Assembly (NCBI GenBank): GCA_963740695.1
Contig: CAVUFU010000011.1
Span: forward strand, 91,986 to 155,985
Direction: 5' to 3'
DNA length: 64,000 bases
Origin: an uncultured Acidobacteriota bacterium
Lineage (GTDB): Bacteria; Acidobacteriota; Terriglobia; Acidiferrales; UBA7541
Part shown: piece by piece, positions 1 through 64,000 of the stretch
How positions within the stretch are numbered: the first letter of the stretch is position 1
Layout: each line of letters starts with the position of its first letter
Notes under the pieces: model-generated
Databases searched by the model: none
What the model was told of the DNA's origin: nothing
What the model saw: only the letters and a program-made list of their open reading frames with translations
Program-made: the position numbers and the translations under genes

Positions 1-2052
1 CATCAAGCCGACCAGGCGCGTGGTGATTGCCAGACCCAGTCCCGTTCCGCCGTACTGGCGGGTGGTGGAGCTATCCGCTTGCGTGAAGGCGTCGAAAATC
101 ATGGCCTGCTTCTCTTTGGGAATGCCGATCCCGGTGTCCTGCACGCGAAAATGAAGCACCGCGCTGCCAGCGGCTTGTTCGCGGGCATCCACATGCACGG
201 ATATTTCTCCGCGCTCGGTGAACTTGACGGCGTTGCCGACGAGATTCACGAGGATCTGCCGCAAGCGCAACGGGTCGCCAATAATTTTTTCCGGAACGCC
301 GGAATCCACTTCCCAGCTGAGCGCAACGCCCTTCTGCAGCGCGCGAAAACGCATCAGTTGCAGAGTCTCGGCAAGGCTGAGGGCTAGAGCAAATTCTTCC
401 TGAACGATTTCCAGTTTTCCGGCCTCGACTTTCGAGAAATCCAGAATGTCGCTCAGCAAGCCCAGCAGGGAGTCCGCGGAGGTTTTCACCATCCCGAGGT
501 ATTCGCGTTGTTCGGCGTTCACTTCCGTGTCCAAGACCAGGTCCGTCATGCCGATGATGCCGTTCATGGGAGTGCGGAATTCGTGGCTGATGTTCGCGAG
601 GAATTCGCTCTTGGCCTGGCTGGCGGCTTCGGCGGCCTCTTTGGCGCGGCGCAGATCGTCTTCAGCCTGTTTTCGCGCGGTGATGTCGCGCGAAGTCATG
701 CATACGGTGCGTGAAACGCCGTCGCGTGAACGCACCGGGCTGACGCGCGCGAGGAACCAATGCAACTGAGAGTGAATCGCGATGGAATATTCCACGCTTT
801 CGCCGTGCCCGGTGGACATGACTCGCCGGAAGGTTTCCGTAAACGGCTGGCCGACTTCCGCGCCCAGGAATTCTCCGATGCTCGTGCCTAGCAGCCTCTC
901 CTTGGGCTGTGCCAAGGCAGCCTCGCTCGAGGCCCACACATTGCGAAAAATTCCGTAGCCGTCGAACTCGAATACGATCTCGTCAATCGCGCCCACCATG
1001 GCTTGCAGACGCGCCTCGCTCACGCGCAGTTCTTGCTCGCTTTGTTCCCGCTCGGTGATCAGCGTTCCCAGGCACAATCCGGTCAGCGAAACGATCAGCA
1101 TCAGAAATTGCAGCATGCCCAAGCGGTGCAGATCCTCCGGATAAATCCTCAGCATGAGCATCGAACCGAGATTGAGCGCGAGAACGGCGCCGGTGGCGCC
1201 CTCCATGCCGCGACGGACTGCAATCCAGATAATCGGCAGAAAAAACAAATAGAACAGTTCGTAGCTCTGCGCGAGGTTCGAGCCGAAGACGATGAAGAGG
1301 GCCAACCCGACACTGCCAGCCTGCGCGAGCGTCTCCGCCACGCCGCGCGCCCGCTTGGAGCCCGTCGGGGTCGTGGAAGGCGAGGGATTGGCACGATGCG
1401 ATGGGTGTGCGTAGAGCTCCGCGCGTTCATGCAGCCATGGCATTAGGTGGAACAAAAGAAACGGAGTGAGGCACACCAGCGCCACGCAATCGCCGATACA
1501 CCAGTTCAGCGCCGCTCTTGGATAGTCGACGGGACGAATGGAGCCATCCCACGTCAAGGTAGAGGCGCCTACCGCAGCCACGCAGACCGCCCCGCCCATG
1601 GCCACGCATAAGTACCGGAAAACGTCACTCAATCGCTGGAACGGTGATTCGGATCTCAGAATCCGCCGTAAGATCGCGGCGGTCGCTGAATATCCGCAGA
1701 CAACCGCGAGATTGACCGCCCAAAACGCCAAAGTGTGCGGCGATTGGTGGTAGTTCAGCATTGTTGCCACAACGCCCGCGACGAACATGAGCGGAGCATA
1801 GGAAAGCCCGAAGCCAACGAGCAGGGCAAGCTCCAGACCAACGGGCGGATACCACGCGCTGACTCCTGCCCACATCTGAAAAAACACCGTCACACGATCG
1901 AGCAGGAGATAAAGGGCCGCAAAAAGTATCGCCGGCCCAACGCGCCAGGGATTCCATATTAGCGGGATGCGCGCGAGGAAGCTCGGTGCGCCTGGAAGTG
2001 CCGAGGGCTGTGGAATTCGTGCACTGTGCGGCGCGTGCGCCTCGTCCTTCAC
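1..2052 (-). CDS. Sensor histidine kinase whose 3' end runs off the left edge. It has a multi-pass membrane N-terminal domain, a central sensory region, HisKA and HATPase_c.
   Basis: It is absent from the ORF track because it has no in-window stop. I checked the minus frame by hand and found no stop codon between 1 and 2079. Positions 60..1 read [20 protein letters not shown], the G2 box of HATPase_c. Positions 1200..1141 and 1980..1861 read hydrophobic TM-like stretches ([20 protein letters not shown]; [30 protein letters not shown]). The most upstream start is GTG at 2052, so the start is uncertain. Confidence 0.8.
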
Positions 2053-2266
2053 GCGAGCACCTGTTGCGAGGGAACTGGATTAGAGGATTCTGTGATCGCG
2101 CCTTCGCACGCAGGGGAGCGCCGCACACAATTCCACGCGGCAGCGAACAAAGTGCTGCGTTCGATCCATGCAATCCTGGCGCGAATTGCAAACAAGAGAA
2201 TCCTCTTGTACGAAACCGTTTCGAGCAATCTCCCAATCAAGAAGATGGCTTCGGCCGAGGAACTGC

Positions 2267-3473
2267 TCAGCGAGTAGGCCGCACGGGAAAGCGCTCGGTA
2301 AGCGCATGCGCCGAATGCGTATGAATCGCGCGACCATCGGAACTCGCCGCGGCCGCAGCGTCGGCGAGCCTTTCGGCCGGCGGTTGCACCATCGGTACCA
2401 GCGCGCCTTCGGCTTCTTTCAAGAACGTTAAGCCCATCTCGCCGCTGTGCCAGTCAATCGAGATCACGTCGCCGAGCGACACTTGCTCGGTCGCCAGCAA
2501 ACTCGCCAGCGGATACACCACGTGCCGTTCGATCGCGCGCTTCAAATGACGCGCCCCGTACTTCATGTCCGTGCCTTCGCGCAACAGAAAATCGCGCGCC
2601 GGCTGCGTCACACGAAATAGGAAGCGGCCTTTCGCGGTTTCCAGTACGCGCTGCTGCACCATCCCGAGCTCAATCTCCAGAATCTGTTCCAGTTGTTCGC
2701 TGCGCAACGGATGAAACACCACCGTCTTGTCGATCCGGTTCATGAATTCCGGCGCGAACTTCCGCTTGGCTGCTTCCGCCGCCGTCTTCTCCACCTTCTC
2801 GTCCAGACGCACCACCGTGTCCGCACGCTGCACCGGAGCAAAACCCATTCCGCCCGTCATCAGTTCGGTGATTTCCACGCCGCCCAGGTTCGACGTCATG
2901 AAAATCATCGTCTGCGACAGGTCTACCCTGCGGTTGTCGCCTAGTGTGAGCGTGGCCTTGTCCAAAATCCCCAGCAGCAATTGCCACAACGCGTCGCTGG
3001 CTTTTTCGATTTCGTCAAAGAGCAAAAACTGAAATCTTCAATTTCTCGGTGTGATACTGCGCGAGCGCCTCCTGCGTGATCAGAGGATGCGTCTCGCGGT
3101 GCCCCAAATATCCCGGAGGCGAGCCAATCAATTTCGCAATCTCGTGCGAGTGCTGAAATTCCGCGCAATCCACCTTGATCACCGCGCGCGGATCGCCAAA
3201 CAGCACTTCCGCCGTCGCTTCCACTACCCGCGTCTTCCCCGCTCCGGTCGGCCCGAGGAACAACAAATTCCCCACCGGCCGTCCGGGCGAATTCAAGCCG
3301 GCTCGAAATACCTGGTATAGATCCACCACCGCCTGCACCGCTTCGTCCTGCCCCACAATCTTCCGCCGCAGCCCCGCCTCAAAATCGCGTGATTCCACGC
3401 TGCGGCGCCCTGGGTCCAATTGGCGAGCCTCAGACGCGTCCATGTTTGCCTCCGGCCGGTCTTCCGGCGCCAC
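2267..3473 (-). pseudogene. Single-AAA+ Clp/Hsp100 D2-like ATPase, split by a 1-nt frameshift.
   Basis: ORF 3015..3473 carries Walker A (LGPTGAGKT) and the GSPPGYLG motif. ORF 2267..3025 continues with LFDEIEKA (Walker B), the sensor region and the D2-small domain. The two frames meet at an A5 run (plus strand 3024..3028). Removing one A gives a continuous ...KISVLLFDEIEKA.... Confidence 0.8.
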
Positions 3474-3661
3474 CCAAGTCCGCGAACACTGAGCGAATCC
3501 TTTGCGGGATGAGTAACGGAGGACCGTGCAGAATGGGGGCCAAATCCGCGTGGCGAAAATTCAGGCAACCGATTTGTAATCAATAGGCTGCCGCGTTGCT
3601 TTCGGTGGCCAAATCGGACCGAAAGCGGAATCATGTTTCAACTGGAACGCAGCGTACCGCT

Positions 3662-3689
3662 GTGACACGGTATTAACGGGGTGTTAAAA
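3662..3689 (+). promoter_or_regulatory. Pho-box-like array upstream of phoB: three hexamers at 11-bp periodicity.
   Basis: GTGACA-cggta-TTAACG-gggtg-TTAAAA starting at 3662, 3673 and 3684, about 80-105 nt upstream of the phoB ATG. It has the same orientation and period as the array in front of pstS. Confidence 0.4.
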
Positions 3690-3769
3690 AATCTGCACGG
3701 ACGCCCAACGCCTTGCTTCCTAGGCCCTGTTTCCCGTATGTTGTGTGCGATTCCCCGAGAAGAAAATAG

Positions 3770-4465
3770 ATGAAACGTGTCCTGGTAATTGAAGACGATA
3801 AAGACATTGTCGAGCTGGTGCGCTATAACCTGGAAAAGGACGGCTATCAGGTAGCGTCCAGCGGCGACGGCGCCACGGGCCTCGCGCAAATCCGCAAAGC
3901 GGCGCCTGATCTTTTGGTGCTCGATCTCATGCTGCCCAAGCTTTCGGGTCTCGAAATTTGCAAGGAAGTGCGCAAGGATGTGAGCCTGAACCGCATCCCG
4001 ATCCTGATCCTTACCGCCAAAGGTGAAGAAGCGGACCGCGTGGTGGGCCTCGAGCTCGGCGCCGATGATTACGTCACCAAACCCTTCAGCCCGCGGGAAC
4101 TTGCGGCGCGGGTGAAGGCTTTGCTGCGCCGCGCGGAACCCGGGACGCCCAGTGAAAAACCGATCGAAGTCGGCGCGCTGCGAATTGATCCAGCGGCGTA
4201 TCGAGTGACGCGCACCGGCAAGCCGGTGCCCATGAGCACTCTCGAATTCCGCTTGCTGTATTTTCTGGCGGCGCGGCCCAATCGCGTTTTCACCCGCGAC
4301 CAATTGCTCGACGCGGTTTGGGGCACTGAACGCTTTGTCACGCCGCGGAGCGTGGATGTGTACGTCCGGCGGCTGCGCGAAAAAATCGAAACCGATCCGC
4401 AACACCCTGCCTTCATGAAAACCATACGCGGCGCGGGATACCTTTTCGAAACCCGTGCAAGCTAG
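3770..4465 (+). CDS. phoB: OmpR/PhoB-family response regulator (phosphate regulon).
   Basis: REC domain (VLVIEDD...[10 protein letters not shown]...LTAKG) plus a winged-helix Trans_reg_C domain ([14 protein letters not shown]...VDVYVRRLR). It overlaps the downstream kinase gene and is adjacent to pst/phoU. Confidence 0.9.
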
Positions 4466-6239
4466 ACTGTTCTGGAAGCTCGGGCTTACCTACGCCGCCC
4501 TGCTCCTGGTAGTTCTGCTCGTTGTGGATCTCTATTCCGTCCGCGTAGTTCGGGCGCAGGCCATTCGCTCCGCGAACGACGCGCTCGGTTCGCTGCTGAA
4601 ACTCGCCCTCGCAGATCCTCCGAGTTCTGCCGACGATGCAACTCTGCGCAATTGGACTGCGCGCGTGGCGCAAAGCGGCGCGCGCGTCACGATTATTGAC
4701 AGCGGCGGCCGCGTGCTCACCGATTCCGTCGCGGATTCGGAAAAAATGGAAAACCACGCGAATCGTCCCGAGTTTCAGGACGCTTTGGCGACTGGCTCGG
4801 GGCATTCCGTGCATCGCAGCGTGACGCTGAATCGCGAATTGGTGTACCGCGCGGAGCGCTATCAACTACCCGGAAATCCTCCGATCGTAATTCGCCTCGC
4901 GCTGCCGCTATCGGTGGTGGATCTCTCGGTAGTTGAGCTTCAGCAACGGCTGCTCACCTCCACCCTCTTGATGTTGATCGCCGGCGTGATCGTTTCCCTG
5001 GCTTTTGCGCGGATGTTTGCGGCGCGCGTAGACCGGCTGAAGCTTTTTTCGCAGCGCATCGCGGAAGGCGACTTCCGTCCCGTTTTGCGCGAAGGGCCGC
5101 GCGACGAGCTTTCGGACCTGGCGGACAGCATGAATCAAACGGCGGAGCGCCTCGATCGCGAAATTCGCCTGCTCAGCGGCGAGCGCAATCGCTCCGGCGC
5201 GATCTTGCGCAGCATGGTGGAAGGTGTAGCCGTGATTGACGCTCAAGAGCGGCTGGTTTTTTACAATCGCGCGTTCTCGGAAATTTTCAACGTGAGCGGC
5301 GCAAGCGCCGAAGGCCGCGCGCTTATCGAAATCGTCCGCAATTCCGAATTGCTGGCGCTGATTCGCAAAGCGCTGCGCGGCGAGGAAGGACTACAGAGCA
5401 ATATCGTCATGGGGATCACCCAAACGCAAAGTTTTTCCGCGACGGCCGCTCCCGTGAAAGCGCTGGAAGCTTCGGCGACGGAGCGGGGGCCGACGGAAAA
5501 GCCTTCCGGCGCGGTCGTGGTGCTGCATGACGTCACTGAGCTGCGGCGCCTGGAGCGCGTGCGGCAGGATTTCGTCGCGAACGTCTCTCATGAATTCAAA
5601 ACGCCGCTCACCGCGATTCAGGGATTCGCGGAAACTCTATTGGCCGGCGCGCTCGACGACCCCACCAACAACCGGCGCTTCCTGGAAATCATCCGCAACC
5701 ATGCGATCCGCCTGGCAAGGCTCACGAATGATCTGCTTAAACTCGCACGCATCGAGGCCGGAAAGCTGGAAGTGGAATATTTCACCGTGGGGCTGATGGA
5801 ATTGATTGAGGCCTGCGCCGAAACCACTCTGCTGAAAGCCAGCCGCAAAGACATCACTCTCGAGATCGAAGTGCCGCCGAAGCTTCCCGCGGTGCGCGGT
5901 GATGCGACTTTGCTGCGCGACGTGCTGCAAAATCTGCTCGATAATGCCATTCAGTACACGCCGCAAGGAGGGCACATTCGCGTGACCGCCGACGCCGGCG
6001 ACCGCGACGCGGTGATCTCGGTAGCCGACACCGGCATAGGTGTCCCCCTGGCCGACCAAGAACGCATTTTCGAGCGCTTCTACCGCGTGGACGCCGCGCG
6101 TTCGCGTGAAGCGGGCGGCACCGGCCTGGGGCTTTCCATCGCCAAGCATATCGTCGAAGCCCATGGGGGCAAGCTCTGGGTCGAAAGTTCCGTGGGGCGG
6201 GGCTCGCGGTTTTCGTTCTCGATCCCTCTCGATCTGTAA
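4455..6239 (+). CDS. phoR: Sensor histidine kinase, PhoR-like (TM, HAMP, PAS, HisKA, HATPase_c).
   Basis: H-box [17 protein letters not shown] box [10 protein letters not shown] boxes DTGIGV and GGTGLGLSI. It overlaps phoB by 11 nt. Confidence 0.88.
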
Positions 6240-6351
6240 GCCCCGCATATCCCTTTGTCTTCAAATATTTACGTGCCGTTTATGCTCTTGAAACCCTCAG
6301 CGCCAATCCTGTAAACGGCAATGTTTAAGCAGCCGGGGCCTGCAGGGGAGG

Positions 6352-7077
6352 ATGTACACAGTGGCGAATGCCAAATCAAACGGCGAAGGAATCTTTCAAA
6401 GCGTGCTGGTGAATTACCTGATGTCGCAGGCCCGCACGGTGGAAGCGTCGGTGAACCGCGCGCTGTGGGCGCTGCTGGAGCGCAACGAGCGCCTGGCCAG
6501 TGAAGTGTTTCTCACCGAGCCGCGCATCAACGAAATGGAAATTTTGATAGACGAGCACGCCATTCGCATGCTGCGCCAAGGAAATTTGCTCGATACCGAC
6601 GTCCGGCTGATCGTCGCAACGCTGAAGATCAATAACGACCTCGAACGCATGGGCGACCTGGCCGTTAACCTCAGTGAACGCGCCATTTCGCTTTCGGCGA
6701 TGGACGACGTGGACATTCCTACCGATCTGGAACCGATGACCACTGCGGTCCGCGCCATGGTGTCCAAGTGCCTGGGAGCGCTGATTTATCAAAACGTTGA
6801 CTTGGCGACGCAAGTCCTGGAAAGCGACGATGTGGTGGATCAATATCGCGACCAAGTGTTCGAATCGTTGCTCGCCGGCATGACCCAGAATCCGGCATTG
6901 GCTGCACCCAACCTGCACTACGTGCTGGCGTCGCGCCATCTGGAGAGGATTGCCGACCACGCGACCAACATCGCCGAGGATATTTTGTTCTGGGTGCGCG
7001 GCCTGGAAGTCCGTCACGGGCGCGCCAAGCAAATGGAGATTAACGCCGAGAGCGCCAGCGCGGCGGGTACGTTGTAA
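6352..7077 (+). CDS. phoU: Phosphate signalling complex protein PhoU (copy 1).
   Basis: Two PhoU repeats with the conserved E/D-x-x-x-D metal motifs (NNDLERMGDLAVN; ASRHLERIADHATNIAEDI). Confidence 0.88.
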   Translation: MYTVANAKSNGEGIFQSVLVNYLMSQARTVEASVNRALWALLERNERLASEVFLTEPRINEMEILIDEHAIRMLRQGNLLDTDVRLIVATLKINNDLERMGDLAVNLSERAISLSAMDDVDIPTDLEPMTTAVRAMVSKCLGALIYQNVDLATQVLESDDVVDQYRDQVFESLLAGMTQNPALAAPNLHYVLASRHLERIADHATNIAEDILFWVRGLEVRHGRAKQMEINAESASAAGTL

Positions 7078-7360
7078 TAGTTATTTCATGTTCTGCTCAT
7101 CGGGGATTCAATTCCCGAGCCTAAAGTGAACTCGCTTTAGTGTGATTCAGGGGCGGAAGTAGAAGGCCAAATTTACGGAGCTCCCGCGCCGGGGTCAGCG
7201 CGGTAACGAGCCCTGACAAGTTCCTGCGCTGCAGCATTTGCGCGGGAAGCAACGCACCAAGTACCTCCCACTCGCGAGGCGCAGCTCGTCCACACCCCCG
7301 GGGCTGCGCCTCCACCCCTCTTTTTCGCGAGCGGTTATTTCACTCCCAATTCGCGCCGAT

Positions 7361-7388
7361 GTAACACGTCAGTAACATTGCAGTCAAA
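7361..7388 (+). promoter_or_regulatory. Pho-box-like array upstream of pstS.
   Basis: GTAACA-cgtca-GTAACA-ttgca-GTCAAA starting at 7361, 7372 and 7383, an exact 11-bp period. It resembles PhoB/PhoP direct-repeat boxes (TTAACA type) and lies 28-55 nt upstream of the pstS ATG. Confidence 0.5.
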
Positions 7389-7415
7389 AAATGATATGGA
7401 GGAGAATCCGATAAA

Positions 7416-8435
7416 ATGAAAAAAATCATGCTGGTTGTGTCGCTCTTGCTCGGCGCTGCCGCGCTGGTGGCAGCAGATGCGGGAACTGTGCTGCTGAACG
7501 CCGCTGGTGCTACGTTCCCCTATCCGATCTATTCGAAATGGTTTGACGTTTATCACACGGCACATCCTAATATTCAGATCAATTATCAGTCCATCGGATC
7601 TGGCGGCGGGATTCGCCAATTGCAGGCCGGCACGGTTGATTTTGGCGCGTCGGACGGCCCCATGAGCGATGAACAACTGGCGCAATCCAAGTTCAAGATC
7701 CTGCACTTCCCCACCGTTTTGGGCGCGGACGTGCCGAGTTACAACATTCCGGGTGTCAGCACGGAACTGAACTTCACGCAGAAAGCTCTCGCGGACATTT
7801 TCCTAGGCAAGATTACGAAGTGGAACGATCCGGAGCTCACCAAGGTCAATCCGGGCGTGAACCTGCCCAGCGCCGATATCGTCGTTGTACACCGCTCTGA
7901 CGGCAGCGGCACCACTTATATCTGGACCGATTTTCTCTCTAAGGTGAGCGAAGAGTGGAAGAACAAAGTTGGCAAAGGCACCTCCGTGAACTGGCCTGTG
8001 GGCTTGGGCGGCAAGGGCAACGAAGGCGTCTCTGGTTTGGTGAAGCAAACGCCCGACGCGATCGGCTACATCGAGCTGGTTTATGCGGCGCAAAACAACA
8101 TCAGCTTCGGCAAGGTGCAAAATGCCGACGGTAAATTCGTCAAGGCCGATCTCGCCGGCGTCACTGCGGCTGCCGCTGGCGCTGCCAAGGATATGCCGGC
8201 AGACTTTCGCGTTTCGATCACCAATGCACCGGGTGCAACCTCGTATCCCGTTTCCAGCTTCACTTGGCTATTGATTCCCGAGCACATTTCGGATACCACC
8301 AAGCGGGATGCAATCAAGGGCTTTCTGAAGTGGATGCTCGTGGATGGCCAGAAGTACAACGAGGGTTTGACCTACGCGCAGCTTCCAAAAGCCGTTGTCG
8401 CAAAGGAAATGAAAGCCATTTCGCTGATCCAATAG
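7416..8435 (+). CDS. pstS: Phosphate ABC transporter substrate-binding protein.
   Basis: Signal peptide, then GAGATFPYPIYSKW...YQSIGSGGG, which is typical of PstS. SD ggaggag upstream. Confidence 0.93.
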   Translation: MKKIMLVVSLLLGAAALVAADAGTVLLNAAGATFPYPIYSKWFDVYHTAHPNIQINYQSIGSGGGIRQLQAGTVDFGASDGPMSDEQLAQSKFKILHFPTVLGADVPSYNIPGVSTELNFTQKALADIFLGKITKWNDPELTKVNPGVNLPSADIVVVHRSDGSGTTYIWTDFLSKVSEEWKNKVGKGTSVNWPVGLGGKGNEGVSGLVKQTPDAIGYIELVYAAQNNISFGKVQNADGKFVKADLAGVTAAAAGAAKDMPADFRVSITNAPGATSYPVSSFTWLLIPEHISDTTKRDAIKGFLKWMLVDGQKYNEGLTYAQLPKAVVAKEMKAISLIQ

Positions 8436-8441
8436 TCTCTA

Positions 8442-9428
8442 ATGTCGGCCACTTCCACTACCATCGCGCACGAAGTCCCGCCCAAATCGGGACTTCGTGC
8501 GTTTGTTCATAAGTTGCGGGGAGGCGACGAAATCGCCCACCTGATCACGCTCGTTTTTGCCGCAAGCATTCTGCTTATCACCTCGTTGCTCGTAATTGAG
8601 TTATGGAGGACGTCGCAACTTTCGCGCGCCAAGTTCGGCTGGATGTTTTTCTGGACGCGCACCTGGGATCCCATTTTTGACAACTTCGGCGCGGCTCCGT
8701 TCATATACGGCACCCTGGTAACTTCGGCGATCGCGCTGGTGATTGCCGTGCCTTTGGGCCTGGCCGCCGCGATTTTCCTTTCCGAGCTCGCCCCGCGAAA
8801 GATCAGCGACGCCATCTCGTTTCTGATTGATTTGCTGGCCGCCGTGCCCAGCGTCATTTACGGATTGCTGGGAATCTTCATTGTTGTGCCGCTCATGCGC
8901 ACGACGCTCGGGCCCGCGATTAAGAGCGTGCTGGGGTTTACGCCGCTATTTTCAGGCCCGAATTACGGGGTCGGTTTTCTCACCGCTGGAATCGTTCTGG
9001 CCATCATGGTCGTTCCATTCATCATTTCAGTGTCGCGCGAAGTGTTGCTCACTGTGCCGCGCGAACAGCGCGAGGCCGCCATGGCGTTGGGCGCGACGCG
9101 CTGGGAGTCCACCTGGCAGGCGGTGGTGCCGTGGGCCCGGACCGGAATTATGGGCTCCGTGTTTCTGGCGCTGGCGCGCGCTCTGGGCGAAACGATGGCG
9201 GTGACGATGGTGATCGGCAACGACCCGAAAATTTCGGCGTCCTTGTTTGCTCCGGGCTATACCATCGCCTCGGTAATCGCCAACGAATTCACCGAAGCCA
9301 CCGGGGATTTGTACCTCAGCTCGTTGATTGAATTGGGGCTGGTGCTCTTCTTGATGACGTTTATCCTCAACGGCCTGGCGCGCATCCTGATCGTCGCCAC
9401 CGAACGCGGGGGAGGCCGCCCGGCATGA
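8442..9428 (+). CDS. pstC: Phosphate ABC transporter permease PstC.
   Basis: Multi-TM protein with the EAA-loop region [13 protein letters not shown], in operon position after pstS. Confidence 0.92.
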   Translation: MSATSTTIAHEVPPKSGLRAFVHKLRGGDEIAHLITLVFAASILLITSLLVIELWRTSQLSRAKFGWMFFWTRTWDPIFDNFGAAPFIYGTLVTSAIALVIAVPLGLAAAIFLSELAPRKISDAISFLIDLLAAVPSVIYGLLGIFIVVPLMRTTLGPAIKSVLGFTPLFSGPNYGVGFLTAGIVLAIMVVPFIISVSREVLLTVPREQREAAMALGATRWESTWQAVVPWARTGIMGSVFLALARALGETMAVTMVIGNDPKISASLFAPGYTIASVIANEFTEATGDLYLSSLIELGLVLFLMTFILNGLARILIVATERGGGRPA

Positions 9429-10270
9429 GCGGCGCTCGCTTGCTCTGGCGCAAAGCGGTCAATAACGTCATGCTGACTCTCACGGGAGTCGCCGCCTTCG
9501 GTGTGGTTTCTGTCCTATTTCTCATTCTTGGCTACCTGATTTGGAATGGCGGCGCGTCGCTCAACCTCAACTTCTTTACTCAACTTCCCAAACCGGTGGG
9601 CGAGACGGGCGGCGGCATGGCCAACGCCATTGTGGGCAGCCTGAAGCTGCTTTTTTTGGCGGCGATCATGGGATTGCCGGTCGGTCTTATGGCCGGAGTC
9701 TATCTCGCGGAATTTGGGGGCAAGACTTTCTCGTTCGTCATTCGCTACACCACGGACTTGCTCAACGGCGTGCCTTCGATCGTGATCGGCATCTTCGCGT
9801 ACTCGCTGGTGGTCCTGCCGGTGAAGCACTTCTCGACGCTGGCTGGCGGCGTGGCCCTGGCCGTCATGGTAATTCCCATCACGGTTCGCAGCACCGAGGA
9901 GTTTCTCCGCGCTGTGCCGGGAAACATGCGCGAGGCGGCGATGGCGTTGGGCGCCAGCAAATGGAAGACGATTGCTACCGTGGTGCTTCCAGCGGCTAGC
10001 GGAGGCATTCTCACGGGCATGCTGTTGTCTCTGGCGCGCGTAGCGGGCGAGACGGCCCCTTTGCTGTTCACTGCATTCAGCAATCGATTTTGGAGCCAGG
10101 GGTGGGGCCAACCTATCGCCTCATTGCCGGTGATGATTTATACCTACGCGATTGCGCCGTACGACGACTGGCACCGCCAAGCCTGGGCCGCGGGGCTGGT
10201 TCTTTTGGGGCTAGTTCTTGTATCTAATTTGGGCGCGCGGTTTATACTGGCGCGCACCAAAGCGGTCTAA
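9425..10270 (+). CDS. pstA: Phosphate ABC transporter permease PstA.
   Basis: Multi-TM protein with the motif [14 protein letters not shown]. It overlaps pstC by 4 nt. Confidence 0.92.
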
Positions 10271-10290
10271 CAAAAGGCAGGGATGCAATC

Positions 10291-11121
10291 GTGAGTGGTG
10301 CACCTCAATCCGCGCTATCAGCAAGAGCACTGAGAGATCCAGCGCCTATGGAAAAAACGACGTCACCAACGACCGAGCAGTCGCTGCGCCTGAAAATTTC
10401 GGACCTGAATTTTTTCTATGGCCCGAAGCAGGCTGTCTTTGGCTTAAATCTGAGCATTCCAACAAATCGCATTACCGCGCTTATCGGACCTTCGGGTTGC
10501 GGTAAGTCCACATTCTTACGCACACTGAATCGTATGAACGAGACGATCCGCAATACGCGGGTCGAAGGGTCCGTGCTGCTCGACGGTCAGGACATTCTGA
10601 AAATGGATGTGGTGGGCTTGCGGCGCCGCGTCGGGATGGTTTTCCAGCGGCCCAATCCTTTTCCGAAATCCATTTACGACAACGTGGCCTACGGTTTGCG
10701 GATCAATGGATTCAAAGGTCGGCTCGACGATCTCGTGGAAAAGAGTTTGCGTCGCGCGGCGTTGTGGGAAGAAGTGAAAGACTACCTCAAGAAATCGGCG
10801 TTTGCTCTTTCCGGCGGCCAGCAGCAGCGTCTGTGCATCGCTCGCGCGTTGGCCGTGGATCCGGAGGTGCTCCTGCTCGATGAGCCTTGCTCGGCGCTCG
10901 ATCCGGTGACTACCGCGAAGATTGAAGAGCTGATGTTCCAGTTAAAAGATAGCTGCACCATGGCGATTGTGACGCACAATATGCAGCAAGCGGCCCGCGC
11001 CAGCGATTTCACGGCGTTTATGCTCGATGGCAAGCTGATCGAGCACAGCGAGACTTCCAAGCTATTTACTACGCCGAAGGACCCCCGTACAGAAGCGTAC
11101 ATCACCGGCCGCTTCGGATGA
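10291..11121 (+). CDS. pstB: Phosphate ABC transporter ATP-binding protein PstB.
   Basis: Walker [10 protein letters not shown], signature LSGGQQQRL, Walker B LLLDEP. The start could instead be the ATG at 10348. Confidence 0.93.
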
Positions 11122-11176
11122 GACGCGGGACGATTAGGCGCGACGGCGCTGCAGTGGCGCGGAGAACTGAGGAGCC

Positions 11177-11842
11177 ATGGAACGACATTTTGTACACGAC
11201 CTGGAAGAGCTGAAGCAGCGGCTGCTGTGGATGGGGAGCCTCGCCGAGCGCGCGGTCCATCAAGCGGTGCACGCCGTGCTGGACGCCGAAGAACACCTCG
11301 CGGAAACTGTGCTCTCCGAGGAAGACGCCATCAATGAGATGCAGATCGAGATTGACGAGCGCGTACAGCGCCTGCTCGCCCTGCAGCAGCCGATGGCTGC
11401 CGACTTGCGGTTTCTACTCGCCGTCTCGCGGATTAATGGCGACCTGGAGCGGATCGGCGATCAGGCCGTGAACATCGCGCAATCCGCGACGCGCATTTTG
11501 CGCCACCCGCAGGTGAAGCCTTACGTGGACCTCCCGCGCATGAGCGAGCTGGCCGAAGCCATGGTGCGCGATAGCCTGAACGCGCTGGTACGCGGCGATC
11601 AGGATCTGGCGCAAAGCGTGCTGCGCCGCGATGACCAAGTGGACCGCTTGCGCGATCAACTTTTCCGCGAGCTGCTTACCTACATGATGGAAGATTCCGC
11701 GCAGGTCTTTGCGGCGTTCGAGCTGATCCTGGTGGCCAAGAACCTCGAGCGCATCGGCGACCACGCCACCAACATCGCCGAAGACGTGATCTACTTCGTC
11801 GCCGGACGCGATGTTCGCCATCCAGCCCTGGACCGCCGCTAA
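11177..11842 (+). CDS. phoU: Phosphate signalling complex protein PhoU (copy 2).
   Basis: HFVHDLEELKQRLLWMG N-terminus and two PhoU repeats (NGDLERIGDQAVNI; AKNLERIGDHATNIAEDV). Confidence 0.9.
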   Translation: MERHFVHDLEELKQRLLWMGSLAERAVHQAVHAVLDAEEHLAETVLSEEDAINEMQIEIDERVQRLLALQQPMAADLRFLLAVSRINGDLERIGDQAVNIAQSATRILRHPQVKPYVDLPRMSELAEAMVRDSLNALVRGDQDLAQSVLRRDDQVDRLRDQLFRELLTYMMEDSAQVFAAFELILVAKNLERIGDHATNIAEDVIYFVAGRDVRHPALDRR

Positions 11843-11879
11843 GATTTCGGGGAAACAGACCACTGGGGGGTGCGCCGCT

Positions 11880-12266
11880 CTAGATTCGCGCGAGCGCGGC
11901 GGCTTCATCTTCCGCCAAATCCAAAATCGAATCCAAACGCACCATTTTCAGCAGCATCATCACGCGCTTATTCGCCGCGAAATATGTGGCCTTGCCGCCG
12001 GCTCGCTTCAACGTGGTAAATGCCCGCACCAGCGCGCCAATTCCCGAACTGTCCAATTCAGTAACTCCCGCCAGGTTTACGGCGATGTGCGTGGTACCGT
12101 TGTCCAGCAACTGCTGCACCTGATTGCGGAATGCCTCTTCGGCGTCACCGAGCTTGAGCGGCCCGTCCAGGTCCAAGATCGTCGCGTTGCCCGCTTTGCG
12201 GATCCCGATATTCACATGTCCCTCGCTGCGCTGTGCAAAGCTAACCGAATTGCGCCCGTCAATCAA
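11880..12266 (-). CDS. STAS-domain protein (anti-sigma-factor antagonist, SpoIIAA-like).
   Basis: ILDLDGPL...AVNLAGVTELDSSGIGALV pattern, with the conserved phosphorylatable Ser context (DSSG). Confidence 0.75.
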   Translation of the reverse strand: MIDGRNSVSFAQRSEGHVNIGIRKAGNATILDLDGPLKLGDAEEAFRNQVQQLLDNGTTHIAVNLAGVTELDSSGIGALVRAFTTLKRAGGKATYFAANKRVMMLLKMVRLDSILDLAEDEAAALARI

Positions 12267-12296
12267 GAGGATGCGCGAAAGTCTTTTCCGCGCGGA

Positions 12297-15200
12297 TTAG
12301 AACTCGATGCGTGATTGAAATGCGATCATCCTTGGAGTGCTGTCGCCGCCCAGGCCCACGCCCAGCAGGCCGGTTGGCGGAGAAGTGGTGTAAGTGAGCG
12401 CGCCGAAACCGGTTTGCGTGGCGGGCTTTCCGGGAATGCCGGCCAGCACCATGCTGGGAAGTCCAAAATTCGGATGGTTAAAGAGGTTGAAGAATTGCGC
12501 GTCGAACCGCAGCGTCACATGCTCGGTCAATGCGAATGTTTTCGTCAGATAGAAATCGCTCCACGCAAAATCCGGCCCTCGCAAGGCATTGCGTCCGAGA
12601 CTCCCGAATTGGCAGTTCGGCACGCTATCGCCTCCCGCGCATGCACTGGTGCTCGGGTCAACGGTCGAGAGAAACGCATTTGGATTCAGCCACTGCACGG
12701 TGCCGGGTTGCGTAACTCCTGAAATCGCGCTGTGCGCGTAAAGCGGCGCGCCCGGAACCGCGCTTGCGAATTGCGGACCGCTGCCGTTCACGATGCCGTC
12801 TCCATTCGCGGAATACGGCGTGCTCAGCACCGAGAAAGGAATCCCGCTGTGCCAGAACACCGTGCCGGAGATCTGCCATCCGTTCAGCGCGTAGCCGAGT
12901 GTGCGGTTGCGCACCTTCACCGGCAATTGATACACGTACTGCGCGTTCAGGTTGTTGCGGATGTCGTAGTCGCACGGGCCGTAATCCCGCGCTAAATCTC
13001 CCGGCAGCGGCGAGAGAATTCCTCCTGCCGAAAATTGCAGGAATCCGCCATTCGAGACGGTATCCATGCAACGGCTCCAGGTGTAATTGATCTGTCCCAT
13101 CAGGCCGTGTCCCACTCGTTTCATCGCCGTCATCTGCAATCCGTGGTAGTGGCTGTTCGCTCCCGTCGAAAATTGGGTCACGGCGCCGAATCGCGGGTCC
13201 GTGGATTGGCCGTACGGGAATGGCGCGAAGCATCCGTCGCAGACCGTCTGATAGCCGTTCACCTGCGTAAGATAAGGTTGATTCACCGCGCGCGTGCCGA
13301 CGTACTGCGCGCGAATGCTTCCGTTGCTTCTCAGTTCATGCTCGAGGCCCAGGCTCCACTCCATGAAATACGGCGCATGAAGCTTTCCATCGGGCACCGC
13401 TGCGATGGCTACGGGCGGGAGACAAGTGGCGGGATTTGCTCCCGCCGCTGCGCACGAGAGCTGTCCCTGCGGGAACCCCGCAGTAAAAGTTTGATTCGCC
13501 GCGACCGTGGCATCCACCGCGCTACCCGGAACTCCCGGCGCGATTGCCGTGCCGCCGACGGTACCTAGCAGACCGCCCTCAAATGTTTTCACGTAAGGCG
13601 GATTGACTCCGACGAAATCCGCAACGCTACCTGGCAAAATATCGCTGAAAATTCCAAACCCCGCACGCAGCACGGACTTCGGCTCGAATTGCCAGGCGAT
13701 CGCCGTCCTCGGCTGCAAAATCGCAAGCGGCGTGGACGAAAATACATTGCCGAGTCCGGTCTGAATCGCGGAATTGAGCGGCTGGTTCACGTCGTGCGAA
13801 ATAGAAGCAAACGAGCCGCGCAGGCGCGCGATCTGGTCGTGCGGATTCAGCGGGTTCGAATTGAGCGTGTCGCGGACGCCGAAAGTCCAGGTAAACGTCC
13901 GGGTGACCTTCCAGGTGTCCTGCGCGTAGAGGTCCAGATTCAGAAAATTGAATGCCTCGTTTGGCGACTGCGGAAAAGTTTTTGTCGCCGTGGACGCCAC
14001 TCCGTAAATGTACTGCGGCAAAGTGGCGTAGATCACCGTCGGGACGCTGCCTTCGCGGAAATCGTAATCATTCAGCCGCAGAATGCGCGTGTTGGTTCCG
14101 AACCGCAGTTCATGCGCCCCGCGGCTCCACGCCAGATTGTCATTAATAAAGAACCGCGAAGCGCTCCGCCCCTGCACCCAGGTGTTATCGAGCCCGCCCA
14201 CCGTGGTAAACGGCGCGTTCGCGCCGCTGCCTTGCAGCACAATCGGAAACGCAGCCAGCGTCTGCTGAAAATTGGCCGGCGCGAACAAACTCTGATACCA
14301 GGAAAACGCCGGATTGAAATAATTCACCAGGTTCTGCGAGAAGACGTGCGTGTAGCCCGCCGCAAACGAATACAGCGGCTGTGGCGACACCGAGTCGAAC
14401 AACGAATTGATCGGATCGGTGTAAGCGGCCTGCACTCCTGTATCGGCCTGAAAACGAAACCATGCCATATTGTTCTGATTGATGTTGTAATCCACGCGCG
14501 CGGTCTGCACCTGCTCGTGGTCGTCGCTCGAATGCGAAATGCTCTGGCGATTCGCGCAGCCCGCGCCGTCCAGTGGATCGCCGGCCGCCGCGCTGCCGTC
14601 CACGTTCAAAGGACAACCCAGCACCGCCAGCGGCGTCCCACCGGTATTTCCATACAACGAAAACATCTGCCGGTAAAACGGTACCGATTGCGGCGAAGGC
14701 TGATAAACCGCGCCGGTAACCGCGTCCGTGCCGCCCAGCGGCAGTCGCTGCAACACATAATCTTGAAACGCCGTGCTCGGCACCGTCGTGGCCGTCACGA
14801 TCGGCAGCGCGATGCGCACCCATTCGCTGTCAAAAAAGAAAAACAGTTTGTCGTGGAGGATCGGTCCACCAAGGCTGCCTCCAAAATGGTTCACGGTCGA
14901 GCGCGGCTTGTGGTTCCCCGCCGTCGCGTTCGTAAAATAGTTGGCGGCGTTGAACCGCGAACCGTTCCACAACTCGTACAGGTTTCCGTGAAATTGATTC
15001 GAGCCGGATTTCGTGACGTAATTTACCTGTGAAGCCCCGTAACGGCCCTCGTCCACCGCATACGACAGCGTATTCACCGTCACTTCTGAAATCGAATTCA
15101 GCCCCAGCACCAGATTCGTCGAAAGCCCGCTGTTCAGATTCGTCAGCGGATCGTTCGTTTCCAGGCCGTCCACGATGTATCCGTTCGAAAGCGCCGGCAG

Positions 15201-15812
15201 CCCGTTGAATTCCACGTTCCCGTACCCGTTCGTTCCGCCCACAAAATCATTTCCGCTGCCCGCGGTATTCACCAGCGCGCCGGCCGCGAATTGCAGCGGG
15301 TAAGTCAAATCGCCGCCCGGGTTCGGCAGATTCTCCAGCGCCGGCGCGTCCAGATTTGTGGAGGTGTTCGCATTCCCGGGATTGAGCAAGGGAGGCGTGC
15401 CGGTCACCTCCACGGTTTGTTTCGTCTGCGCCACCTGCAGCACGAAATCCACAGTCTGCTTCTGGCCCAGTCCCGCAAACACCGCATCGTTCCGCTGCAG
15501 CTCGAATCCCGCCGCCTCCGCTTGCACCGCGTACGTGCCCGGCTTCAACTGCGGAAAATCAAAACGCCCCGAATCATCCGTCGTCGCGCTGCGTTTCAGC
15601 CCCGTATCCCGATTCGTCACCGTCACCGCCGCGCCCGGCACCGCGGCCCCACTCGCATCGTTCACCTGCCCGATGATCGCGCTGGTGGTTTCACCCTGGG
15701 CGAAAGTGGCTTGTGGCAATAGCGAGCCGCAGGCTGCCGCGAGCACAGCCGCGATCAGCGCGGCAGAAAGTCTGGCAGCAAGGTTGTCCCGGTAGGCGCT
15801 GGCCGAATCCAC
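12297..15812 (-). CDS. TonB-dependent outer-membrane receptor with an N-terminal carboxypeptidase-regulatory-like domain.
   Basis: 1171 aa. Signal peptide, then GQVNDASGAAVPGAAVTVTNRDTGLKRSATTDDSGRFDFPQLKPGTYAV (CarboxypepD_reg), a long beta-barrel and a C-terminal aromatic residue (...RIEF). GTG start with no obvious SD. Confidence 0.85.
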   Translation of the reverse strand: MDSASAYRDNLAARLSAALIAAVLAAACGSLLPQATFAQGETTSAIIGQVNDASGAAVPGAAVTVTNRDTGLKRSATTDDSGRFDFPQLKPGTYAVQAEAAGFELQRNDAVFAGLGQKQTVDFVLQVAQTKQTVEVTGTPPLLNPGNANTSTNLDAPALENLPNPGGDLTYPLQFAAGALVNTAGSGNDFVGGTNGYGNVEFNGLPALSNGYIVDGLETNDPLTNLNSGLSTNLVLGLNSISEVTVNTLSYAVDEGRYGASQVNYVTKSGSNQFHGNLYELWNGSRFNAANYFTNATAGNHKPRSTVNHFGGSLGGPILHDKLFFFFDSEWVRIALPIVTATTVPSTAFQDYVLQRLPLGGTDAVTGAVYQPSPQSVPFYRQMFSLYGNTGGTPLAVLGCPLNVDGSAAAGDPLDGAGCANRQSISHSSDDHEQVQTARVDYNINQNNMAWFRFQADTGVQAAYTDPINSLFDSVSPQPLYSFAAGYTHVFSQNLVNYFNPAFSWYQSLFAPANFQQTLAAFPIVLQGSGANAPFTTVGGLDNTWVQGRSASRFFINDNLAWSRGAHELRFGTNTRILRLNDYDFREGSVPTVIYATLPQYIYGVASTATKTFPQSPNEAFNFLNLDLYAQDTWKVTRTFTWTFGVRDTLNSNPLNPHDQIARLRGSFASISHDVNQPLNSAIQTGLGNVFSSTPLAILQPRTAIAWQFEPKSVLRAGFGIFSDILPGSVADFVGVNPPYVKTFEGGLLGTVGGTAIAPGVPGSAVDATVAANQTFTAGFPQGQLSCAAAGANPATCLPPVAIAAVPDGKLHAPYFMEWSLGLEHELRSNGSIRAQYVGTRAVNQPYLTQVNGYQTVCDGCFAPFPYGQSTDPRFGAVTQFSTGANSHYHGLQMTAMKRVGHGLMGQINYTWSRCMDTVSNGGFLQFSAGGILSPLPGDLARDYGPCDYDIRNNLNAQYVYQLPVKVRNRTLGYALNGWQISGTVFWHSGIPFSVLSTPYSANGDGIVNGSGPQFASAVPGAPLYAHSAISGVTQPGTVQWLNPNAFLSTVDPSTSACAGGDSVPNCQFGSLGRNALRGPDFAWSDFYLTKTFALTEHVTLRFDAQFFNLFNHPNFGLPSMVLAGIPGKPATQTGFGALTYTTSPPTGLLGVGLGGDSTPRMIAFQSRIEF

Positions 15813-15816
15813 GACG

Positions 15817-15830
15817 TTAACTATAGTTAA
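15817..15830. promoter_or_regulatory. Perfect 14-bp AT-rich palindrome TTAACTATAGTTAA, 5 nt upstream of the TonB-dependent receptor start codon.
   Basis: Read directly from the sequence. It is its own reverse complement and sits in an unusually AT-rich patch (15813..15860) of a GC-rich window. Confidence 0.35.
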
Positions 15831-16000
15831 GTACTATGATTAATGCAAGTAAAGCGATAGGAGATACGAGCGTTACGTAAGAATGCCAATGCCGATGAAG
15901 GAAGAAACAAAGCTTTGGAATTCATGCGCAAAGCTTGCGGAGTAGCGGACGGCTCTGCGGTTTGCGGTTTACTGCTTCCCTGCCCCACCACCTCCCTGCC

Positions 16001-17473
16001 TTAAATCCCTGCCAGCGCAATGGCCAGTTCTTCCACGCCGCGCCGGATTTCCCGCGCGTCCACGGCGGCGAAACCTAATTGCAACCCTTCGCGCGCCACT
16101 CGCCCTCTGCTGTACCAACTCAGCGGTATGACCTCCACATCGCGCTTCGCGGCCGCCGCCGTGGCGGATTCACCAGTGATGCCGCGCGGCAGCCAGCCTA
16201 CTGTCTGCAATCCCGCTTCGATGCTGGAAATTTCCAGTAATCCCGCGAGCCTCTGCCGGGCACTTTCCAGGAGTATGGATAATCGCTCCGCGTACACTTC
16301 GCGCATGCGCCGCAGATGCCGCCCGAAATGTCCTTCGGTGATGAAATCGCAGAGTACGGCCTGCTCCGGAAGCGGCGCGTGACGACTGCTCACCGAGATC
16401 GCCGCCGCAAATTTATCCAACAGGTCCGCGGGAATCACGAGATATCCCAAGCGCAAGGACGGGAAAAGAACCTTACTGAAGCTTCCCGCAAAGAGCACCG
16501 AACCATTGCGGTCGAGCCCTTGCATCGCGGGCACCGGCCGCCCTGAGTAGCGATACTCGCTATCGTAATCATCCTCGAGAATCAGCGCGCCAGATTTCCG
16601 CGCCCACTCGAGCAATTCCAGGCGCCGCGGGAGGCTCATGGTGATTCCCAGCGGAAATTGGTGACCTGGCGTGACGTACACCAAGCGCGCTCCCCGCAGA
16701 ACGCCGTCCCGCAGTTCCATACCTTCGTCATCCACCCGCGCTGCGGAAACCTTCGCGCCCACCGCCTCGAACGCGATGGCCGCGCCGGGATACCCCGGGT
16801 CCTCCATGCACACGCGATCTCCCGGATTCAAAAACAGCCGCGCCGCGAGATCCAGCGCTTCCTGCACGCCGGAAACTATTGCCACCTGCTCCGGTACACA
16901 CTTCACGCCACGCGACGCGCCGAGATAATCCGCCACTGCTTCGCGTAGCGGACGATATCCGAGCGGATCGCACCCGAGCAAAAGGTTTGCGGAAGCGCGC
17001 CGCCAACGACGTGCAGTGAGCTGGGCCCATAAAGATGTAGGAAACAGGTCCAAGGCCGGCAGGTTCGCACGAAAGGCGCGGCTGCGCCGAATTTCAAAGC
17101 CCGTGAAAAGATCCACGCGCCGGCCGTACTCGGCCATTCGTCGCGGTTGTTTCCGTTGGGCTCGTGGCTCCGCGTTCGCATGGCGCGCCACTTGCAGCAA
17201 TTCATCCGGCAGCACCTTGCTGACATAGGTGCCGGAACCCATGCTGCCTTCGACGTAGCCTTCGGACTGCAACTGCTCAAAGGCGCTAACGATGGTGCCG
17301 CGCGAAAGCCTGTATTGGCGGGCAAGATCACGAGTGGCGGGCAAGCGCGCTCCGGCGCGCAAACGGCCGTCTAGAATTTCCGCTCGCAGAGTGGCATACA
17401 GCCAGCGATACGCGGGAGTTGCCGCATCTCGCGGGGAAAGCGTCAGCGCAAAACCACTTGCTCGTTTGGCCAT
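16001..17473 (-). CDS. MocR/PdxR-type regulator: GntR winged-helix domain fused to a PLP-dependent aminotransferase-like domain.
   Basis: N-terminal LPATRDLARQYRLSRGTIVSAFEQLQSEGYV (GntR HTH). The remainder is fold-type-I aminotransferase-like (...SFSKVLFPSLRLGYLV with the PLP lysine context). Confidence 0.88.
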   Translation of the reverse strand: MAKRASGFALTLSPRDAATPAYRWLYATLRAEILDGRLRAGARLPATRDLARQYRLSRGTIVSAFEQLQSEGYVEGSMGSGTYVSKVLPDELLQVARHANAEPRAQRKQPRRMAEYGRRVDLFTGFEIRRSRAFRANLPALDLFPTSLWAQLTARRWRRASANLLLGCDPLGYRPLREAVADYLGASRGVKCVPEQVAIVSGVQEALDLAARLFLNPGDRVCMEDPGYPGAAIAFEAVGAKVSAARVDDEGMELRDGVLRGARLVYVTPGHQFPLGITMSLPRRLELLEWARKSGALILEDDYDSEYRYSGRPVPAMQGLDRNGSVLFAGSFSKVLFPSLRLGYLVIPADLLDKFAAAISVSSRHAPLPEQAVLCDFITEGHFGRHLRRMREVYAERLSILLESARQRLAGLLEISSIEAGLQTVGWLPRGITGESATAAAAKRDVEVIPLSWYSRGRVAREGLQLGFAAVDAREIRRGVEELAIALAGI

Positions 17474-17493
17474 GTGTAGATTCGCCTTCTAGA

Positions 17494-17543
17494 AAGTGGT
17501 ACAGCCGAAATACTGTAAGTGGTTCTTTGCTGCTGGTCCACTA
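17494..17543. promoter_or_regulatory. Candidate MocR operator: two direct repeats and one inverted copy of AGTGG(T/A).
   Basis: AAGTGGTAC (17494..17502), AAGTGGTTC (17517..17525, 23 nt later) and GGTCCACTA (17535..17543, reverse complement TAGTGGACC). They lie in the divergent MocR/cupin intergenic region. Confidence 0.45.
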
Positions 17544-17574
17544 TTGTTTAACTTAGGGTTCGGAGGAATTGACC

Positions 17575-18051
17575 ATGACCAAGCTTACGCAGAGAGCGGC
17601 CCTGCTAACCGCGATGTCGCTCGCTGCCACCGCTGGAAGTTATGCGGCCCGCGCACAGGCGTCGGGCGCGCAAGCGCAAACGCAGGCGAACGGCGCGAAA
17701 CAAGTGCGCGTCGCGTTCACCCAAGCTCTGCCGCAACTCGACGGCAGCCACCTGAAGGCCACGTTGGTGGAAGTCACCTACGGCCCCGGGGCATCTTCTG
17801 CTCCACACAGCCATCCGTGCCCCGTGATCGTCTACGTCGTGAAAGGAACCCTGCGGGCAAAAGTGAAGGGCGAACCGGAAGCGGTTTACCACGCGGGCGA
17901 AAGCTTCTTCGAAGCGCCCAACGGCGTGCACGAAATTTCCGCCAACGCCAGCAAAACGGAAGCGGTGAAATTCGTCGCTTACTTCGTTTGCGACCATGAC
18001 ACCGAACTGAGCGTGCCCCCGCCGAGCACCCAACCCGCAGGAGGCAAATAA
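17575..18051 (+). CDS. Secreted cupin-domain protein.
   Basis: Signal peptide (LLTAMSLAATAGSYAARAQA) and a cupin core (APHSHPCPVIVYVVKGTL...GESFFEAPNGVH). I prefer the ATG at 17575 over the TTG at 17569. Confidence 0.75.
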   Translation: MTKLTQRAALLTAMSLAATAGSYAARAQASGAQAQTQANGAKQVRVAFTQALPQLDGSHLKATLVEVTYGPGASSAPHSHPCPVIVYVVKGTLRAKVKGEPEAVYHAGESFFEAPNGVHEISANASKTEAVKFVAYFVCDHDTELSVPPPSTQPAGGK

Positions 18052-18053
18052 CC

Positions 18054-18527
18054 ATGAGCAGCAATGCGCCACTAACTTCGACGGAAAATAAACCGCAGTC
18101 CGCGGCAAAATCCGTTCGCACGCTAAAGCTTGAGCGGTTGGGGATTCTCTACGCGCGCTTCGCACTCGGCGCAGCGTTTCTCTCCGGCATCGCAGACCGC
18201 TTCGGGTTGTACACCGGTCGCAATGTAGGTTACGGCGATTTCACGGGATTCGAAGCGTACACCGCCAAGGTGAACTCGTTCATGCCGGCTTCGACGATAC
18301 CGTTTCTAGCGTGGGCCGCGACCGCCGCCGAATTTTCCCTGGGCGTCGCGTTGATTCTGGGAATTTGGCCGCGCTGGGTGGCGCTGGCGAGCGCGCTGCT
18401 GCTCGTGCTCTTCGGCACGGCCATGGCAATTTCCTTCGGTATCAAATCGCCGCTGGATTACTCGGTGTTTTCGGCGTCCGCTGCGGCAGTGTTGCTCGCG
18501 TTGTACGGATCAGGACCCATGAAGTGA
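18054..18527 (+). CDS. DoxX-family membrane protein.
   Basis: Four predicted TM segments and a DoxX-like N-terminus (LYARFALGAAFLSGIADRFG). It starts 2 nt after the cupin gene. Confidence 0.55.
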   Translation: MSSNAPLTSTENKPQSAAKSVRTLKLERLGILYARFALGAAFLSGIADRFGLYTGRNVGYGDFTGFEAYTAKVNSFMPASTIPFLAWAATAAEFSLGVALILGIWPRWVALASALLLVLFGTAMAISFGIKSPLDYSVFSASAAAVLLALYGSGPMK

Positions 18528-18648
18528 TTTTTTCGCACCGGACTTTTCACCGTAAGCCACGAAGGATCGGCAGCGGTCTTTGAAGATGCATTTGAATCGC
18601 GGTCAATAGGTCCCGCACCACCACATCGAGTTAAAAAGGAGCTTCACC

Positions 18649-19110
18649 ATGAAACGAAATCTGCTGCTCACCGTCGTACTTGCAATTGCCGCCTTGGCCG
18701 CGCTCCGCTCCGCGGCCGCGCCATCACCAGATTCCGGGAAAGACCAGCTTCTCGCCGCCCGCGAAGCGGTGTGGCGCGACTGGTTCGCGGGCGATCAAGC
18801 CGCCCTGGAAAGCGAAGTCCCGCCGGAAACAATCGCCATCAGCGCCAGCGAGACGACTTGGCATAACCAGAAGGAAATACTGCAATCCGCCGCCGATTTT
18901 CACGCGGGCGGTGGAAAGCTGCTGCGCCTGGAATTTCCGCGCACGGAGATCCAGCGATTCGGCGATGTCGCCATGCTCTACAGCCAATATGTGCTGGAAA
19001 CCGAAACGAACGGCAAGCGCTCCGAGGAATCGGGGCGCGTTACGGAGATATTCGTGTGGCGCGACGGCCACTGGGTCAATCCCGGCTGGCACACCGACGC
19101 CGTCAAGTAA
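18649..19110 (+). CDS. Secreted SnoaL-like/DUF4440 (NTF2-fold) protein.
   Basis: Signal peptide, and a C-terminal GRVTEIFVWRDGHWVNPGWH motif typical of DUF4440. SD aaaggag upstream. Confidence 0.6.
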   Translation: MKRNLLLTVVLAIAALAALRSAAAPSPDSGKDQLLAAREAVWRDWFAGDQAALESEVPPETIAISASETTWHNQKEILQSAADFHAGGGKLLRLEFPRTEIQRFGDVAMLYSQYVLETETNGKRSEESGRVTEIFVWRDGHWVNPGWHTDAVK

Positions 19111-19133
19111 CACCGCCTGATCGGCTCATCTGG

Positions 19134-19160
19134 GGGTCGGACCGAATCTCGGTTCGGCCC
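19134..19160 (+). terminator. Hairpin after the DUF4440 gene.
   Basis: GGGTCGGACCGA-atc-TCGGTTCGGCCC (10 of 12 bp pair), followed by tctttccc. Confidence 0.4.
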
Positions 19161-19319
19161 TCTTTCCCAGTCCTTATTCTTGGCTCCCCTCCTCTTGCTT
19201 CCTTGACGCGCGCTCGCTCGATTTGTTAGGCTGCGCGCATTCCCTTCGGCGGCCTGTTGGGGGTGTCGCTGTCAGCGGCGGCCGGAGACTGAAATTTCGC
19301 CCCTTCCCCTGGGAGAATC

Positions 19320-21779
19320 ATGGAAACGTCTTCCGCGCTCTTTGAGCTTGCGAGCGTGGCTTTAGCCTGTCGCGACCAGGACACTTTGCTAAAAACGTTC
19401 GCCGCGCGCGTGGGCGCCAGCCTCGGCGCGCGCGCCGTTTTTGTGTGGACGCACGCTCCGGCTTCGAACGGCTCGCAGCACAGCAACGGCGACGAATCCG
19501 AAGGTCTGATCTGCCGCATGCGCTGGAACGAACCCGGGGAGCGGCTCGCGCCACTGGGCGAATCCGTCAGCGAAGGACTCCTCGCCGAAATCTACGAATC
19601 CGCTGAAACGCGGCGGCTGGGCGGCAAAGAAGTGGCCGACGACGGCTTCGAGCATCTCGATGACGCCAGCCGCGCGCGGGTGAAATCCGCGCTGTTTGCT
19701 TCGCTGCCGGGCGCGCAAAGCGCCGAAGGCGTCGTGGAAGTGCTCAACAAGCGCAGCGGCGAATTCACCGACGAAGACGCGCATTTCCTGGAGGAAGCCA
19801 GCCGGCTGGCCGGGACCGCACTCACGAACCTCGACGCTATCGAAAGCGAGCGCCACGCCCAGCTTTCGACGCTGGAACGCCTGACAGCGCTCTACGATCT
19901 CGGCCGCACGTTCACCTCTACGCTCGAACTCGGGGAATTGCTTCCAATTGTCGCTGGCAAAATTCGCGACATCCTCGGCGCCGGGTCCTGCAATCTGTGG
20001 CTCGCAGACGCGGGCTCGCAGGAAATGTATCTCGCGCAAAAAACCGGCGAAGATCCCACTATCGAGGATGATGCGCGCGTCTCGCTCACGGAAGGCTTGC
20101 TGGCGGAAGTCGCCCAGCAAGCGAGCCCGAAACTGGTGGAAGATCCCGCTGCGGAAGCCGGCTTCGCCGAGCGCTTGAAAGCCGGCGGCGAATTCGAAAT
20201 TAGCTCGTGGATCGGCGCACCGTTGCGCAAATCCAATGAAGTGCTGGGCGTCGTCGAACTGGTCAACAAACAAGACGGTTCGTCGTTCGACGAAGACGAT
20301 TTGTTTTTTCTCGAGACCATCAGCGAACAAGCTGCGGTGGCGCTGCACAATGCCAACCTGCTGGAATCCGAGCGCAAGGTTCACGCCCTCGACGCGCTGC
20401 TGAAAATTTCGCGGGAAATCACTTCCACACTCGATCTCGATCACGTCCTCTCCACCGTGGTGCACCAAGCCTCTTCAGTGGTTCCGTTCGATCGCTGCGT
20501 GATCGGCTTCTTCGACCGCGGCCGTTTCGTCCTTGGAGCGCTGTCCGGCGAGCCTGAAGTTCCCAAGACGCGTGAGATGAGCGACTTGCGTTCACGGCTG
20601 GAGTGGGTCGCCGGGCAGGAACAAGCCGTCTCCGCGGATCTCTACGAAGACGGTTGGCGCACGAACCCGGAAGATGCTCGCGCGCAAATTGTTCCTTTCC
20701 TCGAAGAGCACGAAGAAAACGGTTTCTACGCGCTGCCCCTGCGTGATGATCAAGGCACGCTGGGCGTGATGGCGCTGCTTAGCAGCGACGCCGATTTTCT
20801 CAGCGAAAATAATCGCGAGACGGTGGCGATTCTCGCGAACCAGACCACCGTCGCGATACGCAACGCGCAGCTCTACCAGCAAGTCCCGCTTGCGAATTTG
20901 CTGCAGCCCTGGACGCAGCGCAAAAAGAAACTGATGTCGGCGGTACCGCGCGGGCGCTGGGTGGAATATGCGCAGCGCGTTGGACTCGGCCTGATATTTC
21001 TCGCAGTCGTCCCCTGGCCGATGCGCGTAGGGACGGATGCGACCGTGGTTCCCGCCGAGCGCCGTTTGGTCAGCGCGATTGATGGCGGCGTGGTGCAGCG
21101 GGTCTTCGTTCACGAAGGCGACAAAGTGCAAGCCGGTCAGGCACTCGCGCAGCTCGATGACGGCGACGATCGCGTGAAGCTGGCGCAAGCGGAATCCGCT
21201 CTCGCGCAAGCGCGCCGCGATCTGGCCGACGCGGAGTTCCGCAACGATCCTTCCGCGGCGGGGCAGGCCAAAATCCGCGCGGACCTGCACGAATCCGAGG
21301 TGCAGCTCGAACAGCAGCGCGTCGCCGAGGCGCAACTGCGTTCGCCCATCGCGGGAATGGTGATCACGCCGAAAGTGGAAGAGAAGGCCGGCACGCTGGT
21401 AAAGCCGGGCGATGCTTTTGCCGAAATTGTGGGAGAAGACCGCATGGCGGCCGAAATGAGCGTGCCGGAAGAGGATTTGGAGCTGGTGCACCCGGGAAAA
21501 AATGTCGCGCTGAAATTGAACGCGTATCCCACCACCACGTTTCAAGGCACCGTCGAACGCATCGGCGCGCAGACGAAATCCGCGGCGGGAGAACAATATT
21601 TTATCGTGCGCGCGGTTTTTGATAATCCGGGCGGGCTTGCGCGCGACGGCATGGTGGGACGCGCGCGAATTCACGCCGGTGGCGGATGGTTTAAGAGCGG
21701 ATGGTATCCGGTGGGATACACTCTTTTGCGTTCACCCTTCCGTTGGCTGTGGCAAGAAGCGTGGAGTTGGCTGCCCTAG
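19320..21779 (+). CDS. Three tandem GAF domains + TM segment + HlyD/MFP-type periplasmic adaptor domain.
   Basis: 819 aa. It has three GAF-like repeats, the latter two ending in ...VALHNANLLE / ...VAIRNAQLYQ-type helices. A TM segment follows (VGLGLIFLAVVPWP). Then come a lipoyl-like/beta-barrel MFP region (GGVVQRVFVHEGDKVQAGQALAQLDD ... SPIAGMVITP ...) and a short coiled-coil. Confidence 0.75.
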   Translation: METSSALFELASVALACRDQDTLLKTFAARVGASLGARAVFVWTHAPASNGSQHSNGDESEGLICRMRWNEPGERLAPLGESVSEGLLAEIYESAETRRLGGKEVADDGFEHLDDASRARVKSALFASLPGAQSAEGVVEVLNKRSGEFTDEDAHFLEEASRLAGTALTNLDAIESERHAQLSTLERLTALYDLGRTFTSTLELGELLPIVAGKIRDILGAGSCNLWLADAGSQEMYLAQKTGEDPTIEDDARVSLTEGLLAEVAQQASPKLVEDPAAEAGFAERLKAGGEFEISSWIGAPLRKSNEVLGVVELVNKQDGSSFDEDDLFFLETISEQAAVALHNANLLESERKVHALDALLKISREITSTLDLDHVLSTVVHQASSVVPFDRCVIGFFDRGRFVLGALSGEPEVPKTREMSDLRSRLEWVAGQEQAVSADLYEDGWRTNPEDARAQIVPFLEEHEENGFYALPLRDDQGTLGVMALLSSDADFLSENNRETVAILANQTTVAIRNAQLYQQVPLANLLQPWTQRKKKLMSAVPRGRWVEYAQRVGLGLIFLAVVPWPMRVGTDATVVPAERRLVSAIDGGVVQRVFVHEGDKVQAGQALAQLDDGDDRVKLAQAESALAQARRDLADAEFRNDPSAAGQAKIRADLHESEVQLEQQRVAEAQLRSPIAGMVITPKVEEKAGTLVKPGDAFAEIVGEDRMAAEMSVPEEDLELVHPGKNVALKLNAYPTTTFQGTVERIGAQTKSAAGEQYFIVRAVFDNPGGLARDGMVGRARIHAGGGWFKSGWYPVGYTLLRSPFRWLWQEAWSWLP

Positions 21780-21818
21780 CGAGCTCGAAACAGGCGCAAC
21801 GAGGAATGAGGATCGGTC

Positions 21819-22745
21819 ATGAAGAAATTTGCACTGGCGTTGTTGATCGTCGCAACGGCCATCTGTTGCATTGGCTGCGATAATTCGACTGGGGCGTCCA
21901 GCCCGACGCCCGCGCCGCCTCCAGCGGCCGTTGCCCCTCCTCCCGCTGCCGTTACCGCGACGGCGAAGCCCGGTGACATCCTCAGCGTCCTGACGGTAGA
22001 GCATCAGGTGGATATCACCGCGCAGCGCGATGGAGTCGTCACCTCGCTCACGAGAGACGAAGGCAGCTCCGTAAAAGCAAACGAGGTGTTAGGCCAGCTC
22101 GACGACCGCTCCTTGCAAATGGAACTCATCAAGGCCCGCGACGATCTGCAAGTGGAGGATAACAACCGCAAATACAAGGAAGCCGAGCTCAAAGCCAAGA
22201 CCGCAGCTTTCCATCGCCAGCAGCAACTTCGCGCGCTAGGGCTTTCCAGCGACGCCGATCTGGAAGCCGCCGATTTTGAAGCCAAAGCCGCGGAATACGA
22301 TTTGCACGGATACGAAGCGCTGGTGGAAAGCGGCCACGCAGAAATCAATCGCCTGGATCTGGAACTTGACCAGACTCGCATTCATGCGCCCTTCGCCGGC
22401 GTCGTCGTACGGCGCTACATCCGCGAGGGGCAAGCCATTTCCAAAGGCGACAAATGTTTTCGCGTCAGCCAGCTCGCTCCGTTGCAAGTGCAATTCCAGG
22501 TGCCGGAATCTTCCGGGCGTCGTCCCACCGCCGGCGGCACCGTGGAGCTCTCGCTCGTAGACGACTCGAATCGCGCGCTCAATGCGCGGATTATGAAAGT
22601 CAGTCCCACGGTGGACGCCGCGAGCGACAGCTATGACGTTCTGGCGCAGCTTATTGGGCCTGGCCTCACGGATTTGCGGCCGGGCATGGCCGTGCGCGTA
22701 AGTTGGCCCGGCACGGCGCAGCCCAATTCACGCCCGAAACCCTGA
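21819..22745 (+). CDS. Lipoprotein, HlyD/RND-type membrane fusion protein.
   Basis: Lipobox LLIVATAICCIGC, a Pro/Ala linker, and MFP motifs (RDGVVTSLTRDEGSSVKANEVLGQLDD; coiled-coil; IHAPFAGVVVRRYIREGQ). Confidence 0.8.
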   Translation: MKKFALALLIVATAICCIGCDNSTGASSPTPAPPPAAVAPPPAAVTATAKPGDILSVLTVEHQVDITAQRDGVVTSLTRDEGSSVKANEVLGQLDDRSLQMELIKARDDLQVEDNNRKYKEAELKAKTAAFHRQQQLRALGLSSDADLEAADFEAKAAEYDLHGYEALVESGHAEINRLDLELDQTRIHAPFAGVVVRRYIREGQAISKGDKCFRVSQLAPLQVQFQVPESSGRRPTAGGTVELSLVDDSNRALNARIMKVSPTVDAASDSYDVLAQLIGPGLTDLRPGMAVRVSWPGTAQPNSRPKP

Positions 22746-22757
22746 CGGGAACATTCA

Positions 22758-24905
22758 ATGCGTTTTGGACCCACCAGCCTGCAAGTCTCCAGCGTCGCAG
22801 CCAAGGGCTTGCGCCGCCCGAAACTGCGCGAGGATCTACGGATCAGCGAGCAGACAGTGGCGGGCGAGACTAGCTACGTCATCAAGAACTACGAGACCAA
22901 TTCCTACAATCGCTACGGCAGCACGGAGTATGAGCTGCTCAAATTGTGCGACGGCGCGCACACCGCTGCCGAAATTTCAGATGAATTGACCACGCTCCAT
23001 CCGGATTCGCCGCTCAGCGAAGCCGAGGTGCTCGATTTCCTCGACAGCATCGAGCCCGCGATGTGGGAACGTTCGGTGGGCGAGAAGAATCTGGCAGTGC
23101 TCGAACGCATTCGCGACGAGCGCAAGGGCCGCGTCGATCAATCCAGCGTGCTGTATATCAGTTTCAAGGCTTGGGACCCCGACAAGACGCTCGCGAAAAT
23201 TGATCCCTACTTGAGCTGGATGTTCACATCCGGGTTTGTCGTTTTCTCGCTTTTCATATTCGTCATCGCCTGCTACCTGTTGGCCGGCGATTGGGCGCGC
23301 GTGCAACAGGATACTTCCGCGCTCTACAACTTTTCGGATAAGAGCGCCTACGACATCTGGATGTTCTGGATCCTGCTGATGATTCTTGGAGGGATCCACG
23401 AATTCGGGCACGGGCTCACCTGCAAGCACTTCGGTGGCGACGTGCACCAGATGGGATTTCTGCTGATTTATTTCACGCCCGCCTTCTACACGGACACCAC
23501 GGACATCCTTCTCTTCAAACGCGGCTCACAGCGCCAGTGGGTGATCTTCGCCGGCATCTGGATCGAATTGGTGCTGTGCGGGCTTTCGGGAGTGGTGTGG
23601 CACTTCTCGGCCGCCGGTTCGGTGCTGAACGACCTGGCCTATAAAATGATGCTGCTCAGCGGCATTCAAGGCGCGTTATTAAACTTGAATCCGCTGATCA
23701 AAGCGGACGGCTACTACGCGCTTTCGCAATTCCTGCAGGTGGACAACCTGCGCGAGGATTCTTTCGCATTTCTCCGCGCGTGGGCAGAGAAATATCTGCT
23801 GCGCCATGACATCGACTTGCCCGCGGCCAGCAAACGCCAGCGCCGCATCTTCTTTCTCTTCGGCGTCGCCGCCATCATTTACAGCACGTCGCTGTTGATC
23901 CTGGTTCTGACCTTTGCGAACAACGTTCTGGTGTCCAAGCTCGGAGATTGGTGGGGCGCACTGGCGACTCTGGGCGTGGTCTATTTCTTCACGCGGAAAG
24001 GAATCCGGCAGGTTTGGCCGCCCACGCTGGCCTGGCTGCGCCAGAAACGGGAGGACTACATGGCTTGGAAAATGACGCGCACGCAACAAGCGGGAGCGTT
24101 GGGCGTCGCGCTGCTGCTCCTTCTGCCGCCCGTAGGTTCCAGTGTCTCCACTCCTCTGGTGCTCGAACCGGGGCGAACCGCGCACGTTCACGCTGAAGTG
24201 CCCGGTCAAATCGCAAATGTCTACATTCAACAGGGTCAAACCGTTCAAGCCGGACAGGTGCTCGCCATCCTGCGCAACCCTGAAATCGAAGCGGACGCCG
24301 CCATTCTTCGCGAGCAACTTGCCCTGGCCAGTAGCGACCTGCGCAACGGGCAGGATCGCTCGGACTATGAAAAGGCCGCCGGCGCGGTGCGCGATCGCAA
24401 GCGTCTTCAAGAGGAATTCTCGGTTGCCGAAAATCGCGTCGCGGCGCTGCAGATTCGCGCACCGATGGATGGCGTTATTGCCACCGCCGGTGTGAGCCAA
24501 CGCGCCGGCGCGTTTCTTGACGCCGGCGATGAACTAACCACCGTAGTGGACCGCAGCACGATGAAAGCCCGCATCCTGGTTCGCGATTGGGACCTGGAGG
24601 ACGTTCATCCCGGCGCCGCAGCGAAAGCGAAAGTGATTCCGTTTCCGTACCGCACGTATAGCGGCAAAGTGGATCAAATCCTCCCGGCAGCAGCAGCCGA
24701 TCGCCCCGTCTCCGAGACGCAAGACCTGCAGCGCCTCGGCCAGCAGCTCACCAATTACTTTGCCGTGGACATGGAATTCGCCAATCCGGACGGCTCGTTG
24801 CGCGAGGGAATGACTGGGACGGCGAAAATCGCCGGCAAGAGGTCCTCGATAGCCCACCAGGTAGCCAGGGCCACCTCGCGCTGGATTCACGCACAGTTCT
24901 GGTAG
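22758..24905 (+). CDS. Fusion protein: PqqD-like (RRE-type) N-terminal domain + M50 site-2-protease membrane domain + HlyD/MFP C-terminal domain.
   Basis: 715 aa. The N-terminus YVIKNYETNSYNRYGSTEYELLKLCDGAHTAAEISDELTTLHP...EVLDFLDSI matches the PqqD pattern by eye. HExxH is at IHEFGHGLTCKHFGG and the second M50 motif at NLNPLIKADGYY. The C-terminus is MFP-like (VPGQIANVYIQQGQTVQAGQVLAIL ... APMDGVIAT ...). Confidence 0.75.
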   Translation: MRFGPTSLQVSSVAAKGLRRPKLREDLRISEQTVAGETSYVIKNYETNSYNRYGSTEYELLKLCDGAHTAAEISDELTTLHPDSPLSEAEVLDFLDSIEPAMWERSVGEKNLAVLERIRDERKGRVDQSSVLYISFKAWDPDKTLAKIDPYLSWMFTSGFVVFSLFIFVIACYLLAGDWARVQQDTSALYNFSDKSAYDIWMFWILLMILGGIHEFGHGLTCKHFGGDVHQMGFLLIYFTPAFYTDTTDILLFKRGSQRQWVIFAGIWIELVLCGLSGVVWHFSAAGSVLNDLAYKMMLLSGIQGALLNLNPLIKADGYYALSQFLQVDNLREDSFAFLRAWAEKYLLRHDIDLPAASKRQRRIFFLFGVAAIIYSTSLLILVLTFANNVLVSKLGDWWGALATLGVVYFFTRKGIRQVWPPTLAWLRQKREDYMAWKMTRTQQAGALGVALLLLLPPVGSSVSTPLVLEPGRTAHVHAEVPGQIANVYIQQGQTVQAGQVLAILRNPEIEADAAILREQLALASSDLRNGQDRSDYEKAAGAVRDRKRLQEEFSVAENRVAALQIRAPMDGVIATAGVSQRAGAFLDAGDELTTVVDRSTMKARILVRDWDLEDVHPGAAAKAKVIPFPYRTYSGKVDQILPAAAADRPVSETQDLQRLGQQLTNYFAVDMEFANPDGSLREGMTGTAKIAGKRSSIAHQVARATSRWIHAQFW

Positions 24906-24932
24906 CGCGCCACGAACCCCTGGGGATTGGTG

Positions 24933-24972
24933 CAGAAAAAAGGGAAAGAGCCGCCGTTCCTGGGACGGCGGC
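24933..24972 (-). terminator. Intrinsic terminator for micropeptide gene 1 (possibly bidirectional).
   Basis: Perfect 8-bp GC stem GCCGCCGT (24950..24957) / ACGGCGGC (24965..24972). On the minus strand it is followed by TCTTTCCCTTTTTTCT. Confidence 0.6.
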
Positions 24973-25037
24973 CCTTTGGGGGTGCTGCTACTGCAATCCT
25001 CGGCAGGCTGGACCTAACCGGAGGAACTTGTTAAATC

Positions 25038-25145
25038 TTACTGGAACCTGATCAAGGGCTTAATGCCCGGCAGGTCGGCGCGCTTCATCAACGGCTTTAC
25101 GTTACCGGTCTTCTTGCCCTTCACTGGCTTGGCATTCTTGGCCAT
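25038..25145 (-). CDS. Lys-rich micropeptide 1 (35 aa): MAKNAKPVKGKKTGNVKPLMKRADLPGIKPLIRFQ.
   Basis: Hand translation. SD AAGGGAGA lies 7 nt before the ATG (25145). It shares MAK...KK-x3-(T/V)KPL(M/L) with peptides 2 and 3. It is below the size cut-off of the ORF track. Confidence 0.55.
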   Translation of the reverse strand: MAKNAKPVKGKKTGNVKPLMKRADLPGIKPLIRFQ

Positions 25146-25196
25146 GATCCAATCTCCCTTGATCTTGTGTTTGTAACGCCGGCTCTGCAAACTCTT

Positions 25197-25232
25197 GAAA
25201 AGGGCCGCCCCTCGACGGCATCAGCCCTTTTC
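25197..25232 (-). other. Stem-loop between micropeptide genes 2 and 1 (terminator or attenuator candidate).
   Basis: Perfect 9-bp arms GAAAAGGGC (25197..25205) / GCCCTTTTC (25224..25232). There is no clean U-tract after it. Confidence 0.35.
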
Positions 25233-25306
25233 CAGGCTGAAACTTTGCAACGCCCTCACACCGCGTTCCTGAAACAACGCCGGTTGCCGAGCGTCGCAGT
25301 GGGAAC

Positions 25307-25384
25307 TTACCTCTTGCCGACCGGAACCATCAACGGCTTCGTCGCTTCGATCTTCTTTGCCTTCTTCAAGGTCTTCTTTGCCAT
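25307..25384 (-). CDS. Lys-rich micropeptide 2 (25 aa): MAKKTLKKAKKIEATKPLMVPVGKR.
   Basis: It forms the C-terminal part of the listed 114-aa ORF 25307..25651. SD GAGGGGGA lies 6 nt before the internal ATG at 25384, and a sigma54 promoter lies 49 nt upstream. It differs from peptide 3 in the first 18 codons by 4 synonymous third-position changes and 4 replacements. Confidence 0.65.
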   Translation of the reverse strand: MAKKTLKKAKKIEATKPLMVPVGKR

Positions 25385-25432
25385 TTTTGTTCCCCCTCGT
25401 TTGATTCGCCCATTGGGCGTCGCCGCAGTAGT

Positions 25433-25449
25433 ATGCAACGCTATCACCA
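25433..25449 (-). promoter_or_regulatory. Sigma54 (-24/-12) promoter for micropeptide 2.
   Basis: The minus strand reads TGGTGATAGCGTTGCAT, with GG-N10-GC spacing exactly as in the consensus TGGCAC-N5-TTGCA/T. Confidence 0.7.
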
Positions 25450-25559
25450 AACTCGGCGGCCTCCCGCAATCCTGCAAGGCCCTATTTTTGTTGCAGATGG
25501 CGTCCCAGCATTCATGCGCGTTCTCGATCAGGGCCTTTCTCGCGTTGAAATAATCACCG

Positions 25560-25579
25560 CCTGTTGAAAATTTCAACGG
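25560..25579. promoter_or_regulatory. Palindromic upstream activator site (enhancer B).
   Basis: GTTGAAA-a-TTTCAAC has perfect 7-bp arms (25563..25577). Its centre is about 129 nt upstream of the sigma54 promoter at 25433..25449. Confidence 0.6.
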
Positions 25580-25670
25580 AGCCGCCCCCCGCGGCACCAC
25601 ATCGCGCGCGCTGCTGCCCGCCAGTCGAAGATCTCGAATTGCCAGACCCACGGGAGGAATCGAGAAGGGG

Positions 25671-25715
25671 AAGCAAAAAACAAAAGGGCCGCCAGCCTCG
25701 CGGCGGCAGCCCTTT
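25671..25715 (-). terminator. Intrinsic terminator for micropeptide gene 3.
   Basis: Long GC-rich stem (AAAGGGCCGCC ... GGCGGCAGCCCTTT), followed on the minus strand by TGTTTTTTGCTT. Confidence 0.65.
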
Positions 25716-25785
25716 CATCATCTAATTCTGGCCGGCTGGCGCGCCCTACCTCGCGACAGGCGCGCGCAAGCCCCCGATAGGGTCA

Positions 25786-25863
25786 CTACTTATACGCGAT
25801 TGCTTTCAGCAACGGCTTGGTCGGGTTGATCTTCTTCGATTTCTTCAAGGTTTTCTTGGCCAT
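25786..25863 (-). CDS. Lys-rich micropeptide 3 (25 aa): MAKKTLKKSKKINPTKPLLKAIAYK.
   Basis: Hand translation. SD TGGGAGA lies 5 nt before the ATG (25863), a sigma54 promoter lies 47 nt upstream, and a terminator lies about 70 nt downstream. Confidence 0.65.
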   Translation of the reverse strand: MAKKTLKKSKKINPTKPLLKAIAYK

Positions 25864-25909
25864 GTTGTTCTCCCACACTTGATTTGCCCGGCTGGGCATG
25901 ACGACTTAT

Positions 25910-25926
25910 ATGCAAAGTCGTCGCCA
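25910..25926 (-). promoter_or_regulatory. Sigma54 (-24/-12) promoter for micropeptide 3.
   Basis: The minus strand reads TGGCGACGACTTTGCAT, with GG-N10-GC spacing. The flanks align with the promoter at 25433..25449 (TTTGG(C/T)GA...TTGCATA). Confidence 0.7.
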
Positions 25927-26039
25927 AAGTCCAGGCGCATCGCGCCGCGCTCCAACTGCCGCCTTTTGCTGCACATGGCATTCGCACCCGGTCGCGGCGC
26001 TGTCGGCCAGCCGCGCGGCCGCATTGAATTACTCATCAA

Positions 26040-26058
26040 CCGTTGATATTTTCAACGG
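26040..26058. promoter_or_regulatory. Palindromic upstream activator site (enhancer A).
   Basis: The plus strand reads CCGTTGATATTTTCAACGG (minus strand CCGTTGAAAATATCAACGG). Arms match 8 of 9. It has the same core as the site at 25560..25579. Its centre is about 131 nt upstream of the promoter at 25910..25926, and it overlaps the stop codon of the second SET gene. Confidence 0.6.
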
Positions 26059-26546
26059 CGCCTTCGGCTGCGCCGGCCATTGATCGTGCCGCGGCAGCTA
26101 GCCGCACCACAACGGCACGGAATCTGTTCCGCGTCGGGATGAAACCGATAGTCCAGAGTCAATTCTTCCCCTTTCGTTATCGTCCGGCGGCTGAACAACA
26201 GCATGCGGCCTCGCGCCCGGCGGTACGCAAGATTGGGGTCGCAACAGTGATTGATCAGTTGAGCTCCGTTTCCACCTACGGCTCCATTGATGACCCAGCG
26301 CTTGTTGAGACTCGCCAGATAAACCGGCGTGTGCAGTGAAGACTTCCAGTGCCGGTTGTGGGCTTGCAGTACTCGGCTGTACGGCACAAGCTCACCGGTG
26401 TACTCGATCACCTTGTGCCGCGCAGGAATCGCTTCTTCGGCGAATACGCCCCAGCGATGTATGGGCGACCGCCGGACCTTCAGCCGGTAGCGGGACGCTC
26501 CCGGAGCGATGGACCTGCGCACCGGTGATTGCTTACGAGCTGGCAT
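26052..26546 (-). CDS. SET-domain protein-lysine methyltransferase-like protein (copy B).
   Basis: RYRLKVRRSPIHRWGVFA..., LINHCCDPN (the NHSCxPN motif), GEELTLDYRF (catalytic Tyr context) and post-SET CRCGAASCRGT. I prefer the ATG at 26546 (MPARKQSP...) by analogy with copy A. That ATG lies 2 nt after the copy A stop (TAA-cg-ATG). Confidence 0.85.
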   Translation of the reverse strand: MPARKQSPVRRSIAPGASRYRLKVRRSPIHRWGVFAEEAIPARHKVIEYTGELVPYSRVLQAHNRHWKSSLHTPVYLASLNKRWVINGAVGGNGAQLINHCCDPNLAYRRARGRMLLFSRRTITKGEELTLDYRFHPDAEQIPCRCGAASCRGTINGRRSRRRR

Positions 26547-26548
26547 CG

Positions 26549-27004
26549 TTAATTCAAAATGACCCGGAGCGTGCCGCGGCACCGGCGCTCTCCGCAACGA
26601 CAGGGGATCCGTCGGATTTTGACCGCGTAGCGGTAACTCACGGTCAGTTCTTCGCCAGAACGAATTTTCCGGAGGCTACATAAGTAAAGCCGGCTGCGGA
26701 CGCATCGCCACATCAAATTGGGCCGGCATGAATGGTTGATGAACTGAGCGCCGCTTCCGCCCGATCTGCCGTCCACGCACCAGGTGGAATTCATCGCGGC
26801 GATGTAGATATCGTTCGGGGGGTTGATCCTCGCGGCGTCTCCGTAAGTGAGGCGTTTTCCGGTGTATTCGATCACGCGGCGGTGGCGCGGAATCTCCTCA
26901 AGCGCAAAGACGCCGTAGCGATGCAGCGTGGAATGCGCGACCCGCAGCCGGTAGCGAGCCGCCTTCGGATTGATCTGGCGCGACTTGGGGCTGGATGCTT
27001 TCAT
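26549..27004 (-). CDS. SET-domain protein-lysine methyltransferase-like protein (copy A).
   Basis: RYRLRVAHSTLHRYGVFA..., FINHSCRPN, GEELTVSYRY and post-SET CRCGERRCRGT. Confidence 0.85.
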   Translation of the reverse strand: MKASSPKSRQINPKAARYRLRVAHSTLHRYGVFALEEIPRHRRVIEYTGKRLTYGDAARINPPNDIYIAAMNSTWCVDGRSGGSGAQFINHSCRPNLMWRCVRSRLYLCSLRKIRSGEELTVSYRYAVKIRRIPCRCGERRCRGTLRVILN

Positions 27005-27096
27005 TTCATATCAGGACGAACGATTGATGCGAGCGCGCGGCAGGAGGCTTCGAATTTTCTGTTTCCGTTCCTTGCGGCGAGCCCGTCAAAGCGTCT

Positions 27097-28449
27097 TCAC
27101 AAATTATATTTGCGGCAGAGGTAATTCAGCCGGTTGCGGTCCACACCCAACAGGTTCGCCGCGTCCGCCTTCACGTGCTTGGCCTGCTCCAGCGCCTCCT
27201 CAATCCAGCGCCGTTCGAAGGCCTCGATTTCTCGGTCCAATTTGATGCCTGTGGACGGCAGCCGGAACCGCCCACGCGCGTCACGGCCGACGGACTGCAC
27301 GATTTCCGCCGGCAGATCCTTCAGGGTGATGGCGTCGCCGTCGGTCATGATCACCAGGCGCTGAATCGCGTTCTCCAGTTCGCGAACGTTCCCCGGCCAC
27401 GGATAGCGTTTCAGTGCCAGCATGGCGTCGTCGGCGATCTGCTTCGCGGGAAACCCGTTCGCCGCGGAATACACGCTCACGAAATAATCTGCCAGCACCG
27501 GAATATCTTCCACCCGTTCGCGCAGCGCCGGAACGAATATAGGCACCACGTGAATCCGGTAATAAAGGTCCTCGCGGAATCGGTCCTGCCGCACCATCTC
27601 TTCCAAGTCTTCGTTCGTCGCGCTCACGAGCCGAAAATCCACGCGGATGGATTTTTTCCCGCCGAGGCGCGTCAGCGAACGGTCCTCCAGCACCCGCAGC
27701 AATTTGCTCTGCAGCGCCGGCGTGAGCGTCGCAATTTCATCCAAAAATAGTGTCCCTTGGTGCGCCAGCTCGATGCGGCCTTCTTTCATCGCGACGGCGC
27801 CGGTAAACGCGCCGCGCTCGTAGCCGAAAAGCTCCGCCTCCATCAATCCTTCCGGCAGCGCGGCGCAATTCACGCCGATGAACGCCCGGCTGCGCCGCGG
27901 ACTCTGCTCATGCAGCGCGCGCGCCACCAATTCTTTCCCGACGCCGCTTTCCCCGCGGATGATCACGTTAGTCGTCGCGCGGGCCATCCGCTTGATCGAA
28001 TCGAAGACGTGGCGCATGGCGTCCGTAGCGCCGATCAAATCTCCCAGCGTATTTTTGCGGCTGATTTCGTCGCGCAGGATGCGATTCTCTCGCTGGATGT
28101 GGAGTTTTTCGATGGCGCGCTCGAGCAACAGCCGCAGCACGTCCGTATCAATCGGCTGAATGAAATAATCGTAGCAGCCCGCGTCAATCACTTTCAGCGC
28201 CGTGGATTTCGTCTGATCGGTGCTCAGAACGATCACCAGCGTGTCGATGTCTCCGCACGCGAGGCGGCTCAGCATCTCCGTGCATTCGCGCAGTCCGCCG
28301 GATTCCATCGGCAGCGCAAGGAGCAGCACGTCCAGGCTCGCTTCCTGCAAGAGCCGGTAAGCAGTCTCGTAGTCCTCGCCCTCGATTACCTCAAAATCCG
28401 AACGCAGCTTCGCCACGATGCTCGCGCGCATGGCCGCGTCATCATCCAC
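27097..28449 (-). CDS. Sigma54-dependent transcriptional activator (NtrC family): receiver-like domain + AAA+ domain + Fis-type HTH.
   Basis: Walker A GESGVGKE, the GAFTGA loop (ERGAFTGAV) and a C-terminal HTH (AANLLGVDRNRLNYLCRKYNL). The receiver is degenerate (see findings). The listed start is GTG. The frame stays open upstream (AKIAI-VDDD) with only ATT/ATA codons there, so the start is uncertain. Confidence 0.88.
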   Translation of the reverse strand: MDDDAAMRASIVAKLRSDFEVIEGEDYETAYRLLQEASLDVLLLALPMESGGLRECTEMLSRLACGDIDTLVIVLSTDQTKSTALKVIDAGCYDYFIQPIDTDVLRLLLERAIEKLHIQRENRILRDEISRKNTLGDLIGATDAMRHVFDSIKRMARATTNVIIRGESGVGKELVARALHEQSPRRSRAFIGVNCAALPEGLMEAELFGYERGAFTGAVAMKEGRIELAHQGTLFLDEIATLTPALQSKLLRVLEDRSLTRLGGKKSIRVDFRLVSATNEDLEEMVRQDRFREDLYYRIHVVPIFVPALRERVEDIPVLADYFVSVYSAANGFPAKQIADDAMLALKRYPWPGNVRELENAIQRLVIMTDGDAITLKDLPAEIVQSVGRDARGRFRLPSTGIKLDREIEAFERRWIEEALEQAKHVKADAANLLGVDRNRLNYLCRKYNL

Positions 28450-28671
28450 TATGGCAATTTTTGCTCTGGGAGCCCCGGGTGCGATGAGCCATCTCCAGTG
28501 CGAACACGGCCGTTTCGCACAAAGCGTGAAGTTAAATCCGATCCCGCGTTGCCGAGATTTTAGGTGCCCACCGTCCGCATGTCAACGCCGCAAGCGCGTC
28601 TTTCGCCGCAAAGTCGCTGTGAAGCAGTACAATTTCGCAGGCCCGTAACCGCCTTGGAGTAGCGCGGCAAT

Positions 28672-29220
28672 ATGACGTCTGAACCCGGATCGCAGCCGTC
28701 TGCGATGCACACCAGGCGCGTCCTGGCTCTCGTCGGGACGGGAGTCTTTCTCGTTCTGGCACCTGGTTTCTTGGTTGTCCTCGTCCCTTTTTGGATCTCC
28801 CGCTGGGGGATTCAACCGCCGCTTCTGGGATTCATGGCGTTTCGCATACTTGGCGTCGTGTTGATGGCCGCGGCCTTGCCTGTATTGCTCGAATCATTCG
28901 CGCGCTTTGCGCTGCAGGGGCTTGGCACGCCGGCGCCCATATTCCCGACGCAACATTTGATCGTGAAAGGCTTCTATCGGTACGTGCGCAATCCCATGTA
29001 TGTCGCGGTCGTATCGATGGTGCTCGGACAAGGCCTTTTCTTCGGCAACCCGCAGGTGCTCGTCTACGGCTTTATTGCGTGGCTGGGCACATTCTTGTTT
29101 GTGCTCAGCTATGAGGAGCCCACACTCCGCAGAACCTTCGGCGCTGAATATGAGACGTATCGCGCGAACGTGCCACGGTGGATTCCGCGCCTTACGCCTT
29201 GGCGCAGCAGCACGAATTGA
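28672..29220 (+). CDS. Isoprenylcysteine carboxyl methyltransferase (ICMT/PEMT)-family membrane methyltransferase.
   Basis: TM-rich protein with LIVKGFYRYVRNPMYVAVV...EEPTLRRTFGAEYETYRANVPRWIP, the typical ICMT-family C-terminal motif. Confidence 0.65.
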   Translation: MTSEPGSQPSAMHTRRVLALVGTGVFLVLAPGFLVVLVPFWISRWGIQPPLLGFMAFRILGVVLMAAALPVLLESFARFALQGLGTPAPIFPTQHLIVKGFYRYVRNPMYVAVVSMVLGQGLFFGNPQVLVYGFIAWLGTFLFVLSYEEPTLRRTFGAEYETYRANVPRWIPRLTPWRSSTN

Positions 29221-29404
29221 GATTGTATCTACAGACCTAACGCCCGATCGTCTCATTCATGCCCGTTCTGACGCCAGGCGGCCCACGCAACTTTCGACCC
29301 GGATGAGTGTTTAATAGGGTGGAAGAAGACGGACGATGACAGTAGAAATCGTCTGAATGCAGTGAGTTACAGAGAGGCTTCATCGGCTCGGAAGGGGCCC
29401 AATT

Positions 29405-29920
29405 ATGAGATACACCAAGTACTTCATGATTTTCGCTTTATTCGGACTTTGCTTAGCGATCGCGCCGAACGCGCATGCGCAACGCGTTGTCGTCGGCGTG
29501 GGAGTCGGACCTGGGTACGTGGATCCAGCTCCCGTCTGCGCTTACGGATACTATGGATATTACCCGTACGCTTGCGCACCCTACGGCTACTATGGCCCTA
29601 GCTGGTTCTCCGGCGGCCTATTCATTGGCGCCGGCCCGTGGTATCGCGGCGGCTATTGGGGTCGCTCCGGATACTGGGGACGTCCTGGATGGGGCGGGTA
29701 CGGCGGCCACGGTTACTACGGCGGTCATGGCTACTACGGCGGCCGCGGATATGTAGGACACGGTGAGGTTGGCGGCGGTTACCGCGGCGGCAGCGCCTAT
29801 CGCGGTGGCAACAGCTTCCACGGCGGCGGTAGCTTTCACGGAAGCGCCTCTCACGGTGGGGAGGGTTTCCACGGAGGTGGCGGCGGCCACGGCGGCGGCC
29901 ACGGTGGCGGCCACAGGTAA
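29405..29920 (+). CDS. Secreted low-complexity Gly/Tyr/His-rich protein.
   Basis: Sec signal peptide (FALFGLCLAIAPNAHA). It is followed by YGYYGYYPY, GGYWGRSGYWGRPGWGGYGGHGYYGGHGYYGG and a C-terminal HGGGGGHGGGHGGGH tail. Confidence 0.7.
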   Translation: MRYTKYFMIFALFGLCLAIAPNAHAQRVVVGVGVGPGYVDPAPVCAYGYYGYYPYACAPYGYYGPSWFSGGLFIGAGPWYRGGYWGRSGYWGRPGWGGYGGHGYYGGHGYYGGRGYVGHGEVGGGYRGGSAYRGGNSFHGGGSFHGSASHGGEGFHGGGGGHGGGHGGGHR

Positions 29921-29946
29921 GTTCGACCTCGCGGTAAAAATTAAGC

Positions 29947-29982
29947 GGCCGGCAGCGAAAACTGTCGGCCGTTTCGTTTTTT
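29947..29982 (+). terminator. Intrinsic terminator after the Gly/Tyr-rich gene.
   Basis: GGCCGGCAG-cgaaaa-CTGTCGGCC stem (8 of 9 bp), followed by GTTTCGTTTTTT. Confidence 0.6.
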
Positions 29983-30140
29983 GAACCCCACAAGTTTTAC
30001 TGACTTCGCATCATTTGTGCCCCTAGCAATTTGCCTGAGCTTCCGTGAAACGAACTGCGCGTAAGTTGCACTATCCATCAAGCGAACATACCGAGCAGTC
30101 GGCCCTACCTCCCCGGCGAAAGACGAGATTGGAGAAGACC

Positions 30141-31550
30141 ATGAAAAGCGCAATCAGCCGCCGTGATTTTTTGGGTGCCACAGCAGGAGCAGCAGCTTCG
30201 GCAACTCTTCTCGGGATTTCATTTTTGGATGCGCTTCCCGCACAAGCCGCGTCTTCCTTCGTGCGGCGTGACGTGGGAGGCATGAGCGCGACGGACCCGG
30301 TGCTCGTATCGTACGGGAAGGCCGTCCAGGCGATGCAAGCGCTGCCCGATGCGAATCCGCTGAGCTGGGCCTACCAGGCAGCGATTCACGGCACGACACT
30401 ATCGGGCAGCAACACGGCTTGGGATACCTGCCAACACGGGAACTATTTCTTCTGGTCGTGGCACCGCATGTACCTCTATTGGTTCGAACGGATCATCCGC
30501 AAGATGGCCGACGACCCGTGTTGGACCTTGCCCTACTGGAATTATACTTCGGCGGCCGAGCGGACCCTCCCGCCGCCGTTTCGCGACGCTACAAGCCCGC
30601 TCTTTACGTCTAACCGCGGCGCCGGGTGGAATACGGGTGCGGCTTCCTTTCCATCAGGGGACGTGCAATATTCGGCGGCCTTGTCGCTCTCGAATTTCAC
30701 GAACGGCAGCAGCTCCATCGAGCAATCCCCACATAACAACGTTCACGTGGACATCGGAGGATGGATGGGCGTGGTGGACATGGCGGCGCAGGACCCGATT
30801 TTCTTCGTTCACCACAGCAATATCGATCGCTTGTGGGATATTTGGCTGGCACAGACTCCCGGAGCCGGCGACCCAGTGGGCGACGCGACATGGAAGAGCA
30901 AGCAATTTACATTCTTCGATGAGAACGGAAACCAGGTGCAGATGACCGGCTGCGAGGTATTGCGCGCTCAACAGCAGCTGGGCTACAGCTACGAGGGTGA
31001 GCCTGCCCAAGTGAGCCCGAAGTGCCTGCTAATCGTCCTGCCGCCCTGGCTGTTCACCGAAGAAGTCTTCGCGCAGCTGCCAGGCCCGCCTGTGGAGTTG
31101 ACCGGCGAGACGGTGTCCTTCCCTATCAATCTCGCCGAACTCAGGAAACGTATTGCTCCCGTACTCGAAGACAAGAACAAGACAATCTTTCTACAGCTGG
31201 ATGACGTGGAGACGGAGAATCCGCCGGGCGTGGTGTGGGATGTATTCGTTGGATTGCCCGAGAAGGGCGCGCCCGATACCGAAAGCCCTTACTTTGTGGG
31301 TAGCTTGGCGATGTTTGGTCCCGGGATTCGGACTTCAAAACATCATAACGCGCCCGCACACTTCCGTTTCGCGATCAACCGCGCTCTTTCGGCGGCGATG
31401 AGGAACGAATCGGAACGCACTGCGGTGACGTTCATTCCCCACGGCGTGTTGATCGAGGGGAAACCTTCACGGCCCGAAGTGAAGTCGCCGGTTCGCATCG
31501 GAAAAGCCTCGCTGATCGTGGAGACGAAAGAAGAAAACAAGAAGCAATAG
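30141..31550 (+). CDS. TAT-exported tyrosinase/polyphenol oxidase (type-3 copper) with a C-terminal extension domain.
   Basis: Twin-arginine signal MKSAISRRDFLGATAG. CuA region HGNYFFWSWHRMYLYWFE. CuB region PHNNVHVDIGG...DPIFFVHHSNIDRLWDIW. I prefer the ATG at 30141 (SD ggagaag) over the ORF-track start at 30045. Confidence 0.88.
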   Translation: MKSAISRRDFLGATAGAAASATLLGISFLDALPAQAASSFVRRDVGGMSATDPVLVSYGKAVQAMQALPDANPLSWAYQAAIHGTTLSGSNTAWDTCQHGNYFFWSWHRMYLYWFERIIRKMADDPCWTLPYWNYTSAAERTLPPPFRDATSPLFTSNRGAGWNTGAASFPSGDVQYSAALSLSNFTNGSSSIEQSPHNNVHVDIGGWMGVVDMAAQDPIFFVHHSNIDRLWDIWLAQTPGAGDPVGDATWKSKQFTFFDENGNQVQMTGCEVLRAQQQLGYSYEGEPAQVSPKCLLIVLPPWLFTEEVFAQLPGPPVELTGETVSFPINLAELRKRIAPVLEDKNKTIFLQLDDVETENPPGVVWDVFVGLPEKGAPDTESPYFVGSLAMFGPGIRTSKHHNAPAHFRFAINRALSAAMRNESERTAVTFIPHGVLIEGKPSRPEVKSPVRIGKASLIVETKEENKKQ

Positions 31551-31647
31551 CGGGCGAATCATTCGCAAGGGCGCGCGAGCGTCTGCCCGAGGATTGCCTC
31601 GACGTTCGGCGACGGCCTCTGCCGGAAGCAACGCGATCGCTTCGTCT

Positions 31648-32616
31648 CTACGAGCTTCCAATCCAAATTCCAACCGCGAATACCAATCCGCCTCCCACGA
31701 TTACTTGCAGCGCTGACGAAAAGATCGGCGTCTCCATGTAGCGGTGCCGCACCCAGCTGATGATTCCCAGTTCGACCACCACCACGACCACTGCGACAGT
31801 GAATGCCAGATGAAAACTCGGAATCAGGAACGGCAGCGTGTGTCCGAGCCCTCCCGTCGTGGTCATCGCGCCGGTGACTATCCCCCGCAGCACTGGCTTC
31901 CCTCTCCCGGTAAGCGAGCCGTCGTCCGAAAGAGCTTCGGTAAACGCCATGGAAATCCCTGCTCCCACCGACGCCGCCAGTCCCACCAGAAAAGCGTCTT
32001 TGGTCTTATGGGTAGCCAGCGCCGCAGCAAAAATCGGCGCGAGTGTCGAAACGGACCCATCTATCAGCCCCGCGAGCCCCGGCTGCACGATTTGCAGCAT
32101 GAAAAGGCGTTTGCGGGACTTGTCTTCTTCCTTGCGTTCGCCCGATACGGCCTGCTTTTCTTCGATCGTGGTGGCGGTGGCGTAATGCTGGCGCTCCACT
32201 TCCGCTAGATCGCCGATAAGTTTCCGCGTGGATGCGTCGGAGACGACGCCCAGCGCTTTTTGGTAAAAGCGCTCGGTCTCCAGCTCCATGATTTCGGCCT
32301 GCTTGCGTACCGTGGTGATGCCTAACGGACGCACCAGCCACTCCGGGCGGCGCTCGACGAATCCTTTCACGTCCTGCCGGCGGATCAGGGGAATGTGGTC
32401 GCCGAAACGGAGCTTGTACATGTCAATCAAGCTCTGGCGATGCCGGTTTTCTTCCGCCTGCATGTCCTCGAACATTTTCGCCGTGGCGGGATAGCTCTCG
32501 CGCAACCCCTCGGCGAAATCGCCGTATACACGGCCGTCTTCTTCTTCCAACTGGATCGCCAGCGCCAGAATTTGCTTCTCGCTGAGATCCCTGAACCGCT
32601 TCTTGGCCATGATCAT
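31648..32616 (-). CDS. Membrane-bound ferritin-like/VIT1 (CCC1) iron transporter family protein (MbfA-like).
   Basis: N-terminal erythrin/ferritin-like domain ([19 protein letters not shown]...[10 protein letters not shown]) and a C-terminal VIT1 membrane domain. I prefer the start at MIMAKKRF (32616/32610, SD AGGGGG) over 32742. Confidence 0.8.
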
Positions 32617-32783
32617 CGCCCCCTGAGCGTGCTGGGTGAACCAGCGATTATATCCGGGCGGCGGCAAGTTTCGTGGCGCGGTGGCGCAACCGCCGCTCGC
32701 ACCACCCAAACCGAGAAGCCCAAGGGTGACGCCGCGCATCAAACCAGCGAGCGACTAGTGAGAAGATCCGATATGGTGCCGCG

Positions 32784-33785
32784 ATGAAAGCTTGCCTCCT
32801 AAAATCCCCCGCCCCGGTGACCTCGAATCCCCTGGTGTTTACCGACGTGCCGGTTCCGCAACCGCAGAAGGGCGAAGTTCTGGTGCGCGTGAAAGCGTGC
32901 GGAGTGTGCCGCACCGATTTGCACGTGATCGAAGGAGAATTGCCGCCGCGGAAATCGCCGGTGATTCCGGGGCACCAAATCGTGGGCACCATCGAAAAAT
33001 TGGGCGAAGGTTCGCGCCGCTTTCCGCTCGGCGCGCGGGTGGGAATTCCCTGGCTGCACAGCGCGGACCAGACTTGCGAATTCTGCCGCGCGGGGATGGA
33101 AAATCTTTGCGACCATCCTACATTTACGGGTTACACGGTTGACGGCGGTTACGCGGAATATGCCGTTGCGCCGGAGGACTTCGTCTACTCCATTCCCGAG
33201 GGTTTTCCTGACGAGCAAGCAGCGCCTTTGTTTTGCGCCGGAATCATCGGGTTTCGCTGCTTGCGCGTTTCCGGGATCAAGGCCGGTGGACCCATCGCTT
33301 TTTACGGCTTCGGCTCGGCCGCCAGCGTGGCAATCCAGGTGGCGCGCCACTGGGGCGTGGAGGTTTACGCGCCCACGCGCGGCAAGAAACATCAACAACT
33401 GGCGCTCGAGCTGGGAGCGGTATGGGCCGGCGAATCCGATGCGGCGCCGCCGGTGAAGTTGGATGCCGCGATTATTTTCGCGCCTGCCGGAGAGCTGGTG
33501 CCCGTCGCCTTGAAAGCGCTGAAAAAAGCCGGCGTGCTGGTCTTGGGCGGAATTCACATGAGCCCCATCCCGTCTTTCGATTACGATTTACTGTACGAGG
33601 AACGCGTGATACGCAGCGTGGCCAATAACACGCGGAACGACGGTGAAGACTTCTTGAAAATCGCGGCGGAAATTCCGGTGCGCACGCAGATCAATGTCTT
33701 CCCGCTGCAAGAGGCTAATCGCGCGCTCAACGATTTGAAGGCGGACCGCATCAACGGCTCCGCGGTGCTGGACTGCCGGATATGA
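32784..33785 (+). CDS. Zinc-dependent alcohol dehydrogenase (MDR superfamily).
   Basis: [18 protein letters not shown] and the structural Zn Cys cluster [12 protein letters not shown]. Confidence 0.88.
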
Positions 33786-33825
33786 TGCCGCCAATTTCGC
33801 ATTTCGAGCCAAACGGAAATACCGC

Positions 33826-34479
33826 ATGAAAATACGGTCGCTCAACGTGGCGCTGCCGCGCCTGGTAGCCTGGAAGGGCCAGACATTTACCACCGGCATA
33901 TTCAAGGAACCAGTCCAAGGCCCGGTGATGATGCGGACCCTGGATTTGGACGGCGACCGGCAGGCGGATTTATCGGTGCATGGCGGGCCCTACAAAGCCG
34001 TCTACGCCTATCCGGCGGAACACTATCCTTTCTGGCGCTCGGAATTGCCGGAATTGGAATTGAAATGGGGCGCGTTCGGCGAAAATCTGACGACGGAAGG
34101 CCTGGACGAATCCAGCACGCATATCGGCGACCGTTTCCGCATCGGCGCGGCTACCGTGATGGTTACTCAGCCGCGCGTTCCATGCTTTAAACTGGCCGCA
34201 AAATTCCGGCGCGATGATATCTTGAAACGATTTCTCGCGAGCGGGCGCTCCGGCTTTTATTTTTCCGTGGTGGAAGAAGGCCTGGTGGCCGCCGGAGACA
34301 CGATCGAACGAATCCACGAAGACGAAAGCGGAATTTCCGTGAGCGATATCAATAAACTCTTCCGGGACGGACAAGATCTGGCGTTGCTGCGGCGCGCGAC
34401 GCAGCTGAAGCCGCTTCCAGTAGACTGGCGCGAGCACTTCATGGAGAAACTCTCCGTGCTGGAGCGCGAATCGTCGTGA
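33826..34479 (+). CDS. MOSC-domain protein (YiiM-like).
   Basis: GDRQADLSVHGG...GAFGENLT...MVTQPRVPCFKL, the conserved MOSC Cys context. Confidence 0.85.
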   Translation: MKIRSLNVALPRLVAWKGQTFTTGIFKEPVQGPVMMRTLDLDGDRQADLSVHGGPYKAVYAYPAEHYPFWRSELPELELKWGAFGENLTTEGLDESSTHIGDRFRIGAATVMVTQPRVPCFKLAAKFRRDDILKRFLASGRSGFYFSVVEEGLVAAGDTIERIHEDESGISVSDINKLFRDGQDLALLRRATQLKPLPVDWREHFMEKLSVLERESS

Positions 34480-34486
34480 TCGCCGG

Positions 34487-35005
34487 ATGAAAGTGGCTCC
34501 CAAGTTCATCCTGCACGAATCCTTTCGTGTGGGAATTTCGCTGAAGGGCGTCGGAGGCTTGTTCGAGGTCTTTGCCGGCGTGGTGCTGTGGCTGGTGAAG
34601 CCGCAGGCCATGAACGAAATCGTGCGGAAGATCTGCGCGGCGCTGCTGGTGGATGCGCCACACAGCACGATCGTCTTGCACGTGCTGAACGCCTCACAAA
34701 AACTGGCCGACAACGGTAGCACCCAATTCGCGGCCATGTACCTCGTTTCGCATGGCGTGGTGAAAACGCTGCTGGTAATCGCTCTATGGCTCGATAAACT
34801 TTGGGCCTATCCGCTCACCATCGTCGTTTTTAGCGCGTTCATGGGCTACCAGCTGCATCGCTTTACGCGCACACATTCCTGGGCGCTCATTTGGCTGACG
34901 GTATTCGACGCTGTGATTATTTATCTGACGTGGAAGGAATATCAGCAACTGCAGACGAAGCAGCAGCAAAAAGCAGCGGGAGCCGGCGGAAATATCGAGG
35001 TTTGA
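34487..35005 (+). CDS. DUF2127-family membrane protein.
   Basis: FRVGISLKGVGGLFEVFAGVVLW... and about four TM segments. Confidence 0.6.
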   Translation: MKVAPKFILHESFRVGISLKGVGGLFEVFAGVVLWLVKPQAMNEIVRKICAALLVDAPHSTIVLHVLNASQKLADNGSTQFAAMYLVSHGVVKTLLVIALWLDKLWAYPLTIVVFSAFMGYQLHRFTRTHSWALIWLTVFDAVIIYLTWKEYQQLQTKQQQKAAGAGGNIEV

Positions 35006-35434
35006 TTAATCGTCGAGCGGTTCGGCATCAATGCCGATGTTCTTTTCGCCCGCGGCTTTTTTCTCGTTGTACTTCTTCACCCAGGCCGCGAAGCTCTTGC
35101 CCGCCGCGGTATCGCGCCCGGTGAAGGCGAGGCCGGCGATTTCGCTGTAGGCGATGGAAAGTTTTCCCGGCTTGTCCTTCGGCATCACGCGGATAAAGCA
35201 ATCGCCGAGCGCCGGGCCTTTGATCTTGCGATCGAATATGTATCCTTCAATCTTCTGCCCATCTTTCAGCGTGATGGTCAAATCGCCGCGGTAGTCGAAA
35301 GCCTTTTCCAGCGCCTCGTGTATTTCGGAAACGGAAGCGAGCGCCGGAACCCAGCCTTCGAGATTTTCGTGGACGACGCCGAGGTGCTCCTCGACAGGGG
35401 ATTCATGCGAAACGGAAGTGTTGGAATCAAGCAT
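35006..35434 (-). CDS. Hypothetical protein (142 aa), co-directional with hpnH and 15 nt downstream of it.
   Basis: Clean ORF with protein-like composition. I recognise no family. Confidence 0.5.
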   Translation of the reverse strand: MLDSNTSVSHESPVEEHLGVVHENLEGWVPALASVSEIHEALEKAFDYRGDLTITLKDGQKIEGYIFDRKIKGPALGDCFIRVMPKDKPGKLSIAYSEIAGLAFTGRDTAAGKSFAAWVKKYNEKKAAGEKNIGIDAEPLDD

Positions 35435-35449
35435 GGTGGCTATGGAACT

Positions 35450-36553
35450 TCAGGCCTTCGGCGACATGGCGATCTGCACCAACTGGCCGGAGTCTTTTCC
35501 GGTATTCGGTGAAGCGCCGCCCATCGCGTCGGGATCTTTGTACTTGTTGAACAGCGTGCCGCGCACCGCACTGAGAAAGCCGCCGAGCGAGCCGAACATG
35601 TCGTCCACGGCGCTGGCTTCGTAGCCGCTGTGCACCATGCAGTTCGCGCATTTGGGATTGCCGCTCTCGGTGCCGTAGCGGTCCCAATCGGTTTCGCGGA
35701 TTAATTCTTCGAAAGTATCGGCGTAGCCGTCCTGCAAAAGATAGCAAGGCTTCTGCCAGCCAAAAATGTTGTATGTGGGCATGCCCCAGGGGGTGCACTT
35801 GTAATTCCGCTTGCCCATCAGGAATTCCATGAAGAGCGGGCTGAGATTGAAGCGCCATTTTTCGTGACGATTGCTCAGAATCTGGCGGAAAAGATCGCGC
35901 GTCTTGCGTTTGCTGAGAAAATGATCCTGATCGGGAGCTTTGTCGTAGGTGTAGCCGGGGGAGAGCATCATGCCCTCGACGCCCAGCTCCATCATATCGT
36001 CGAAGAAACGGCGGACGCTCTGCGGATCGGCGCCGTCGAAAAGAGTGGTGTTGGTAGTGACGCGGAAGCCGCGCGCTAACGCTAACTTGATGGCTTCGAC
36101 GGCTTTGTCGTAGGTGCCTTCACGGCATACCGCGAAGTCATGCTCTTCGCGCTCGCCATCCATGTGCACTGAAAACGATAAATATTTGCTGGGCTTGAAC
36201 TGATCGAGCTTCTCTTTCAGCAGCAGCGCGTTGGTGCAAAGGTAGATGTATTTCTTGCGCGCGACTAGGCCTTCAACGATCTCCGCAATCTGCGGATGCA
36301 TCAGCGGCTCGCCACCTGGGATGCTCACCATCGGCGCGCCACATTCATCCACGGCACGGAAACATTCTTCCGGGGTGAGCTGCTTCTTCAGAACGTGCGC
36401 GGGATACTGAATCTTGCCGCAGCCGGCGCAGGCCAGATTGCAGCGCAGCAACGGCTCCAGCATCAGGACGAAGGGATACTGTTTGCGTCCCTTCAGCCGC
36501 TGGCCGATGACGTAGGACGCCGTCGTCCACATTTGTGATACTGGTACGCCCAT
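35450..36553 (-). CDS. hpnH: Radical-SAM adenosyl-hopene transferase HpnH.
   Basis: [25 protein letters not shown] (CxxxCxxC) with a near full-length HpnH-like sequence. Confidence 0.88.
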
Positions 36554-36819
36554 TCAGTCCTTCCCCTCGGTGGCCCGCCGTAGCACGATTCCAAGCGCCC
36601 TTATGCTTGGACTCTAATGGTACCGGATTCGATGCTTCCTGTGAACCTAAGACTCAACAGGGGTTATCTATACGCAAGGGGTGTTCGGGCGCGCTCAACC
36701 CGCTGATACGGAGGTCTTTTGCGCGGGTATCGCTCTACGCTCCGGGGCCCGCGAGAAGCTTTGACGCGCTCCTCGGCATCTATATTCGCACGGCAATCAG
36801 GAATTCGGGGAGGCGCCGC

Positions 36820-37263
36820 ATGCCAGTGATTCGCACCTGCAGTAAATGTGGACAACAGAATCGCGTCCCGGCGAAGTTTCTCGCCAGCACCGGACGCTGT
36901 GGGGCTTGCAAGTCGGCCTTGCCTCCGCTCGCGGAGCCGCTCGCGGTGGATGAACAATTATTCGACGAAATCGTGCAGAATTCACCGGTTCCCGTCCTGG
37001 TGGACTTCTGGGCCGCGTGGTGCCAGCCGTGCATCATGGCCGCGCCTGAAGTAGCGCGCACCGCCGCCAACATGGCCGGGAAAGCGATCGTGCTAAAAGT
37101 GGATACGGAAAAACATCCGAAACTCGCCGCACGATTTAAAGTGAATGGCATTCCCAACTTCGTGGTGCTCATGGGCGGCCGGGTGGTGCTGCAACAGCCC
37201 GGACTGGTGGACCACGAGCAGATGGAGCGCTGGCTGCGGTCGGCCGCGCCGGTTTCGGCGTGA
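36820..37263 (+). CDS. trxC: Thioredoxin-2-type protein (N-terminal zinc finger + Trx fold) with a CQPC active site.
   Basis: CSKCGQQN...CGACKS zinc finger, then VLVDFWAAWCQPC. I chose the ATG at 36820 (SD ggggagg). The 95-codon upstream extension in the ORF track looks non-coding. Confidence 0.8.
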   Translation: MPVIRTCSKCGQQNRVPAKFLASTGRCGACKSALPPLAEPLAVDEQLFDEIVQNSPVPVLVDFWAAWCQPCIMAAPEVARTAANMAGKAIVLKVDTEKHPKLAARFKVNGIPNFVVLMGGRVVLQQPGLVDHEQMERWLRSAAPVSA

Positions 37264-37319
37264 GCGAGGTGGCCTGGCACGAGCTGGGCTGATTCATTTT
37301 TAACTTCAAAGGTGGATTC

Positions 37320-38108
37320 ATGGATCTGCAACTAGCGGGCAAGAAAGTGTTGGTCACCGGCTCGACGGCGGGAATCGGCTTCGCGACGGCGCTGGAATTT
37401 GCGGCGGAAGGCGCGTCGGTGGTGATTAACGGCAGGACCCAGGAACGCGTGGACCGGGCGATCGCGGAAATATGGAAGTCGCATCCGGACGCGCAAGTGT
37501 CGGGAGTCGCGAGCGACGTTTCGAACGCGGCTGGCTGCGTGAAGCTCGTGCAGGCGGTGCCGCAAGTGGATGTGCTGGTCAACAACATGGGAATTTTCGA
37601 GCCGAAGCCATTCGAGCAGATTCCGGATGCGGATTGGCTGCGGCTTTTTGAGGCCAACGTGATGAGCGGAGTGCGGCTTTCACGCCATTATCTATCCGGC
37701 ATGCGCGAGAAAAACTGGGGCCGCATGATATTCGTCTCCAGCGAATCAGCCGTGCAGATTCCCGCTGAAATGATTCATTACGGCATGACCAAGACGGCGC
37801 AGGTGGCAGTCGCACGAGGAATTGCTGAGAGCGTCGCGGGAACGGGGATCGCCGTGAATAGCGTGCTCGCGGGCCCTACCCGTTCCGAGGGCGTCGAAAC
37901 CTTCATCGCGCAAATGGGAGCTGGCGGAGATTCGGCGGCGTTTGAGGCAGAATTCTTCAAGAACATTCGCCCCACTTCCCTCCTGAAAAGATTCGAGACG
38001 ACGGATGAAGTCGCGCACATGATCGTCTACCTATCTAGTCCCCTGGCTGCGGGAACCACCGGCGCGGCCGTGCGTGTAGATGGCGGGGTCGTGCGCGCGA
38101 TCCTGTAG
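37320..38108 (+). CDS. SDR-family oxidoreductase.
   Basis: TGSTAGIG cofactor motif, NNMG, and YGMTK (YxxxK). Confidence 0.88.
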   Translation: MDLQLAGKKVLVTGSTAGIGFATALEFAAEGASVVINGRTQERVDRAIAEIWKSHPDAQVSGVASDVSNAAGCVKLVQAVPQVDVLVNNMGIFEPKPFEQIPDADWLRLFEANVMSGVRLSRHYLSGMREKNWGRMIFVSSESAVQIPAEMIHYGMTKTAQVAVARGIAESVAGTGIAVNSVLAGPTRSEGVETFIAQMGAGGDSAAFEAEFFKNIRPTSLLKRFETTDEVAHMIVYLSSPLAAGTTGAAVRVDGGVVRAIL

Positions 38109-38199
38109 TCGTCAGTTTAGAATCGATCATCTGCGGAATCGTCCTCTGTGCGAGAACCCACAAAAAATGCCGCGGCCGCCCCAAGGTCGCAGCGTCAGC

Positions 38200-38227
38200 T
38201 TGACAAGTCATGACGGATGAATATGCT
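38200..38227 (+). promoter_or_regulatory. Sigma70-like promoter candidate for the PNGase-A-like gene.
   Basis: TTGACA (38200..38205), a 16-nt spacer, then TATGCT (38222..38227), about 55 nt upstream of the ATG. Confidence 0.3.
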
Positions 38228-38282
38228 TTAGCGAATCCCGCACAAGCCTCGGCGGGAACTGTGTCTTCAGGGGAGTGTCGTC

Positions 38283-40007
38283 ATGATTGAATACTTCGCA
38301 GTACGCCGCTGGGCCGTTATTTTAGCGGCCGTGATTAGCTTGACCATCGTTCCGTCCGTCGTCGCGCAGCAGAATTCGGCAGCCGATCAACCGGTGATCG
38401 GCTCATCGAATACGGTGACGGCTGATCCTCCGTTGTCCCATCCCAATACCAAGCCGTGCCTGGTAAACCTCTTCACGAATCAGGAGTTCGCGGACTTCAA
38501 CATCAAGGCCTTCGATTACACGCCACCGGCGAGGTGCGCCGGGCCGTGGGCGAAAGTGATTTTCGTCGCGGACTTCAATGAGACTCCGGGCGTGCAGTAC
38601 GACCGCACGGCGGAAGTCACCATCGGAAATGTGAACGTATATTTCGGAACGACGCCGGAGCCTTCCAGCACGCTTGGTCCGACGTGGCACGCGGAGCGCG
38701 ACTTGACCGACTACAGCGCGCTGCTGAAGACTGCGCAAGCAGGGCAAGCAATTCTGGGAAACCTGGTGAATTCAACTTACACCGGGATCATTTACGGCAA
38801 CGCGGAGATCGAGTTCTATCCGGCGGACTGGGCGAATCCCGCGCCCAGAACCCCGGACGTTGTGCTGCCGCTGCCAGGCGCGCCGGGTGGCGCAGTAGGG
38901 CTCTCTTCGACCACCAGTTTGCTCTCGCAGACGTTTACGTTGCCGCAGAATATCGAGGGCGCCTATTTGGATCTGTTCACGCAAGGCCAATCCACCGACG
39001 AATTCTGGTACACCTGCTCGCCGAATAATTTAGTGGCGGAAACGGAGAACACCTGCGGCAATACCGGATTCCGCGAGGCGGAAATCTCGATTGACGGCGC
39101 GCCCGCCGGCGTTGCTCCCGTCTATCCGTGGATTTTCACCGGTGGCCTTGATCCGTTTTTGTGGTTCCCGTTGCCGGGAGTGCAAACGTTGAATTTTGTG
39201 CCGTACCGCGTGGACTTGACGCCGTTCGCGGGCGTGCTAAGCAACGGGCAAGAGCACACGGTCGCGATCAGCGTGTTCAATGCGGAAAGCTATTTCAACG
39301 TGACCGGCACACTGTTGCTGTACCTCGATCACGGCTCGAGTCAAGTGACCGGCGCAGTCACCGAAAATACGATTGGCGCTGGGCCGAATCCGCAAGTCAG
39401 CAATGATTTGAATAGCAGCGGAGGAAACGTGACCGGGACGGTGACGGTAACGTCCGCGCGCCAGTTCACTGTGGCAGGCTATGTGAAAACGTCGCACGGG
39501 CGCGTGGACACCACTGTGCAGCAAGACATCAAGTTTTCGAACGCGCAGCAGTTCGACATCACTTCCACCGTTTACCGCCAGAGCATCACGCAAATGACGA
39601 CGGTGGCTTCGAAAACCACCACCAAGGAAGGATTCCTCGTCTCCGAGGTGGACAAGAATTTCTCTTACCCTTTGACCGTGGATTATACGGAAACGGTCAA
39701 TGCGGACGGCACCATCGCTATTCCCACTACGATTAAGCAACAGTATCTCGTCGATGAAACGGACAGGCTCAACGGCTTCCCGATTTACGTGAGCTCGGTT
39801 TCGAATGCCGTTGCGCCCACCGATACGCTGGAATTCGACGCGTCGTTTAATTTTCTGGGAAATTCGGGGCAGGCAAGCTCGCAGGATTACATCTCGTTTG
39901 ATTCGCGCGGCGGGTGCTACAGCAAGAAGCTGATTGCGGAGAACAACGTGCTCACTGGGGTTTCTCGTGGCGACGGATGTGGTCGCGGAGACGCAGACCG
40001 CCGCTAA
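38283..40007 (+). CDS. Secreted protein resembling peptide-N4-(N-acetyl-beta-glucosaminyl)asparagine amidase A (PNGase A family).
   Basis: Signal peptide. YDRTAEVTIGNVNVYFGTTPEP and FREAEISIDGAPAGVAPVYPWIFTGG resemble the conserved PNGase A blocks as I recall them. This is not verified by search. Confidence 0.5.
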   Translation: MIEYFAVRRWAVILAAVISLTIVPSVVAQQNSAADQPVIGSSNTVTADPPLSHPNTKPCLVNLFTNQEFADFNIKAFDYTPPARCAGPWAKVIFVADFNETPGVQYDRTAEVTIGNVNVYFGTTPEPSSTLGPTWHAERDLTDYSALLKTAQAGQAILGNLVNSTYTGIIYGNAEIEFYPADWANPAPRTPDVVLPLPGAPGGAVGLSSTTSLLSQTFTLPQNIEGAYLDLFTQGQSTDEFWYTCSPNNLVAETENTCGNTGFREAEISIDGAPAGVAPVYPWIFTGGLDPFLWFPLPGVQTLNFVPYRVDLTPFAGVLSNGQEHTVAISVFNAESYFNVTGTLLLYLDHGSSQVTGAVTENTIGAGPNPQVSNDLNSSGGNVTGTVTVTSARQFTVAGYVKTSHGRVDTTVQQDIKFSNAQQFDITSTVYRQSITQMTTVASKTTTKEGFLVSEVDKNFSYPLTVDYTETVNADGTIAIPTTIKQQYLVDETDRLNGFPIYVSSVSNAVAPTDTLEFDASFNFLGNSGQASSQDYISFDSRGGCYSKKLIAENNVLTGVSRGDGCGRGDADRR

Positions 40008-40185
40008 CAAACTTCAGCTGGGCCGCGATCCGCGGCTCAGTCGCTTTGTTTGCCGCACACGCGATCGCGTGCTCCTTTAGCAACAATCGCTCACGCGAGC
40101 GCACGGAGGTGTGCGCGCGAAAAGCCGCCGCCGCGAATCTTTTGCGGGTAGCCGCGCATCTTACTTTCGTGTAGATTTTCTTACC

Positions 40186-41085
40186 GTGACGACACCAGCA
40201 AAATTCAACGTCGGCCTGATACAGATGGCCGTCAGTCCGCAGCCGAAGGAAAACCTCGCGCGGGCCAGCGCGAAGATCGAAGAAGCGGGTCGCGGCGGCG
40301 CGCAGGTCGTCTGCCTCCCGGAATTATTTCAATCGCAATATTTCTGCCAGCGGGAAGACACCGCGAATTTTGATCTCGCGGAAGCGATTCCTGGTCCCAC
40401 AACCGAAGCCCTGGGGCGCATCGCACAGAAAGCAAAAGTGGTACTGATCGCGCCTCTCTTCGAACGCCGCGCAGCCGGCGTCTATCACAATACGGCGGCG
40501 ATCATTGACGCCGACGGCAAGATTGCGGGCGTCTATCGCAAGATGCATATCCCGGACGATCCCGCGTACTACGAAAAATTTTATTTTACGCCGGGGGATT
40601 TGGGCTTTCGTGCTTTTGACACGCAGGCGGGAAAAATCAGCACTCTGATTTGCTGGGACCAGTGGTATCCGGAAGGCGCACGCCTTGCCGCGTTGAACGG
40701 CGCCTGCATTCTGTTTTATCCCACGGCGATTGGCTGGCATCCCAGCGAGAAAGAATCGAATGGCGCGGCGCAGCGCGATTCGTGGCGCACTGTGCAGCGC
40801 GGTCATGCCATCGCGAATGGACTTTACGTCGCGGCGGTAAATCGCGTGGGCCACGAAACTCCCGCCGGCGGCGGCGACGGCCTGGAATTCTGGGGCGGCT
40901 CTTTCCTGTGTGATCCGCAGGGAGTGATTCTCGCGGAGGCGTCCACCGATCGCGAGGAAATCCTTTACGGTACGGTGGATCTGGCGCATCTGGAAGATGT
41001 TCGGCGCAATTGGCCGTTTCTGCGCGATCGGCGGATTGATGCCTACAAAGGCATCGAACAGCGTTTCCTCGACGAGAAACCTTGA
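40186..41085 (+). CDS. aguB: N-carbamoylputrescine amidase (carbon-nitrogen hydrolase).
   Basis: CLPELF (Glu), YRKMHIP (Lys) and ICWDQWYPE (Cys) form the catalytic triad contexts. I chose the GTG at 40186; the ORF-track start at 40111 is an alternative. Confidence 0.85.
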   Translation: MTTPAKFNVGLIQMAVSPQPKENLARASAKIEEAGRGGAQVVCLPELFQSQYFCQREDTANFDLAEAIPGPTTEALGRIAQKAKVVLIAPLFERRAAGVYHNTAAIIDADGKIAGVYRKMHIPDDPAYYEKFYFTPGDLGFRAFDTQAGKISTLICWDQWYPEGARLAALNGACILFYPTAIGWHPSEKESNGAAQRDSWRTVQRGHAIANGLYVAAVNRVGHETPAGGGDGLEFWGGSFLCDPQGVILAEASTDREEILYGTVDLAHLEDVRRNWPFLRDRRIDAYKGIEQRFLDEKP

Positions 41086-42179
41086 GGCTGAATCCCAGAA
41101 TAGATCTTGTGAATGTGGAGCCGACTCCCGCGGGGTTGGGCTTTGCCATGCCCGCCGAGTGGGAGAAACACAAAGCTACCTGGTTGAGCTGGCCGCACAA
41201 TCCCACCGATTGGCCCGGAAAGCTTGAACCCATCCAATGGGTCTACGGCGAAATCGTGCGCCAAATTGCGCCTGGAGAAATCGTGCGCATCCTGGTGAAT
41301 TCGCGTGCGCACGAAACGCACGTTCGCAAGATTCTGAAACAAGTAGGTGTACGCGCGAGCCGCGTGCAATTTTTTCGCTTTGCGACCAATCGCGGGTGGA
41401 CGCGCGATTTCGGGCCGATTTTCGTGCGGCGCGCGAAACCTCGGCGCCAAGTGGCCATCGCGCGCTTCCGGTTCAATGCGTGGGCGCGTTATCCCGATTG
41501 GCAGAAAGACGATGCTATTGCGCCGCAGGTCGCGCGTCGGCTGAAGTGTGAGATTTTTCCCGCGCGTTATTTAGGCCACGAAGTCGTCCTGGAGGGCGGC
41601 AGCATTGACGTAAACGGGCGCGGAACGCTGCTGACCACGGAAGAATGCCTGCTCGACCAGAAACGCCAGGTGCGCAATCCGCATTTCAGCCGCTCCAACA
41701 CGGAAACGGCGCTGCGCGAAAACCTGGGCGTGAAAAATATAATCTGGCTCGGCAAAGGCATCGCCGGCGACGATACGCACGGACACGTGGACGATCTTTG
41801 CCGGTTCGTGGATCGCCGAACCGTGGTGCTGGTGCGCGAGAAAAACCGCTGCGACGCGAATTACAAGCCGCTCGAAGAAAACTGGGAGCGCCTGCGCGGA
41901 GCGCGTTTGGAAGATGGCGCTAAACTCAATGTCGTCGCCCTCCCGATGCCTGCCCCGCTTTATTTTGACGGCGTGCGGCTGCCCGCGAGCTATGCGAATT
42001 TTTACATCTGCAATTCGGCGGTGCTGGTGCCGACGTTTAACGATCCGCAGGATCGCGTGGCGCTGGGGATTCTGGGCGAACTTTTCGCTGGGCGCCCGGT
42101 GATCGGAATCCACGCCGTGGATTTAGTGTGGGGCTTTGGGACTCTGCACTGTTTGACACAACAGCAGCCCGCGCGTTGA
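41082..42179 (+). CDS. aguA: Agmatine deiminase.
   Basis: MPAEWEKHKATWLSWPH, EGGSIDVNGRGTLLTTEECLL, HVDD and the C-terminal GTLHCLTQQQP (catalytic Cys). Start is uncertain: the TTG at 41082 overlaps the aguB stop, and the GTG at 41109 is an alternative. Confidence 0.88.
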   Translation: MRLNPRIDLVNVEPTPAGLGFAMPAEWEKHKATWLSWPHNPTDWPGKLEPIQWVYGEIVRQIAPGEIVRILVNSRAHETHVRKILKQVGVRASRVQFFRFATNRGWTRDFGPIFVRRAKPRRQVAIARFRFNAWARYPDWQKDDAIAPQVARRLKCEIFPARYLGHEVVLEGGSIDVNGRGTLLTTEECLLDQKRQVRNPHFSRSNTETALRENLGVKNIIWLGKGIAGDDTHGHVDDLCRFVDRRTVVLVREKNRCDANYKPLEENWERLRGARLEDGAKLNVVALPMPAPLYFDGVRLPASYANFYICNSAVLVPTFNDPQDRVALGILGELFAGRPVIGIHAVDLVWGFGTLHCLTQQQPAR

Positions 42180-42363
42180 AGTCGCGCTCGTTTCCGCGAG
42201 CGGGGTGACCGGGGCGCCGAATTAAGAATTGTTAATCACGTGGCAGCTTTTTCGAATGGTTGCCGCAAACATCGCGCTATCGCCTCCTTACAGCTTCGCA
42301 ACGCATCGCAATTCACCGCCAGCCGATACGAAATAGCGGCCTTTCCCCAGTGCGCGTAGCTCC

Positions 42364-42380
42364 CGGCACCGAGATTGCAT
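42364..42380 (+). promoter_or_regulatory. Sigma54 promoter candidate upstream of the GT4-GT2 gene.
   Basis: CGGCACCGAGATTGCAT with GG-N10-GC spacing, GGCAC and TTGCAT elements, about 130 nt upstream of the GTG start at 42510. Confidence 0.45.
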
Positions 42381-42509
42381 GTCGCAAATAGAACGAGCGT
42401 TGCCGTTGGGGCAGCCTCGTCTCAATCGGCGCCGTCAATCGGACTCGGCAATTCTTGCCGATCTTGCGCCAAACCGCCGGTCGGTCGGAATTGAGACTTT
42501 CAGCAGCAG

Positions 42510-45152
42510 GTGCGCGTGAACGTCACTGAACCAATAAACGTCAAAAAAGACCCGGACGCACCGCTGCGCATTCTGGTGGTGCATGAAATGCTGCCGCACC
42601 CCGATCGTCACGGCGCGGACGTGCAATGGATGCAAATGCTGCGCGAATTGCGCGCGCAAGGCCATGAAGTGGTTCACGTGGCTCGCAGCGGGATCAACCG
42701 AGAGCGATACACCGCTGGAGTGGAAGCGCTCGGCATCAAGGTTTTTGCTCCCGATGCCGAACGCATGCGGTTTCTGGGCTTCGATTTTCCCGTGGAATGG
42801 ACTTTCGACCAACTGATGCAGGAGAACAAATTCGATCTGGCCATTCTCTTTCATTGGTTCTGGAACGGCATTTCCATTCCCGAACACTACATGGAGGAGA
42901 TCCGGCGAATATCGCCACGCACATTCATCGCGGTGCTGACCGACGACCAGCAGGGCGTGCGCGAAATGCAGATGGCTTCGCTAACAGGCTACTGGGCGGA
43001 TTATGAGCGGTCCTACGATTTTACAAGCCGGGAGTTCGCCGTTTACCGTCGCGCGGACTTGGTTCTGACCATTTCAGAAGATGACAGCCGTGCATTCTCG
43101 CGAGTAGTTCCCGAACTGCGCACCGGCCGGATGCCTATGATCGCGGCGGCGGGATCTCAGGGCGACCCGCTCGAGTCACGCAGCGGCATGCTTTTTCTCG
43201 CGAACTTCGACAACCCGGCGAATCGCGACGCCGTGGACTGGATGCTCGCCGATATCTGGCCACGCATCCGCGCACAACTTCCTTCCGCGGAGCTTGCATT
43301 GGTAGGCAACAATCTTCCTGGTGGTTTGGGCGTCGGCCAAAAGGGAGTGCTGCGCGTCGGCTTCGTTGCCGATCTTGATCCGGTCTTTGCGCGCTCGCGC
43401 GTGGCTCTTTCCCCCGTCCGCTTCGGCACAGGGATCAAGACCAAAAATCTATCCGCGCTTTCGCACGGAGTGCCCCTGGTAACCACCACGGTCGGCGCCG
43501 ACGGAATGAATCTCCGTGACAATGACACCGCGCTGATCGTTGATACGCCGCAAGGGTTCGCGGACGCCGCCGTACGCGCCTACATCGACCACAATCTTTG
43601 GCGTCGCCTCGCGCAGCTGGGGCGCGCCCACATAACGGAATATTTCAGCGAAGCTCGGATGCAAGACTCCGTTCGGTCAATGGTTCGGCAAGCGCGCACC
43701 GTGGCGCCGAAAGCATACGAGCCGGAATTCGTGTGGCCGTACATGCTCGTCGAAAAGCGATTCCCTGAGGTTGTAACGAGTGCAGCTGCTTCTCAGCGGC
43801 TCTTTCTGCGCATGAGCCGCTACGTCACTCTCGCTGAGGAATTCCTCGTGGCTCAGCGGCCGGCTGGAGCCCTCGAACAATTGCGTTACATCTTCAGCCA
43901 CGTCCGCGGCCGCGTGTCGGCGACCGGCGTGTACTTGCGCGCCGTCGAATTGATGGCGCGCTGTTATCGCGAATTGGGTGACGTGGAGAAGGCCGCACAG
44001 TACTCCCGGCGAGTCGACAAGCTTATATCGAATGGCAACGGTGCCGTCCGCACGGCCGCAAAAACGAAAAACGGACGAGAAGCACACTCGCGGCCGAACA
44101 CGCCGATGTTTTCCGTGATCATCCCAACCTATAACCGCAAGGGCGTGCTGACGCAGTGTCTCGAGGCCCTCGCGCGGCAGTCGGTCGCACCGGAAACGTT
44201 CGAGGTGATCGTGGTGGACGACGGCTCGACCGACGACACTGAGCAATTCTGCCGCGATTTTCAGGCTGCGTTCCCGTTTCAATATTTGCGCCAGCTCAAT
44301 GCAGGTGCCGGCGCAGCGCGCCGCCGCGGCGTGCAGCACGCCCGCGGCGAGTACCTGGTGCTAATTAATGACGACACAATTTCCGCGCCTGACCTGCTGG
44401 CCGAACACCGAAAGGCTCATCAAGGCTGCGCCAACGACCGGCAAGCCGTCCTCGGAGATTTTTGCTTTCCGCCGGCAGCGCAGGATCGCGCGCTGACGCG
44501 ATTCTTAATCGCCAGCCCGTTCTTTTTTCCCCAAGCAACTCTGCGGCCCGGCACGTATTGGGAATACACGTACGTGGTCACTTGCAACTTGAGCATCAAG
44601 CGCGAGGCGGTGCTGGCTGTCGGGTCGTTCGACCCGCATTTTCGCGTCGCGGAAGACTCCGATCTCGGATTGCGCTTGAGCCGCAGAGGATTTTGCGTAC
44701 GCTACATGCCCGAGGCGCAGGCCATCCATCAGCACCTTCCGTTTACGGTTCCTGATCTCATCCGGCGCGCCGGTGTTTACGGCGAGACGCAATTGCCTTT
44801 CTTGCGCAAACATCCGGCGCTGCTCGGCGACGGCGCAACATTCTTCGGGATGCTGGACGAGCCGGCTGCGGACAAATGGCGCGCCCTGATTGTCCAGCGC
44901 AAACAAGAGATCGAAGATTTGACAGCCACGCTGACTCGCATCGACTCCGTGGATTTCGCGCCCTTCTTCACGATGAAAAAGGGTGACGGCACGGTGGCGG
45001 ATGAAATCACCAGGCTGTTCCGGCGCGCCGGACCCGATGTCTACTGGTATTACTATTTTTCAGGAATGTTGCGCGCCTGGGATAAAGAAGCGGTCCATCC
45101 GTCGATCGCAGCGATACGCGCGGCGCACCCAAGCGACGAAGCTTATATTTGA
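42510..45152 (+). CDS. Bifunctional glycosyltransferase: N-terminal GT4 (GT-B) domain + helical linker + GT2 (GT-A) domain.
   Basis: N-terminus LRILVVHEMLPHPDRHGADV... and VRFGTGIKTKNLSALSHGVPLVTT (GT-B C-lobe). C-terminal half FSVIIPTYNR...VIVVDDGSTDDT...INDDT (GT2 DxD). Confidence 0.8.
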   Translation: MRVNVTEPINVKKDPDAPLRILVVHEMLPHPDRHGADVQWMQMLRELRAQGHEVVHVARSGINRERYTAGVEALGIKVFAPDAERMRFLGFDFPVEWTFDQLMQENKFDLAILFHWFWNGISIPEHYMEEIRRISPRTFIAVLTDDQQGVREMQMASLTGYWADYERSYDFTSREFAVYRRADLVLTISEDDSRAFSRVVPELRTGRMPMIAAAGSQGDPLESRSGMLFLANFDNPANRDAVDWMLADIWPRIRAQLPSAELALVGNNLPGGLGVGQKGVLRVGFVADLDPVFARSRVALSPVRFGTGIKTKNLSALSHGVPLVTTTVGADGMNLRDNDTALIVDTPQGFADAAVRAYIDHNLWRRLAQLGRAHITEYFSEARMQDSVRSMVRQARTVAPKAYEPEFVWPYMLVEKRFPEVVTSAAASQRLFLRMSRYVTLAEEFLVAQRPAGALEQLRYIFSHVRGRVSATGVYLRAVELMARCYRELGDVEKAAQYSRRVDKLISNGNGAVRTAAKTKNGREAHSRPNTPMFSVIIPTYNRKGVLTQCLEALARQSVAPETFEVIVVDDGSTDDTEQFCRDFQAAFPFQYLRQLNAGAGAARRRGVQHARGEYLVLINDDTISAPDLLAEHRKAHQGCANDRQAVLGDFCFPPAAQDRALTRFLIASPFFFPQATLRPGTYWEYTYVVTCNLSIKREAVLAVGSFDPHFRVAEDSDLGLRLSRRGFCVRYMPEAQAIHQHLPFTVPDLIRRAGVYGETQLPFLRKHPALLGDGATFFGMLDEPAADKWRALIVQRKQEIEDLTATLTRIDSVDFAPFFTMKKGDGTVADEITRLFRRAGPDVYWYYYFSGMLRAWDKEAVHPSIAAIRAAHPSDEAYI

Positions 45153-45191
45153 CGGCTGGCGATTTGCAGCCAACCGCGCGCCGCGCGCACG

Positions 45192-48100
45192 CTAGTCTGA
45201 TTCGTGAGGCTGCGGATAATCCACGTGGACCGACTGAATTTCGTACGGGTGGATCGGCACGGTGATTTGTCCGCTGGCCGTGACGTTGAGTGGTGAGCCC
45301 TCCGGCTGCTCCATCAGATTTGTGAGCGTGGCGGCCGAAGCGCCGGCGGGAACGTTGATTCGGACCTCGCTGCTTTTTCCGGCCCACTCGTAGAAGCGCA
45401 GAATCAGCGCGTCGCTATCTTCCGCCTTCTTCACGGCCGTAAGGACTACATTTTCCGGTTCTATCGTTACCAGAGACTGACGCGTCGGCCACTTTCCATC
45501 GTGCGCCTGCACCTGCATCGCTTGCAGCTTGTAATTGAAATCGTAACCGTGCCGAACGGTCAGCGCTTGCTTCCAATCGCCGGCGTGCGGATACAGCGCA
45601 TAACTGAAATGATGATGCCCGCGGTCGGCATCGGGATCCGGCCATACCGGCGAGCGCAATAAGGAAATGCGCAGCACGTTGCCTTTGGCGTCGTAACCGT
45701 ATTTCGATTCGTTGATCAGACTGAAACCGTGCTGGGCGTCTCCCAAATCCGCCCAGCGCAATGCCGGAACCTCGAATTTCGCTGCTTCCCAGCTGTTGTT
45801 ACGCGTGGTGGGCCGCTGGATCGACCCATAAGGGATTTCGAATGTGGCGTCGCCGCTGGATGCCGCAAGCGGAAATGCCGCTTTCAGTAGTACATGTGTT
45901 TCATGCCAATCAATGTCATTGACCACGTCGACGCGATCCAAACCCGCGTAGAGTGTGATGTCCTGCACGAATTCCGATTGCTGCCACCTGCGCTTCACGC
46001 GAATCACGGCGCGCAACGGGCCGTGCTCGATCAGTTGCACCGAGTCGGCCTGATCGAGGTTTGTGAAATGTTGCTCGAAATCCGAGTCAATATTCCATGC
46101 GTCGTAATCTTTCGGTGTGTCCTTGAATGCCACCAGTTCGTTTCCGCACCCGTGCGCGGGGATCGCTTCGAATTTCGATTTTTTGTCGTAAAGGCTGGTG
46201 ATGCAGCCGCTGTGCGAATCAACCGACACGCGAAGCAGCGAGTTTTCCAGCGTTAGGCCATCGGCAAGCAGATCGCTTCTCGCGTCGTTGCTGCCGGGAA
46301 TCACTTGGAGCACTTCGTATCCAAGAGATGGCATATCTTCCGCTTTAATCAGCAGCTGATAGGTGTGCGTCGCAGAATCGGACGAAAGCACTTGATACAG
46401 GAGCGGTTTCCCGCGCGGGTCCAGCACGGATATTCCATTTTTCTCAGTCTCAGGCAATTGCACGTCGGCAGTGACCAGATCAGTTCGCTCCCATGCGAGA
46501 GGATTGAACACGAGGACGGAGACTCCGCCGGCACCAGCCGCAGCCGTGTTCACGTGGCTCGCAAGGGAGCGCAGCGCGTTGGACGTTGCCTCAGTGGTAG
46601 CCCAGCGCACCGCGTCGTAATCCTTCTGAGCATCCTGATAGATGACTCCGATGCCCGAACCCGCAGCAAGATCGTGAAATTGGTTGAAGAGAACTTTTTT
46701 CCAGGCCTCGGCAAGCTCCGTAGCAGGGTAGGCCGCACCCAAGAGCCACGCCAGCGACGAATATTTCTCGGCGTTGAGCATTTCTTCTTCGCTCTCGCGC
46801 ATATTGCGCTTGTGATTAGCTTGCGTGGTGAAAACGCCGCGGTGATATTCGAAGTATAGCTCGTCATTCCAGACCGGCAGGCTGATCTTGCCATCGGCGG
46901 CCGGCGCCAGCTTCGTATCCGCTGTAGCGATGGACTTGTAATTCCACACCGGCGAATTCGCCGTATCCAATTTCGTTTCGACGTCGGAGAAAAAGCCTTG
47001 CGCGATGCCGAAAAAGGCTTTGGGAAACACCATTTGCGGCTCGGTCCATTTTTCGCCACTGTCGAGCATCGCGCGAGTGGGACCGCCGCCGTGATCGCCA
47101 ACGCCAAACAGGTGCATCATTTCGGTGACGCCGGGATTACGGCCGCGTGACGTATTGACATCCGCCGCGATTCGCACCGGATCAATTTCGTTGGCATAGT
47201 CGTGCGGAAAATAGGTGAGCACGCGGCTGCCGTCCGGCGATTGCCACCAGAAGAGCTTCATGGGCAGTTTGTTGGTGTCGTTCCAGGCCATTTTTTGCGT
47301 TACGAAAAAATCAATTCCGGACTTCTTATAAATCTGCGGCAATTGCCAGTTGTAGCCAAACGAATCCGGGTTCCAGCCGATGCGCACATCCACACCGAAT
47401 TTATCCTTGAAGTAGCGCTTGCCGACGAGCAGTTGGCGCACCAGCGATTCGCCATCGGGCATGTTCAAATCCGGCTCGACCCACATGCCGCCGACCAATT
47501 CCCAGCGGCCTTGCTTCACGCGGCTGAGAATTTCCTGGTAAACGGAGGGATATTTTTCCACCATCCATTCGCTGTAAGCCGCGGCAGATTGCGTGAAAGT
47601 GTATTGCGGATACTCGTCCATGAGCTGCAGAGCGGTGGAAAACGTCCGACGGACCACGTCTACCGTTTCCGTCCATGGCCAGAGCCACGCTGCGTCAATG
47701 TGCGAGTTCCCCGTCAGGCGCACGGAAGTTCCTTGCAGGCTGGGCTTAAGCAACATCAGCGAGGTCTGCGCTTTTTCGAGCGACGCATCGAAATCCTTTT
47801 GATTTGCCTGGTGCAGCGCGTTCAAGTCCACGACAGCCGAAGCGGTTTCCAATTGCCGCTGGGTGGTTTGAGCGGCTGCGCCGAGCGATGGAATCAGCTC
47901 TGCGACCGACTGAATCTCTTCGAGTAGTTGCGCCGGATTGGGACGCGATGGAGTGAACTCGACGCGCAGATTGGCGCCGGCAAAATATTTCTGGTCAACC
48001 GTGTGCAGCAGCTTTATGGCTACCAGGACTTTGTCGCCGGGCTTCGCCTGATCGAATAAGACGATCGGTTCGAGGTCCTCGCCCATTGCGACGCGACGTC

Positions 48101-48551
48101 CATTAAAATAAATAATTTCAGGCATGGGCCCGTTCGCGTAGGCCACAAATTGCAGCCACACTCTCGAGCCGGTAAGGTCATAGCCGTTCAGAGTGTTGGG
48201 AATTTCGATCCAATGGCGGTACCAGACCGCTTCGGTCGGCGCGCGCGTATCTTTTCTAACGATTTGCCAACTTGCATCATCGAGATCGGCGGCTTCGCCG
48301 TGGGCGACATCGCCAGCATGAAAGCGCCAGTCATCCGCCGGCAAACTGACCAGCGAGGACAGTTCTCTCACGGTGGCCTGCGTCGGTGCAGACAGCGACT
48401 TCACTGCTTTGTCGGCGTCCGACTGTGAGCGAGCCGTAGCGCTGGTCAAGACGCAAAGCAACAACAACTGAATTGCAACGACCGGAATTCTACGCGCGAC
48501 GCGCGAACGTCTTGCACCGCGAGAAAAGTTCATTGAGCGTCCTTCCTTCAC
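45192..48551 (-). CDS. Secreted GH38 alpha-mannosidase.
   Basis: Signal peptide. GNSHIDAAWLWPW (GH38 metal/nucleophile region), FGVGDHGGGP, and the long C-terminal beta-domains. Confidence 0.88.
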   Translation of the reverse strand: MKEGRSMNFSRGARRSRVARRIPVVAIQLLLLCVLTSATARSQSDADKAVKSLSAPTQATVRELSSLVSLPADDWRFHAGDVAHGEAADLDDASWQIVRKDTRAPTEAVWYRHWIEIPNTLNGYDLTGSRVWLQFVAYANGPMPEIIYFNGRRVAMGEDLEPIVLFDQAKPGDKVLVAIKLLHTVDQKYFAGANLRVEFTPSRPNPAQLLEEIQSVAELIPSLGAAAQTTQRQLETASAVVDLNALHQANQKDFDASLEKAQTSLMLLKPSLQGTSVRLTGNSHIDAAWLWPWTETVDVVRRTFSTALQLMDEYPQYTFTQSAAAYSEWMVEKYPSVYQEILSRVKQGRWELVGGMWVEPDLNMPDGESLVRQLLVGKRYFKDKFGVDVRIGWNPDSFGYNWQLPQIYKKSGIDFFVTQKMAWNDTNKLPMKLFWWQSPDGSRVLTYFPHDYANEIDPVRIAADVNTSRGRNPGVTEMMHLFGVGDHGGGPTRAMLDSGEKWTEPQMVFPKAFFGIAQGFFSDVETKLDTANSPVWNYKSIATADTKLAPAADGKISLPVWNDELYFEYHRGVFTTQANHKRNMRESEEEMLNAEKYSSLAWLLGAAYPATELAEAWKKVLFNQFHDLAAGSGIGVIYQDAQKDYDAVRWATTEATSNALRSLASHVNTAAAGAGGVSVLVFNPLAWERTDLVTADVQLPETEKNGISVLDPRGKPLLYQVLSSDSATHTYQLLIKAEDMPSLGYEVLQVIPGSNDARSDLLADGLTLENSLLRVSVDSHSGCITSLYDKKSKFEAIPAHGCGNELVAFKDTPKDYDAWNIDSDFEQHFTNLDQADSVQLIEHGPLRAVIRVKRRWQQSEFVQDITLYAGLDRVDVVNDIDWHETHVLLKAAFPLAASSGDATFEIPYGSIQRPTTRNNSWEAAKFEVPALRWADLGDAQHGFSLINESKYGYDAKGNVLRISLLRSPVWPDPDADRGHHHFSYALYPHAGDWKQALTVRHGYDFNYKLQAMQVQAHDGKWPTRQSLVTIEPENVVLTAVKKAEDSDALILRFYEWAGKSSEVRINVPAGASAATLTNLMEQPEGSPLNVTASGQITVPIHPYEIQSVHVDYPQPHESD

Positions 48552-48662
48552 ATCAGGTGGCTTGAATCACAGAGGCATCCCCGGGTCGTACGATCCACGC
48601 AGACGTGGAACCCGGTTCTCGATTCGCGGCCGGATTATAAAGCAACGCTATCCTCTTGTAGT

Positions 48663-49589
48663 ATGGTTTCCGACGAACCGGACTGGCTGAACAACACTTC
48701 AATGACGCAAGACGAATCGAACTGGCGCGACTGGCCGCTGGCGGAGCGCGAGCGGCAATACTCGCCGAGCAGTTGCGTTCCGGTGCTCGCTCCTTACCTT
48801 GCGGCATATGCCGCGCGCAGTCGCGAAGCGGAGCGGAGCCGCCGATGCCTGAAGAATTTGCGCTGGGGCGAGCAGCCGGACGAAACATTTGATTATTTTC
48901 CCGCTGACGCCGCGGATGCACCGTTGCTGGTTTTCTTTCACGGGGGCTATTGGCAGGAGCTATCGAAAAACGAATCGCTGTTTGCTGCTCCGGATTCCGT
49001 CGAGAATGGCATAGCATTCGCGGCGATTGGCTACACCCTGGCGCCAAAAGCGACTCTCGCGGCTATTGTGGACCAGTCGCGCCGCGCAATCGCTTCACTG
49101 CATCGCCAGGCTGGCACGCTGGGCTTCGATGCGCACCGGATCTACGCGGCGGGCAGTTCGGCTGGAGCGCATCTCGCTGCCATGATGTTAGTGGCTGGCT
49201 GGCAGGCCGACTACGGATTGCCCGGCACTGCCGTTGCAGGCGCGATTCTGATGAGCGGGATCTATGACCTCGAGCCTCTCGTCGGAACTTACATTGACGC
49301 GGCACTGCACTTGACCGCCGCCGATGCGGCAACGCTCAGCCCGTCTCGCCTGGCACTCGGAGCGCCGGTGAAAACGATTGTCGCGTGGGGTGAAAACGAG
49401 ACGTCCGAATTCAAGCGGCAGAGCCGCACGTTTGCGTCGAAGCTGCAGATGAGTGGCTTTCCTGTTTCGGCGTTTGAGGTGGCCGGCGCCAATCACTTCG
49501 ATATTGTGTTCGGGCTGGCCGACACAACCACACAGTTAGGAGGCGCTACGATAGATCTCATTCGAGCGGGCAACGACGCACCGGTTTGA
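48663..49589 (+). CDS. Alpha/beta-hydrolase arylformamidase (kynurenine formamidase, eukaryote/AFMID type).
   Basis: FFHGGYWQELSKNES oxyanion-hole block and GSSAGAH nucleophile elbow. Its context is the kynurenine pathway cluster. Confidence 0.65.
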   Translation: MVSDEPDWLNNTSMTQDESNWRDWPLAERERQYSPSSCVPVLAPYLAAYAARSREAERSRRCLKNLRWGEQPDETFDYFPADAADAPLLVFFHGGYWQELSKNESLFAAPDSVENGIAFAAIGYTLAPKATLAAIVDQSRRAIASLHRQAGTLGFDAHRIYAAGSSAGAHLAAMMLVAGWQADYGLPGTAVAGAILMSGIYDLEPLVGTYIDAALHLTAADAATLSPSRLALGAPVKTIVAWGENETSEFKRQSRTFASKLQMSGFPVSAFEVAGANHFDIVFGLADTTTQLGGATIDLIRAGNDAPV

Positions 49590-49632
49590 CGGCGCTCACC
49601 GCAATTCAGAGCGCGTGCCGTGCCGCGAAATC

Positions 49633-50910
49633 TTACGGTTGGATTTCCGCCAAGAACTTTTCCGCAAAAGTGTGAACGTCGACGAAGGTATTGTAGAGCG
49701 GGACCGGCGCGGCGCGCAGGATATCCGGTTCGCGCCAGTCGCAGATAATTCCCTGCCGCGCCAAGCGGCCGCACAAAGCGCGGCCATTCGAATTAGTCTG
49801 CAACGATAGCTGCGCGCCCCGTTGCGCGGAGTCGCGCGGAGTGTTGATCGCGAAATTCTCGCCGGGTTGATCGGTCAATAGATACTCCAAATAACCGGTT
49901 AGTTCCTCGCTTTTTGCACGTATGCGATCGAGTCCGACTTCGTCGAAAAGTTCCATTGAAGCGCGCAGCGCGGCCATCGACAGAATGGACGGATTGCTCA
50001 ATTGCCAACCCTCGGCTCCGGCAATGGCTTGGAATTCCGGTTCCATGCGGAAACGCTCATCCTTGTTGTTTCCCCACCAGCCCGCAAATCGCGGCAAATC
50101 CGGATTTCGCGCGTGGCGCCGATGCACGAAGCATCCGGCGATACAGCCAGGCCCACCGTTCAAATATTTATAGCTGCACCAGACGGCAAAGTCCGCGTTC
50201 CAATCGTGAAGCCGCAGCGGAATATTTCCTGCGGCGTGCGCCATGTCGAACCCGACGACGCAGCCTTTGGCTTGGCCGGCGGCGATAATTCGCGCGCAGT
50301 CGAAGGCTTGCCCACTGTAGTAGTTCACGCCACCGAGCATGATGAGTGCGATCCGCTCGCCCTGTTCGTCAATTAATCGTTCGACGTCCTGCGTGCGAAT
50401 CGTCTTTTCTCCCGGGCGCGGTGCGATTTCGATCAGCGCACTTGCTGGATCGTTGCCGTGAAAGCGGATCTGCGATTGCACCACGTATTGATCCGAGGGA
50501 AACGCATTCGCTTCGATGAGGATTTTATTTCGCGCGGCTGTAGGCCGGTAAAAAGACACCAACATGAGGTGCAGGTTCACGGTAAGCGAGTTCATCACCA
50601 CTACTTCTTCCGGTAGCGCGCCGACGAGCCGCGCAGTCGAACCCGCGAGCAGCTCGTGATATGGCATCCAGGGATTTCGCGCGTGAAAATGGCCTTCCAC
50701 GCCAAGCTTGGCCCAATCTTCGAGTTCCGTTTCGACGTAACCGCGCACTGACTTCGGCTGCAATCCCAGAGAGTGGCCGCAGAGATACACGCAGTCCGCG
50801 CCGCCCGGGCTTTTTGGGATGTGAAAGCGGTTGCGATAGGCCGCAAGCGGATCGCGAGCGTCCATTGCGACGGCAAAGGCGCGGCCGCTTTCGAATTTCG
50901 CGGCGGCCAC
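49633..50910 (-). CDS. kynU: Kynureninase.
   Basis: Typical N-terminus (DPLAAYRNRFHIP) and the PLP lysine context WCSYKYLNGGPG. Confidence 0.9.
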   Translation of the reverse strand: MAAAKFESGRAFAVAMDARDPLAAYRNRFHIPKSPGGADCVYLCGHSLGLQPKSVRGYVETELEDWAKLGVEGHFHARNPWMPYHELLAGSTARLVGALPEEVVVMNSLTVNLHLMLVSFYRPTAARNKILIEANAFPSDQYVVQSQIRFHGNDPASALIEIAPRPGEKTIRTQDVERLIDEQGERIALIMLGGVNYYSGQAFDCARIIAAGQAKGCVVGFDMAHAAGNIPLRLHDWNADFAVWCSYKYLNGGPGCIAGCFVHRRHARNPDLPRFAGWWGNNKDERFRMEPEFQAIAGAEGWQLSNPSILSMAALRASMELFDEVGLDRIRAKSEELTGYLEYLLTDQPGENFAINTPRDSAQRGAQLSLQTNSNGRALCGRLARQGIICDWREPDILRAAPVPLYNTFVDVHTFAEKFLAEIQP

Positions 50911-52299
50911 TTAGAGATTCTCCAATGGCGTGAGGTCGCGATGAATCAACAAGTCGGCCTTTTGCCAATCCAGGTCTTCGACCCGCGTGGTGGAATCACA
51001 CAACTCCGCGAGCAAGCGATCCTGAATTTTTCCGCGCGAAAGCGCCACGGAATACGGCACCCGGTGAAACGTCACCATCGCGTACTTGGGAACAAAGAGA
51101 CGCGGATATTTGGCTTCGAGCGCCAATTCGACCTTTTTGTTGAACAGAAATCGGGGATCCGCCACGCGGTCGCGCATTTCGATGAAGTTTTCGAGAGCGA
51201 GGCCGGCGATAGCATCCGTATTGGCTTTCCGCGCGTGCTCGAATTCCGTATACAGTTTCGCCCAATCGGGACCGTGGCGATCCAGAAGTTCCAGGAACAC
51301 CGTGCAATCCTCGAAAGCGCAATTCATTCCTTGCCCGAAGAAAGGAACGATCGCGTGGGCCGCGTCTCCCAGCAACAGCGCCTTTCCGCTTACGTGCCAC
51401 GGCGAACATTTGATCGTGACCATCGCCCCGGTCGGATTGGCAGCGTAGTTTTCCTGCAGCAGCGGCATCAACGGAACTGCGTCAGAAAATCTTTCCCTCA
51501 AGAATGCTGCCGCTTTTTCCGCAGTATCGAGCATTGCAAAGCTTTCGTCGCCTTCGAAAGGCAAAAAGAGAATGCACGCAAAAGTGCCGTCAATATTCGG
51601 CAACGCGATCAGCATATAAGCTCCTCTCGGCCAAATGTGCAACGCGTTGGGCTCGAGCAGGTGTTTGCCGCCCGGACCGGCGGGAATCGTCAACTCCTTG
51701 TAGCCATAGTCGAGATATTCCTGCGAGAGATTGAAACGTCCCAGCTTTTGCATTTCCATTCGTATCGCAGAAGCCGATCCGTCCGTGCCGATCAAGGTGT
51801 TGGCCTCGACACGGTTTTCGCGTCCCGTTTCTTCGTTGCGAAACCGCGCGGCCCCTGTGGCCGCGTCGAACCCCATACAGCGCTCGCCGAAATGAATCGT
51901 GACGCCGCGCGCTTCCGCGGCGTTCATCAACGCGACGTTAAGATCGGCGCGCGAAATCGAATTGATCACCTCGGAATCGTTTTTGCCATAAGGCTGGAAC
52001 GTGAGCTCGCCCGCGAGCGAATGCATCATGCGTCCCTTCATCGGCACGATGATGCGGCGCAGTTCGTCCCACAGACCCGCCTCGTGCAACGCGTGAATCC
52101 CGCGTGTGGAAATCGCGAGATTGATCGAGCGGCCCGCGCTTCCGCGCACGCGACGCATGTCTGGCCGACGCTCGTAAATCTCGACGCGAAACCCGCGCTG
52201 CACCAGCGAAATCGCCAGCAGCGGGCCGGTAAGTCCCGCGCCAATCAACGTAATGGATTGGGAACGATTGTTCATATTCAGGAAAGGCGCGCACAGCAC
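50911..52299 (-). CDS. kmo: Kynurenine 3-monooxygenase (FAD-dependent).
   Basis: GAGLTGPLLAISL dinucleotide fold, LLGDAAHAIVPFFGQGMN. The likely start is the MNNRSQ ATG at 52275. Its stop abuts the kynU start. Confidence 0.88.
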   Translation of the reverse strand: MLCAPFLNMNNRSQSITLIGAGLTGPLLAISLVQRGFRVEIYERRPDMRRVRGSAGRSINLAISTRGIHALHEAGLWDELRRIIVPMKGRMMHSLAGELTFQPYGKNDSEVINSISRADLNVALMNAAEARGVTIHFGERCMGFDAATGAARFRNEETGRENRVEANTLIGTDGSASAIRMEMQKLGRFNLSQEYLDYGYKELTIPAGPGGKHLLEPNALHIWPRGAYMLIALPNIDGTFACILFLPFEGDESFAMLDTAEKAAAFLRERFSDAVPLMPLLQENYAANPTGAMVTIKCSPWHVSGKALLLGDAAHAIVPFFGQGMNCAFEDCTVFLELLDRHGPDWAKLYTEFEHARKANTDAIAGLALENFIEMRDRVADPRFLFNKKVELALEAKYPRLFVPKYAMVTFHRVPYSVALSRGKIQDRLLAELCDSTTRVEDLDWQKADLLIHRDLTPLENL

Positions 52300-52321
52300 G
52301 ACAGAATCGCGAGGACGCTGA

Positions 52322-55258
<2,937 letters not shown>

Positions 55259-55262
<4 letters not shown>

Positions 55263-56719
55263 TCACTCAACTTAACGCAGATATTGTTCAGTTCCGAATA
55301 AAAGTTCAGCGAATGCATTCCGCCTTCTCGGCCAATACCGGAAAGGCCGGCGCCCCCAAAAGGAGTCCGCAAATCGCGCAGAAACCAGCAATTCACCCAA
55401 GTGATTCCTACGCGCAGCTTTTCCGCCACGCGATGTCCCCGCTTCAGATTCGAAGTCCACACGGAAGCCGCCAAGCCGTATTTCGTGTCATTTGCTTTTG
55501 CGATAGCTTCTTCTTCGGTATCGAACGGCGCGACATGGCACACGGGGCCAAAAATTTCTTCCTTCACGCAACGGGCAGATTCCGATAGTCCGGTAAAGAC
55601 TGTCGGCTGAATGTAAAAACCATTATCGCGAGCATCGCCGAAGGCAGGAATGCCGCCGCCCGTGACAACGGTCGCGCCTTCTTCGCGCGCCAATTGATAA
55701 TAGGAGAGCACTTTCGCGCGATGTTCCTTTGAAATCAAGGGGCCCGTAGTCGTGCTTTCTTCCGTCGGCCAGCCGAGACGCAAGGTCTCTGCTTTTTGTT
55801 TGAGGGCGGCGACGAACCGTTCAAAGATCCTGCGCTCGACGTACACGCGCTCCGCGCAAAGACACACCTGACCCGTGTTCATGAACACGGCATCCGCAAG
55901 GCCGTTGAGCGTGCGCTCGAAATCGCAATCGGCAAAGACAATGGCTGCGTTCTTTCCGCCCAACTCAAATGAAAGCGGTTTCACGGTTGGAGCGGCGGCG
56001 CGCATGATCGCAGCACCCGTTCGCGATTCGCCCGTGAAAGTGAGAGCATCCACGCCATCGTGCGTGGTCAAAAATTCGCCGGCAGATTCCGGTCCAAAGC
56101 CGTGCACCAGATTGAAGACTCCTGGCGGCACGCCTGCCGCTTGCATCACCTCGGCCAGCAAAGTCGCAGTGGCGGGCGTCTCTTCGGAAGGTTTGACGAT
56201 CACGCAGTTTCCACAAGCGAGCGCGGGAGCGACTTTCCACGTCAGCAGCAAGAGCGGCAAATTCCAAGGCGTGATGATGCCGACGACTCCGAGCGGCTTG
56301 CGCACCGCATAGTTCAGCGCGATGACACCGTCGAGAGTTTCCGTACGAAATGATTCGAGGCCGGCGGTCTTGATGATGTCGGCGAAGGCGCGAAAATTTG
56401 TGGCTCCGCGTGGAATGTCAATTTCCGCCGCGAGCGAGATGGGCTTGCCGGTGTCCGCGACTTCCGCGAGCAGAAAATCCTGGAAGCGCGCTTCGATTCC
56501 ATCCGCGAGCTTGTGGAGCATGGCCGCGCGTTTCGTAACCGGCCAACAAGCCCATTGTCCGGCAGCGGCGTTGCAAGCAGCTGCGACCGCTTCATCCACC
56601 ATGGCGGCGTCCGCTTCCGACACGTGCGCGATGACGGAACCATCCGCCGGGTTAACGTCGGCAAATTCGCTTGCACCGCTCACAAAGCGGCCGTTAATGT
56701 AGTTTTGCAGGAGCTTCAC
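55259..56719 (-). CDS. NAD-dependent aldehyde dehydrogenase (2-aminomuconate-6-semialdehyde dehydrogenase by context).
   Basis: FELGGKNA (Glu) and [12 protein letters not shown] (Cys) motifs. GTG start. Confidence 0.85.
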
Positions 56720-56863
56720 GAAGAATCCGCGCTCGCGTGGCTTCAGCCATGACTACGATCCCGCGCCGAAGCCTTTAGCACGATACCAAAAACGCCTGAG
56801 GATGGGGCGGCGAATCGGCCGCAGCCGCTTCGCTCACGATTCGCGGCGGACCGCACGAAGATA

Positions 56864-58435
56864 CTACTTGTTTGATGGCTGCGGCGGCGCATCTTGCGAC
56901 AGCACCTGCTGCGGCGTGGGAATTTGCGACGCGTCCCATCCTCCACCAAGAGCTTCGACCAATTGCACGCTGGCGGTCATTTGCTGGATGCGCAGGTTGA
57001 CGGCGGTCTGGCGATTGCTCAGGAGCGTGGTCTGCGCGGTGATCACGTTCAGGTAGGGATCAATTCCGAGTTTGTAGCGGTCTGTGGCGATTTTCAAATT
57101 GCGTTCCGCGGAGGCTACAGCAGTATCTTGCTGCTGTATTTCCACCGAAAGAATCCGTAAGGAGGAGAGATTGTCTTCCACTTGCTGGAATGCGGTCAGA
57201 ACCGTCTGGCGGTAGTTCGCCACGGTTTCATCGTATTGGGCGCGATATTGCATCACGGTGGCGCGGCGTAATCCCCCGTCGTAAATCGTTTCAGAAACAC
57301 TGGGTCCCGCCGAAAAGAAGCGGCTCGGCCAGGTGAACCAGCTGGTGAATGAGTGGGATTCAAAGCCAAGGGAGGCGCCGAGAGTGAGCGTCGGATAATA
57401 GGCCGCATACGCCACGCCAACCTGCGCGTTGGCTTGTTCCATCAGCCGTTCGTTCGCTGCGATATCGGGGCGCCGCTCGAGCAATTGCGACGGGACACCG
57501 AATGGAATCGCGGGTGGACTCGACTTTAGCGGCTCGGCCGGAATCGAAAAAGCGGAAGCGGGCTCGCCGACAAGCATCGCGACGGCGTGCTCGTACTGAG
57601 AGCGCAGAATTCCCAGGTTGGTATCGGCTGCTTGCGTTGTTTCCAACTGCGTTTCGGCCTGCGCCACGGCTTCGTCGGAGTCAATTCCCGTCTCGTACAA
57701 AACTTTGGTGAGGTTCAGCGATTCCTGGTAGGCAATCACGGTGGAATCGAGCAATTGTTTCAGATCGTCTTGGCCGCGAAGTTGATAATAATCCACGGCG
57801 ACTTCCGCTTGCGCCGTCAAACGCGCATTTTCGAGATCCGCCGCGCTGGCTTGCGCCGAAGCCGTGTTCGCGCGCACTTCATTGCGCACGCGGCCCCACA
57901 AATCGGGCACCCAGGTTGCGTCAAACGGCAAACTGAAAAACGTCGAAGTCCCGGGTGTTACGGCCAGCGACGCCGCGGCGCCTTGCCGCGAGGACGTGAT
58001 CGCCGGCCCGACCGATACTGTTGGATAATACTGGGCTCGCGCTTCCTTCACCAAAGCTCGCGCCGCCATATAGCTGGCCATCGCGGATTGCACGTTTTGG
58101 TTCGAAATATTCACTTTCGCTTCGAGCGCGTTCAATTGCGGGTCGTTGAATATCTCCCACCACTTGCCGTGAAGGACGTTGTCGCTGGGCTGCGCCACTT
58201 TCCAGCCGTCCGTTTTGCTGAAATCGGCAGGCGTGAGTTCCTTGTACGCGGTGGGAGCTTGCGCATCCGGCTTGTGATACTTGGGCCCGACGGTGCAGCC
58301 GGCAAACAGAAGCGCCGCGCTGACGGACGCTATGAGCACACGAAAATGAAGTTTTTCAATCATGCGAAGTTTATTAGTCCCGTTTCCCGCTTGCTGGTTG
58401 GCGGTTAGAGTAAGTTTTGAAATGCGATGCATCAA
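56864..58435 (-). CDS. RND efflux outer-membrane factor lipoprotein (NodT family).
   Basis: Lipobox LLFAGC followed by TVGPKYHKP, with two OEP repeats. Start is ambiguous: the TTG/ATG at 58435/58432 overlapping the upstream stop (TGATG), or the ATG at 58363. Confidence 0.88.
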   Translation of the reverse strand: MMHRISKLTLTANQQAGNGTNKLRMIEKLHFRVLIASVSAALLFAGCTVGPKYHKPDAQAPTAYKELTPADFSKTDGWKVAQPSDNVLHGKWWEIFNDPQLNALEAKVNISNQNVQSAMASYMAARALVKEARAQYYPTVSVGPAITSSRQGAAASLAVTPGTSTFFSLPFDATWVPDLWGRVRNEVRANTASAQASAADLENARLTAQAEVAVDYYQLRGQDDLKQLLDSTVIAYQESLNLTKVLYETGIDSDEAVAQAETQLETTQAADTNLGILRSQYEHAVAMLVGEPASAFSIPAEPLKSSPPAIPFGVPSQLLERRPDIAANERLMEQANAQVGVAYAAYYPTLTLGASLGFESHSFTSWFTWPSRFFSAGPSVSETIYDGGLRRATVMQYRAQYDETVANYRQTVLTAFQQVEDNLSSLRILSVEIQQQDTAVASAERNLKIATDRYKLGIDPYLNVITAQTTLLSNRQTAVNLRIQQMTASVQLVEALGGGWDASQIPTPQQVLSQDAPPQPSNK

Positions 58436-61400
58436 TCGGCCGGCTCCTCAGTTGCAGGTCCCAAGGCGTGGTGGTGCGTGCGAGCCCAGCGAACGCGCAA
58501 ACGATCCAGGGAGAGATAGACCACCGGAGTGGTGTAAAGCGTCAGAACCTGGCTGACGATCAACCCGCCGATGATAGTAATGCCGAGCGGTCGGCGCAAT
58601 TCCCAGCCCGTACCGGTTCCCAGAGCGAGCGGCAAGGCCCCGAACATGGCAGCCATGGTGGTCATCAAGATCGGCCGGAAACGCAGCAGGCACGCCTGAT
58701 AAATCGCTTCTTCGGAACTTTTATTTTCCAGGCGCTCGGCCGCCAGCGCAAAATCGATCATCATAATGGCGTTTTTCTTCACGATGCCGATCAGCAGGAT
58801 CACGCCGATCAGCGCAATGACACTGAGATCCACATGGAACAATAAGAGCGCGAGCACCGCGCCGACTCCAGCGGAAGGAAGCGTGGACAAAATCGTGATC
58901 GGATGAATGTAGCTTTCATAAAGTACGCCGAGAACGATGTAAACCGCCATCAGCGCGGTGATGATCAAAAACGGCTGAGTCGCGAGAGAGTCCTGAAAGG
59001 CCTGCAATGTTCCCGAGAACATTCCGTGAATCGTCGACGGCACGCCCATTTGCTGTTCCATGCGGCTGATGGCTGCAGCAGCATCGCTCAGCGCGATATT
59101 GGGCGCCAGATTGAAGGACACCGTGACCGAGGGAAACTGACCTTGGTGATTGATCGCAAGCGCCGCAATTTTGGGCGCGTAGTGCGCGACGGCGCTTAGC
59201 GGGACTTCCTTTCCAACCGACGGGCGGATGTAAATATCGTCCAAGGAAGTGGGGTCCTGCCAGAACTGCGGCGCGACCTCCATCACCACGTGATACTGGT
59301 TCAAAGTCGTGTACATCGTGGATACCTGCGCCTGGCCAAACGCTTCGTACAACGTGTTATCAATCATTTTCGGCGTAATGCCCAGGCGTGCCGCGGTGTC
59401 GCGATCGTAAACAAGCTCGGCTTGCAGGCCGCTATTCTGCTGATCGGTATTGACGTCGGTCAGAATGCGCTCTTTTTTCATCGCGCTCAGCAGGCGCGGG
59501 CCCCAGGTCACCAGGTCATCGATGCTGTCGCTCTGAATCGTGTACTGGTACTGCGCGTTGGTGTGGTGGCCTCCAATGCGCAAGTCCTGTCCGGCTTGGA
59601 GGAAAACCGTCGCGCCGGGAATGGAAATCAGTTTGGGCCGCAAGCGATCAATCACCTGGCTGGAACTGATCTTGCGTTCTTCGAGAGGCTTCAGTGCCAG
59701 ATAGATGAATGCGGTATTGACCGCGCCGCCGCCGCCGGTGAAGGCTCCAACGTTTTCTACGGCAGGGTCGGCCTTGATGATGTCAACGAAGCGCAGAGTA
59801 AGCGTCTGCATGGCCTGGAAGGAAAGGTCCTGGGCGCCTTGTACGCCGCCGAAAGCAGTGCCGTTGTCCTGCAGCGGGAAAAATCCCTTGGGGACGATCC
59901 AGAAAAGAAAAACATTCAATATGATGGTTACCAGCAGGACGAAGAGCGTCACGGTGGAATGTTCCAGCACCCATTTCAGAGTACGCTCGTAAAAACCCAG
60001 CATGCTGGAAAAAACCTTTTCACTGGCGCGAAACACCGGGCCGTGTTTTTCCTCATGAGGGTTCTTAAGCAGCCGCGAGCACATCATGGGCGTGGTGGTC
60101 AAAGAGATGGCCAGCGAAACTACGATCGCCACCGACAAGGTGACAGCGAATTCGCGGAACAAGCGGCCGATGATCCCACCCATCAAGAGAATGGGAATGA
60201 ATACCGCAATGAGCGACAAGCTGATCGAGAGGACCGTGAATCCGATTTCCTCCGCGCCTTTCAAGGCGGACTCCATCGGGCTCATGCCCTGCTCCAAATA
60301 CCGCGAAATGTTTTCGATTACCACGATGGCGTCGTCCACCACGAAACCGGTGGCAATCGTGAGCGCCATCAAAGATAGATTGTCGATGCTGTAGTTGCAC
60401 AGGTACATCACGCCAAAGGTGCCGATTAGGGAGACGGGAACGGCCACGCTGGGAATCAAAGTAGCGCGCGCATTGCGGAGAAAGAGAAAAACAACCAGAA
60501 TCACCAGCCCGACGGAGACGGCGAGAGTTCTTTCGACTTCGTCCACGGAGGCCCGGATCGTCAAGGTGCGATCCAACACAATCGTCCAGTCCATGGCGGC
60601 CGGGATGGAGGCCTTCAGCGCCGGAATCGCCGCCCGGATGCGGTCTACCGTGTCAATGATGTTGGCCCCGGGTTGCCGGAAGATGATCAGCAGCACGCAG
60701 GGCTTACCATTGAGGTATCCAGCGGCGCGAATATTTTCTACCGCATCTTCGACGTCGGCGACGTCCGAAAGTTTAATCGCCGCGCCTTTGTGGTAGCCGA
60801 TGATCAAGTCCTTGTAGTATTTGGCTTTCAGAAGCTGGTCGTTGGCGACGATATCGGCCGTCGTGTTTCCGTCGGTGATTTGCCCCTTCGCCAGATTCGC
60901 GTTTTGAGTGCTCAGCATGGCGTTAACGTCTTGCAAGCCGAGCCCATAGCCATTCAATTGAGTCGGATTCAGTTCCACGCGCACGGCTGGCAGTGAGCTT
61001 CCGCCGACGGTTACCTGCCCAACCCCCTCGATCTGCGAGAGCCGCTGCTCAACGACCGTGGATGCTGAGTCGTACATTGCGCCGCGGTCGTAAACTTTCG
61101 AGGTCAATCCCAAAATCATGATCGGGGCGTCCGCGGGATTCACCTTGCGGTAGGTAGGATTAGAAGGCAGGTTTGCCGGCAGATAGCTCCGCGCGGCGTT
61201 GATCGCGGCTTCCACATCGCGGGCGGCGCCGTCAATATTCCGATTCAAATCGAACTGCAGCGTGATGCTGGTAGTACCGAGAAAGCTGGAAGACGTCATT
61301 TCGTTGACGCCAGCGATGCGCCCGAATTGCCGCTCCAGCGGCGTCGCCACCGACGAAGCCATGATTTCCGGGCTGGCTCCGGGCAGGCTGGCGCCCACGG

Positions 61401-61536
61401 AAATCGTCGGAAAATCAATTTGCGGCAGCGGAGAAACAGGAAGTACCTGGAACGCCACGGCTCCCGCGAGCGCAATTGCCACGGTGAGAAGCGTAGTCGC
61501 GACCGGCCGGTGAATGAATGGGGCGGAAATATTCAT
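58432..61536 (-). CDS. RND multidrug efflux permease (MdtC-like, AcrB family).
   Basis: 1034 aa with 12-TM RND architecture. N-terminus FIHRPVATTLLTVAIALAG and the conserved VVDDAIVVIENI. Confidence 0.92.
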   Translation of the reverse strand: MNISAPFIHRPVATTLLTVAIALAGAVAFQVLPVSPLPQIDFPTISVGASLPGASPEIMASSVATPLERQFGRIAGVNEMTSSSFLGTTSITLQFDLNRNIDGAARDVEAAINAARSYLPANLPSNPTYRKVNPADAPIMILGLTSKVYDRGAMYDSASTVVEQRLSQIEGVGQVTVGGSSLPAVRVELNPTQLNGYGLGLQDVNAMLSTQNANLAKGQITDGNTTADIVANDQLLKAKYYKDLIIGYHKGAAIKLSDVADVEDAVENIRAAGYLNGKPCVLLIIFRQPGANIIDTVDRIRAAIPALKASIPAAMDWTIVLDRTLTIRASVDEVERTLAVSVGLVILVVFLFLRNARATLIPSVAVPVSLIGTFGVMYLCNYSIDNLSLMALTIATGFVVDDAIVVIENISRYLEQGMSPMESALKGAEEIGFTVLSISLSLIAVFIPILLMGGIIGRLFREFAVTLSVAIVVSLAISLTTTPMMCSRLLKNPHEEKHGPVFRASEKVFSSMLGFYERTLKWVLEHSTVTLFVLLVTIILNVFLFWIVPKGFFPLQDNGTAFGGVQGAQDLSFQAMQTLTLRFVDIIKADPAVENVGAFTGGGGAVNTAFIYLALKPLEERKISSSQVIDRLRPKLISIPGATVFLQAGQDLRIGGHHTNAQYQYTIQSDSIDDLVTWGPRLLSAMKKERILTDVNTDQQNSGLQAELVYDRDTAARLGITPKMIDNTLYEAFGQAQVSTMYTTLNQYHVVMEVAPQFWQDPTSLDDIYIRPSVGKEVPLSAVAHYAPKIAALAINHQGQFPSVTVSFNLAPNIALSDAAAAISRMEQQMGVPSTIHGMFSGTLQAFQDSLATQPFLIITALMAVYIVLGVLYESYIHPITILSTLPSAGVGAVLALLLFHVDLSVIALIGVILLIGIVKKNAIMMIDFALAAERLENKSSEEAIYQACLLRFRPILMTTMAAMFGALPLALGTGTGWELRRPLGITIIGGLIVSQVLTLYTTPVVYLSLDRLRVRWARTHHHALGPATEEPAD

Positions 61537-61538
61537 GG

Positions 61539-64000
61539 CTAATCCGCGGGTACTGACTCCGCGCTTCCGTGGCCCGCGCGATATGCCGACAATCGCTTGG
61601 CCAGGTCATCAAAGAAAATGTAGATCACCGGCGTGGTGTAGAGCGTAAGCACCTGGCTCAGGAGCAGGCCGCCCACCATCGCGATGCCCAATGGCCGGCG
61701 CAATTCCGAACCGATCCCCGTACCGAGGGCCAAAGGTAAACCGCCCAGCAGCGCGGCCATGGTGGTCATCATGATGGGACGAAAGCGCAGCAGGCAGGCC
61801 TCGTAGATAGCATCCTCGGAATTCATGCCGTGTTTGCGCTCGGCTTCCAGAGCGAAGTCAATCATCATGATTCCGTTTTTCTTTACGATGCCGATCAACA
61901 AAATGATTCCAATGAGCGCCACCACGCTCAATTCCTGGCCGAAGATCAGCAGCGCCAGAATCGCTCCCACGCCTGCGGACGGCAGCGTAGAGAGAATCGT
62001 GATGGGATGGATGTAACTCTCATAAAGAACGCCGAGCACGATGTAAACGGTGATCAGCGCCGCCAAAATCAAAAGCGGCTCGTTGCTCAGCGAAGCCTGA
62101 AACGAGGCCGCCGTGCCCTGAAACGCAGCTTGTACGCCCAGGGGCATCCCGATTTCCTGCTGCGCCTTGTCAATTGCCTTCGTGGCTTGGCCCAGCGACG
62201 CGTCCGGAGCGAGATTAAAAGAAATAGTGACCACCGGGAATTGCCCCTGGTGATTCACCGAAAGTGGCGCGGTTTTTGTTTCGAAATGAGTGAACGCACT
62301 GAGCGGCACCGCTGCTCCATTCGGCGTAGAGACAGCCGAAGGCGTCGCCGAACCGCTACCCGCAGTGGAGCTCGATGAACTTGCTCTGGGAGAACTGCTG
62401 GAGGAAGAGCCGCCGGAAGCGGTATTCGCTGTGACGATGGTACTGGTGGGAGAGGTGGTGAGCGACGAGGAAGCCAGCGCCGACCGCACATAAATATCGT
62501 GCAACTTCGTAGGACTCTTCTGGAATTCCGGCATCGTTTCCAGAATCAGGTGATACTGATTCAACTGGGTATAAAGCGTGGAAACTTGCCGTTGGCCAAA
62601 ACCGTCATAAAGTGTTTGATCAATCGCGGAAGGCGTGATCCCCATGCGGGAAGCCGTCACGCGGTCAATCACCAACGATTCCGCGAGCCCGCCATTCTGT
62701 TGGTCCGTCGCCACATCGCGCAGCTCGGGAATTGCTTTCAACTTGGCGATCAACTTGGCGGTCCATTCGTTCAGCTCGTTCAAATCGGGATCTTCCAGCG
62801 TGTATTGATATTGCGTGCGGCTGACGCGATCCTCCACCGTCAAATCCTGCACCGGCTGCATATACAATGTAATGCTGTCCACTTTCTCGAGTTCCGGCTG
62901 CAGCCGGCGAATCACATCGGAAGCGTTGATACCCCGGTCGGCGAGCGGCTTCAGGTTGATTAGAATCCTTCCGCTATTGAGCGTCGTATTCGTGCCGTCA
63001 ACTCCGATAAAGGATGAGAGGCTCTCGACCGCGGGGTCTTTCAGGATGATCGCGCTGAGTTCCTGCTGCTTCTGAGCCATCAATGGAAACGAAATTGTCT
63101 CCCCGGCTTCCGAAATGCCCTGGATGATGCCGGTATCCTGGACGGGGAAGAACCCCTTGGGCACGATGATGTAGAGGATGATCGTCAAGACCAACGTCGC
63201 CACTGCCACGATTAGCGTTGCTACCTGATGCTTTAGAACCCACTTCAGCGTGCGCGCGTAATAATCAATGATCCATTGAAAGCCGCGTTCCGATAACTGA
63301 TAGAAACGGCCTTGCTGGGCGGCTGGGTCGTGTTTCAGCAGGCGCGCGCACATCATCGGCGTCAGCGTAAGAGAGACAACAGCGGAAACCAGAATCGTCA
63401 CGCTGAGGGTGATCGCAAATTCGCGGAAGAGCCGTCCGACGATATCGCCCATGAACAGCAAAGGAATCAAGACCGCGATCAACGAAATCGTCAGCGAGAC
63501 GATCGTAAATCCGATCTGTTCCGAGCCCAGCAGGGCCGCGCGCAGCGGTTGATCGCCTTCCTCGATATAGCGGGCGATGTTCTCGATCATCACGATGGCG
63601 TCGTCCACCACGAAGCCCGTGGAAATTGTCAGCGCCATCAAAGTTAAATTGTTGAGGCTGTATCCCGCCAGATACATCACTCCGAAAGTGCCGACCAGTG
63701 ACAGGGGAACCGCAACGCTGGGAATGATCGTGGCACGAATATTCCGCAGGAATAAGAAGATCACCATCACCACCAGCGCCACGGTCAGCATCAATTCGAA
63801 TTCCACATCTTTCACCGAAGCGCGAATCGTGACAGTCCGGTCCGTAAGAACGGTCACCTGTACCGCAGCGGGCAAACTGGTTTGCAGCAAGGGCAAAAGA
63901 GCCTTGACGCGGTCCACCACCTGAATGATGTTCGCGCCCGGTTGCCGCTGGATATTGACGATCACCGCGGGGGTCATATTCATCCACGCGGCTTGCTTCA
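61539..64000 (-). CDS. RND multidrug efflux permease (MdtB-like), 5' end beyond the right edge.
   Basis: The frame stays open to position 64000 (…[25 protein letters not shown]). It carries [12 protein letters not shown] and a Ser-rich insert (see findings). Its stop lies 2 nt before the next RND gene. Confidence 0.9.

Follow-up and report, generated by a model that had tools for sequence, protein, structure and literature searches.

A leader-binding domain, a site-2 protease and a membrane-fusion domain in one polypeptide: candidate core of a micropeptide system in Acidobacteriota

Introduction

Intramembrane proteases of the M50 family are known to mature soluble peptides, EpeP, TglG and MpaP being the examples. 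Daptides are said to have been discovered by way of a fusion between a leader-binding domain (RRE) and such a site-2 protease (S2P). In MpaP (NF041824) of the daptide pathway, an N-terminal RRE and an M50 intramembrane metalloprotease share one polypeptide, and the adjoining genes encode short precursors whose leader is conserved; removal of the leader, by RRE-dependent intramembrane proteolysis, is its proposed role (Ren et al. 2023, Nat Commun 14:1624). EpeP (YydH, LiaK family), of the Bacillus epipeptide system, is another intramembrane protease of the M50 type. It matures a small ribosomal peptide, and the export of this peptide as well as its cleavage has been ascribed to it. Its partners in the yydFGHIJ operon are a radical-SAM epimerase and an ABC transporter.

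Other systems share single traits with these. Site-2 proteases of the Eep/RseP type in Enterococcus and Streptococcus release short secreted signalling peptides of 7-8 residues; their substrates are lipoprotein signal peptides or SHP precursors, which are recognised without an RRE, and export is left to a separate ABC transporter, PptAB. Peptidase-containing ABC transporters (PCATs) with HlyD/MFP partners couple leader recognition, cleavage and export in one envelope machine, and act on precursors with a conserved leader and a variable core. Finally, the adaptors MacA, MexA and AcrA of MacAB-TolC-like assemblies pair with a transporter, and MacAB exports a peptide toxin.

In soil, Acidobacteriota rank among the most abundant bacteria, and to our knowledge almost nothing is known of their signalling and competition. 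Here we describe a locus in an uncultured soil member of the phylum (assembly GCA_963740695.1, contig CAVUFU010000011.1). The window analysed is the 64,000 nt stretch from position 91,986 to 155,985 of that contig, and all coordinates below are relative to its first letter.

Results

The protease gene encodes a 715-aa protein, starting with ATG, that is made up of the following parts:

22758-24905, + strand: RRE-M50(S2P)-MFP fusion protein, 715 aa (ORF call; Pfam and NCBIfam domains)
22830-23057, + strand: RRE / PqqD-like leader-binding domain, aa 25-100 (fold, Foldseek and profile search; NF041824 alignment from aa 33)
23397-23411, + strand: HExxH zinc-binding/catalytic motif with H214, E215 and H218 (HEFGH, aa 214-218; sequence and family alignment)
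23682-23711, + strand: second M50 motif, NxxPxxxxDG, with N309, P312, D317 and G318 (NLNPLIKADGY, aa 309-319; sequence and alignment)
24129-24902, + strand: periplasmic membrane-fusion (adaptor, MFP) domain, aa 458-715, its alpha-hairpin (aa 508-562) being short (Pfam, TIGR01730 and Foldseek)

This feature is more than a chance pattern. AlphaFold2 modelled the whole protein with a pLDDT of 83.6 and seven transmembrane helices, and in the predicted topology the N-terminus with the RRE is cytoplasmic, whereas the MFP domain lies on the periplasmic side. The core is laid out as in site-2 proteases, with HExxH in one transmembrane helix (197-224, near its cytoplasmic end in the model) and NxxPxxxxDG, with the third zinc ligand Asp, in another. 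All seven motif residues (H214, E215, H218, N309, P312, D317 and G318) are invariant in an alignment of 65 family sequences reaching down to 24% identity. The Pfam M50 model (PF02163) scored 23.2 against a cutoff of 27.2 and is thus sub-threshold.

The N-terminal domain was modelled with confidence (pLDDT >90 over aa 21-100) and has the beta3-alpha3 topology of an RRE, with strands at aa 28-34, 37-44 and 49-54 and helices at 55-63, 70-80 and 88-97; the model thus shows three strands and then three helices, like solved RREs. The best Foldseek matches in the PDB were RRE domains, namely TbiB1 with its leader (5v1v), PqqD (5sxy), lasso-peptide B1 and CteB (with 6jx3 and 5why among the top entries), at a probability of 0.97-1.00 and with target-normalised TM scores of 0.60-0.67 for stand-alone RREs; TglHI came further down. 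TfuB1 also belongs to the RiPP leader-binding domains best matched by fold or profile. A PDB sequence search with a profile of 46 N-termini gave TbiB1 (E 0.0028), PqqD 3g2b (0.0063) and PqqD 5sxy (0.023) as its top three matches. Pfam PqqD (PF05402) covered aa 40-97 at E 0.013 with the whole protein and 0.0026 with aa 1-120, its 16.3-18.5 bits falling short of the gathering score of 23.4. TIGR03859 (PqqD) aligned to aa 59-103 at E 2.4e-4, with 20.9 bits against a cutoff of 46. Since the Pfam PqqD model alone is under threshold, the assignment as an RRE rests on fold or profile.

At the other end of the protein, Pfam HlyD_D23 (PF16576; E 1.8e-17, 63.8 bits against a gathering score of 30) and HlyD_3 (PF13437; 63.7 bits against 22.2) were both above threshold, and TIGR01730 reached 89.2 bits, just under its cutoff of 94.9. 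Foldseek with the full-length model matched MacA, MexA, AcrA and ZneB at E 1e-15 to 1e-12. By family models and fold, the C-terminal domain therefore has the lipoyl, alpha-hairpin and beta-barrel parts of an HlyD-family adaptor. The preliminary description of the window, made from the letters alone, had read the protein as a PqqD-like domain fused to a catalytically intact site-2 protease and an MFP domain, and our analysis bears out all three parts.

The protein has more than 1000 close homologues, mostly titled 'putative peptide zinc metalloprotease protein' or 'HlyD family adaptor', so that the current annotation of the family is only generic. Clustering at 50% identity gave 1264 representative clusters at E <= 1e-30 and 9535 at E <= 1e-3; the taxonomic breadth of the family was taken from the cluster-member listings.

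On sequence, MpaP is the closest characterised homologue: NF041824 aligned to aa 33-411 at E 5e-53. The score of 180.6 bits was under the 300-bit equivalog cutoff, however, and MpaP itself has no MFP domain. Homologues of the daptide proteins MpaB (DUF-RRE), MpaC (oxidative decarboxylase), MpaD (aminotransferase) and MpaM (methyltransferase) are absent from the conserved module here. [quoted passage not shown] Moreover, the daptide pHMMs are named for Actinobacteria and Bacilli (Ren et al. 2023, Nat Commun 14:1624), and the host here is a diderm Acidobacterium. Membership of the daptides was rejected on the score, the missing MpaB/C/D/M co-occurrence and the leader. Membership of the epipeptides was likewise rejected, as NF058609 (YydH/LiaK) aligned only to aa 162-332 (E 1.3e-12) with 47.9 bits against a cutoff of 225; EpeP itself has neither an RRE nor an MFP domain, and both of its partners, the radical-SAM epimerase and the ABC transporter, are absent here. 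The likeness to Eep/RseP-type proteases lies in the release of short peptides from precursors by an M50 enzyme, and these proteases are also without an MFP fusion. PCATs differ in using a C39 cysteine peptidase, ABC-domain energy and a double-glycine (GG) leader, none of which is found here. The adaptor fold of MacA, MexA and AcrA is present in the C-terminal 260 residues; here, in contrast to the MacAB-TolC adaptors, it is covalently fused to the protease, its hairpin is short and the module holds no pump or outer-membrane factor. A fusion of RRE and S2P is therefore not new in itself, being already known from MpaP, while there seems to be no earlier description of the MFP fusion, of the peptide family or of the regulatory module. 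In the literature on M50/HlyD/RRE fusions and on Acidobacteria repeat precursors we found no description of an RRE-M50-MFP/micropeptide system. A cyanobacterial bacteriocin paper and the TMcin preprint were considered and are unrelated to it.

We compared 134 related loci whose proteases are 30-97% identical to the one here, made up of 54 genome loci (63-97%) and 80 metagenome loci (down to 30%). Where the flank was sufficient, the gene order was near-constant: GAF-MFP, MFP, RRE-M50-MFP, one or more convergent small peptide genes and a sigma-54 activator. In the window the protein-coding neighbours are:

11880-12266, - strand: STAS-domain protein (PF01740, E 8e-13), here separated from the module by about 7 kb of other genes
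19320-21779, + strand: 819-aa protein with three GAF domains and then an MFP domain, first gene of the putative operon (Pfam GAF x3 and HlyD_D23)
21819-22745, + strand: 308-aa MFP protein with an N-terminal signal-like segment, second gene (TIGR01730 at 132 bits, above cutoff; synteny)
26052-27004, - strand: two overlapping SET-domain genes (26052-26597 and 26549-27004; PF00856, E 5e-18 and 8e-19)
27097-28449, - strand: sigma-54 enhancer-binding protein with pseudo-receiver, AAA+ and HTH_8 domains (Pfam and NCBIfam)

In nearly all loci, those at 30% identity included, the GAF-MFP gene keeps its synteny with the protease gene, and the 308-aa MFP gene ends 12 nt before the protease gene. The STAS gene adjoins the module in 73 loci, the 30-34% clade included. 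The activator gene is always convergent with the protease operon (42-100% identity), and no protein of the module is better conserved than the activator, which is 79-100% identical within the close clade; its receiver domain lacks the phospho-acceptor Asp and the conserved Lys. The system is thus larger than a protease and its peptides, since it takes in two more MFP proteins, a STAS protein and the pseudo-receiver sigma-54 activator. In contrast, the SET genes are accessory and clade-specific, occurring in roughly half of the close loci and in a few distant ones (L066, L067, L083, L134 and L144); speculatively, their products could be Lys methyltransferases acting on the peptides.

In the gene-context survey of the loci, nothing in the conserved module encoded an energy-coupled transporter of the ABC, RND or MFS type, or a channel of the outer membrane. 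Candidates lying by the module in L144/L145, a MacB-like permease and an ABC pair, were checked. The MacB-like 'duplicated orphan permease' adjoins the module in one subclade of 15 loci only and is therefore outside its core.

Three micropeptide genes lie between the protease gene and the SET genes, together with their promoter elements:

25038-25145, - strand: micropeptide A, 35 aa, MAKNAKPVKGKKTGNVKPLMKRADLPGIKPLIRFQ, with two xKPL hexads (ORF list; orthologues)
25307-25384, - strand: micropeptide B1, 25 aa, MAKKTLKKAKKIEATKPL followed by MVPVGKR (ORF list; orthologues)
25434-25449, - strand: sigma-54 promoter TGGTGATAGCGTTGCA, 65 nt upstream of the B1 start codon (motif search)
25563-25577, no strand assigned: palindrome GTTGAAAATTTCAAC, about 115-130 nt upstream of the B1 promoter, a putative site for binding of the activator (motif search)
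25786-25863, - strand: micropeptide B2, 25 aa, MAKKTLKKSKKINPTKPL followed by LKAIAYK (ORF list; orthologues)
25911-25926, - strand: sigma-54 promoter TGGCGACGACTTTGCA, 63 nt upstream of the B2 start codon (motif search)
26042-26056, no strand assigned: palindrome GTTGAAAATATCAAC, putative activator-binding site upstream of the B2 promoter (motif search)

The first of these convergent ORFs ends at 25038, its stop codon lying 133 nt past the last base of the protease gene, in agreement with the preliminary description, and in most loci an orthologue of micropeptide A comes directly behind the protease gene. The peptides have an 18-residue Lys-rich leader, MAKKTLKKxKK[IL]ExTKPL (MAKKTLKKxKKIExTKPL here). 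Among 61 unique B-type genes the leader is nearly invariant and the tail hypervariable, with 57 of the 61 tails distinct. In distant relatives the tail is replaced by tandem repeats of a 4-12-residue unit whose length and sequence differ between loci, and the leader of the distant 30-34% clade begins MAIQKKSLISNL. The micropeptides thus look like RiPP precursors, with a conserved leader and a variable core next to the gene of an RRE protein. When 12 different peptide sequences, some from the window and others from distant loci, were scanned against NCBIfam and Pfam, no meaningful family was found.

These genes are real: a Shine-Dalgarno sequence precedes every one, a sigma-54 promoter is present for most, two of the three here are followed by a terminator (24977-24945 for A and 25707-25688 for B2) and the invariant leader residues are encoded by synonymously varying codons. 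A sigma-54 promoter was found, at a fixed distance, for 84/148 close-clade peptide genes, and 17/28 distant-clade peptide genes also have one; a strict one was not found for micropeptide A in its subclade. Moreover, TTGA-N5-TCAA occurs 110-140 nt upstream of 68 of the 84 peptide promoters, where 0.03 would be expected.

Peptide genes with the Lys-rich leader follow the RRE-M50-MFP gene in every related locus with enough flank, from 97% to 30% identity. Candidate precursors also adjoin other distant members (L055, L056, L058 and L060), and that of L060 has a daptide-like LExLEERIAP leader. The Planctomycetota loci L059, L061 and L063 showed no obvious adjacent micro-ORF or peptide gene, and the peptide link is therefore established for the Acidobacteriota module only and not for the whole family.

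Lastly, the RRE is strongly acidic, with a net charge of about -9 here (about -8.6 in the close clade and -5.7 in the distant clade), and the leader, at about +7 (+6.7), is complementary to it. The correlation of the two charges across loci (Spearman -0.10, p 0.38) is uninformative because the range is narrow and the loci are related, and we rely on the overall complementarity only.

Discussion

We lean towards the explanation that a dedicated micropeptide system is encoded here, with the 715-aa protein as its core for processing and export. That the RRE points to a peptide substrate of its own and that the micropeptides are this substrate, as the preliminary description suggested, is strongly supported by comparative genomics, given the conserved adjacency, the real peptide genes, the acidic RRE facing a basic leader and the homology to MpaP.

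The steps of such a system, in which we infer leader binding, the cleavage site, export and the biological role, might run as follows. The activator, which we propose is free of phosphorylation control as it has a pseudo-receiver, would bind TTGA-N5-TCAA and turn on each micropeptide gene from its own sigma-54 promoter. The precursor would consist of a very basic 18-residue leader and a short hypervariable tail. The acidic cytoplasmic RRE would capture the leader, which by analogy with other RREs would add a strand beside the beta3/alpha3 fold, and the peptide would be fed into the M50 active site, which is predicted to open to the cytoplasmic face of the membrane. Cleavage would fall at or near the boundary of leader and tail, around TKPL, and release a product of 3-16 residues here, or, where distant relatives have tandem-repeat precursors, a 4-12-residue unit in many copies. 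The product may leave through a periplasmic assembly of the protease's own MFP domain and the two other MFP proteins, and the three cytoplasmic GAF domains on one of these could gate the system. A strain-specific secreted signal or antagonistic peptide would be the most likely product.

Several observations count against this explanation. The Pfam PqqD, Pfam M50 and NCBIfam scores lie under their curated cutoffs; micropeptide A has no recognisable sigma-54 promoter, and some Planctomycetota members have no adjacent peptide gene. Moreover, the module has no transporter or outer-membrane channel. We know of no precedent for export via MFP domains alone, and the system may therefore need unlinked partners. 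The tails are very short, and those of as few as 3 residues would be unusual products. It is also the leader rather than the tail that is conserved, and the leader could therefore be the functional moiety.

A regulatory reading we consider rather unlikely. Here the micropeptides would not be exported and would act in the cell or at its membrane as regulators, for instance of the sigma-54 activator, the STAS or the GAF protein; the RRE-M50 part would bind and degrade them or be inhibited by them, in a feedback of regulated intramembrane proteolysis, and the MFP domains would have another task, such as envelope sensing or assembly. Site-2 proteases classically work in regulatory proteolysis, STAS and GAF are typical signalling domains, and a module with no transporter or energy source fits such a role, as do the conservation of the leader and that of the activator (79-100% in the close clade), which has a pseudo-receiver and no kinase and therefore needs some other input. 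However, hypervariable tails and locus-specific tandem-repeat cores are hard to square with one conserved intracellular partner. Moreover, the presence of three MFP-domain proteins whose hairpins are MacA/MexA-like points to a conduit across the envelope, and the closest characterised relatives, MpaP and EpeP, mature secreted peptides.

We give a lower probability to a RiPP pathway confined to this clade, in which the SET enzymes would methylate the lysines of the peptides before the RRE-M50 protein acted as leader peptidase and exporter. The two SET genes sit between the peptide genes and the activator, they recur in about half of the close loci and in the five distant loci named above, the peptides are extremely Lys-rich, and unrelated methyltransferase-like ORFs lie among the peptide genes in L032, L036 and L040. 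Yet SET genes are missing from many loci with the whole module, including most of the 30-68% clades, and methylation therefore cannot be the core function. The lysines sit in the leader, which is normally discarded, and no other tailoring enzyme is conserved.

A coincidental or indirect linkage, with another substrate (e.g. a membrane protein), a generic winged-helix module and micropeptides that form an independent syntenic sigma-54 regulon, would suit the sub-threshold PqqD scores, the Planctomycetota relatives without adjacent peptides and the synteny that related genomes share by descent, but we judge it improbable, as the arrangement is kept down to 30% protease and 42% activator identity while flanking genes change completely, a leader-bearing peptide gene is always in the intergenic gap, candidate precursors also adjoin the distant L055, L056, L058 and L060 (the last with its daptide-like leader) and the top fold and profile matches are specifically RiPP RREs.

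If the processing and export model holds, the locus would define a new precursor family for ribosomal peptides, in which the leader is Lys-rich and the core either hypervariable or built of tandem repeats, and a new way of coupling leader recognition, intramembrane cleavage and trans-envelope export in one polypeptide. It would also define a sigma-54 regulon with a recognisable operator, and the concept of the RRE-dependent intramembrane protease would extend past daptides. For genome mining, the combination of an RRE-M50-MFP gene with a convergent micro-ORF behind it and then a sigma-54 activator offers a precise handle.

More tentatively, the loci may represent a class of peptide-producing machines that is widespread in Acidobacteriota and as yet undescribed, and to which proteases in Planctomycetota are related. 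It would turn micro-precursors, made of a leader and either tandem repeats or a tail, into many copies of short strain-specific secreted peptides. Such a class would combine the RRE-S2P-MFP protein with two further MFPs, one of them gated by GAF domains, as well as a STAS protein and a sigma-54 activator that does not depend on phosphorylation, with no ABC transporter or core tailoring enzymes. If true, this would be a Gram-negative counterpart of the peptide pheromone and bacteriocin systems of Gram-positive bacteria, in a dominant soil phylum that is among the least understood.

Organisation of the protease gene module

The micropeptides encoded beside the protease fusion belong to its system, and the module that unites them is co-conserved. 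The relevant genes of the window are:

11880-12266 (-), STAS-domain (SpoIIAA-like) gene, adjoining pstB-phoU, with ~7 kb of unrelated genes before the module
19320-21779 (+), GAF-MFP protein, three GAF domains then an MFP (membrane-fusion protein) domain; first of a tight same-strand series
21819-22745 (+), MFP protein, 308 aa; second gene, 39 nt after GAF-MFP
22758-24905 (+), RRE-M50-MFP protein, 715 aa; third gene, 12 nt after the 308-aa MFP gene
25145-25038 (-), micropeptide A, MAKNAKPVKGKKTGNVKPLMKRADLPGIKPLIRFQ; convergent with the protease gene
25384-25307 (-), micropeptide B1, MAKKTLKKAKKIEATKPLMVPVGKR; convergent with the protease gene
25863-25786 (-), micropeptide B2, MAKKTLKKSKKINPTKPLLKAIAYK; convergent with the protease gene
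26052-26597 and 26549-27004 (-), two overlapping SET-domain genes, putative protein lysine methyltransferases, between the micropeptide genes and the activator
27097-28449 (-), sigma-54 enhancer-binding protein (activator), same strand as the micropeptides, beyond the SET genes

Each micropeptide gene has a Shine-Dalgarno sequence, and terminator hairpins lie 3′ of A and B2. The STAS-domain gene is a conserved neighbour of the module in 73 loci, including the clade at 30-34% identity, and elsewhere it is usually divergent from GAF-MFP and directly adjoins it. The gene block that separates the two in the window (12297-19110) is missing there in many related loci; it encodes a 1171-aa outer-membrane beta-barrel with CarboxypepD_reg, a GntR-aminotransferase fusion, a cupin, a DoxX protein and a DUF4440 protein, and appears to have been inserted or rearranged into the module. 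Also in the window, and conserved in the closest relatives, is a 171-aa Gly/Tyr/His-rich ORF (29405-29920, +); it has a signal-like N-terminus, matches nothing in Pfam and precedes a tyrosinase gene (30045-31550, +).

Domain architecture of the protease fusion

The preliminary description read the 715-aa protein as a PqqD-like leader-binding domain (RRE) fused to an intact site-2 protease and an MFP domain, and this observation is confirmed. Among curated models, HlyD_D23 (E 1.8e-17) and HlyD_3 (E 3e-17) clearly match the C-terminal MFP domain, Peptidase_M50 (23.2 bits, threshold 27.2) and PqqD (aa 40-97, 16-18 bits, threshold 23.4) are sub-threshold, and TIGR03859 (PqqD) aligns to aa 59-103 (E 2.4e-4). 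The top single match is NCBIfam NF041824, 'daptide biosynthesis intramembrane metalloprotease' (E 5e-53, 180 bits, cutoff 300), whose alignment spans aa 33-411 and hence takes in the protease core as well as the N-terminal domain. Both quoted M50 motifs can be read from the sequence (HEFGH, aa 214-218; NLNPLIKADGY, aa 309-319). Moreover, H214, E215, H218, N309, P312, D317 and G318 are invariant across the protein and 64 relatives, at identities down to 24%, so that the M50 site-2 protease has an intact zinc site, as had been claimed.

An AlphaFold2 model of the N-terminus, built from an alignment of 46 family N-termini, has pLDDT >90 over aa 21-100 and the canonical RRE order of elements, b28-34, b37-44, b49-54, a55-63, a70-80, a88-97, ahead of a long helix (aa 107-127). 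When this domain was compared with the PDB by Foldseek, RiPP leader-binding domains ranked first: TbiB1 with leader (5v1v, 5v1u), PqqD (5sxy) and lasso-peptide B1 (6jx3) at probability 1.0 and target-normalised TM 0.60-0.67, then CteB (5why) at probability 0.97, with TglHI (8hci) further down. A profile search had been proposed as the means of refuting the PqqD/RRE assignment; searched against PDB sequences, the profile of the same alignment recovered TbiB1 (E 0.0028), PqqD 3g2b (0.0063) and PqqD 5sxy (0.023) as its top three matches. Judged by predicted fold and profile, the N-terminus is an RRE.

The full-length model (mean pLDDT 83.6) has seven TM helices after the RRE and linker helix (~158-177, 197-224, 256-283, 289-309, 359-395, 397-436, 441-455), and HExxH is in the second of these, near its cytoplasmic end. 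With an odd number of helices, the RRE is cytoplasmic and the C-terminal domain periplasmic. The C-terminal 260 residues are modelled as a lipoyl domain, a short alpha-hairpin (508-533, 537-562) and a beta-barrel, and match MacA, MexA, AcrA and ZneB in a fold search (E 1e-15 to 1e-12), which together with the HlyD matches bears out the MFP assignment. Within the close clade, mean identity to the window protein is 79% for the RRE, 81% for the protease core and 67% for the MFP domain; constraint on the RRE is similar to that on the protease core and stronger than that on the MFP domain. The most conserved segments in this clade, aa 1-24 (window 22758-22829) and linker aa 101-140 (23058-23177), both at 94% mean identity, fall outside the recognised domains; contact with partners and gating of the active site are possible roles.

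Micropeptides in close relatives

Taking one genome per species, we recovered 54 loci with proteases 63-97% identical, all from Acidobacteriota metagenome-assembled genomes (Acidiferrales, Sulfotelmatobacter, Terriglobia). The order GAF-MFP, MFP, RRE-M50-MFP, convergent activator is held in essentially all 54 with differing outer flanks, and wherever a close locus extends far enough, the gap carries one to four micropeptide genes in convergent orientation. The peptide subtypes are:

A, 34-39 aa, two or three xxxKPL hexads
B, MAKKTLKK[SA]KK[IL][EQ]xTKPL plus a 3-13-residue tail
C, ...KKLExTKPLxR[AS]PW...

In the 18-residue type-B leader, compared over 61 unique genes, the amino acids hardly change but the codons vary (four codons at A2, four at L18), which shows that selection acts on the translated product. 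The micropeptide genes are genuine. Type-B tails are basic, without Cys and almost without Asp/Glu, and 57 of the 61 are distinct. Scans of 12 peptides from the window and from distant loci against the Pfam and NCBIfam libraries matched them to no meaningful family.

Three close relatives (L001 ~14854, L002 ~15272, L027 ~16083; -) have a fourth Lys-rich micropeptide type (M..KKASKKLRKSKSLKKVKSLIV..LPAVQ) ~4.7 kb past the protease gene, and no counterpart was found in the window. About half of the close loci, and a few distant ones, also carry SET genes. Minus its initiator Met, the leader would start AKKTLKKSKK, a histone-tail-like sequence, and Lys methylation of the peptides by the SET proteins is possible. 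A class-I-methyltransferase-like ORF (~10910-11500, +) occurs among the micropeptide genes of L032, L036, L040 and L043, a subclade without SET genes.

Putative sigma-54 control of the peptide genes

Exact sigma-54 promoters (TGGY-N7-TTGCA) stand 65 nt (B1) and 63 nt (B2) before the ATG, and only four strict sites occur in the whole 64-kb window. Palindromes GTTGAAAATTTCAAC and GTTGAAAATATCAAC, putative operators for the activator, are found ~115-130 nt upstream of the B1/B2 promoters. In close relatives, 84/148 peptide genes have a strict promoter at a fixed distance, and 68/84 such promoters have a TTGA-N5-TCAA palindrome 110-140 nt upstream (0.03 expected by chance); in distant relatives, sigma-54 promoters precede 17/28 peptide genes. 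Orthologues of micropeptide A in other subclades have a sigma-54 promoter at about -62 to -82, whereas none is recognisable in the window's subclade (window 25146-25306); here read-through, or a promoter of another type, may account for its transcription. Aligned with Aquifex NtrC1, the activator has a pseudo-receiver, with Ala for the phospho-acceptor Asp and Gln for the conserved Lys. Its first strand also appears truncated. No histidine kinase was found in the module or near the activator.

Distant relatives and spread of the family

A metagenome search with the family alignment as query gave 80 further loci (30-80% identity), and the module is retained down to 30% protease and 42% activator identity, again with convergent small ORFs in a 500-700-nt gap. 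Peptides of the 30-34% clade have the leader M[AS]IQKKSLI[SG]NLxxxKKAIxA, then tandem repeats of 4-12 residues that are wholly different between loci (DLGKRV x12, QTAKHPGL x7, GGPNKLT x13, AGTLSK x8, LAKGT x10, ARVTPV x10, RANT x10). Intermediate clades have Lys-rich leaders and three or four repeats, e.g. ALTRPG and GVKTLS. Individually sampled distant members follow this pattern: L055 and L114 (RANPLA-type repeats), L056 (QRGSLT x4, activator behind) and L058 (ARKAPFGGGAEE repeats). L060 has an upstream 81-aa ORF bearing a daptide-like leader, LELEALEERIAP. This last ORF (6749-6994, +) has a Ser/Lys/Gly/Cys-rich repetitive core, the protease relative is of 819 aa and two FemAB-like genes adjoin; L060 may represent a different peptide pathway on the same protease family.

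With aa 1-450 as query, an exhaustive search yielded 1264 representative clusters at E <= 1e-30; at E <= 1e-3 the number rose to 9535. The top matches are mostly 680-860 aa long and align from ~residue 20, and the three-part architecture is therefore common. Named members come from Acidiferrales, Blastocatellia and Planctomycetota. Three sampled relatives (two from Planctomycetota) have other gene contexts with no obvious adjoining micro-ORF, and in one of them a GAF protein adjoins the protease.

Relation to known systems and proposed mechanism

MpaP, the homologue from the daptide pathway, is an intramembrane leader peptidase that depends on its RRE, and this RRE provided the handle for daptide discovery (Ren et al. 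2023, Nat Commun 14:1624). By analogy, the window protein may work in a similar way. However, membership of the daptide system is rejected on the sub-cutoff NF041824 score (180 vs 300 bits), the absence of MpaB, MpaC, MpaD and MpaM, and a different leader and C-terminus. Membership of the epipeptide protease family is also rejected (48 vs 225 bits). Small soluble peptides are matured by other M50 enzymes too, namely TglG/TmoG and EpeP, the last of which is thought to combine cleavage with export. A similar logic of leader recognition, cleavage and export is seen in peptidase-containing ABC exporters with HlyD partners, but the window protein is of another protease type and has no ATPase. Our literature search brought up no description of an RRE-S2P-MFP fusion, of these peptides or of this module.

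The RRE and leader are electrostatically matched, with an RRE net charge of ~-8.6 (close clade) or ~-5.7 (distant clade) against ~+6.7 for leader residues 1-20. We propose that the activator drives peptide expression and that the Lys-rich leader is bound by the RRE. The protease would then cut near the leader/tail junction, or between repeats in relatives, and the fragments would exit via a complex formed by the three MFP-domain proteins, with the GAF domains as a possible gate. Export is the weakest step, since the conserved module of close and distant loci contains no ABC, RND or MFS component and no outer-membrane factor; a MacB-like permease adjoins it in one subclade only. Taken together, independent lines of evidence from fold, profile, homology and comparative genomics support the earlier interpretation of the micropeptides as the putative peptide substrates, and we class the window protein with the RRE-guided intramembrane leader peptidases, an already known kind.

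What the first reader, a model, noticed from the sequence alone, without database searches (positions are those of the whole stretch)
25038..25863. Three unannotated paralogous Lys-rich micropeptide genes hidden in a 1.1-kb gap
Hand translation of the minus strand gives three peptides:
- MAKKTLKKSKKINPTKPLLKAIAYK (25863..25786)
- MAKKTLKKAKKIEATKPLMVPVGKR (25384..25307)
- MAKNAKPVKGKKTGNVKPLMKRADLPGIKPLIRFQ (25145..25038)

Each has a GGGAGA-type SD 5-7 nt upstream. Peptides 2 and 3 differ in the first 18 codons by four synonymous third-position changes (GCA/GCC, AAG/AAA twice, ACG/ACC) against four replacements, and they diverge completely after KPL(M/L). That pattern points to a conserved N-terminal (leader-like or recognition) part and a variable C-terminal part. 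Peptide 1 carries the KPL motif twice. After Met removal, the AKKT..KK N-terminus is reminiscent of Lys-rich histone or ribosomal-protein tails, which are SET-enzyme substrates.
Basis: partly seen in the sequence, partly recalled or inferred. Interest (0 to 1): 0.85.

Follow-up and report, generated by a model that had tools for sequence, protein, structure and literature searches.

The report
Lys-rich leader micropeptides for an export protease
The three tiny genes are real and conserved in soil Acidobacteria (Acidiferrales); each has its own sigma-54 promoter, and they most likely encode precursor peptides whose conserved Lys-rich front end is recognised and cut off by a neighbouring membrane protease/export machine, releasing short, fast-evolving tail peptides.

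Summary
The three minus-strand ORFs (25/25/35 aa) exist, each with a Shine-Dalgarno site.

In 80 of 81 related loci from Candidatus Acidiferrales, 1-4 such ORFs lie in the same gap. They show a codon-periodic substitution pattern. The leader is almost invariant (MAKKTLKKxKK[IL]ExTKPL). In type-1 peptides the 3-15-aa tail evolves faster than the flanking non-coding DNA.

Most of these genes are separate sigma-54 units: a TGG-N8-TTGCA promoter 44-61 nt upstream, GTTGAA/TTCAAC activator sites at -130/-121/-101, and a hairpin terminator.

The conserved partners are:
- a sigma-54 activator whose receiver lacks the phospho-acceptor Asp;
- three HlyD-type adaptors, one fused to a site-2 (M50-like, HExxH) protease with an N-terminal RiPP-recognition-element (RRE) fold.

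My best reading is leader-dependent cleavage and export of short cationic peptides, which may be signals or antimicrobials.

The SET-substrate idea is only partly supported. The SET genes form a module-specific family, but they are present in only 26 of 80 species loci, and the peptides persist without them.

Distant proteobacterial homologues of the machine sit next to giant LEPR-XLL proteins.

I found no paper describing this system. I rate it a new variant of a known kind, with moderately high interest.

The parts
25786..25863 (-). pepA: 25-aa type-1 precursor MAKKTLKKSKKINPTKPL|LKAIAYK (leader | variable tail).
   Evidence: Orthologues with the same leader and different tails are seen.
25307..25384 (-). 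pepB: 25-aa type-1 precursor MAKKTLKKAKKIEATKPL|MVPVGKR.
   Evidence: In close orthologues the leader differs at 0.019 per site and the tail at 0.274 per site.
25038..25145 (-). pepC: 35-aa type-2 precursor with two KPL motifs. It is conserved along its whole length within the close clade.
   Evidence: A position-anchored alignment gives codon-position entropies of 0.37/0.28/0.84.
25910..25926 (-). Sigma-54 -24/-12 promoter of pepA: TGGCGACGACTTTGCAT.
   Evidence: The same motif lies 44-61 nt upstream of the ATG in 125 of 170 orthologous peptide genes.
25433..25449 (-). Sigma-54 -24/-12 promoter of pepB: TGGTGATAGCGTTGCAT.
26020..26062 (-). Upstream activator site of pepA: palindrome CCGTTGAAAATATCAACGG plus a TTCAA half-site. 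It partly overlaps the 3' end of the SET1 ORF.
   Evidence: Half-sites sit at fixed positions -130/-121/-101 in 115 of 121 promoters.
25541..25583 (-). Upstream activator site of pepB: palindrome CCGTTGAAATTTTCAAC plus a half-site.
25683..25716 (-). Intrinsic terminator after pepA.
   Evidence: Fold energy -29.8 kcal/mol, z = -5.9, followed by a T-run.
25197..25231 (-). Hairpin after pepB with a weak T-run. It may be a leaky terminator that allows read-through into pepC, which has no sigma-54 promoter of its own.
   Evidence: -24.3 kcal/mol, z = -2.2. No promoter motif upstream of pepC. The read-through is inferred.
24945..24977 (-). Intrinsic terminator after pepC.
   Evidence: z = -3.9.
26052..26597 (-). 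SET-domain protein 1, with NHCCDPN, ELTLDY and a post-SET CRCGAASC motif. Accessory component.
   Evidence: Pfam SET 5.5e-18. The family is confined to this module.
26549..27004 (-). SET-domain protein 2, with NHSCRPN, ELTVSY and a post-SET CRCGERRC motif. Accessory component.
   Evidence: Pfam SET 8.5e-19. Best solved relative is the MLL/KMT2 SET domain, 3.5e-16. Homologues at 58-59% identity are again inside the module.
27097..28449 (-). Sigma-54 enhancer-binding protein (receiver, AAA+ and Fis-type HTH domains). The receiver lacks the phospho-acceptor Asp. The true start probably lies upstream of the GTG at 28449.
   Evidence: Alignment with NtrC. Present in nearly all related loci.
22758..24905 (+). 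715-aa fusion protein. N-terminal RRE-like domain (about residues 25-100), site-2/M50-like membrane metalloprotease (HEFGH at 214-218, NLNPLIKADG at 309-318), and a C-terminal HlyD periplasmic adaptor (about 463-700).
   Evidence: NCBIfam daptide_HExxH 5e-53, YydH/LiaK 1.3e-12 and weak PqqD hits. Pfam HlyD and M50. AF2 model with b-b-b-a-a-a topology. Top nine Foldseek hits are RRE domains bound to leader peptides.
21819..22745 (+). 308-aa membrane-fusion (HlyD/RND-MFP) protein.
   Evidence: Conserved in synteny.
19320..21779 (+). 819-aa protein with three GAF domains followed by an HlyD adaptor.
   Evidence: Conserved in synteny.

Best explanation
pepA, pepB and pepC are precursor peptides of a leader-dependent processing and export system that is conserved across Candidatus Acidiferrales.

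Proposed steps:
1. The neighbouring sigma-54 activator binds the GTTGAAA-N-TTTCAAC sites about 100-130 nt upstream of each -24/-12 promoter and switches on each micro-gene as its own transcription unit. pepC in this window is probably read through from pepB.
2. The 20-42-aa products carry a conserved Lys-rich leader with core KK-x-KK-[LI]-E-x-[TK]-K-P-L.
3. The cytoplasmic RRE-like domain at the N-terminus of the 715-aa membrane protein docks this leader.
4. The site-2-type HExxH protease domain of the same protein cuts at or just after the KPL motif.
5. The C-terminal tail (3-15 aa in type-1 peptides; longer, with repeated KPL, in type 2) is passed outward. The route is the fused HlyD domain together with the two other HlyD-type adaptors.
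6. In about one third of lineages, including this one, dedicated SET-domain methyltransferases may add methyl groups to lysines as optional tailoring.

The released short cationic, Cys-free peptides are most likely extracellular signals, or possibly antimicrobials.

Shown here: coding status, leader/tail architecture, promoter and UAS architecture, synteny, the RRE fold and the protease motifs.

Inferred: binding, the cleavage site, export, methylation and the biological role of the tails.
For: Coding status:
- ORFs are intact in 80 of 81 related loci.
- Codon-position entropy in pepC is 0.37/0.28/0.84; the upstream flank is about 1.0 with no periodicity.
- There is synonymous variation at A2, T15, P17 and L18 of the leader.
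- Leader insertions and deletions are in whole codons (MAKKKTLKK, MAKKAKKALKK, MAKKLKK).
- A Shine-Dalgarno-like site is present for 160 of 170 genes, against 15% of control ATGs.

Leader/core architecture:
- Pairwise difference per site: leader 0.019, non-coding flanks 0.15-0.16, tail 0.274.
- 157 unique peptides among 170, and only 1 of 170 contains Cys.
- All 36 short hits among 1.84 billion representatives share the leader and differ in the tail.

Regulation:
- The strict sigma-54 motif occurs at a fixed distance in 125 of 170 genes.
- 143 of 147 motif hits in the gap are followed by a Lys-rich micro-ORF, against 2 of 77 elsewhere.
- UAS half-sites at -130/-121/-101 occur in 115 of 121 promoters, against a background of 0.14 per 200 nt.
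- The activator gene is adjacent in nearly all loci.

Machine:
- Invariant synteny of GAF-HlyD, HlyD and M50-HlyD convergent on the peptide genes, while the outer flanks differ.
- From the peptide side, 43 of 60 informative metagenome contigs have the M50-HlyD gene downstream.
- The protease part matches the RRE-dependent daptide leader peptidase model (5e-53) and the YydH/LiaK epipeptide protease (1.3e-12).
- The N-terminal model has RRE topology. Its best structural matches are TbiB1-leader complexes, PqqD, lasso B1-leader and the sactisynthase RRE (probability 0.96-1.0, TM to target 0.58-0.66 for the standalone RRE chains).

Precedents:
- An RRE N-terminally fused to a site-2 protease removes the daptide leader (doi 10.1101/2023.03.08.531785).
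- The M50 protease EpeP is thought to both cleave and export (PMC10885120).
Against: - No experiment shows translation, binding, cleavage or export.
- The RRE evidence is moderate. Model pLDDT is about 75-80 in that domain, Foldseek E-values are 7e-3 to 7e-2 (none below 1e-3), and the PqqD sequence hits have E about 0.002.
- The NCBIfam protease hits fall below the curated cut-offs, so the enzyme is a relative of the known leader peptidases, not a member.
- No energised inner-membrane transporter (ABC, RND or MFS) and no TolC-like gene belongs to the conserved module, so the export path is incomplete as read from the locus.
- The leaders are extremely hydrophilic, unlike typical membrane-embedded substrates of site-2 proteases.
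- About 17 of 60 informative metagenome contigs carry the same leader family away from the machine.
- Most lineages have no modifying enzyme, so 'RiPP' in the strict sense may not apply.
- Tails as short as 3 aa (ISR, MKR, RRK) are hard to picture as active products.
Confidence: 0.6

Rival explanations
1. The peptides exist mainly as substrates of the adjacent SET-domain lysine methyltransferases (histone-tail mimics, the first reader's idea). Methylation would be the key step that makes them functional.
For: - The two SET genes lie between the activator and the peptide genes.
- The SET family was found only inside this module. That holds for 26 genome loci at two different positions within it, for homologues at 58-59% identity, and for a SET-SET-34-aa-ORF arrangement at 46% identity.
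- The catalytic and post-SET motifs are intact.
- The closest solved relatives are MLL/KMT2 H3K4 enzymes, which read an N-terminal A-R-T-K tail. After Met removal the peptides start A-K-K-T.
Against: - 54 of 80 species-level loci have no SET gene within 8 kb, yet keep the peptides, promoters, activator and export genes.
- Leaders are the same in loci with and without SET.
- Lys in the tail is common in both groups: 40 of 46 tails with SET and 25 of 35 without.
- No methylation assay exists.
- The SET enzymes could instead act on another module protein.
Confidence: 0.12
2. The peptides are intracellular Lys-rich micro-proteins. They might bind nucleic acid or the ribosome, or regulate the activator or the HlyD machine. 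They would not be cleaved or exported, and the adjacency to the export operon would reflect co-regulation only.
For: - 28% Lys, highly hydrophilic, with no signal-peptide-like hydrophobic core.
- The activator has a receiver without a phospho-acceptor, so it needs some other input.
- Orphan copies occur far from the machine.
- The module has no energised transporter.
Against: - A hypervariable C-terminal tail next to an invariant leader is the signature of a recognised-then-removed leader. It is not what a small structural or nucleic-acid-binding protein looks like.
- The partner protein carries an RRE fold fused to a leader-peptidase-type protease.
- The convergent synteny is kept across 63-97% identity while the outer flanks change.
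Confidence: 0.15
3. The transcripts act as sigma-54-dependent small RNAs and the ORFs are incidental, or the ORFs are chance features of an intergenic region.
For: - The transcription units are short, about 150-200 nt, with strong terminator hairpins.
- No protein-family match in Pfam-independent NCBIfam scans.
Against: - Third-codon-position excess and leader conservation eight times stronger than in the flanking UTRs.
- ATG and Shine-Dalgarno site kept in 160 of 170 genes.
- In-frame indels only.
- No Rfam family at gathering score, and only one chance-level hit on the terminator (E = 0.063).
Confidence: 0.03

Closest known systems
Daptide biosynthesis: precursors MpaA1-3 and the RRE-fused intramembrane site-2 protease MpaP (doi 10.1101/2023.03.08.531785).
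   Same: - Several short precursor genes per cluster, each with a conserved leader and a variable core.
- The leader peptidase is a membrane HExxH site-2 protease with an N-terminal RRE domain. This is the best NCBIfam match of the 715-aa protein (NF041824, 5e-53).
- The products are cationic.
   Different: - No C-terminal Thr.
- No MpaB, MpaC, MpaD or MpaM homologues in the module.
- The score is below the family cut-off (180.6 against 300).
- The protease is fused to an HlyD adaptor and accompanied by two more HlyD proteins.
- The host is a diderm acidobacterium, the leader motif is unrelated (ELExMEAP against KKxKKLExTKPL), and transcription is driven by sigma-54.
Epipeptides (YydF/EpeX) with the M50 protease YydH/EpeP (review PMC10885120).
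   Same: - A small precursor is processed by a membrane M50-type protease that is thought to handle both cleavage and export.
- NF058609 matches at 1.3e-12.
- JGI names the homologues 'putative peptide zinc metalloprotease'.
   Different: - No radical-SAM epimerase and no ABC transporter.
- The match is below the cut-off.
- The precursors are unrelated.
Proteobacterial operons TolC / small MFP / HlyD / site-2-protease-HlyD encoded next to giant LEPR-XLL or DUF4347 proteins (NCBIfam NF012209). These are uncharacterised experimentally.
   Same: - The 715-aa protein aligns over 80-96% of its length, including the RRE region, at 24-27% identity (E 1e-18 to 1e-34) with the site-2-protease-HlyD genes of these operons.
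- The operons also hold two further HlyD/MFP genes.
- Their cargo proteins begin with a basic stretch followed by ALEPRxLL. This loosely resembles the basic stretch plus KKLExTKPL of the micropeptides, with the same L-E-x4-L spacing.
   Different: - The cargo there is giant (3,000 to more than 10,000 aa); here it is a 3-15-aa tail.
- The LEPR-XLL model does not match the peptides at E up to 10, and profile-profile comparison finds nothing (probability 0.1%).
- There is no TolC in the Acidiferrales module.
- The middle HlyD protein here carries three GAF domains.
- There are no sigma-54 cassettes.
Gram-positive peptide pheromone precursors (SHP, enterococcal sex pheromones, S. aureus linear peptides) processed by the M50 protease Eep (for example PMC7157817).
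   Same: Precursors of 20-35 aa with a basic N-terminus. An M50 intramembrane protease releases a short C-terminal peptide of 5-10 aa, which varies between strains.
   Different: - Those mature peptides are hydrophobic and the precursors resemble signal peptides; here both parts are hydrophilic and basic.
- Eep has no RRE and no HlyD fusion.
- Export there is by a separate ABC transporter.
- The resemblance is in the logic, not in sequence.

Membership tests
RiPP-type precursor/processing system (generic definition) | Short ribosomal precursor with a conserved leader and a variable core. | tested here: met
   The leader is invariant and the tail hypervariable across 170 genes.
RiPP-type precursor/processing system (generic definition) | A RiPP recognition element (RRE) in a neighbouring processing protein. 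| tested here: met
   AF2 gives b-b-b-a-a-a at residues 28-97. The top nine Foldseek PDB hits are all RRE domains, though E-values are only 7e-3 to 0.11. There are also weak PqqD sequence hits.
RiPP-type precursor/processing system (generic definition) | A post-translational modification enzyme that acts on the core. | tested here: inconclusive
   The only candidate is the SET methyltransferase, present in 26 of 80 loci. Most modules encode no modifying enzyme.
Daptides | RRE-fused intramembrane site-2 protease at equivalog level (NF041824). | tested here: not met
   Score 180.6 bits, E = 5e-53, but the curated cut-off is 300. It is a relative, not an equivalog.
Daptides | Precursor ends in Thr, and the cluster encodes an oxidative decarboxylase, an aminotransferase, an N-methyltransferase and a DUF-RRE protein. 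| tested here: not met
   Tails end mostly in K or R. None of these enzymes is in the conserved module.
Epipeptides (YydF/EpeX type) | Radical-SAM epimerase plus a YydH/LiaK-family protease. | tested here: not met
   No radical-SAM gene is present. NF058609 scores 47.9 bits against a cut-off of 225.
LEPR-XLL N-terminal sorting signal (NF012209) | Match to the 24-position LEPR-XLL model. | tested here: not met
   No hit at E up to 10 for eight family members, while the proteobacterial cargo proteins hit at 1.9e-8 and 4e-3. hhalign probability is 0.1%.
LEPR-XLL-associated export operon | A site-2-protease-HlyD fusion together with further HlyD/MFP genes. | tested here: met
   24-27% identity over 80-96% of the protein. 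The operon make-up is shown, and compared with the window.
LEPR-XLL-associated export operon | An adjacent TolC-family outer-membrane factor and a giant repetitive cargo protein. | tested here: not met
   Neither is present in the window module or in the related loci.
Sigma-54-dependent transcription unit | -24 GG and -12 GC elements with exact spacing, an adjacent enhancer-binding protein, and upstream activator sites. | tested here: met
   for the DNA elements. for the Sigma54_activat, AAA_lid and HTH_8 domains. Binding and activation are inferred.
Canonical two-component response regulator (for the activator) | Phospho-acceptor Asp in the receiver domain (D54 of NtrC). | tested here: not met
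   The aligned position is Ala or Gly (LLLALPM, LLLGLPI) in all 16 orthologues examined.
SET-domain protein lysine methyltransferase substrates | Co-occurrence of the peptide with the SET enzyme throughout the family. | tested here: not met
   SET is present in 26 of 80 genome loci, whereas peptides are present in 80 of 81 related loci (79 of the 80 genome loci).
SET-domain protein lysine methyltransferase substrates | Demonstrated methyl transfer to the peptide. | not testable with these tools
   This needs an enzyme assay or mass spectrometry.

The most novel reading that the evidence does not exclude
Acidiferrales would run a peptide-based communication or antagonism system built from a minimal-cargo version of the secretion machine that Proteobacteria appear to use for giant LEPR-XLL proteins.

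In this reading:
- sigma-54-driven micro-precursors with histone-tail-like Lys-rich leaders are docked by an RRE, cut by a site-2 protease and expelled through a three-HlyD conduit;
- in some lineages they are methylated first by dedicated MLL-like SET enzymes.

That would be the first SET-dependent ribosomal peptide natural product, and a rare case of linear-peptide signalling in a diderm soil phylum.
Probability: 0.2. Interest if true: 0.85.

Novelty: new variant of a known kind. Interest (0 to 1): 0.66.

Why it matters
Acidobacteria are among the most abundant soil bacteria, and almost nothing is known about how they signal or compete. This locus gives a concrete, testable system with four parts: a defined precursor family, a defined promoter and activator, a defined recognition domain and a defined protease.

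It would extend the RRE-plus-site-2-protease logic of daptides and epipeptides to a diderm phylum, and to a fusion with an envelope-spanning adaptor.

It links that logic to the still uncharacterised machinery encoded next to giant LEPR-XLL proteins. A 25-aa substrate would be a far easier handle for studying that machine than a 10,000-aa one.

If the SET enzymes methylate the peptides, this would give bacterial SET-domain proteins a native substrate, which has long been unclear.

The practical lesson for annotation is that 20-40-aa genes carrying their own sigma-54 promoters are systematically missed or left unnamed.

Tried and rejected
- **Direct homology search with the peptides.** I used the exhaustive representative search and DNA pattern scans instead.
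- **L001 and L002.** These contigs are about 99.8% identical to the window and gave no comparative information.
- **Known RNA families.** Rfam gave nothing at gathering score for the whole window. There was one chance-level ctRNA hit on the pepA terminator at E = 0.063.
- **Known peptide families.** NCBIfam gave no hit for the peptides at E up to 1 or up to 10.
- **Homology of the leader to the LEPR-XLL signal.** The HMM scan and hhalign were both negative. I keep it only as a functional analogy.
- **SET as an obligatory partner.** Rejected because SET is present in only 26 of 80 loci. Comparing tail composition between loci with and without SET was uninformative and is confounded by phylogeny.
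- **The 16-aa ORF at 54872 that shares KAIAYK with the pepA tail.** It is the C-terminal end of a 146-aa ORF, so the match is coincidence.
- **Neighbouring PEMT/ICMT-like methyltransferase, 171-aa ORF and tyrosinase as system parts.** They occur in 9, 4 and 1 of 80 loci, so this is local synteny only.
- **A sigma-54 promoter for the HlyD operon or for pepC in this window.** None was found with the strict motif.
- **Literature.** Searches for SET and RiPP, M50 and HlyD and RRE, sigma-54 and RiPP, and Acidobacteria and RiPP found no description of this system.
- **First palindrome regex.** It used the wrong spacing and found almost nothing. This was corrected.
Full report
**What is in the window**

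- pepA, 25863..25786: MAKKTLKKSKKINPTKPLLKAIAYK
- pepB, 25384..25307: MAKKTLKKAKKIEATKPLMVPVGKR
- pepC, 25145..25038: MAKNAKPVKGKKTGNVKPLMKRADLPGIKPLIRFQ

Each has a GGGAGA or GGGGGA Shine-Dalgarno site 6-8 nt before the ATG.

The two genes are part of a duplicated cassette with a period of 479 nt. The cassette also contains an upstream palindrome and a terminator hairpin. All three genes are followed by stable hairpins. Those after pepA and pepC are followed by T-runs.

A whole-window scan finds no other free-standing ORF of this kind. Rfam finds no RNA family.

**Regulatory anatomy**

pepA and pepB are each preceded by a sigma-54 -24/-12 element with exact consensus spacing: TGGCGACGACTTTGCAT and TGGTGATAGCGTTGCAT. 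These are two of only three such matches in 64 kb.

Each also has a near-perfect palindrome, CCGTTGAAA(A/T)(A/T)TTCAAC, plus a half-site about 100-130 nt further upstream.

On the same strand upstream lie a sigma-54 enhancer-binding protein (27097..28449) and two SET-domain genes. pepC has no sigma-54 motif of its own in this window. It follows a hairpin with a weak T-run, so read-through from pepB is likely; this is an inference.

**Neighbours**

Converging on the peptide genes from the plus strand is a three-gene operon:
- a protein with three GAF domains followed by an HlyD adaptor (819 aa);
- a membrane-fusion protein (308 aa);
- a 715-aa fusion protein.

The middle of the 715-aa protein is a site-2/M50-type membrane metalloprotease. 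It has HEFGH at residues 214-218 and NLNPLIKADG at 309-318, both invariant among homologues. Its C-terminal third is an HlyD adaptor.

Its best curated match is the daptide biosynthesis intramembrane metalloprotease (5e-53), followed by the YydH/LiaK epipeptide protease (1.3e-12). Both fall below the family cut-offs. There are weak PqqD hits at residues 59-103.

An AlphaFold2 model of residues 1-200 gives three strands followed by three helices at residues 28-97, with pLDDT about 75-80. The nine best Foldseek matches in the PDB are all RiPP recognition elements. They are TbiB1 bound to its leader peptides, PqqD, lasso-peptide B1 bound to its leader, and the RRE of a sactipeptide synthase. Probabilities are 0.96-1.0, TM to target is 0.58-0.66 for the standalone RRE chains, and E-values are 7e-3 to 0.11.

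So the protein reads as: leader-binding domain, leader peptidase, periplasmic adaptor.

**Source organism and comparative set**

Identical and near-identical contigs are metagenome assemblies. Named homologues are from Candidatus Acidiferrales, Acidobacteriota.

A scan of one genome per species with an alignment of the 715-aa protein returned 80 loci at 63-97% identity. More came from exact-protein look-ups.

In nearly all of them the order is the same: GAF-HlyD, HlyD, M50-HlyD, a gap of 0.25-6 kb, then the sigma-54 activator on the opposite strand. The genes outside this block differ between loci.

**The micro-ORFs are conserved genes**

A motif scan of the gaps finds 1-4 Lys-rich minus-strand ORFs of 20-42 aa in most loci: 170 genes and 157 distinct peptides.

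A search anchored only on the sigma-54 motif, which is independent of the ORF, gives the same picture. Of 147 motif hits in the gap, 143 are followed within 38-85 nt by such an ORF, against 2 of 77 elsewhere in the same loci. This also recovers divergent peptides that the first scan missed.

Taken together, 80 of 81 loci have at least one peptide gene.

In an alignment anchored on position after the M50-HlyD stop codon, not on the ORF, pepC is intact in every locus that aligned. Entropy by codon position is 0.37/0.28/0.84, while the upstream flank is about 1.0 in all three phases.

Other coding evidence:
- In type-1 leaders the variation at A2, T15, P17 and L18 is synonymous.
- Leader length changes are whole codons.
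- A Shine-Dalgarno-like site precedes 160 of 170 genes, against 15% of control ATGs.

**Leader and tail**

Type-1 peptides share MAKKTLKK[AS]KK[IL][EQ][AP]TKPL, followed by 3-15 residues that differ even between genomes whose 715-aa proteins are at least 94% identical. Examples are MVPVGKR, MVPRG, TIPVRFK and MVPFGKR.

In that close group, pairwise difference per site is 0.164 in the 5' UTR, 0.019 in the leader, 0.274 in the tail and 0.152 in the 3' flank. The leader is under strong purifying selection. The tail changes faster than neighbouring non-coding DNA; the numbers are small, but this is consistent with diversifying selection.

Type-2 peptides (pepC) share KPVK(K)GKK.G.VKPL and then carry one or two further KPL/RPL units.

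Across the order the common core is KK-x-KK-[LI]-E-x-x-x-x-L, with L6, K11 and L18 invariant.

The peptides are 28% Lys, almost free of Asp and Glu outside the leader Glu, and only 1 of 170 contains Cys.

An exhaustive profile search of 1.84 billion representatives found 36 short proteins. All have this leader and different tails, and none is named. The family therefore looks lineage-restricted and uncharacterised.

**Regulation is conserved**

The strict motif TGG-N8-TTGC[AT] lies 44-61 nt upstream of the ATG in 125 of 170 genes.

GTTGAA/TTCAAC half-sites sit at -130, -121 and -101 relative to the promoter in 115 of 121 cases. The background is 0.14 sites per 200 nt.

The activator's receiver domain lacks the phospho-acceptor Asp in all 16 orthologues aligned; the position is Ala or Gly. 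Its input is therefore probably not a histidine kinase.

**The SET question**

An iterated search finds SET genes in 26 of 80 species loci, always inside the module and never in the 8-kb flanks. They sit at two different positions: after the activator, or directly next to the 3' end of the M50-HlyD gene.

SET homologues at 58-59% identity are again in the module. One at 46% identity sits in a SET-SET-34-aa-ORF arrangement.

The enzymes keep their catalytic and post-SET motifs and are closest to the MLL/KMT2 SET domains among solved structures.

This makes a functional tie to the system likely, and the Lys-rich peptides are the obvious candidate substrates. However, two thirds of lineages lack SET and keep everything else. 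Methylation is therefore at best optional tailoring, and it is untested.

**View from the peptide side**

A back-translated leader pattern found 120 metagenome stretches.
- Of 60 with at least 1.8 kb downstream, 43 have the M50-HlyD gene there.
- Of 40 with at least 3 kb upstream, 31 have the activator.

The rest are orphan copies, and many keep the sigma-54 promoter. One recurrent context places two peptide genes beside a CPBP/Rce1-like protease, a DUF5818 protein, a GntR regulator and an ABC ATPase. Other contexts are heterogeneous.

**A wider relative of the machine**

tblastn against plasmids shows full-length homologues of the 715-aa protein, RRE region included, at 24-27% identity in Proteobacteria.

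There the gene closes an operon of TolC, a small MFP, HlyD and the site-2-protease-HlyD fusion. The operon sits next to giant proteins annotated as LEPR-XLL, DUF4347 or Ig-like.

The N-termini of these giant proteins are a basic stretch followed by ALEPRxLL. The micropeptide leaders loosely resemble this: a basic stretch, then KKLE, then L six residues on. But they fail the LEPR-XLL model and a profile-profile comparison.

I therefore treat this as homology of the machine and, at most, analogy of the signal. The only paper in the library that mentions the LEPRxLL domain treats it as an uncharacterised N-terminal domain of giant proteins.

**Mechanism proposed**

1. The activator turns on each micro-gene through sigma-54.
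2. The RRE-like domain docks the leader.
3. The site-2 protease domain cuts at or after KPL.
4. The tail, or for type 2 possibly several KPL-delimited pieces, leaves through the HlyD assembly.
5. SET enzymes, where present, may methylate lysines first.

The tails match known peptide pheromones in size (mean about 8-10 aa) and in strain-level variability. This makes signalling my preferred role. An antimicrobial role is also possible, and the CPBP-plus-ABC context of some orphan copies hints at it.

Precedents are the RRE-fused site-2 protease that removes daptide leaders and EpeP, an M50 protease thought to both cleave and export.

Weak points:
- There is no energised transporter or outer-membrane factor in the module.
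- The substrates are very hydrophilic for an intramembrane protease.
- The structural statistics for the RRE are moderate.
- Some tails are only three residues long.
- There is no experimental evidence at all.

**Novelty**

Six literature searches found no description of this precursor family, of an RRE-site-2-protease-HlyD fusion with micropeptide substrates, or of SET enzymes in ribosomal peptide pathways. The library is incomplete, so this is not proof of absence.

The logic (leader, RRE, M50 protease) is known. The following appear new:
- the precursor family;
- the fusion to an adaptor;
- the sigma-54 cassette architecture;
- the acidobacterial host;
- the link to the LEPR-XLL machinery;
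- the module-specific SET family.

I rate it a new variant of a known kind, with interest 0.66.

Noticed in passing
window 27097-28560 (minus strand): The sigma-54 activator's receiver domain has Ala or Gly where the phospho-acceptor Asp should be, in all 16 orthologues aligned. The conserved beta-1 strand (KIAIVDDD) lies upstream of the first ATG/GTG/TTG. The real start is therefore probably a non-canonical codon further upstream, and a conserved Ile about 10 residues before KIAIVDDD is a candidate.
   Followed up: partly
plasmid loci L216, L217, L220, L221, L222 (Burkholderia, Pseudosulfitobacter, Magnetospirillum, Azospirillum, Mesorhizobium): Distant homologues of the 715-aa protein (24-27% identity, full length) close operons of TolC, small MFP, HlyD and site-2-protease-HlyD. 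These operons sit beside giant LEPR-XLL, DUF4347 or Ig-like proteins. Where the cargo N-terminus was read (four of five: Pseudosulfitobacter, Burkholderia, Mesorhizobium, Azospirillum) it is a basic stretch followed by ALEPRxLL; the Magnetospirillum ELWxxDGT-repeat neighbour shows no such motif. This looks like an uncharacterised secretion system with an N-terminal cleaved signal.
   Followed up: partly
metagenome loci L186, L189, L191, L193, L201, L123: Orphan pairs of peptide genes with the same leader (for example MAKKTLKKAKKIQPTKPL... and MAKKTLKKAKKLEPTKPLKRK) lack the strict sigma-54 motif. Where annotated (L189), they lie beside a CPBP/Rce1-like (Abi-type) membrane protease, a DUF5818 protein, a GntR regulator and an ABC ATPase; the other five loci show the same ORF-size pattern but were not scanned. 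This layout is reminiscent of bacteriocin immunity modules.
   Followed up: partly
window 28672-29220 (+), 29405-29920 (+), 30045-31550 (+): A PEMT/ICMT-like membrane methyltransferase lies divergent from the activator, followed by a 171-aa ORF with no family and a tyrosinase/polyphenol-oxidase-like gene. They accompany the module in only 9, 4 and 1 of 80 species loci, so they are probably local synteny and not parts of the system.
   Followed up: yes
loci L030 (gap 5.9 kb) and L048 (gap 5.2 kb): Some relatives have several kb inserted between the M50-HlyD gene and the activator. L030 carries two separate pairs of type-1 and type-2 peptide genes, which suggests duplication of the peptide cassettes.
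   Followed up: no
window 26549-26597: The two SET ORFs overlap by 49 nt as listed. An in-frame ATG in SET1 directly after the SET2 stop codon (MPARKQ...) would make them abut, which suggests translational coupling.
   Followed up: no
window 57237-57253 (+), 17181 (+), 35758 (-), 22498 (-): Four further matches to the relaxed sigma-54 motif TGG-N8-TTGC[AT]. None is followed by a Lys-rich micro-ORF, and they were not examined further.
   Followed up: no
window 54822-55262 (-): A 146-aa ORF ends in ...[18 protein letters not shown]. It shares the hexapeptide KAIAYK with the pepA tail and also has a KPL. I judge this a coincidence.
   Followed up: yes

Follow-up and report, generated by a model that had tools for sequence, protein, structure and literature searches.

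The closest described relatives of the promoters reported here are sigma-54 promoters of the NtrC type, such as glnAp2, with its two NtrC dimer sites, and the PilR-pilA pair. Our locus shares with them the GG-N10-GC element, two dyad sites ~100-140 bp upstream, and an activator with an AAA+ GAFTGA motif and a Fis-type HTH, encoded beside its target. PrsR, the PEP-CTERM-box response regulator, is a sigma-54 activator too. Its presumed target is a repeated DNA box that precedes many genes for small secreted proteins.

Short peptide precursors and M50 proteases are known together from several systems. The M50 protease Eep cuts Gram-positive SHP and sex pheromone precursors, which are ~20-30 aa long, have a basic N terminus, and release a short, variable C-terminal active part. 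In daptide biosynthesis, the peptidase MpaP is described as an RRE-dependent intramembrane leader peptidase (10.1101/2023.03.08.531785). Like the daptide (MpaP) and epipeptide (YydH/LiaK) systems, our locus has tandem short precursors, each with a conserved leader and a variable C terminus, beside an M50 protease with a candidate RRE-like domain at its N terminus. A search of the full-text literature on sigma-54 with acidobacterial peptides, M50+HlyD RiPPs, and SET-domain RiPPs did not find the system described, and a search on rpoN in Acidobacteria gave no usable result. Here, we analyze it in a 64-kb stretch of DNA (the window) from an uncultured Acidobacteriota bacterium.

Results

Two tandem cassettes

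Two tandem units of enhancer, promoter, and leader (cassettes A and B) occupy the minus strand, each ahead of a gene for a 25-residue lysine-rich peptide. They are direct repeats with a period of 479 nt. Each has two dyads 19 bp apart, a GG-N10-GC promoter, a hairpin leader, a Shine-Dalgarno sequence, a 25-codon open reading frame (ORF), and a terminator. The features of this region, including a third micropeptide gene, are as follows.

26042..26056, minus strand: distal enhancer dyad of cassette A, GTTGAAAATATCAAC, inside the palindrome CCGTTGAAAATATCAACGG (26040..26058) of an earlier note on this DNA
26023..26037, minus strand: proximal enhancer dyad of cassette A, GATGAGTAATTCAAT, 19 bp downstream of the distal dyad
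26057..26020, minus strand: enhancer-model match of cassette A (51.2 bits)
25910..25926, minus strand: sigma-54 type -24/-12 promoter of cassette A, TGGCGACGACTTTGCAT (promoter model, 31.8 bits)
25885..25898, minus strand: leader hairpin of cassette A, UGCCC-AGCC-GGGCA, ~3 nt after the predicted transcription start
25786..25863, minus strand: micropeptide A, MAKKTLKKSKKINPTKPLLKAIAYK, 25 aa, ATG at 25863
25688..25707, minus strand: intrinsic terminator of micropeptide A, a GC stem and then a T run
25563..25577, minus strand: distal enhancer dyad of cassette B, GTTGAAATTTTCAAC, the palindrome that the earlier note gave at this position
25544..25558, minus strand: proximal enhancer dyad of cassette B, GGTGATTATTTCAAC, 19 bp downstream of the distal dyad
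25578..25541, minus strand: enhancer-model match of cassette B (59.8 bits)
25433..25449, minus strand: sigma-54 type promoter of cassette B, TGGTGATAGCGTTGCAT (24.5 bits), with T in place of C after GG
25407..25419, minus strand: leader hairpin of cassette B, CGCCC-AAU-GGGCG
25307..25384, minus strand: micropeptide B, MAKKTLKKAKKIEATKPLMVPVGKR, 25 aa, ATG at 25384
25038..25145, minus strand: micropeptide C, 35 aa, with two KPL motifs
24945..24977, minus strand: intrinsic terminator after micropeptide C

The four strings quoted in the earlier note are all on the minus strand where it placed them, and the geometry that it described is shared by both cassettes, with 128-130 nt from dyad start to TGG. 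Its promoter-to-ATG distance of 47-49 nt is near enough to the 48 and 46 nt that we measured from TTGCAT to ATG. It had assigned one palindrome to each cassette. The palindromes are there, but the single dyad did not hold up: each enhancer is a pair of dyads 19 bp apart. The dyad consensus is a distal GTTGA-N5-TCAAC followed by a proximal nTGA-N5-TCAA, and the promoter core, TGGC/T-N7-TTGCAT, lies about 110-130 bp downstream of the dyads. Cassettes A and B are 77% identical in the enhancer block and 82% identical in the RBS+CDS block, and the islands conserved between them are those that the earlier note listed. Both TGGCGACGACTTTGCAT and TGGTGATAGCGTTGCAT have the exact GG-N10-GC spacing and fit TGGCAC-N5-TTGCW. 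They are accompanied by a dyad pair 108-130 nt upstream and an adjacent activator gene with GAFTGA.

The observation of the cassettes is confirmed and goes far beyond chance. With up to one mismatch, GTTGAAA-N3-TCAAC is expected 0.27 times and was found at 3 sites, every one within the two cassettes. TGG-N8-TTGCAT was found 3 times versus 0.73 expected per window, and 2 of the 3 are in the cassettes. Position-weight models trained on 66 promoters and 61 enhancers match only the two cassettes in the 128 kb formed by both strands of the window; the consensus of the 66 distinct promoter sequences is TTGGCgac.gc.TTGCAtat. Strict promoter-pattern matches at 17181 and 57237 (plus strand) and at 35758 (minus strand, TGGCAGAAGCCTTGCT) are inside genes and have no dyads. 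Therefore, we consider these to be chance matches. There is no rpoN gene within the 64-kb window.

Cassettes in other genomes

We compared 78 distinct cassettes, which come from Acidobacteriota genomes of 54 species-level lineages, and they keep this geometry. TGG starts 62-68 nt ahead of ATG in 72 of the 78, the dyads are at +108-110 and +127-130 nt from TGG, and the 19-bp offset between dyads is kept across the set. The spacer between enhancer and promoter is unconserved, and TGGC/T...TTGCAT is the sole strongly conserved block at the promoter position. We propose that tandem duplication of the unit predates the divergence of the sampled species. An A-rich block with moderate conservation occurs ~40-50 nt upstream of TGG. 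By eye, it does not fit the Escherichia coli IHF consensus WATCAANNNNTTR.

We also scanned in the opposite direction, from regulatory motif to gene. When 1.8 Mb of related loci was searched by promoter first, a K-rich micro-ORF followed 84 of 87 matches, plus one more with a GTG start. A metagenome scan by enhancer and promoter gave 114 distinct matches, 2 of which are cut by contig ends. By a strict regular expression, a K-rich KPL micro-ORF follows 84 of the 112 scorable matches. We read the remaining 28: ~14 stand ahead of basic ORFs that are related or of a different precursor family, and the other half or so look like chance. Deviants include an extra cassette that has a promoter without dyads (L008/L043) and one peptide gene with neither promoter nor dyads (L011/L019/L021).

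The wider synteny, including rubrerythrin and other genes, is likewise conserved in the clade. Therefore, the fact that these genes are neighbors in this clade says little by itself about a functional link, and the argument for one rests mostly on a distant locus, L088. There, activator, dyad pair 19 bp apart, promoter, and precursor keep their order and spacing, with the promoter 120 nt downstream of the dyads and the ATG 63 nt after TGG. The activator is 43% identical and has a similar HTH (...MKYLCRKYRL). The precursor is a VAPK-repeat protein of 162 aa that is unrelated to the micropeptides and matches no NCBIfam or Pfam model. A convergent RRE-M50-HlyD protease/export gene is also present, with M50-HlyD at 32% identity.

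Micropeptides and their neighbors

In the peptides, a conserved leader, MAKKTLKKxKKIxxTKPL, precedes a hypervariable tail. Written as MAKKxLKKxKKxxxTKPL, the leader is invariant at 12 of 18 positions. After TKPL there are 54 distinct tails of 3-25 aa, ending mostly in K or R, and metagenomes add 80 more peptides. The combination of short precursors, conserved leader, and variable core is that of RiPPs, and the peptides are most likely leader-plus-core precursors. A Shine-Dalgarno sequence is conserved ahead of the micro-ORFs. Entropy by codon position is 5.9/0.5/11.0; because the ORFs were chosen by peptide pattern, only the third-position variation is informative, and it is synonymous. No Pfam or NCBIfam model matches peptide A, B, or C, even at E values up to 10, and a scan of viral contigs with the peptide alignment found no relatives. 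The genes are too short for most gene callers. In the four reference assemblies L001-L004, 20 of the 21 peptide sites have no called gene, although some JGI/ENA contigs do include such calls. Among the Acidobacteriota of peat and forest soil, the system is abundant.

In this genome, micropeptide C has no enhancer or promoter of its own, and it is separated from micropeptide B by only a weak hairpin. Therefore, it is probably read through from cassette B. Its homologues in five other loci (L011, L041, L042, L054, and L060) do have their own dyads and promoter.

Two groups of neighboring genes might act on the peptides.

19320..24905, plus strand: convergent operon, encoding a candidate leader peptidase and exporter
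19320..21779, plus strand: GAF-HlyD protein, operon member
21819..22745, plus strand: HlyD adaptor, operon member
22758..24905, plus strand: fusion of an RRE-like domain, an M50 metalloprotease, and HlyD (M50-HlyD), operon member
26052..27004, minus strand: two overlapping SET-domain (lysine methyltransferase fold) genes (Pfam SET, 8.5e-19 and 5.5e-18)

The M50-HlyD operon is syntenic in all 54 loci, and it is found at L088 as well. M50-HlyD matches the NCBIfam daptide intramembrane metalloprotease model (NF041824) at 5e-53 and 180.6 bits, below its cutoff of 300, and the YydH/LiaK model at 1.3e-12 and 47.9 bits, below its cutoff of 225. Residues 40-97 match PqqD weakly (E values of 0.002-0.007, below cutoffs), and a search of PDB sequences with the N-terminal 200 aa found no match. 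An AF2 model of this RRE-like domain, of medium confidence (pLDDT 60), has a beta3-alpha3 topology, and its top six Foldseek matches are the RRE domains of lasso-peptide B1 proteins (E values of 0.013-0.05, TM scores of 0.60-0.68).

The SET genes lie between the activator gene and cassette A. The stop codon of SET2 (TGA, 26054..26052) falls within the distal dyad of that cassette. They are the only candidate core-modifying enzymes at the locus and are missing from many loci that have the system: they occur in the closer clade only and are absent from more distant loci that keep peptides and activator, so we rejected them as a core component. A SET homologue with 57% identity (P0022) has an unrelated, transposon-rich context. 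Therefore, SET similarity alone does not track the system, and from this distribution we regard the SET genes as accessory to it.

The peptides might instead be translated but stay in the cell as small basic proteins, which bind nucleic acid, ribosomes, or membranes or serve as substrates or decoys of the SET methyltransferases, with the M50-HlyD operon an unrelated neighbor. We judge this unlikely. It would explain why the conserved portion is the lysine-rich N terminus and not the tail, why SET-domain genes stand next to the peptides here, and why the peptides lack a hydrophobic segment at which an intramembrane protease might cut; synteny across the clade could account for the adjacency of the operon. 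However, precursor peptides are typified by a leader that is conserved and a tail that is hypervariable, many loci keep the peptides without SET genes, and in the neighboring protein an RRE-like domain is fused to an M50 peptidase with homology to the leader peptidases of RiPP systems. The pairing with M50-HlyD also recurs at L088, where the precursor is unrelated.

The activator

One gene for an enhancer-binding protein is present in the window, as the earlier note had stated.

27097..28449, minus strand: enhancer-binding protein with a receiver-like domain, an AAA+ sigma-54 activator domain, and a Fis-type HTH

A GAFTGG at 59748, considered as a possible second activator, was rejected because it is inside an AcrB transporter. 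Pfam finds Sigma54_activat (1.2e-68), AAA_lid_14, HTH_8, and a weak Response_reg in the activator, and the GAFTGA motif is intact (at 27813). Receiver, AAA+, and HTH_8 are in the order of the NtrC class. However, alignment to Aquifex NtrC1 (1ZY2/1NY5) places Ala where NtrC1 has the phospho-acceptor Asp, and this position is Ala (29) or Gly (20) in the orthologues. Therefore, the activator is not an ordinary two-component response regulator. No partner kinase is encoded nearby at the locus. At L088, the acceptor Asp is retained (DVFLVDLRLPP), and a kinase fragment is upstream. PrsR (TIGR02915, cutoff 502.6) is the best NCBIfam match at 407.5 bits, which is too low for the activator to be a PrsR member; it is also the best named family for the L088 activator (403.6 bits).

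Activator orthologues (78-99% identity) are found in ~50 of the 54 related loci, with their genes directly upstream of the cassettes. The recognition helix is invariant in all of them, and so are the TTGA/TCAA half-sites. On this basis, we propose the adjacent activator as the candidate regulator of both cassettes. Acidobacterial genomes usually hold many such activators, and the promoters could be sigma-54 promoters with dyads bound by another regulator (a different enhancer-binding protein, a repressor, or a nucleoid protein), leaving the adjacent activator to control something else. The degenerate receiver, the missing partner kinase, and the broad clade synteny that dilutes the adjacency argument would all fit. 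We nevertheless find this quite improbable, given the position of the gene in ~50 of 54 loci, the joint invariance of helix and half-sites, and the lack of any further enhancer-model match in the window. At L088, a homologous activator gene again immediately precedes the same dyad pair.

The 5' leader

The earlier note had also proposed a small hairpin shared by the two 5' untranslated regions. It is real, and pair counts reveal that it is conserved across leaders. Each predicted leader is ~37 nt long and has the GCCC/GGGC hairpin at its 5' end, followed in cassette A by AAAUCAA and the strong Shine-Dalgarno sequence GGGAGAA and in cassette B by AAUCAA and GGGGGAA. The closing pair in cassette B is compensatory with respect to that in cassette A. 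Across 74 leaders, 93% of cells are paired, and double changes occur at 4 of the 5 pairs. On its own, neither 5' leader has a significant folding energy (z scores of -0.2 and -0.8); the support for the hairpin comes from the pair counts. An Rfam scan of 24000..29000 produced two subthreshold chance matches, which indicates that the leader is not a known riboswitch or small RNA. The hairpin is probably a 5'-end stabilizer.

Conserved structures at the 5' and 3' ends of predicted transcripts of only ~200 nt could also mean that the cassettes yield small regulatory RNAs, in which the 5' hairpin and 3' stem-loops are functional and the ORF is incidental. Lack of conservation in the C-terminal part of the ORF would agree with this. 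We consider it very unlikely, because a strong Shine-Dalgarno sequence stands at a fixed distance, the start codon is kept (including one change from ATG to GTG), the frame stays open despite variable tail length, the 18-residue N terminus is conserved amid abundant synonymous third-position changes, and Rfam has no matching family. A dual-function RNA would still be compatible with these data.

Finally, two copies in one genome cannot separate constraint from recency, and the window has 929 matches to the loose GG-N10-GC pattern. But the idea that the motif matches are chance or a sigma-70 promoter, with the units alike through a recent, undecayed duplication, is already contradicted by the comparative data and is barely credible: in the 54 species, as in comparisons of old paralogues, islands are kept while spacers have diverged, the strict motifs are essentially absent outside micropeptide genes, and the region's sole strong sigma-70-like site is upstream of the activator and not the peptides.

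Discussion

The earlier proposal of sigma-54 promoters under an enhancer-binding protein that drive the micropeptide genes is supported by every in silico test available. We think it likely that every cassette is a complete sigma-54 transcription unit in itself, dependent on an activator and dedicated to a single micropeptide precursor. Motifs, geometry, exclusivity to micropeptide genes, coding signature, and synteny can be read directly from the DNA. From them, we infer each functional step of the cassette model: that the activator binds, that transcription depends on sigma-54, where it starts, what the hairpin does, and that the peptides are processed and exported. The adjacent enhancer-binding protein would occupy both dyads as dimers and form an active AAA+ ring, and DNA looping across ~110-130 bp would allow it to remodel sigma-54 RNA polymerase at TGGC-N7-TTGCAT. 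Transcription would start ~12 nt past the GC element and produce a ~37-nt leader with a GCCC/GGGC stem-loop and a strong Shine-Dalgarno sequence. The 25-residue peptide would then be made, and the transcript would stop at the intrinsic terminator. After duplication, the C-terminal tails would have diverged, whereas the regulatory islands and the peptide leader were retained. The convergent M50-HlyD protein may recognize the precursors through its RRE-like domain; cleavage of the leader may then occur close to the TKPL motif, which is conserved, with export of the core.

A wider reading, which we offer tentatively as a possibility, is that the cassettes switch an undescribed peptide system of diderm soil bacteria. 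Four elements would make it up. The cassettes would have a dedicated sigma-54 activator, which in Candidatus Acidiferrales would have lost phosphorylation control. The RRE-M50-HlyD fusion, with its GAF-HlyD and HlyD partners, would cut off the lysine-rich leader at TKPL and export the hypervariable tails of 3-13 residues as signals or weapons. In some lineages, the SET enzymes would methylate lysines of the peptides, which resemble histone tails. The module would recur in distant lineages with unrelated precursors, as at L088.

The regulon is unusually clean and tractable in experiments, with an operator of 38 bp that comprises two dyads, a sigma-54 promoter close to the consensus, and a candidate activator. 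It is defined at base resolution with ~80 natural variants, in a phylum that has almost no mapped promoters. If the tails are exported, they would add a new family of ribosomal peptides or signals from a soil group that is dominant but poorly cultured, and sigma-54 control of such precursors, if true, would be rare.

The regulation of the cassettes appears to be textbook, and the peptide system that it serves appears to be undescribed. Unlike in NtrC-type systems, the targets are genes of 20-35 codons for peptides, each with a private enhancer, and the receiver domain of the activator has Ala or Gly at the position of the phospho-acceptor Asp; no kinase gene is adjacent. We know of no described site with the sequence of the dyad GTTGA-N5-TCAAC. 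Unlike PrsR systems, the locus has no PrsK kinase, exosortase, or PEP-CTERM proteins. The pheromones released by Eep are hydrophobic, exported by ABC transporters, and sensed by RRNPP proteins, whereas here we find hydrophilic peptides in a diderm acidobacterium, with no receptor candidate that covaries with the tails. Compared with daptide and epipeptide systems, the family-model scores of M50-HlyD fall below cutoffs. The decarboxylase, aminotransferase, and methyltransferase set of daptide clusters is missing from the neighborhood, as is the radical-SAM epimerase of epipeptides from the locus, and the precursor tails, unlike those of daptides, do not mostly end in Thr. In place of those arrangements, the protease is fused to an HlyD adaptor and joined by GAF-HlyD and HlyD proteins, the leader has 18 residues and is rich in lysine, and expression is predicted to depend on sigma-54.

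Two cassettes precede the micropeptide genes

The earlier note described two copies of an enhancer, a sigma-54 promoter, and a leader (cassettes A and B, each before a 25-aa micropeptide gene). All four sequence strings that it quoted were found at their coordinates. The strict promoter pattern TGG-N8-TTGCAT occurred three times (0.73 expected per window), twice in the cassettes. GTTGAAA-N3-TCAAC with at most one mismatch had three sites versus 0.27 expected, all of them within the two cassettes. The third site led us to recognize a second dyad in each enhancer, 19 bp downstream of the first. The enhancer palindrome of each cassette is present, but it is not single.

Features of the locus
28585..28557, minus strand: sigma-70-like promoter upstream of the activator gene
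28449..27097, minus strand: enhancer-binding protein gene (activator)
27004..26549 and 26597..26052, minus strand: two overlapping SET-domain genes
26037..26023, minus strand: second dyad of cassette A, GATGAGTAATTCAAT
25863..25786, minus strand: micropeptide A, MAKKTLKKSKKINPTKPLLKAIAYK
25707..25688, minus strand: intrinsic terminator after micropeptide A
25558..25544, minus strand: second dyad of cassette B, GGTGATTATTTCAAC
25384..25307, minus strand: micropeptide B, MAKKTLKKAKKIEATKPLMVPVGKR, with a weaker hairpin after it
25145..25038, minus strand: micropeptide C, 35 aa
24977..24945, minus strand: terminator after micropeptide C
19320..21779, plus strand: GAF-HlyD protein, convergent operon
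21819..22745, plus strand: HlyD adaptor, convergent operon
22758..24905, plus strand: M50 metalloprotease-HlyD adaptor fusion (M50-HlyD), 715 aa, convergent operon

The cassettes repeat directly, with a period of 479 nt. In alignment, they have islands in common at the dyad pair, the promoter, the GCCC/GGGC hairpin with AATCAA, the Shine-Dalgarno sequence, and the first 18 codons; outside these islands, the cassettes differ. Position-weight models built from relatives' sites matched nowhere in the 64-kb window except at the two cassettes.

The window proteins have close homologues in metagenome-assembled genomes of Candidatus Acidiferrales and Terriglobales. The SET genes, which separate the activator gene from the lysine-rich peptide genes, occur in one or two copies and in the closer clade only. 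The stop codon of the second falls within cassette A's distal dyad. SET proteins could methylate lysines of the histone-tail-like micropeptides, as an accessory function and no core part of the peptide system. A PEMT/ICMT-family (isoprenylcysteine carboxyl methyltransferase-like) membrane methyltransferase gene (28672..29220, plus strand) diverges from the activator gene and keeps this position in the closer clade only. Elsewhere in the window (29405..31550, plus strand), an ORF of 171 aa, low in complexity and rich in Gly, Tyr, and His, has an apparent signal peptide and no match in Pfam; it directly precedes a tyrosinase/polyphenol-oxidase gene, and its product may be a tyrosinase substrate. 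A tryptophan-to-kynurenine pathway cluster (49633..54328, minus strand) encodes a kynureninase-like aminotransferase, an FAD monooxygenase, and an amidohydrolase-tryptophan 2,3-dioxygenase fusion.

Cassette geometry is conserved among relatives

Related loci were collected by fetching contigs with SET gene homologues and by using the M50-HlyD protein as the query, which gave 54 species-level genome loci (63-97% identity). These 54 loci yielded 78 distinct cassettes. The promoter TGG begins 62-68 nt upstream of the ATG in 72 of the 78 (mode, 65-66), and the two dyad starts lie 108-110 and 127-130 nt before this TGG. The enhancer consensus is cGTTGAAAtT.TCAACaggcg.TGA.tAATTCAACGc, the promoter consensus is TTGGCgac.gc.TTGCAtat, and the leader consensus is GCCC-loop-GGGCAAATCAA...GGGAGAAcaAaATG. 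The enhancer-promoter spacer is essentially unconserved, with the exception of a modest A-rich block. Conserved islands around an unconserved spacer are what functional sites, not a recent duplication, would be expected to show.

The A-rich block (CAnCAAAA ... TTGc) is at 25470..25500 and 25945..25975 on the minus strand, some 40-50 nt before each TGG. It may be a site for a bending protein; by eye, it does not fit the E. coli IHF consensus. Some copies depart from the standard layout. An extra peptide gene in loci L008 and L043 (L008 position 7064) keeps the sigma-54 promoter and has no dyads within 260 nt. Another, in L011, L019, and L021 (L011 position 7040), is without promoter or dyads, and an 8-nt insertion breaks the GG-GC spacing. 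Such variants may be copies in decay or rely on read-through.

The small hairpin shared by the leaders also held up, with 93% of cells paired across 74 distinct leaders. Four of the five pairs show a double change somewhere in this set. The closing pair changes from U-A to C-G, and distant loci have full replacements (ACACU/AGUGU and GGCC/GGCC). No column shuffle reached these pairing values. The GCCC/GGGC dyad might also be a protein-binding site at the DNA level. As an RNA hairpin, the GCCC-loop-GGGC stem would begin at about +3 of the transcript, if transcription starts about 12 nt past the GC element. Stems like this at the 5' terminus usually shield a transcript from 5'-end-dependent decay.

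The activator has an atypical receiver

The activator has a Sigma54_activat AAA+ domain with an intact GAFTGA motif, a lid domain, and a Fis-type HTH. We found no second such gene in the 64-kb window, in agreement with the earlier note. In about 50 of the 54 loci, an orthologue (78-99% identity) directly precedes the cassettes. Its recognition helix, LLGVDRNRLNYLCRKY, is invariant in orthologues, which matches the invariance of the TTGA/TCAA half-sites. Among named families, PrsR, the PEP-CTERM-box regulator, comes closest, although the score falls short of the PrsR family cutoff. In the receiver, Ala45 (motif DVLLLALPM; codon within 28300..28330) aligns with the phospho-acceptor Asp of Aquifex NtrC1, and this position is Ala or Gly in all 49 aligned orthologues. 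The conserved receiver Lys is replaced by Gln, and no kinase gene is adjacent to the activator in the window.

The promoter pattern predicts micropeptide genes

In 1.8 Mb of related loci, the promoter model had 87 matches, 84 of them before a lysine-rich micro-ORF; one further match preceded the same micro-ORF with a GTG start. Public metagenome contigs were scanned with the DNA pattern only (dyad, gap, and promoter), without peptide information. This gave 114 distinct matches, of which 112 were scorable (two were truncated at contig ends). A strict regex found a lysine-rich KPL micro-ORF after 84 of the 112. By reading, about 14 of the 28 negatives lie before related basic micro-ORFs (RNL or KNL for KPL) or another precursor family. 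The other dozen or so resemble chance matches, roughly as many as expected for the pattern.

Twelve positions are invariant in the 18-residue N terminus, MAKKxLKKxKKxxxTKPL. Codon-position entropy summed over this leader was 5.9, 0.5, and 11.0 bits (positions 1, 2, and 3), with the third varying freely; because the ORFs were chosen by peptide pattern, the contrast is exaggerated, but the synonymous changes are genuine. There are 54 different tails after TKPL, of 3-25 residues, and 34 end in K or R. Metagenomes added 80 peptides. One further class ends in …TKPLxRxPW…; another, of 35 aa with two KPL motifs, has no promoter of its own in the window genome and has its own dyads and promoter in other genomes. 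Five metagenome loci (L100, L156, L157, L175, and L181) encode related micropeptides with RNL or KNL for KPL (e.g., MAATKTPVKAKPPKAKKLERKDQPLVRNLRANWS), and that of L100 adjoins an M50-HlyD gene (50% identity). Therefore, the conserved feature is a basic leader ending in [KR]-[PN]-L. None of the micropeptides has a match in Pfam or NCBIfam. Gene callers often miss these genes: the ORFs are uncalled at 20 of 21 peptide sites in four NCBI assemblies (L001-L004), and in some JGI and ENA contigs they are called or enclosed in longer ORFs.

A distant locus links the cassette to M50-HlyD

The metagenome scan also found L088, a locus from a high-GC organism.

Gene order at L088
First: histidine kinase gene, 3' end only
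Second: activator sharing 43% identity with that of the window; it has the canonical Asp (DVFLVDLRLPP), and its HTH is similar (…MKYLCRKYRL)
Third: dyads GTTGAAAGAGTCAAC and GATGAAAAAGTCACC, 19 bp apart, immediately after the activator
Fourth: promoter TGGCTCCACACTTGCA, 120 nt downstream of the dyads, with the ATG 63 nt past the TGG
Fifth: 162-aa product, MANEVKIKLTDEQKAKIKESTGHD… then VAPK-type repeats (2057..2545)
Sixth: convergent M50-HlyD homologue, 32% identity, also matching the daptide-protease model
Seventh: GAF-HlyD-like sequence

The 162-aa product has no similarity to the micropeptides. This arrangement is the strongest evidence that activator, dyad pair, sigma-54 promoter, precursor gene, and M50-HlyD would form one functional module. 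Adjacency within Acidiferrales is weaker evidence because wider synteny (rubrerythrin and other genes) is also kept there. The 162-aa product of L088 belongs to a different precursor family, whose genes follow this dyad pair and a sigma-54 promoter (L088, L091, L124, L155, and L172). The family has the conserved N terminus M-x-N/K-E/D-VKIKLTDEQKAKIKE/K-x-TG-H/Q-D and continues with short alanine/lysine- or arginine-rich tandem repeats (VAPK type in L088, other units in L091 and L172). Pfam and NCBIfam hold no family for it. In L088 and L155, it adjoins a homologous activator and M50-HlyD.

Residues 33-411 of the window's M50-HlyD match the daptide intramembrane metalloprotease model (5e-53, below cutoff). 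The protein also matches the YydH/LiaK epipeptide protease model and, weakly at residues 40-97, PqqD. An AlphaFold model of residues 1-200 (pLDDT 60, medium confidence) has, within residues 28-97, three strands and then three helices. Lasso-peptide B1 leader-binding (RRE) domains, solved with leader peptides bound, make up its six best PDB matches (E, 0.013-0.05; TM, 0.60-0.68). The daptide class was discovered via RRE-peptidase fusions, and its MpaP is described as an RRE-dependent intramembrane leader peptidase (10.1101/2023.03.08.531785). Together, these matches, the RRE-like model, and the MpaP precedent make it reasonable, though unproven, that M50-HlyD acts on the micropeptides in a leader-dependent way.

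Comparison with known systems

Every available computational test supported the proposal that an enhancer-binding protein activates sigma-54 promoters driving the micropeptide genes, a reading that rests on sequence. The proposal is refined on three points: each enhancer has two dyads, the activator carries a pseudo-receiver, and the SET genes are accessory. Our literature search found no description of a sigma-54 micropeptide/RRE-M50-HlyD system. The regulatory mechanism is of an already known kind. What it appears to regulate is a set of tandem micropeptide precursor genes, each with its own enhancer and tied to an RRE-M50-HlyD machine, and this system reaches beyond the Acidiferrales clade.
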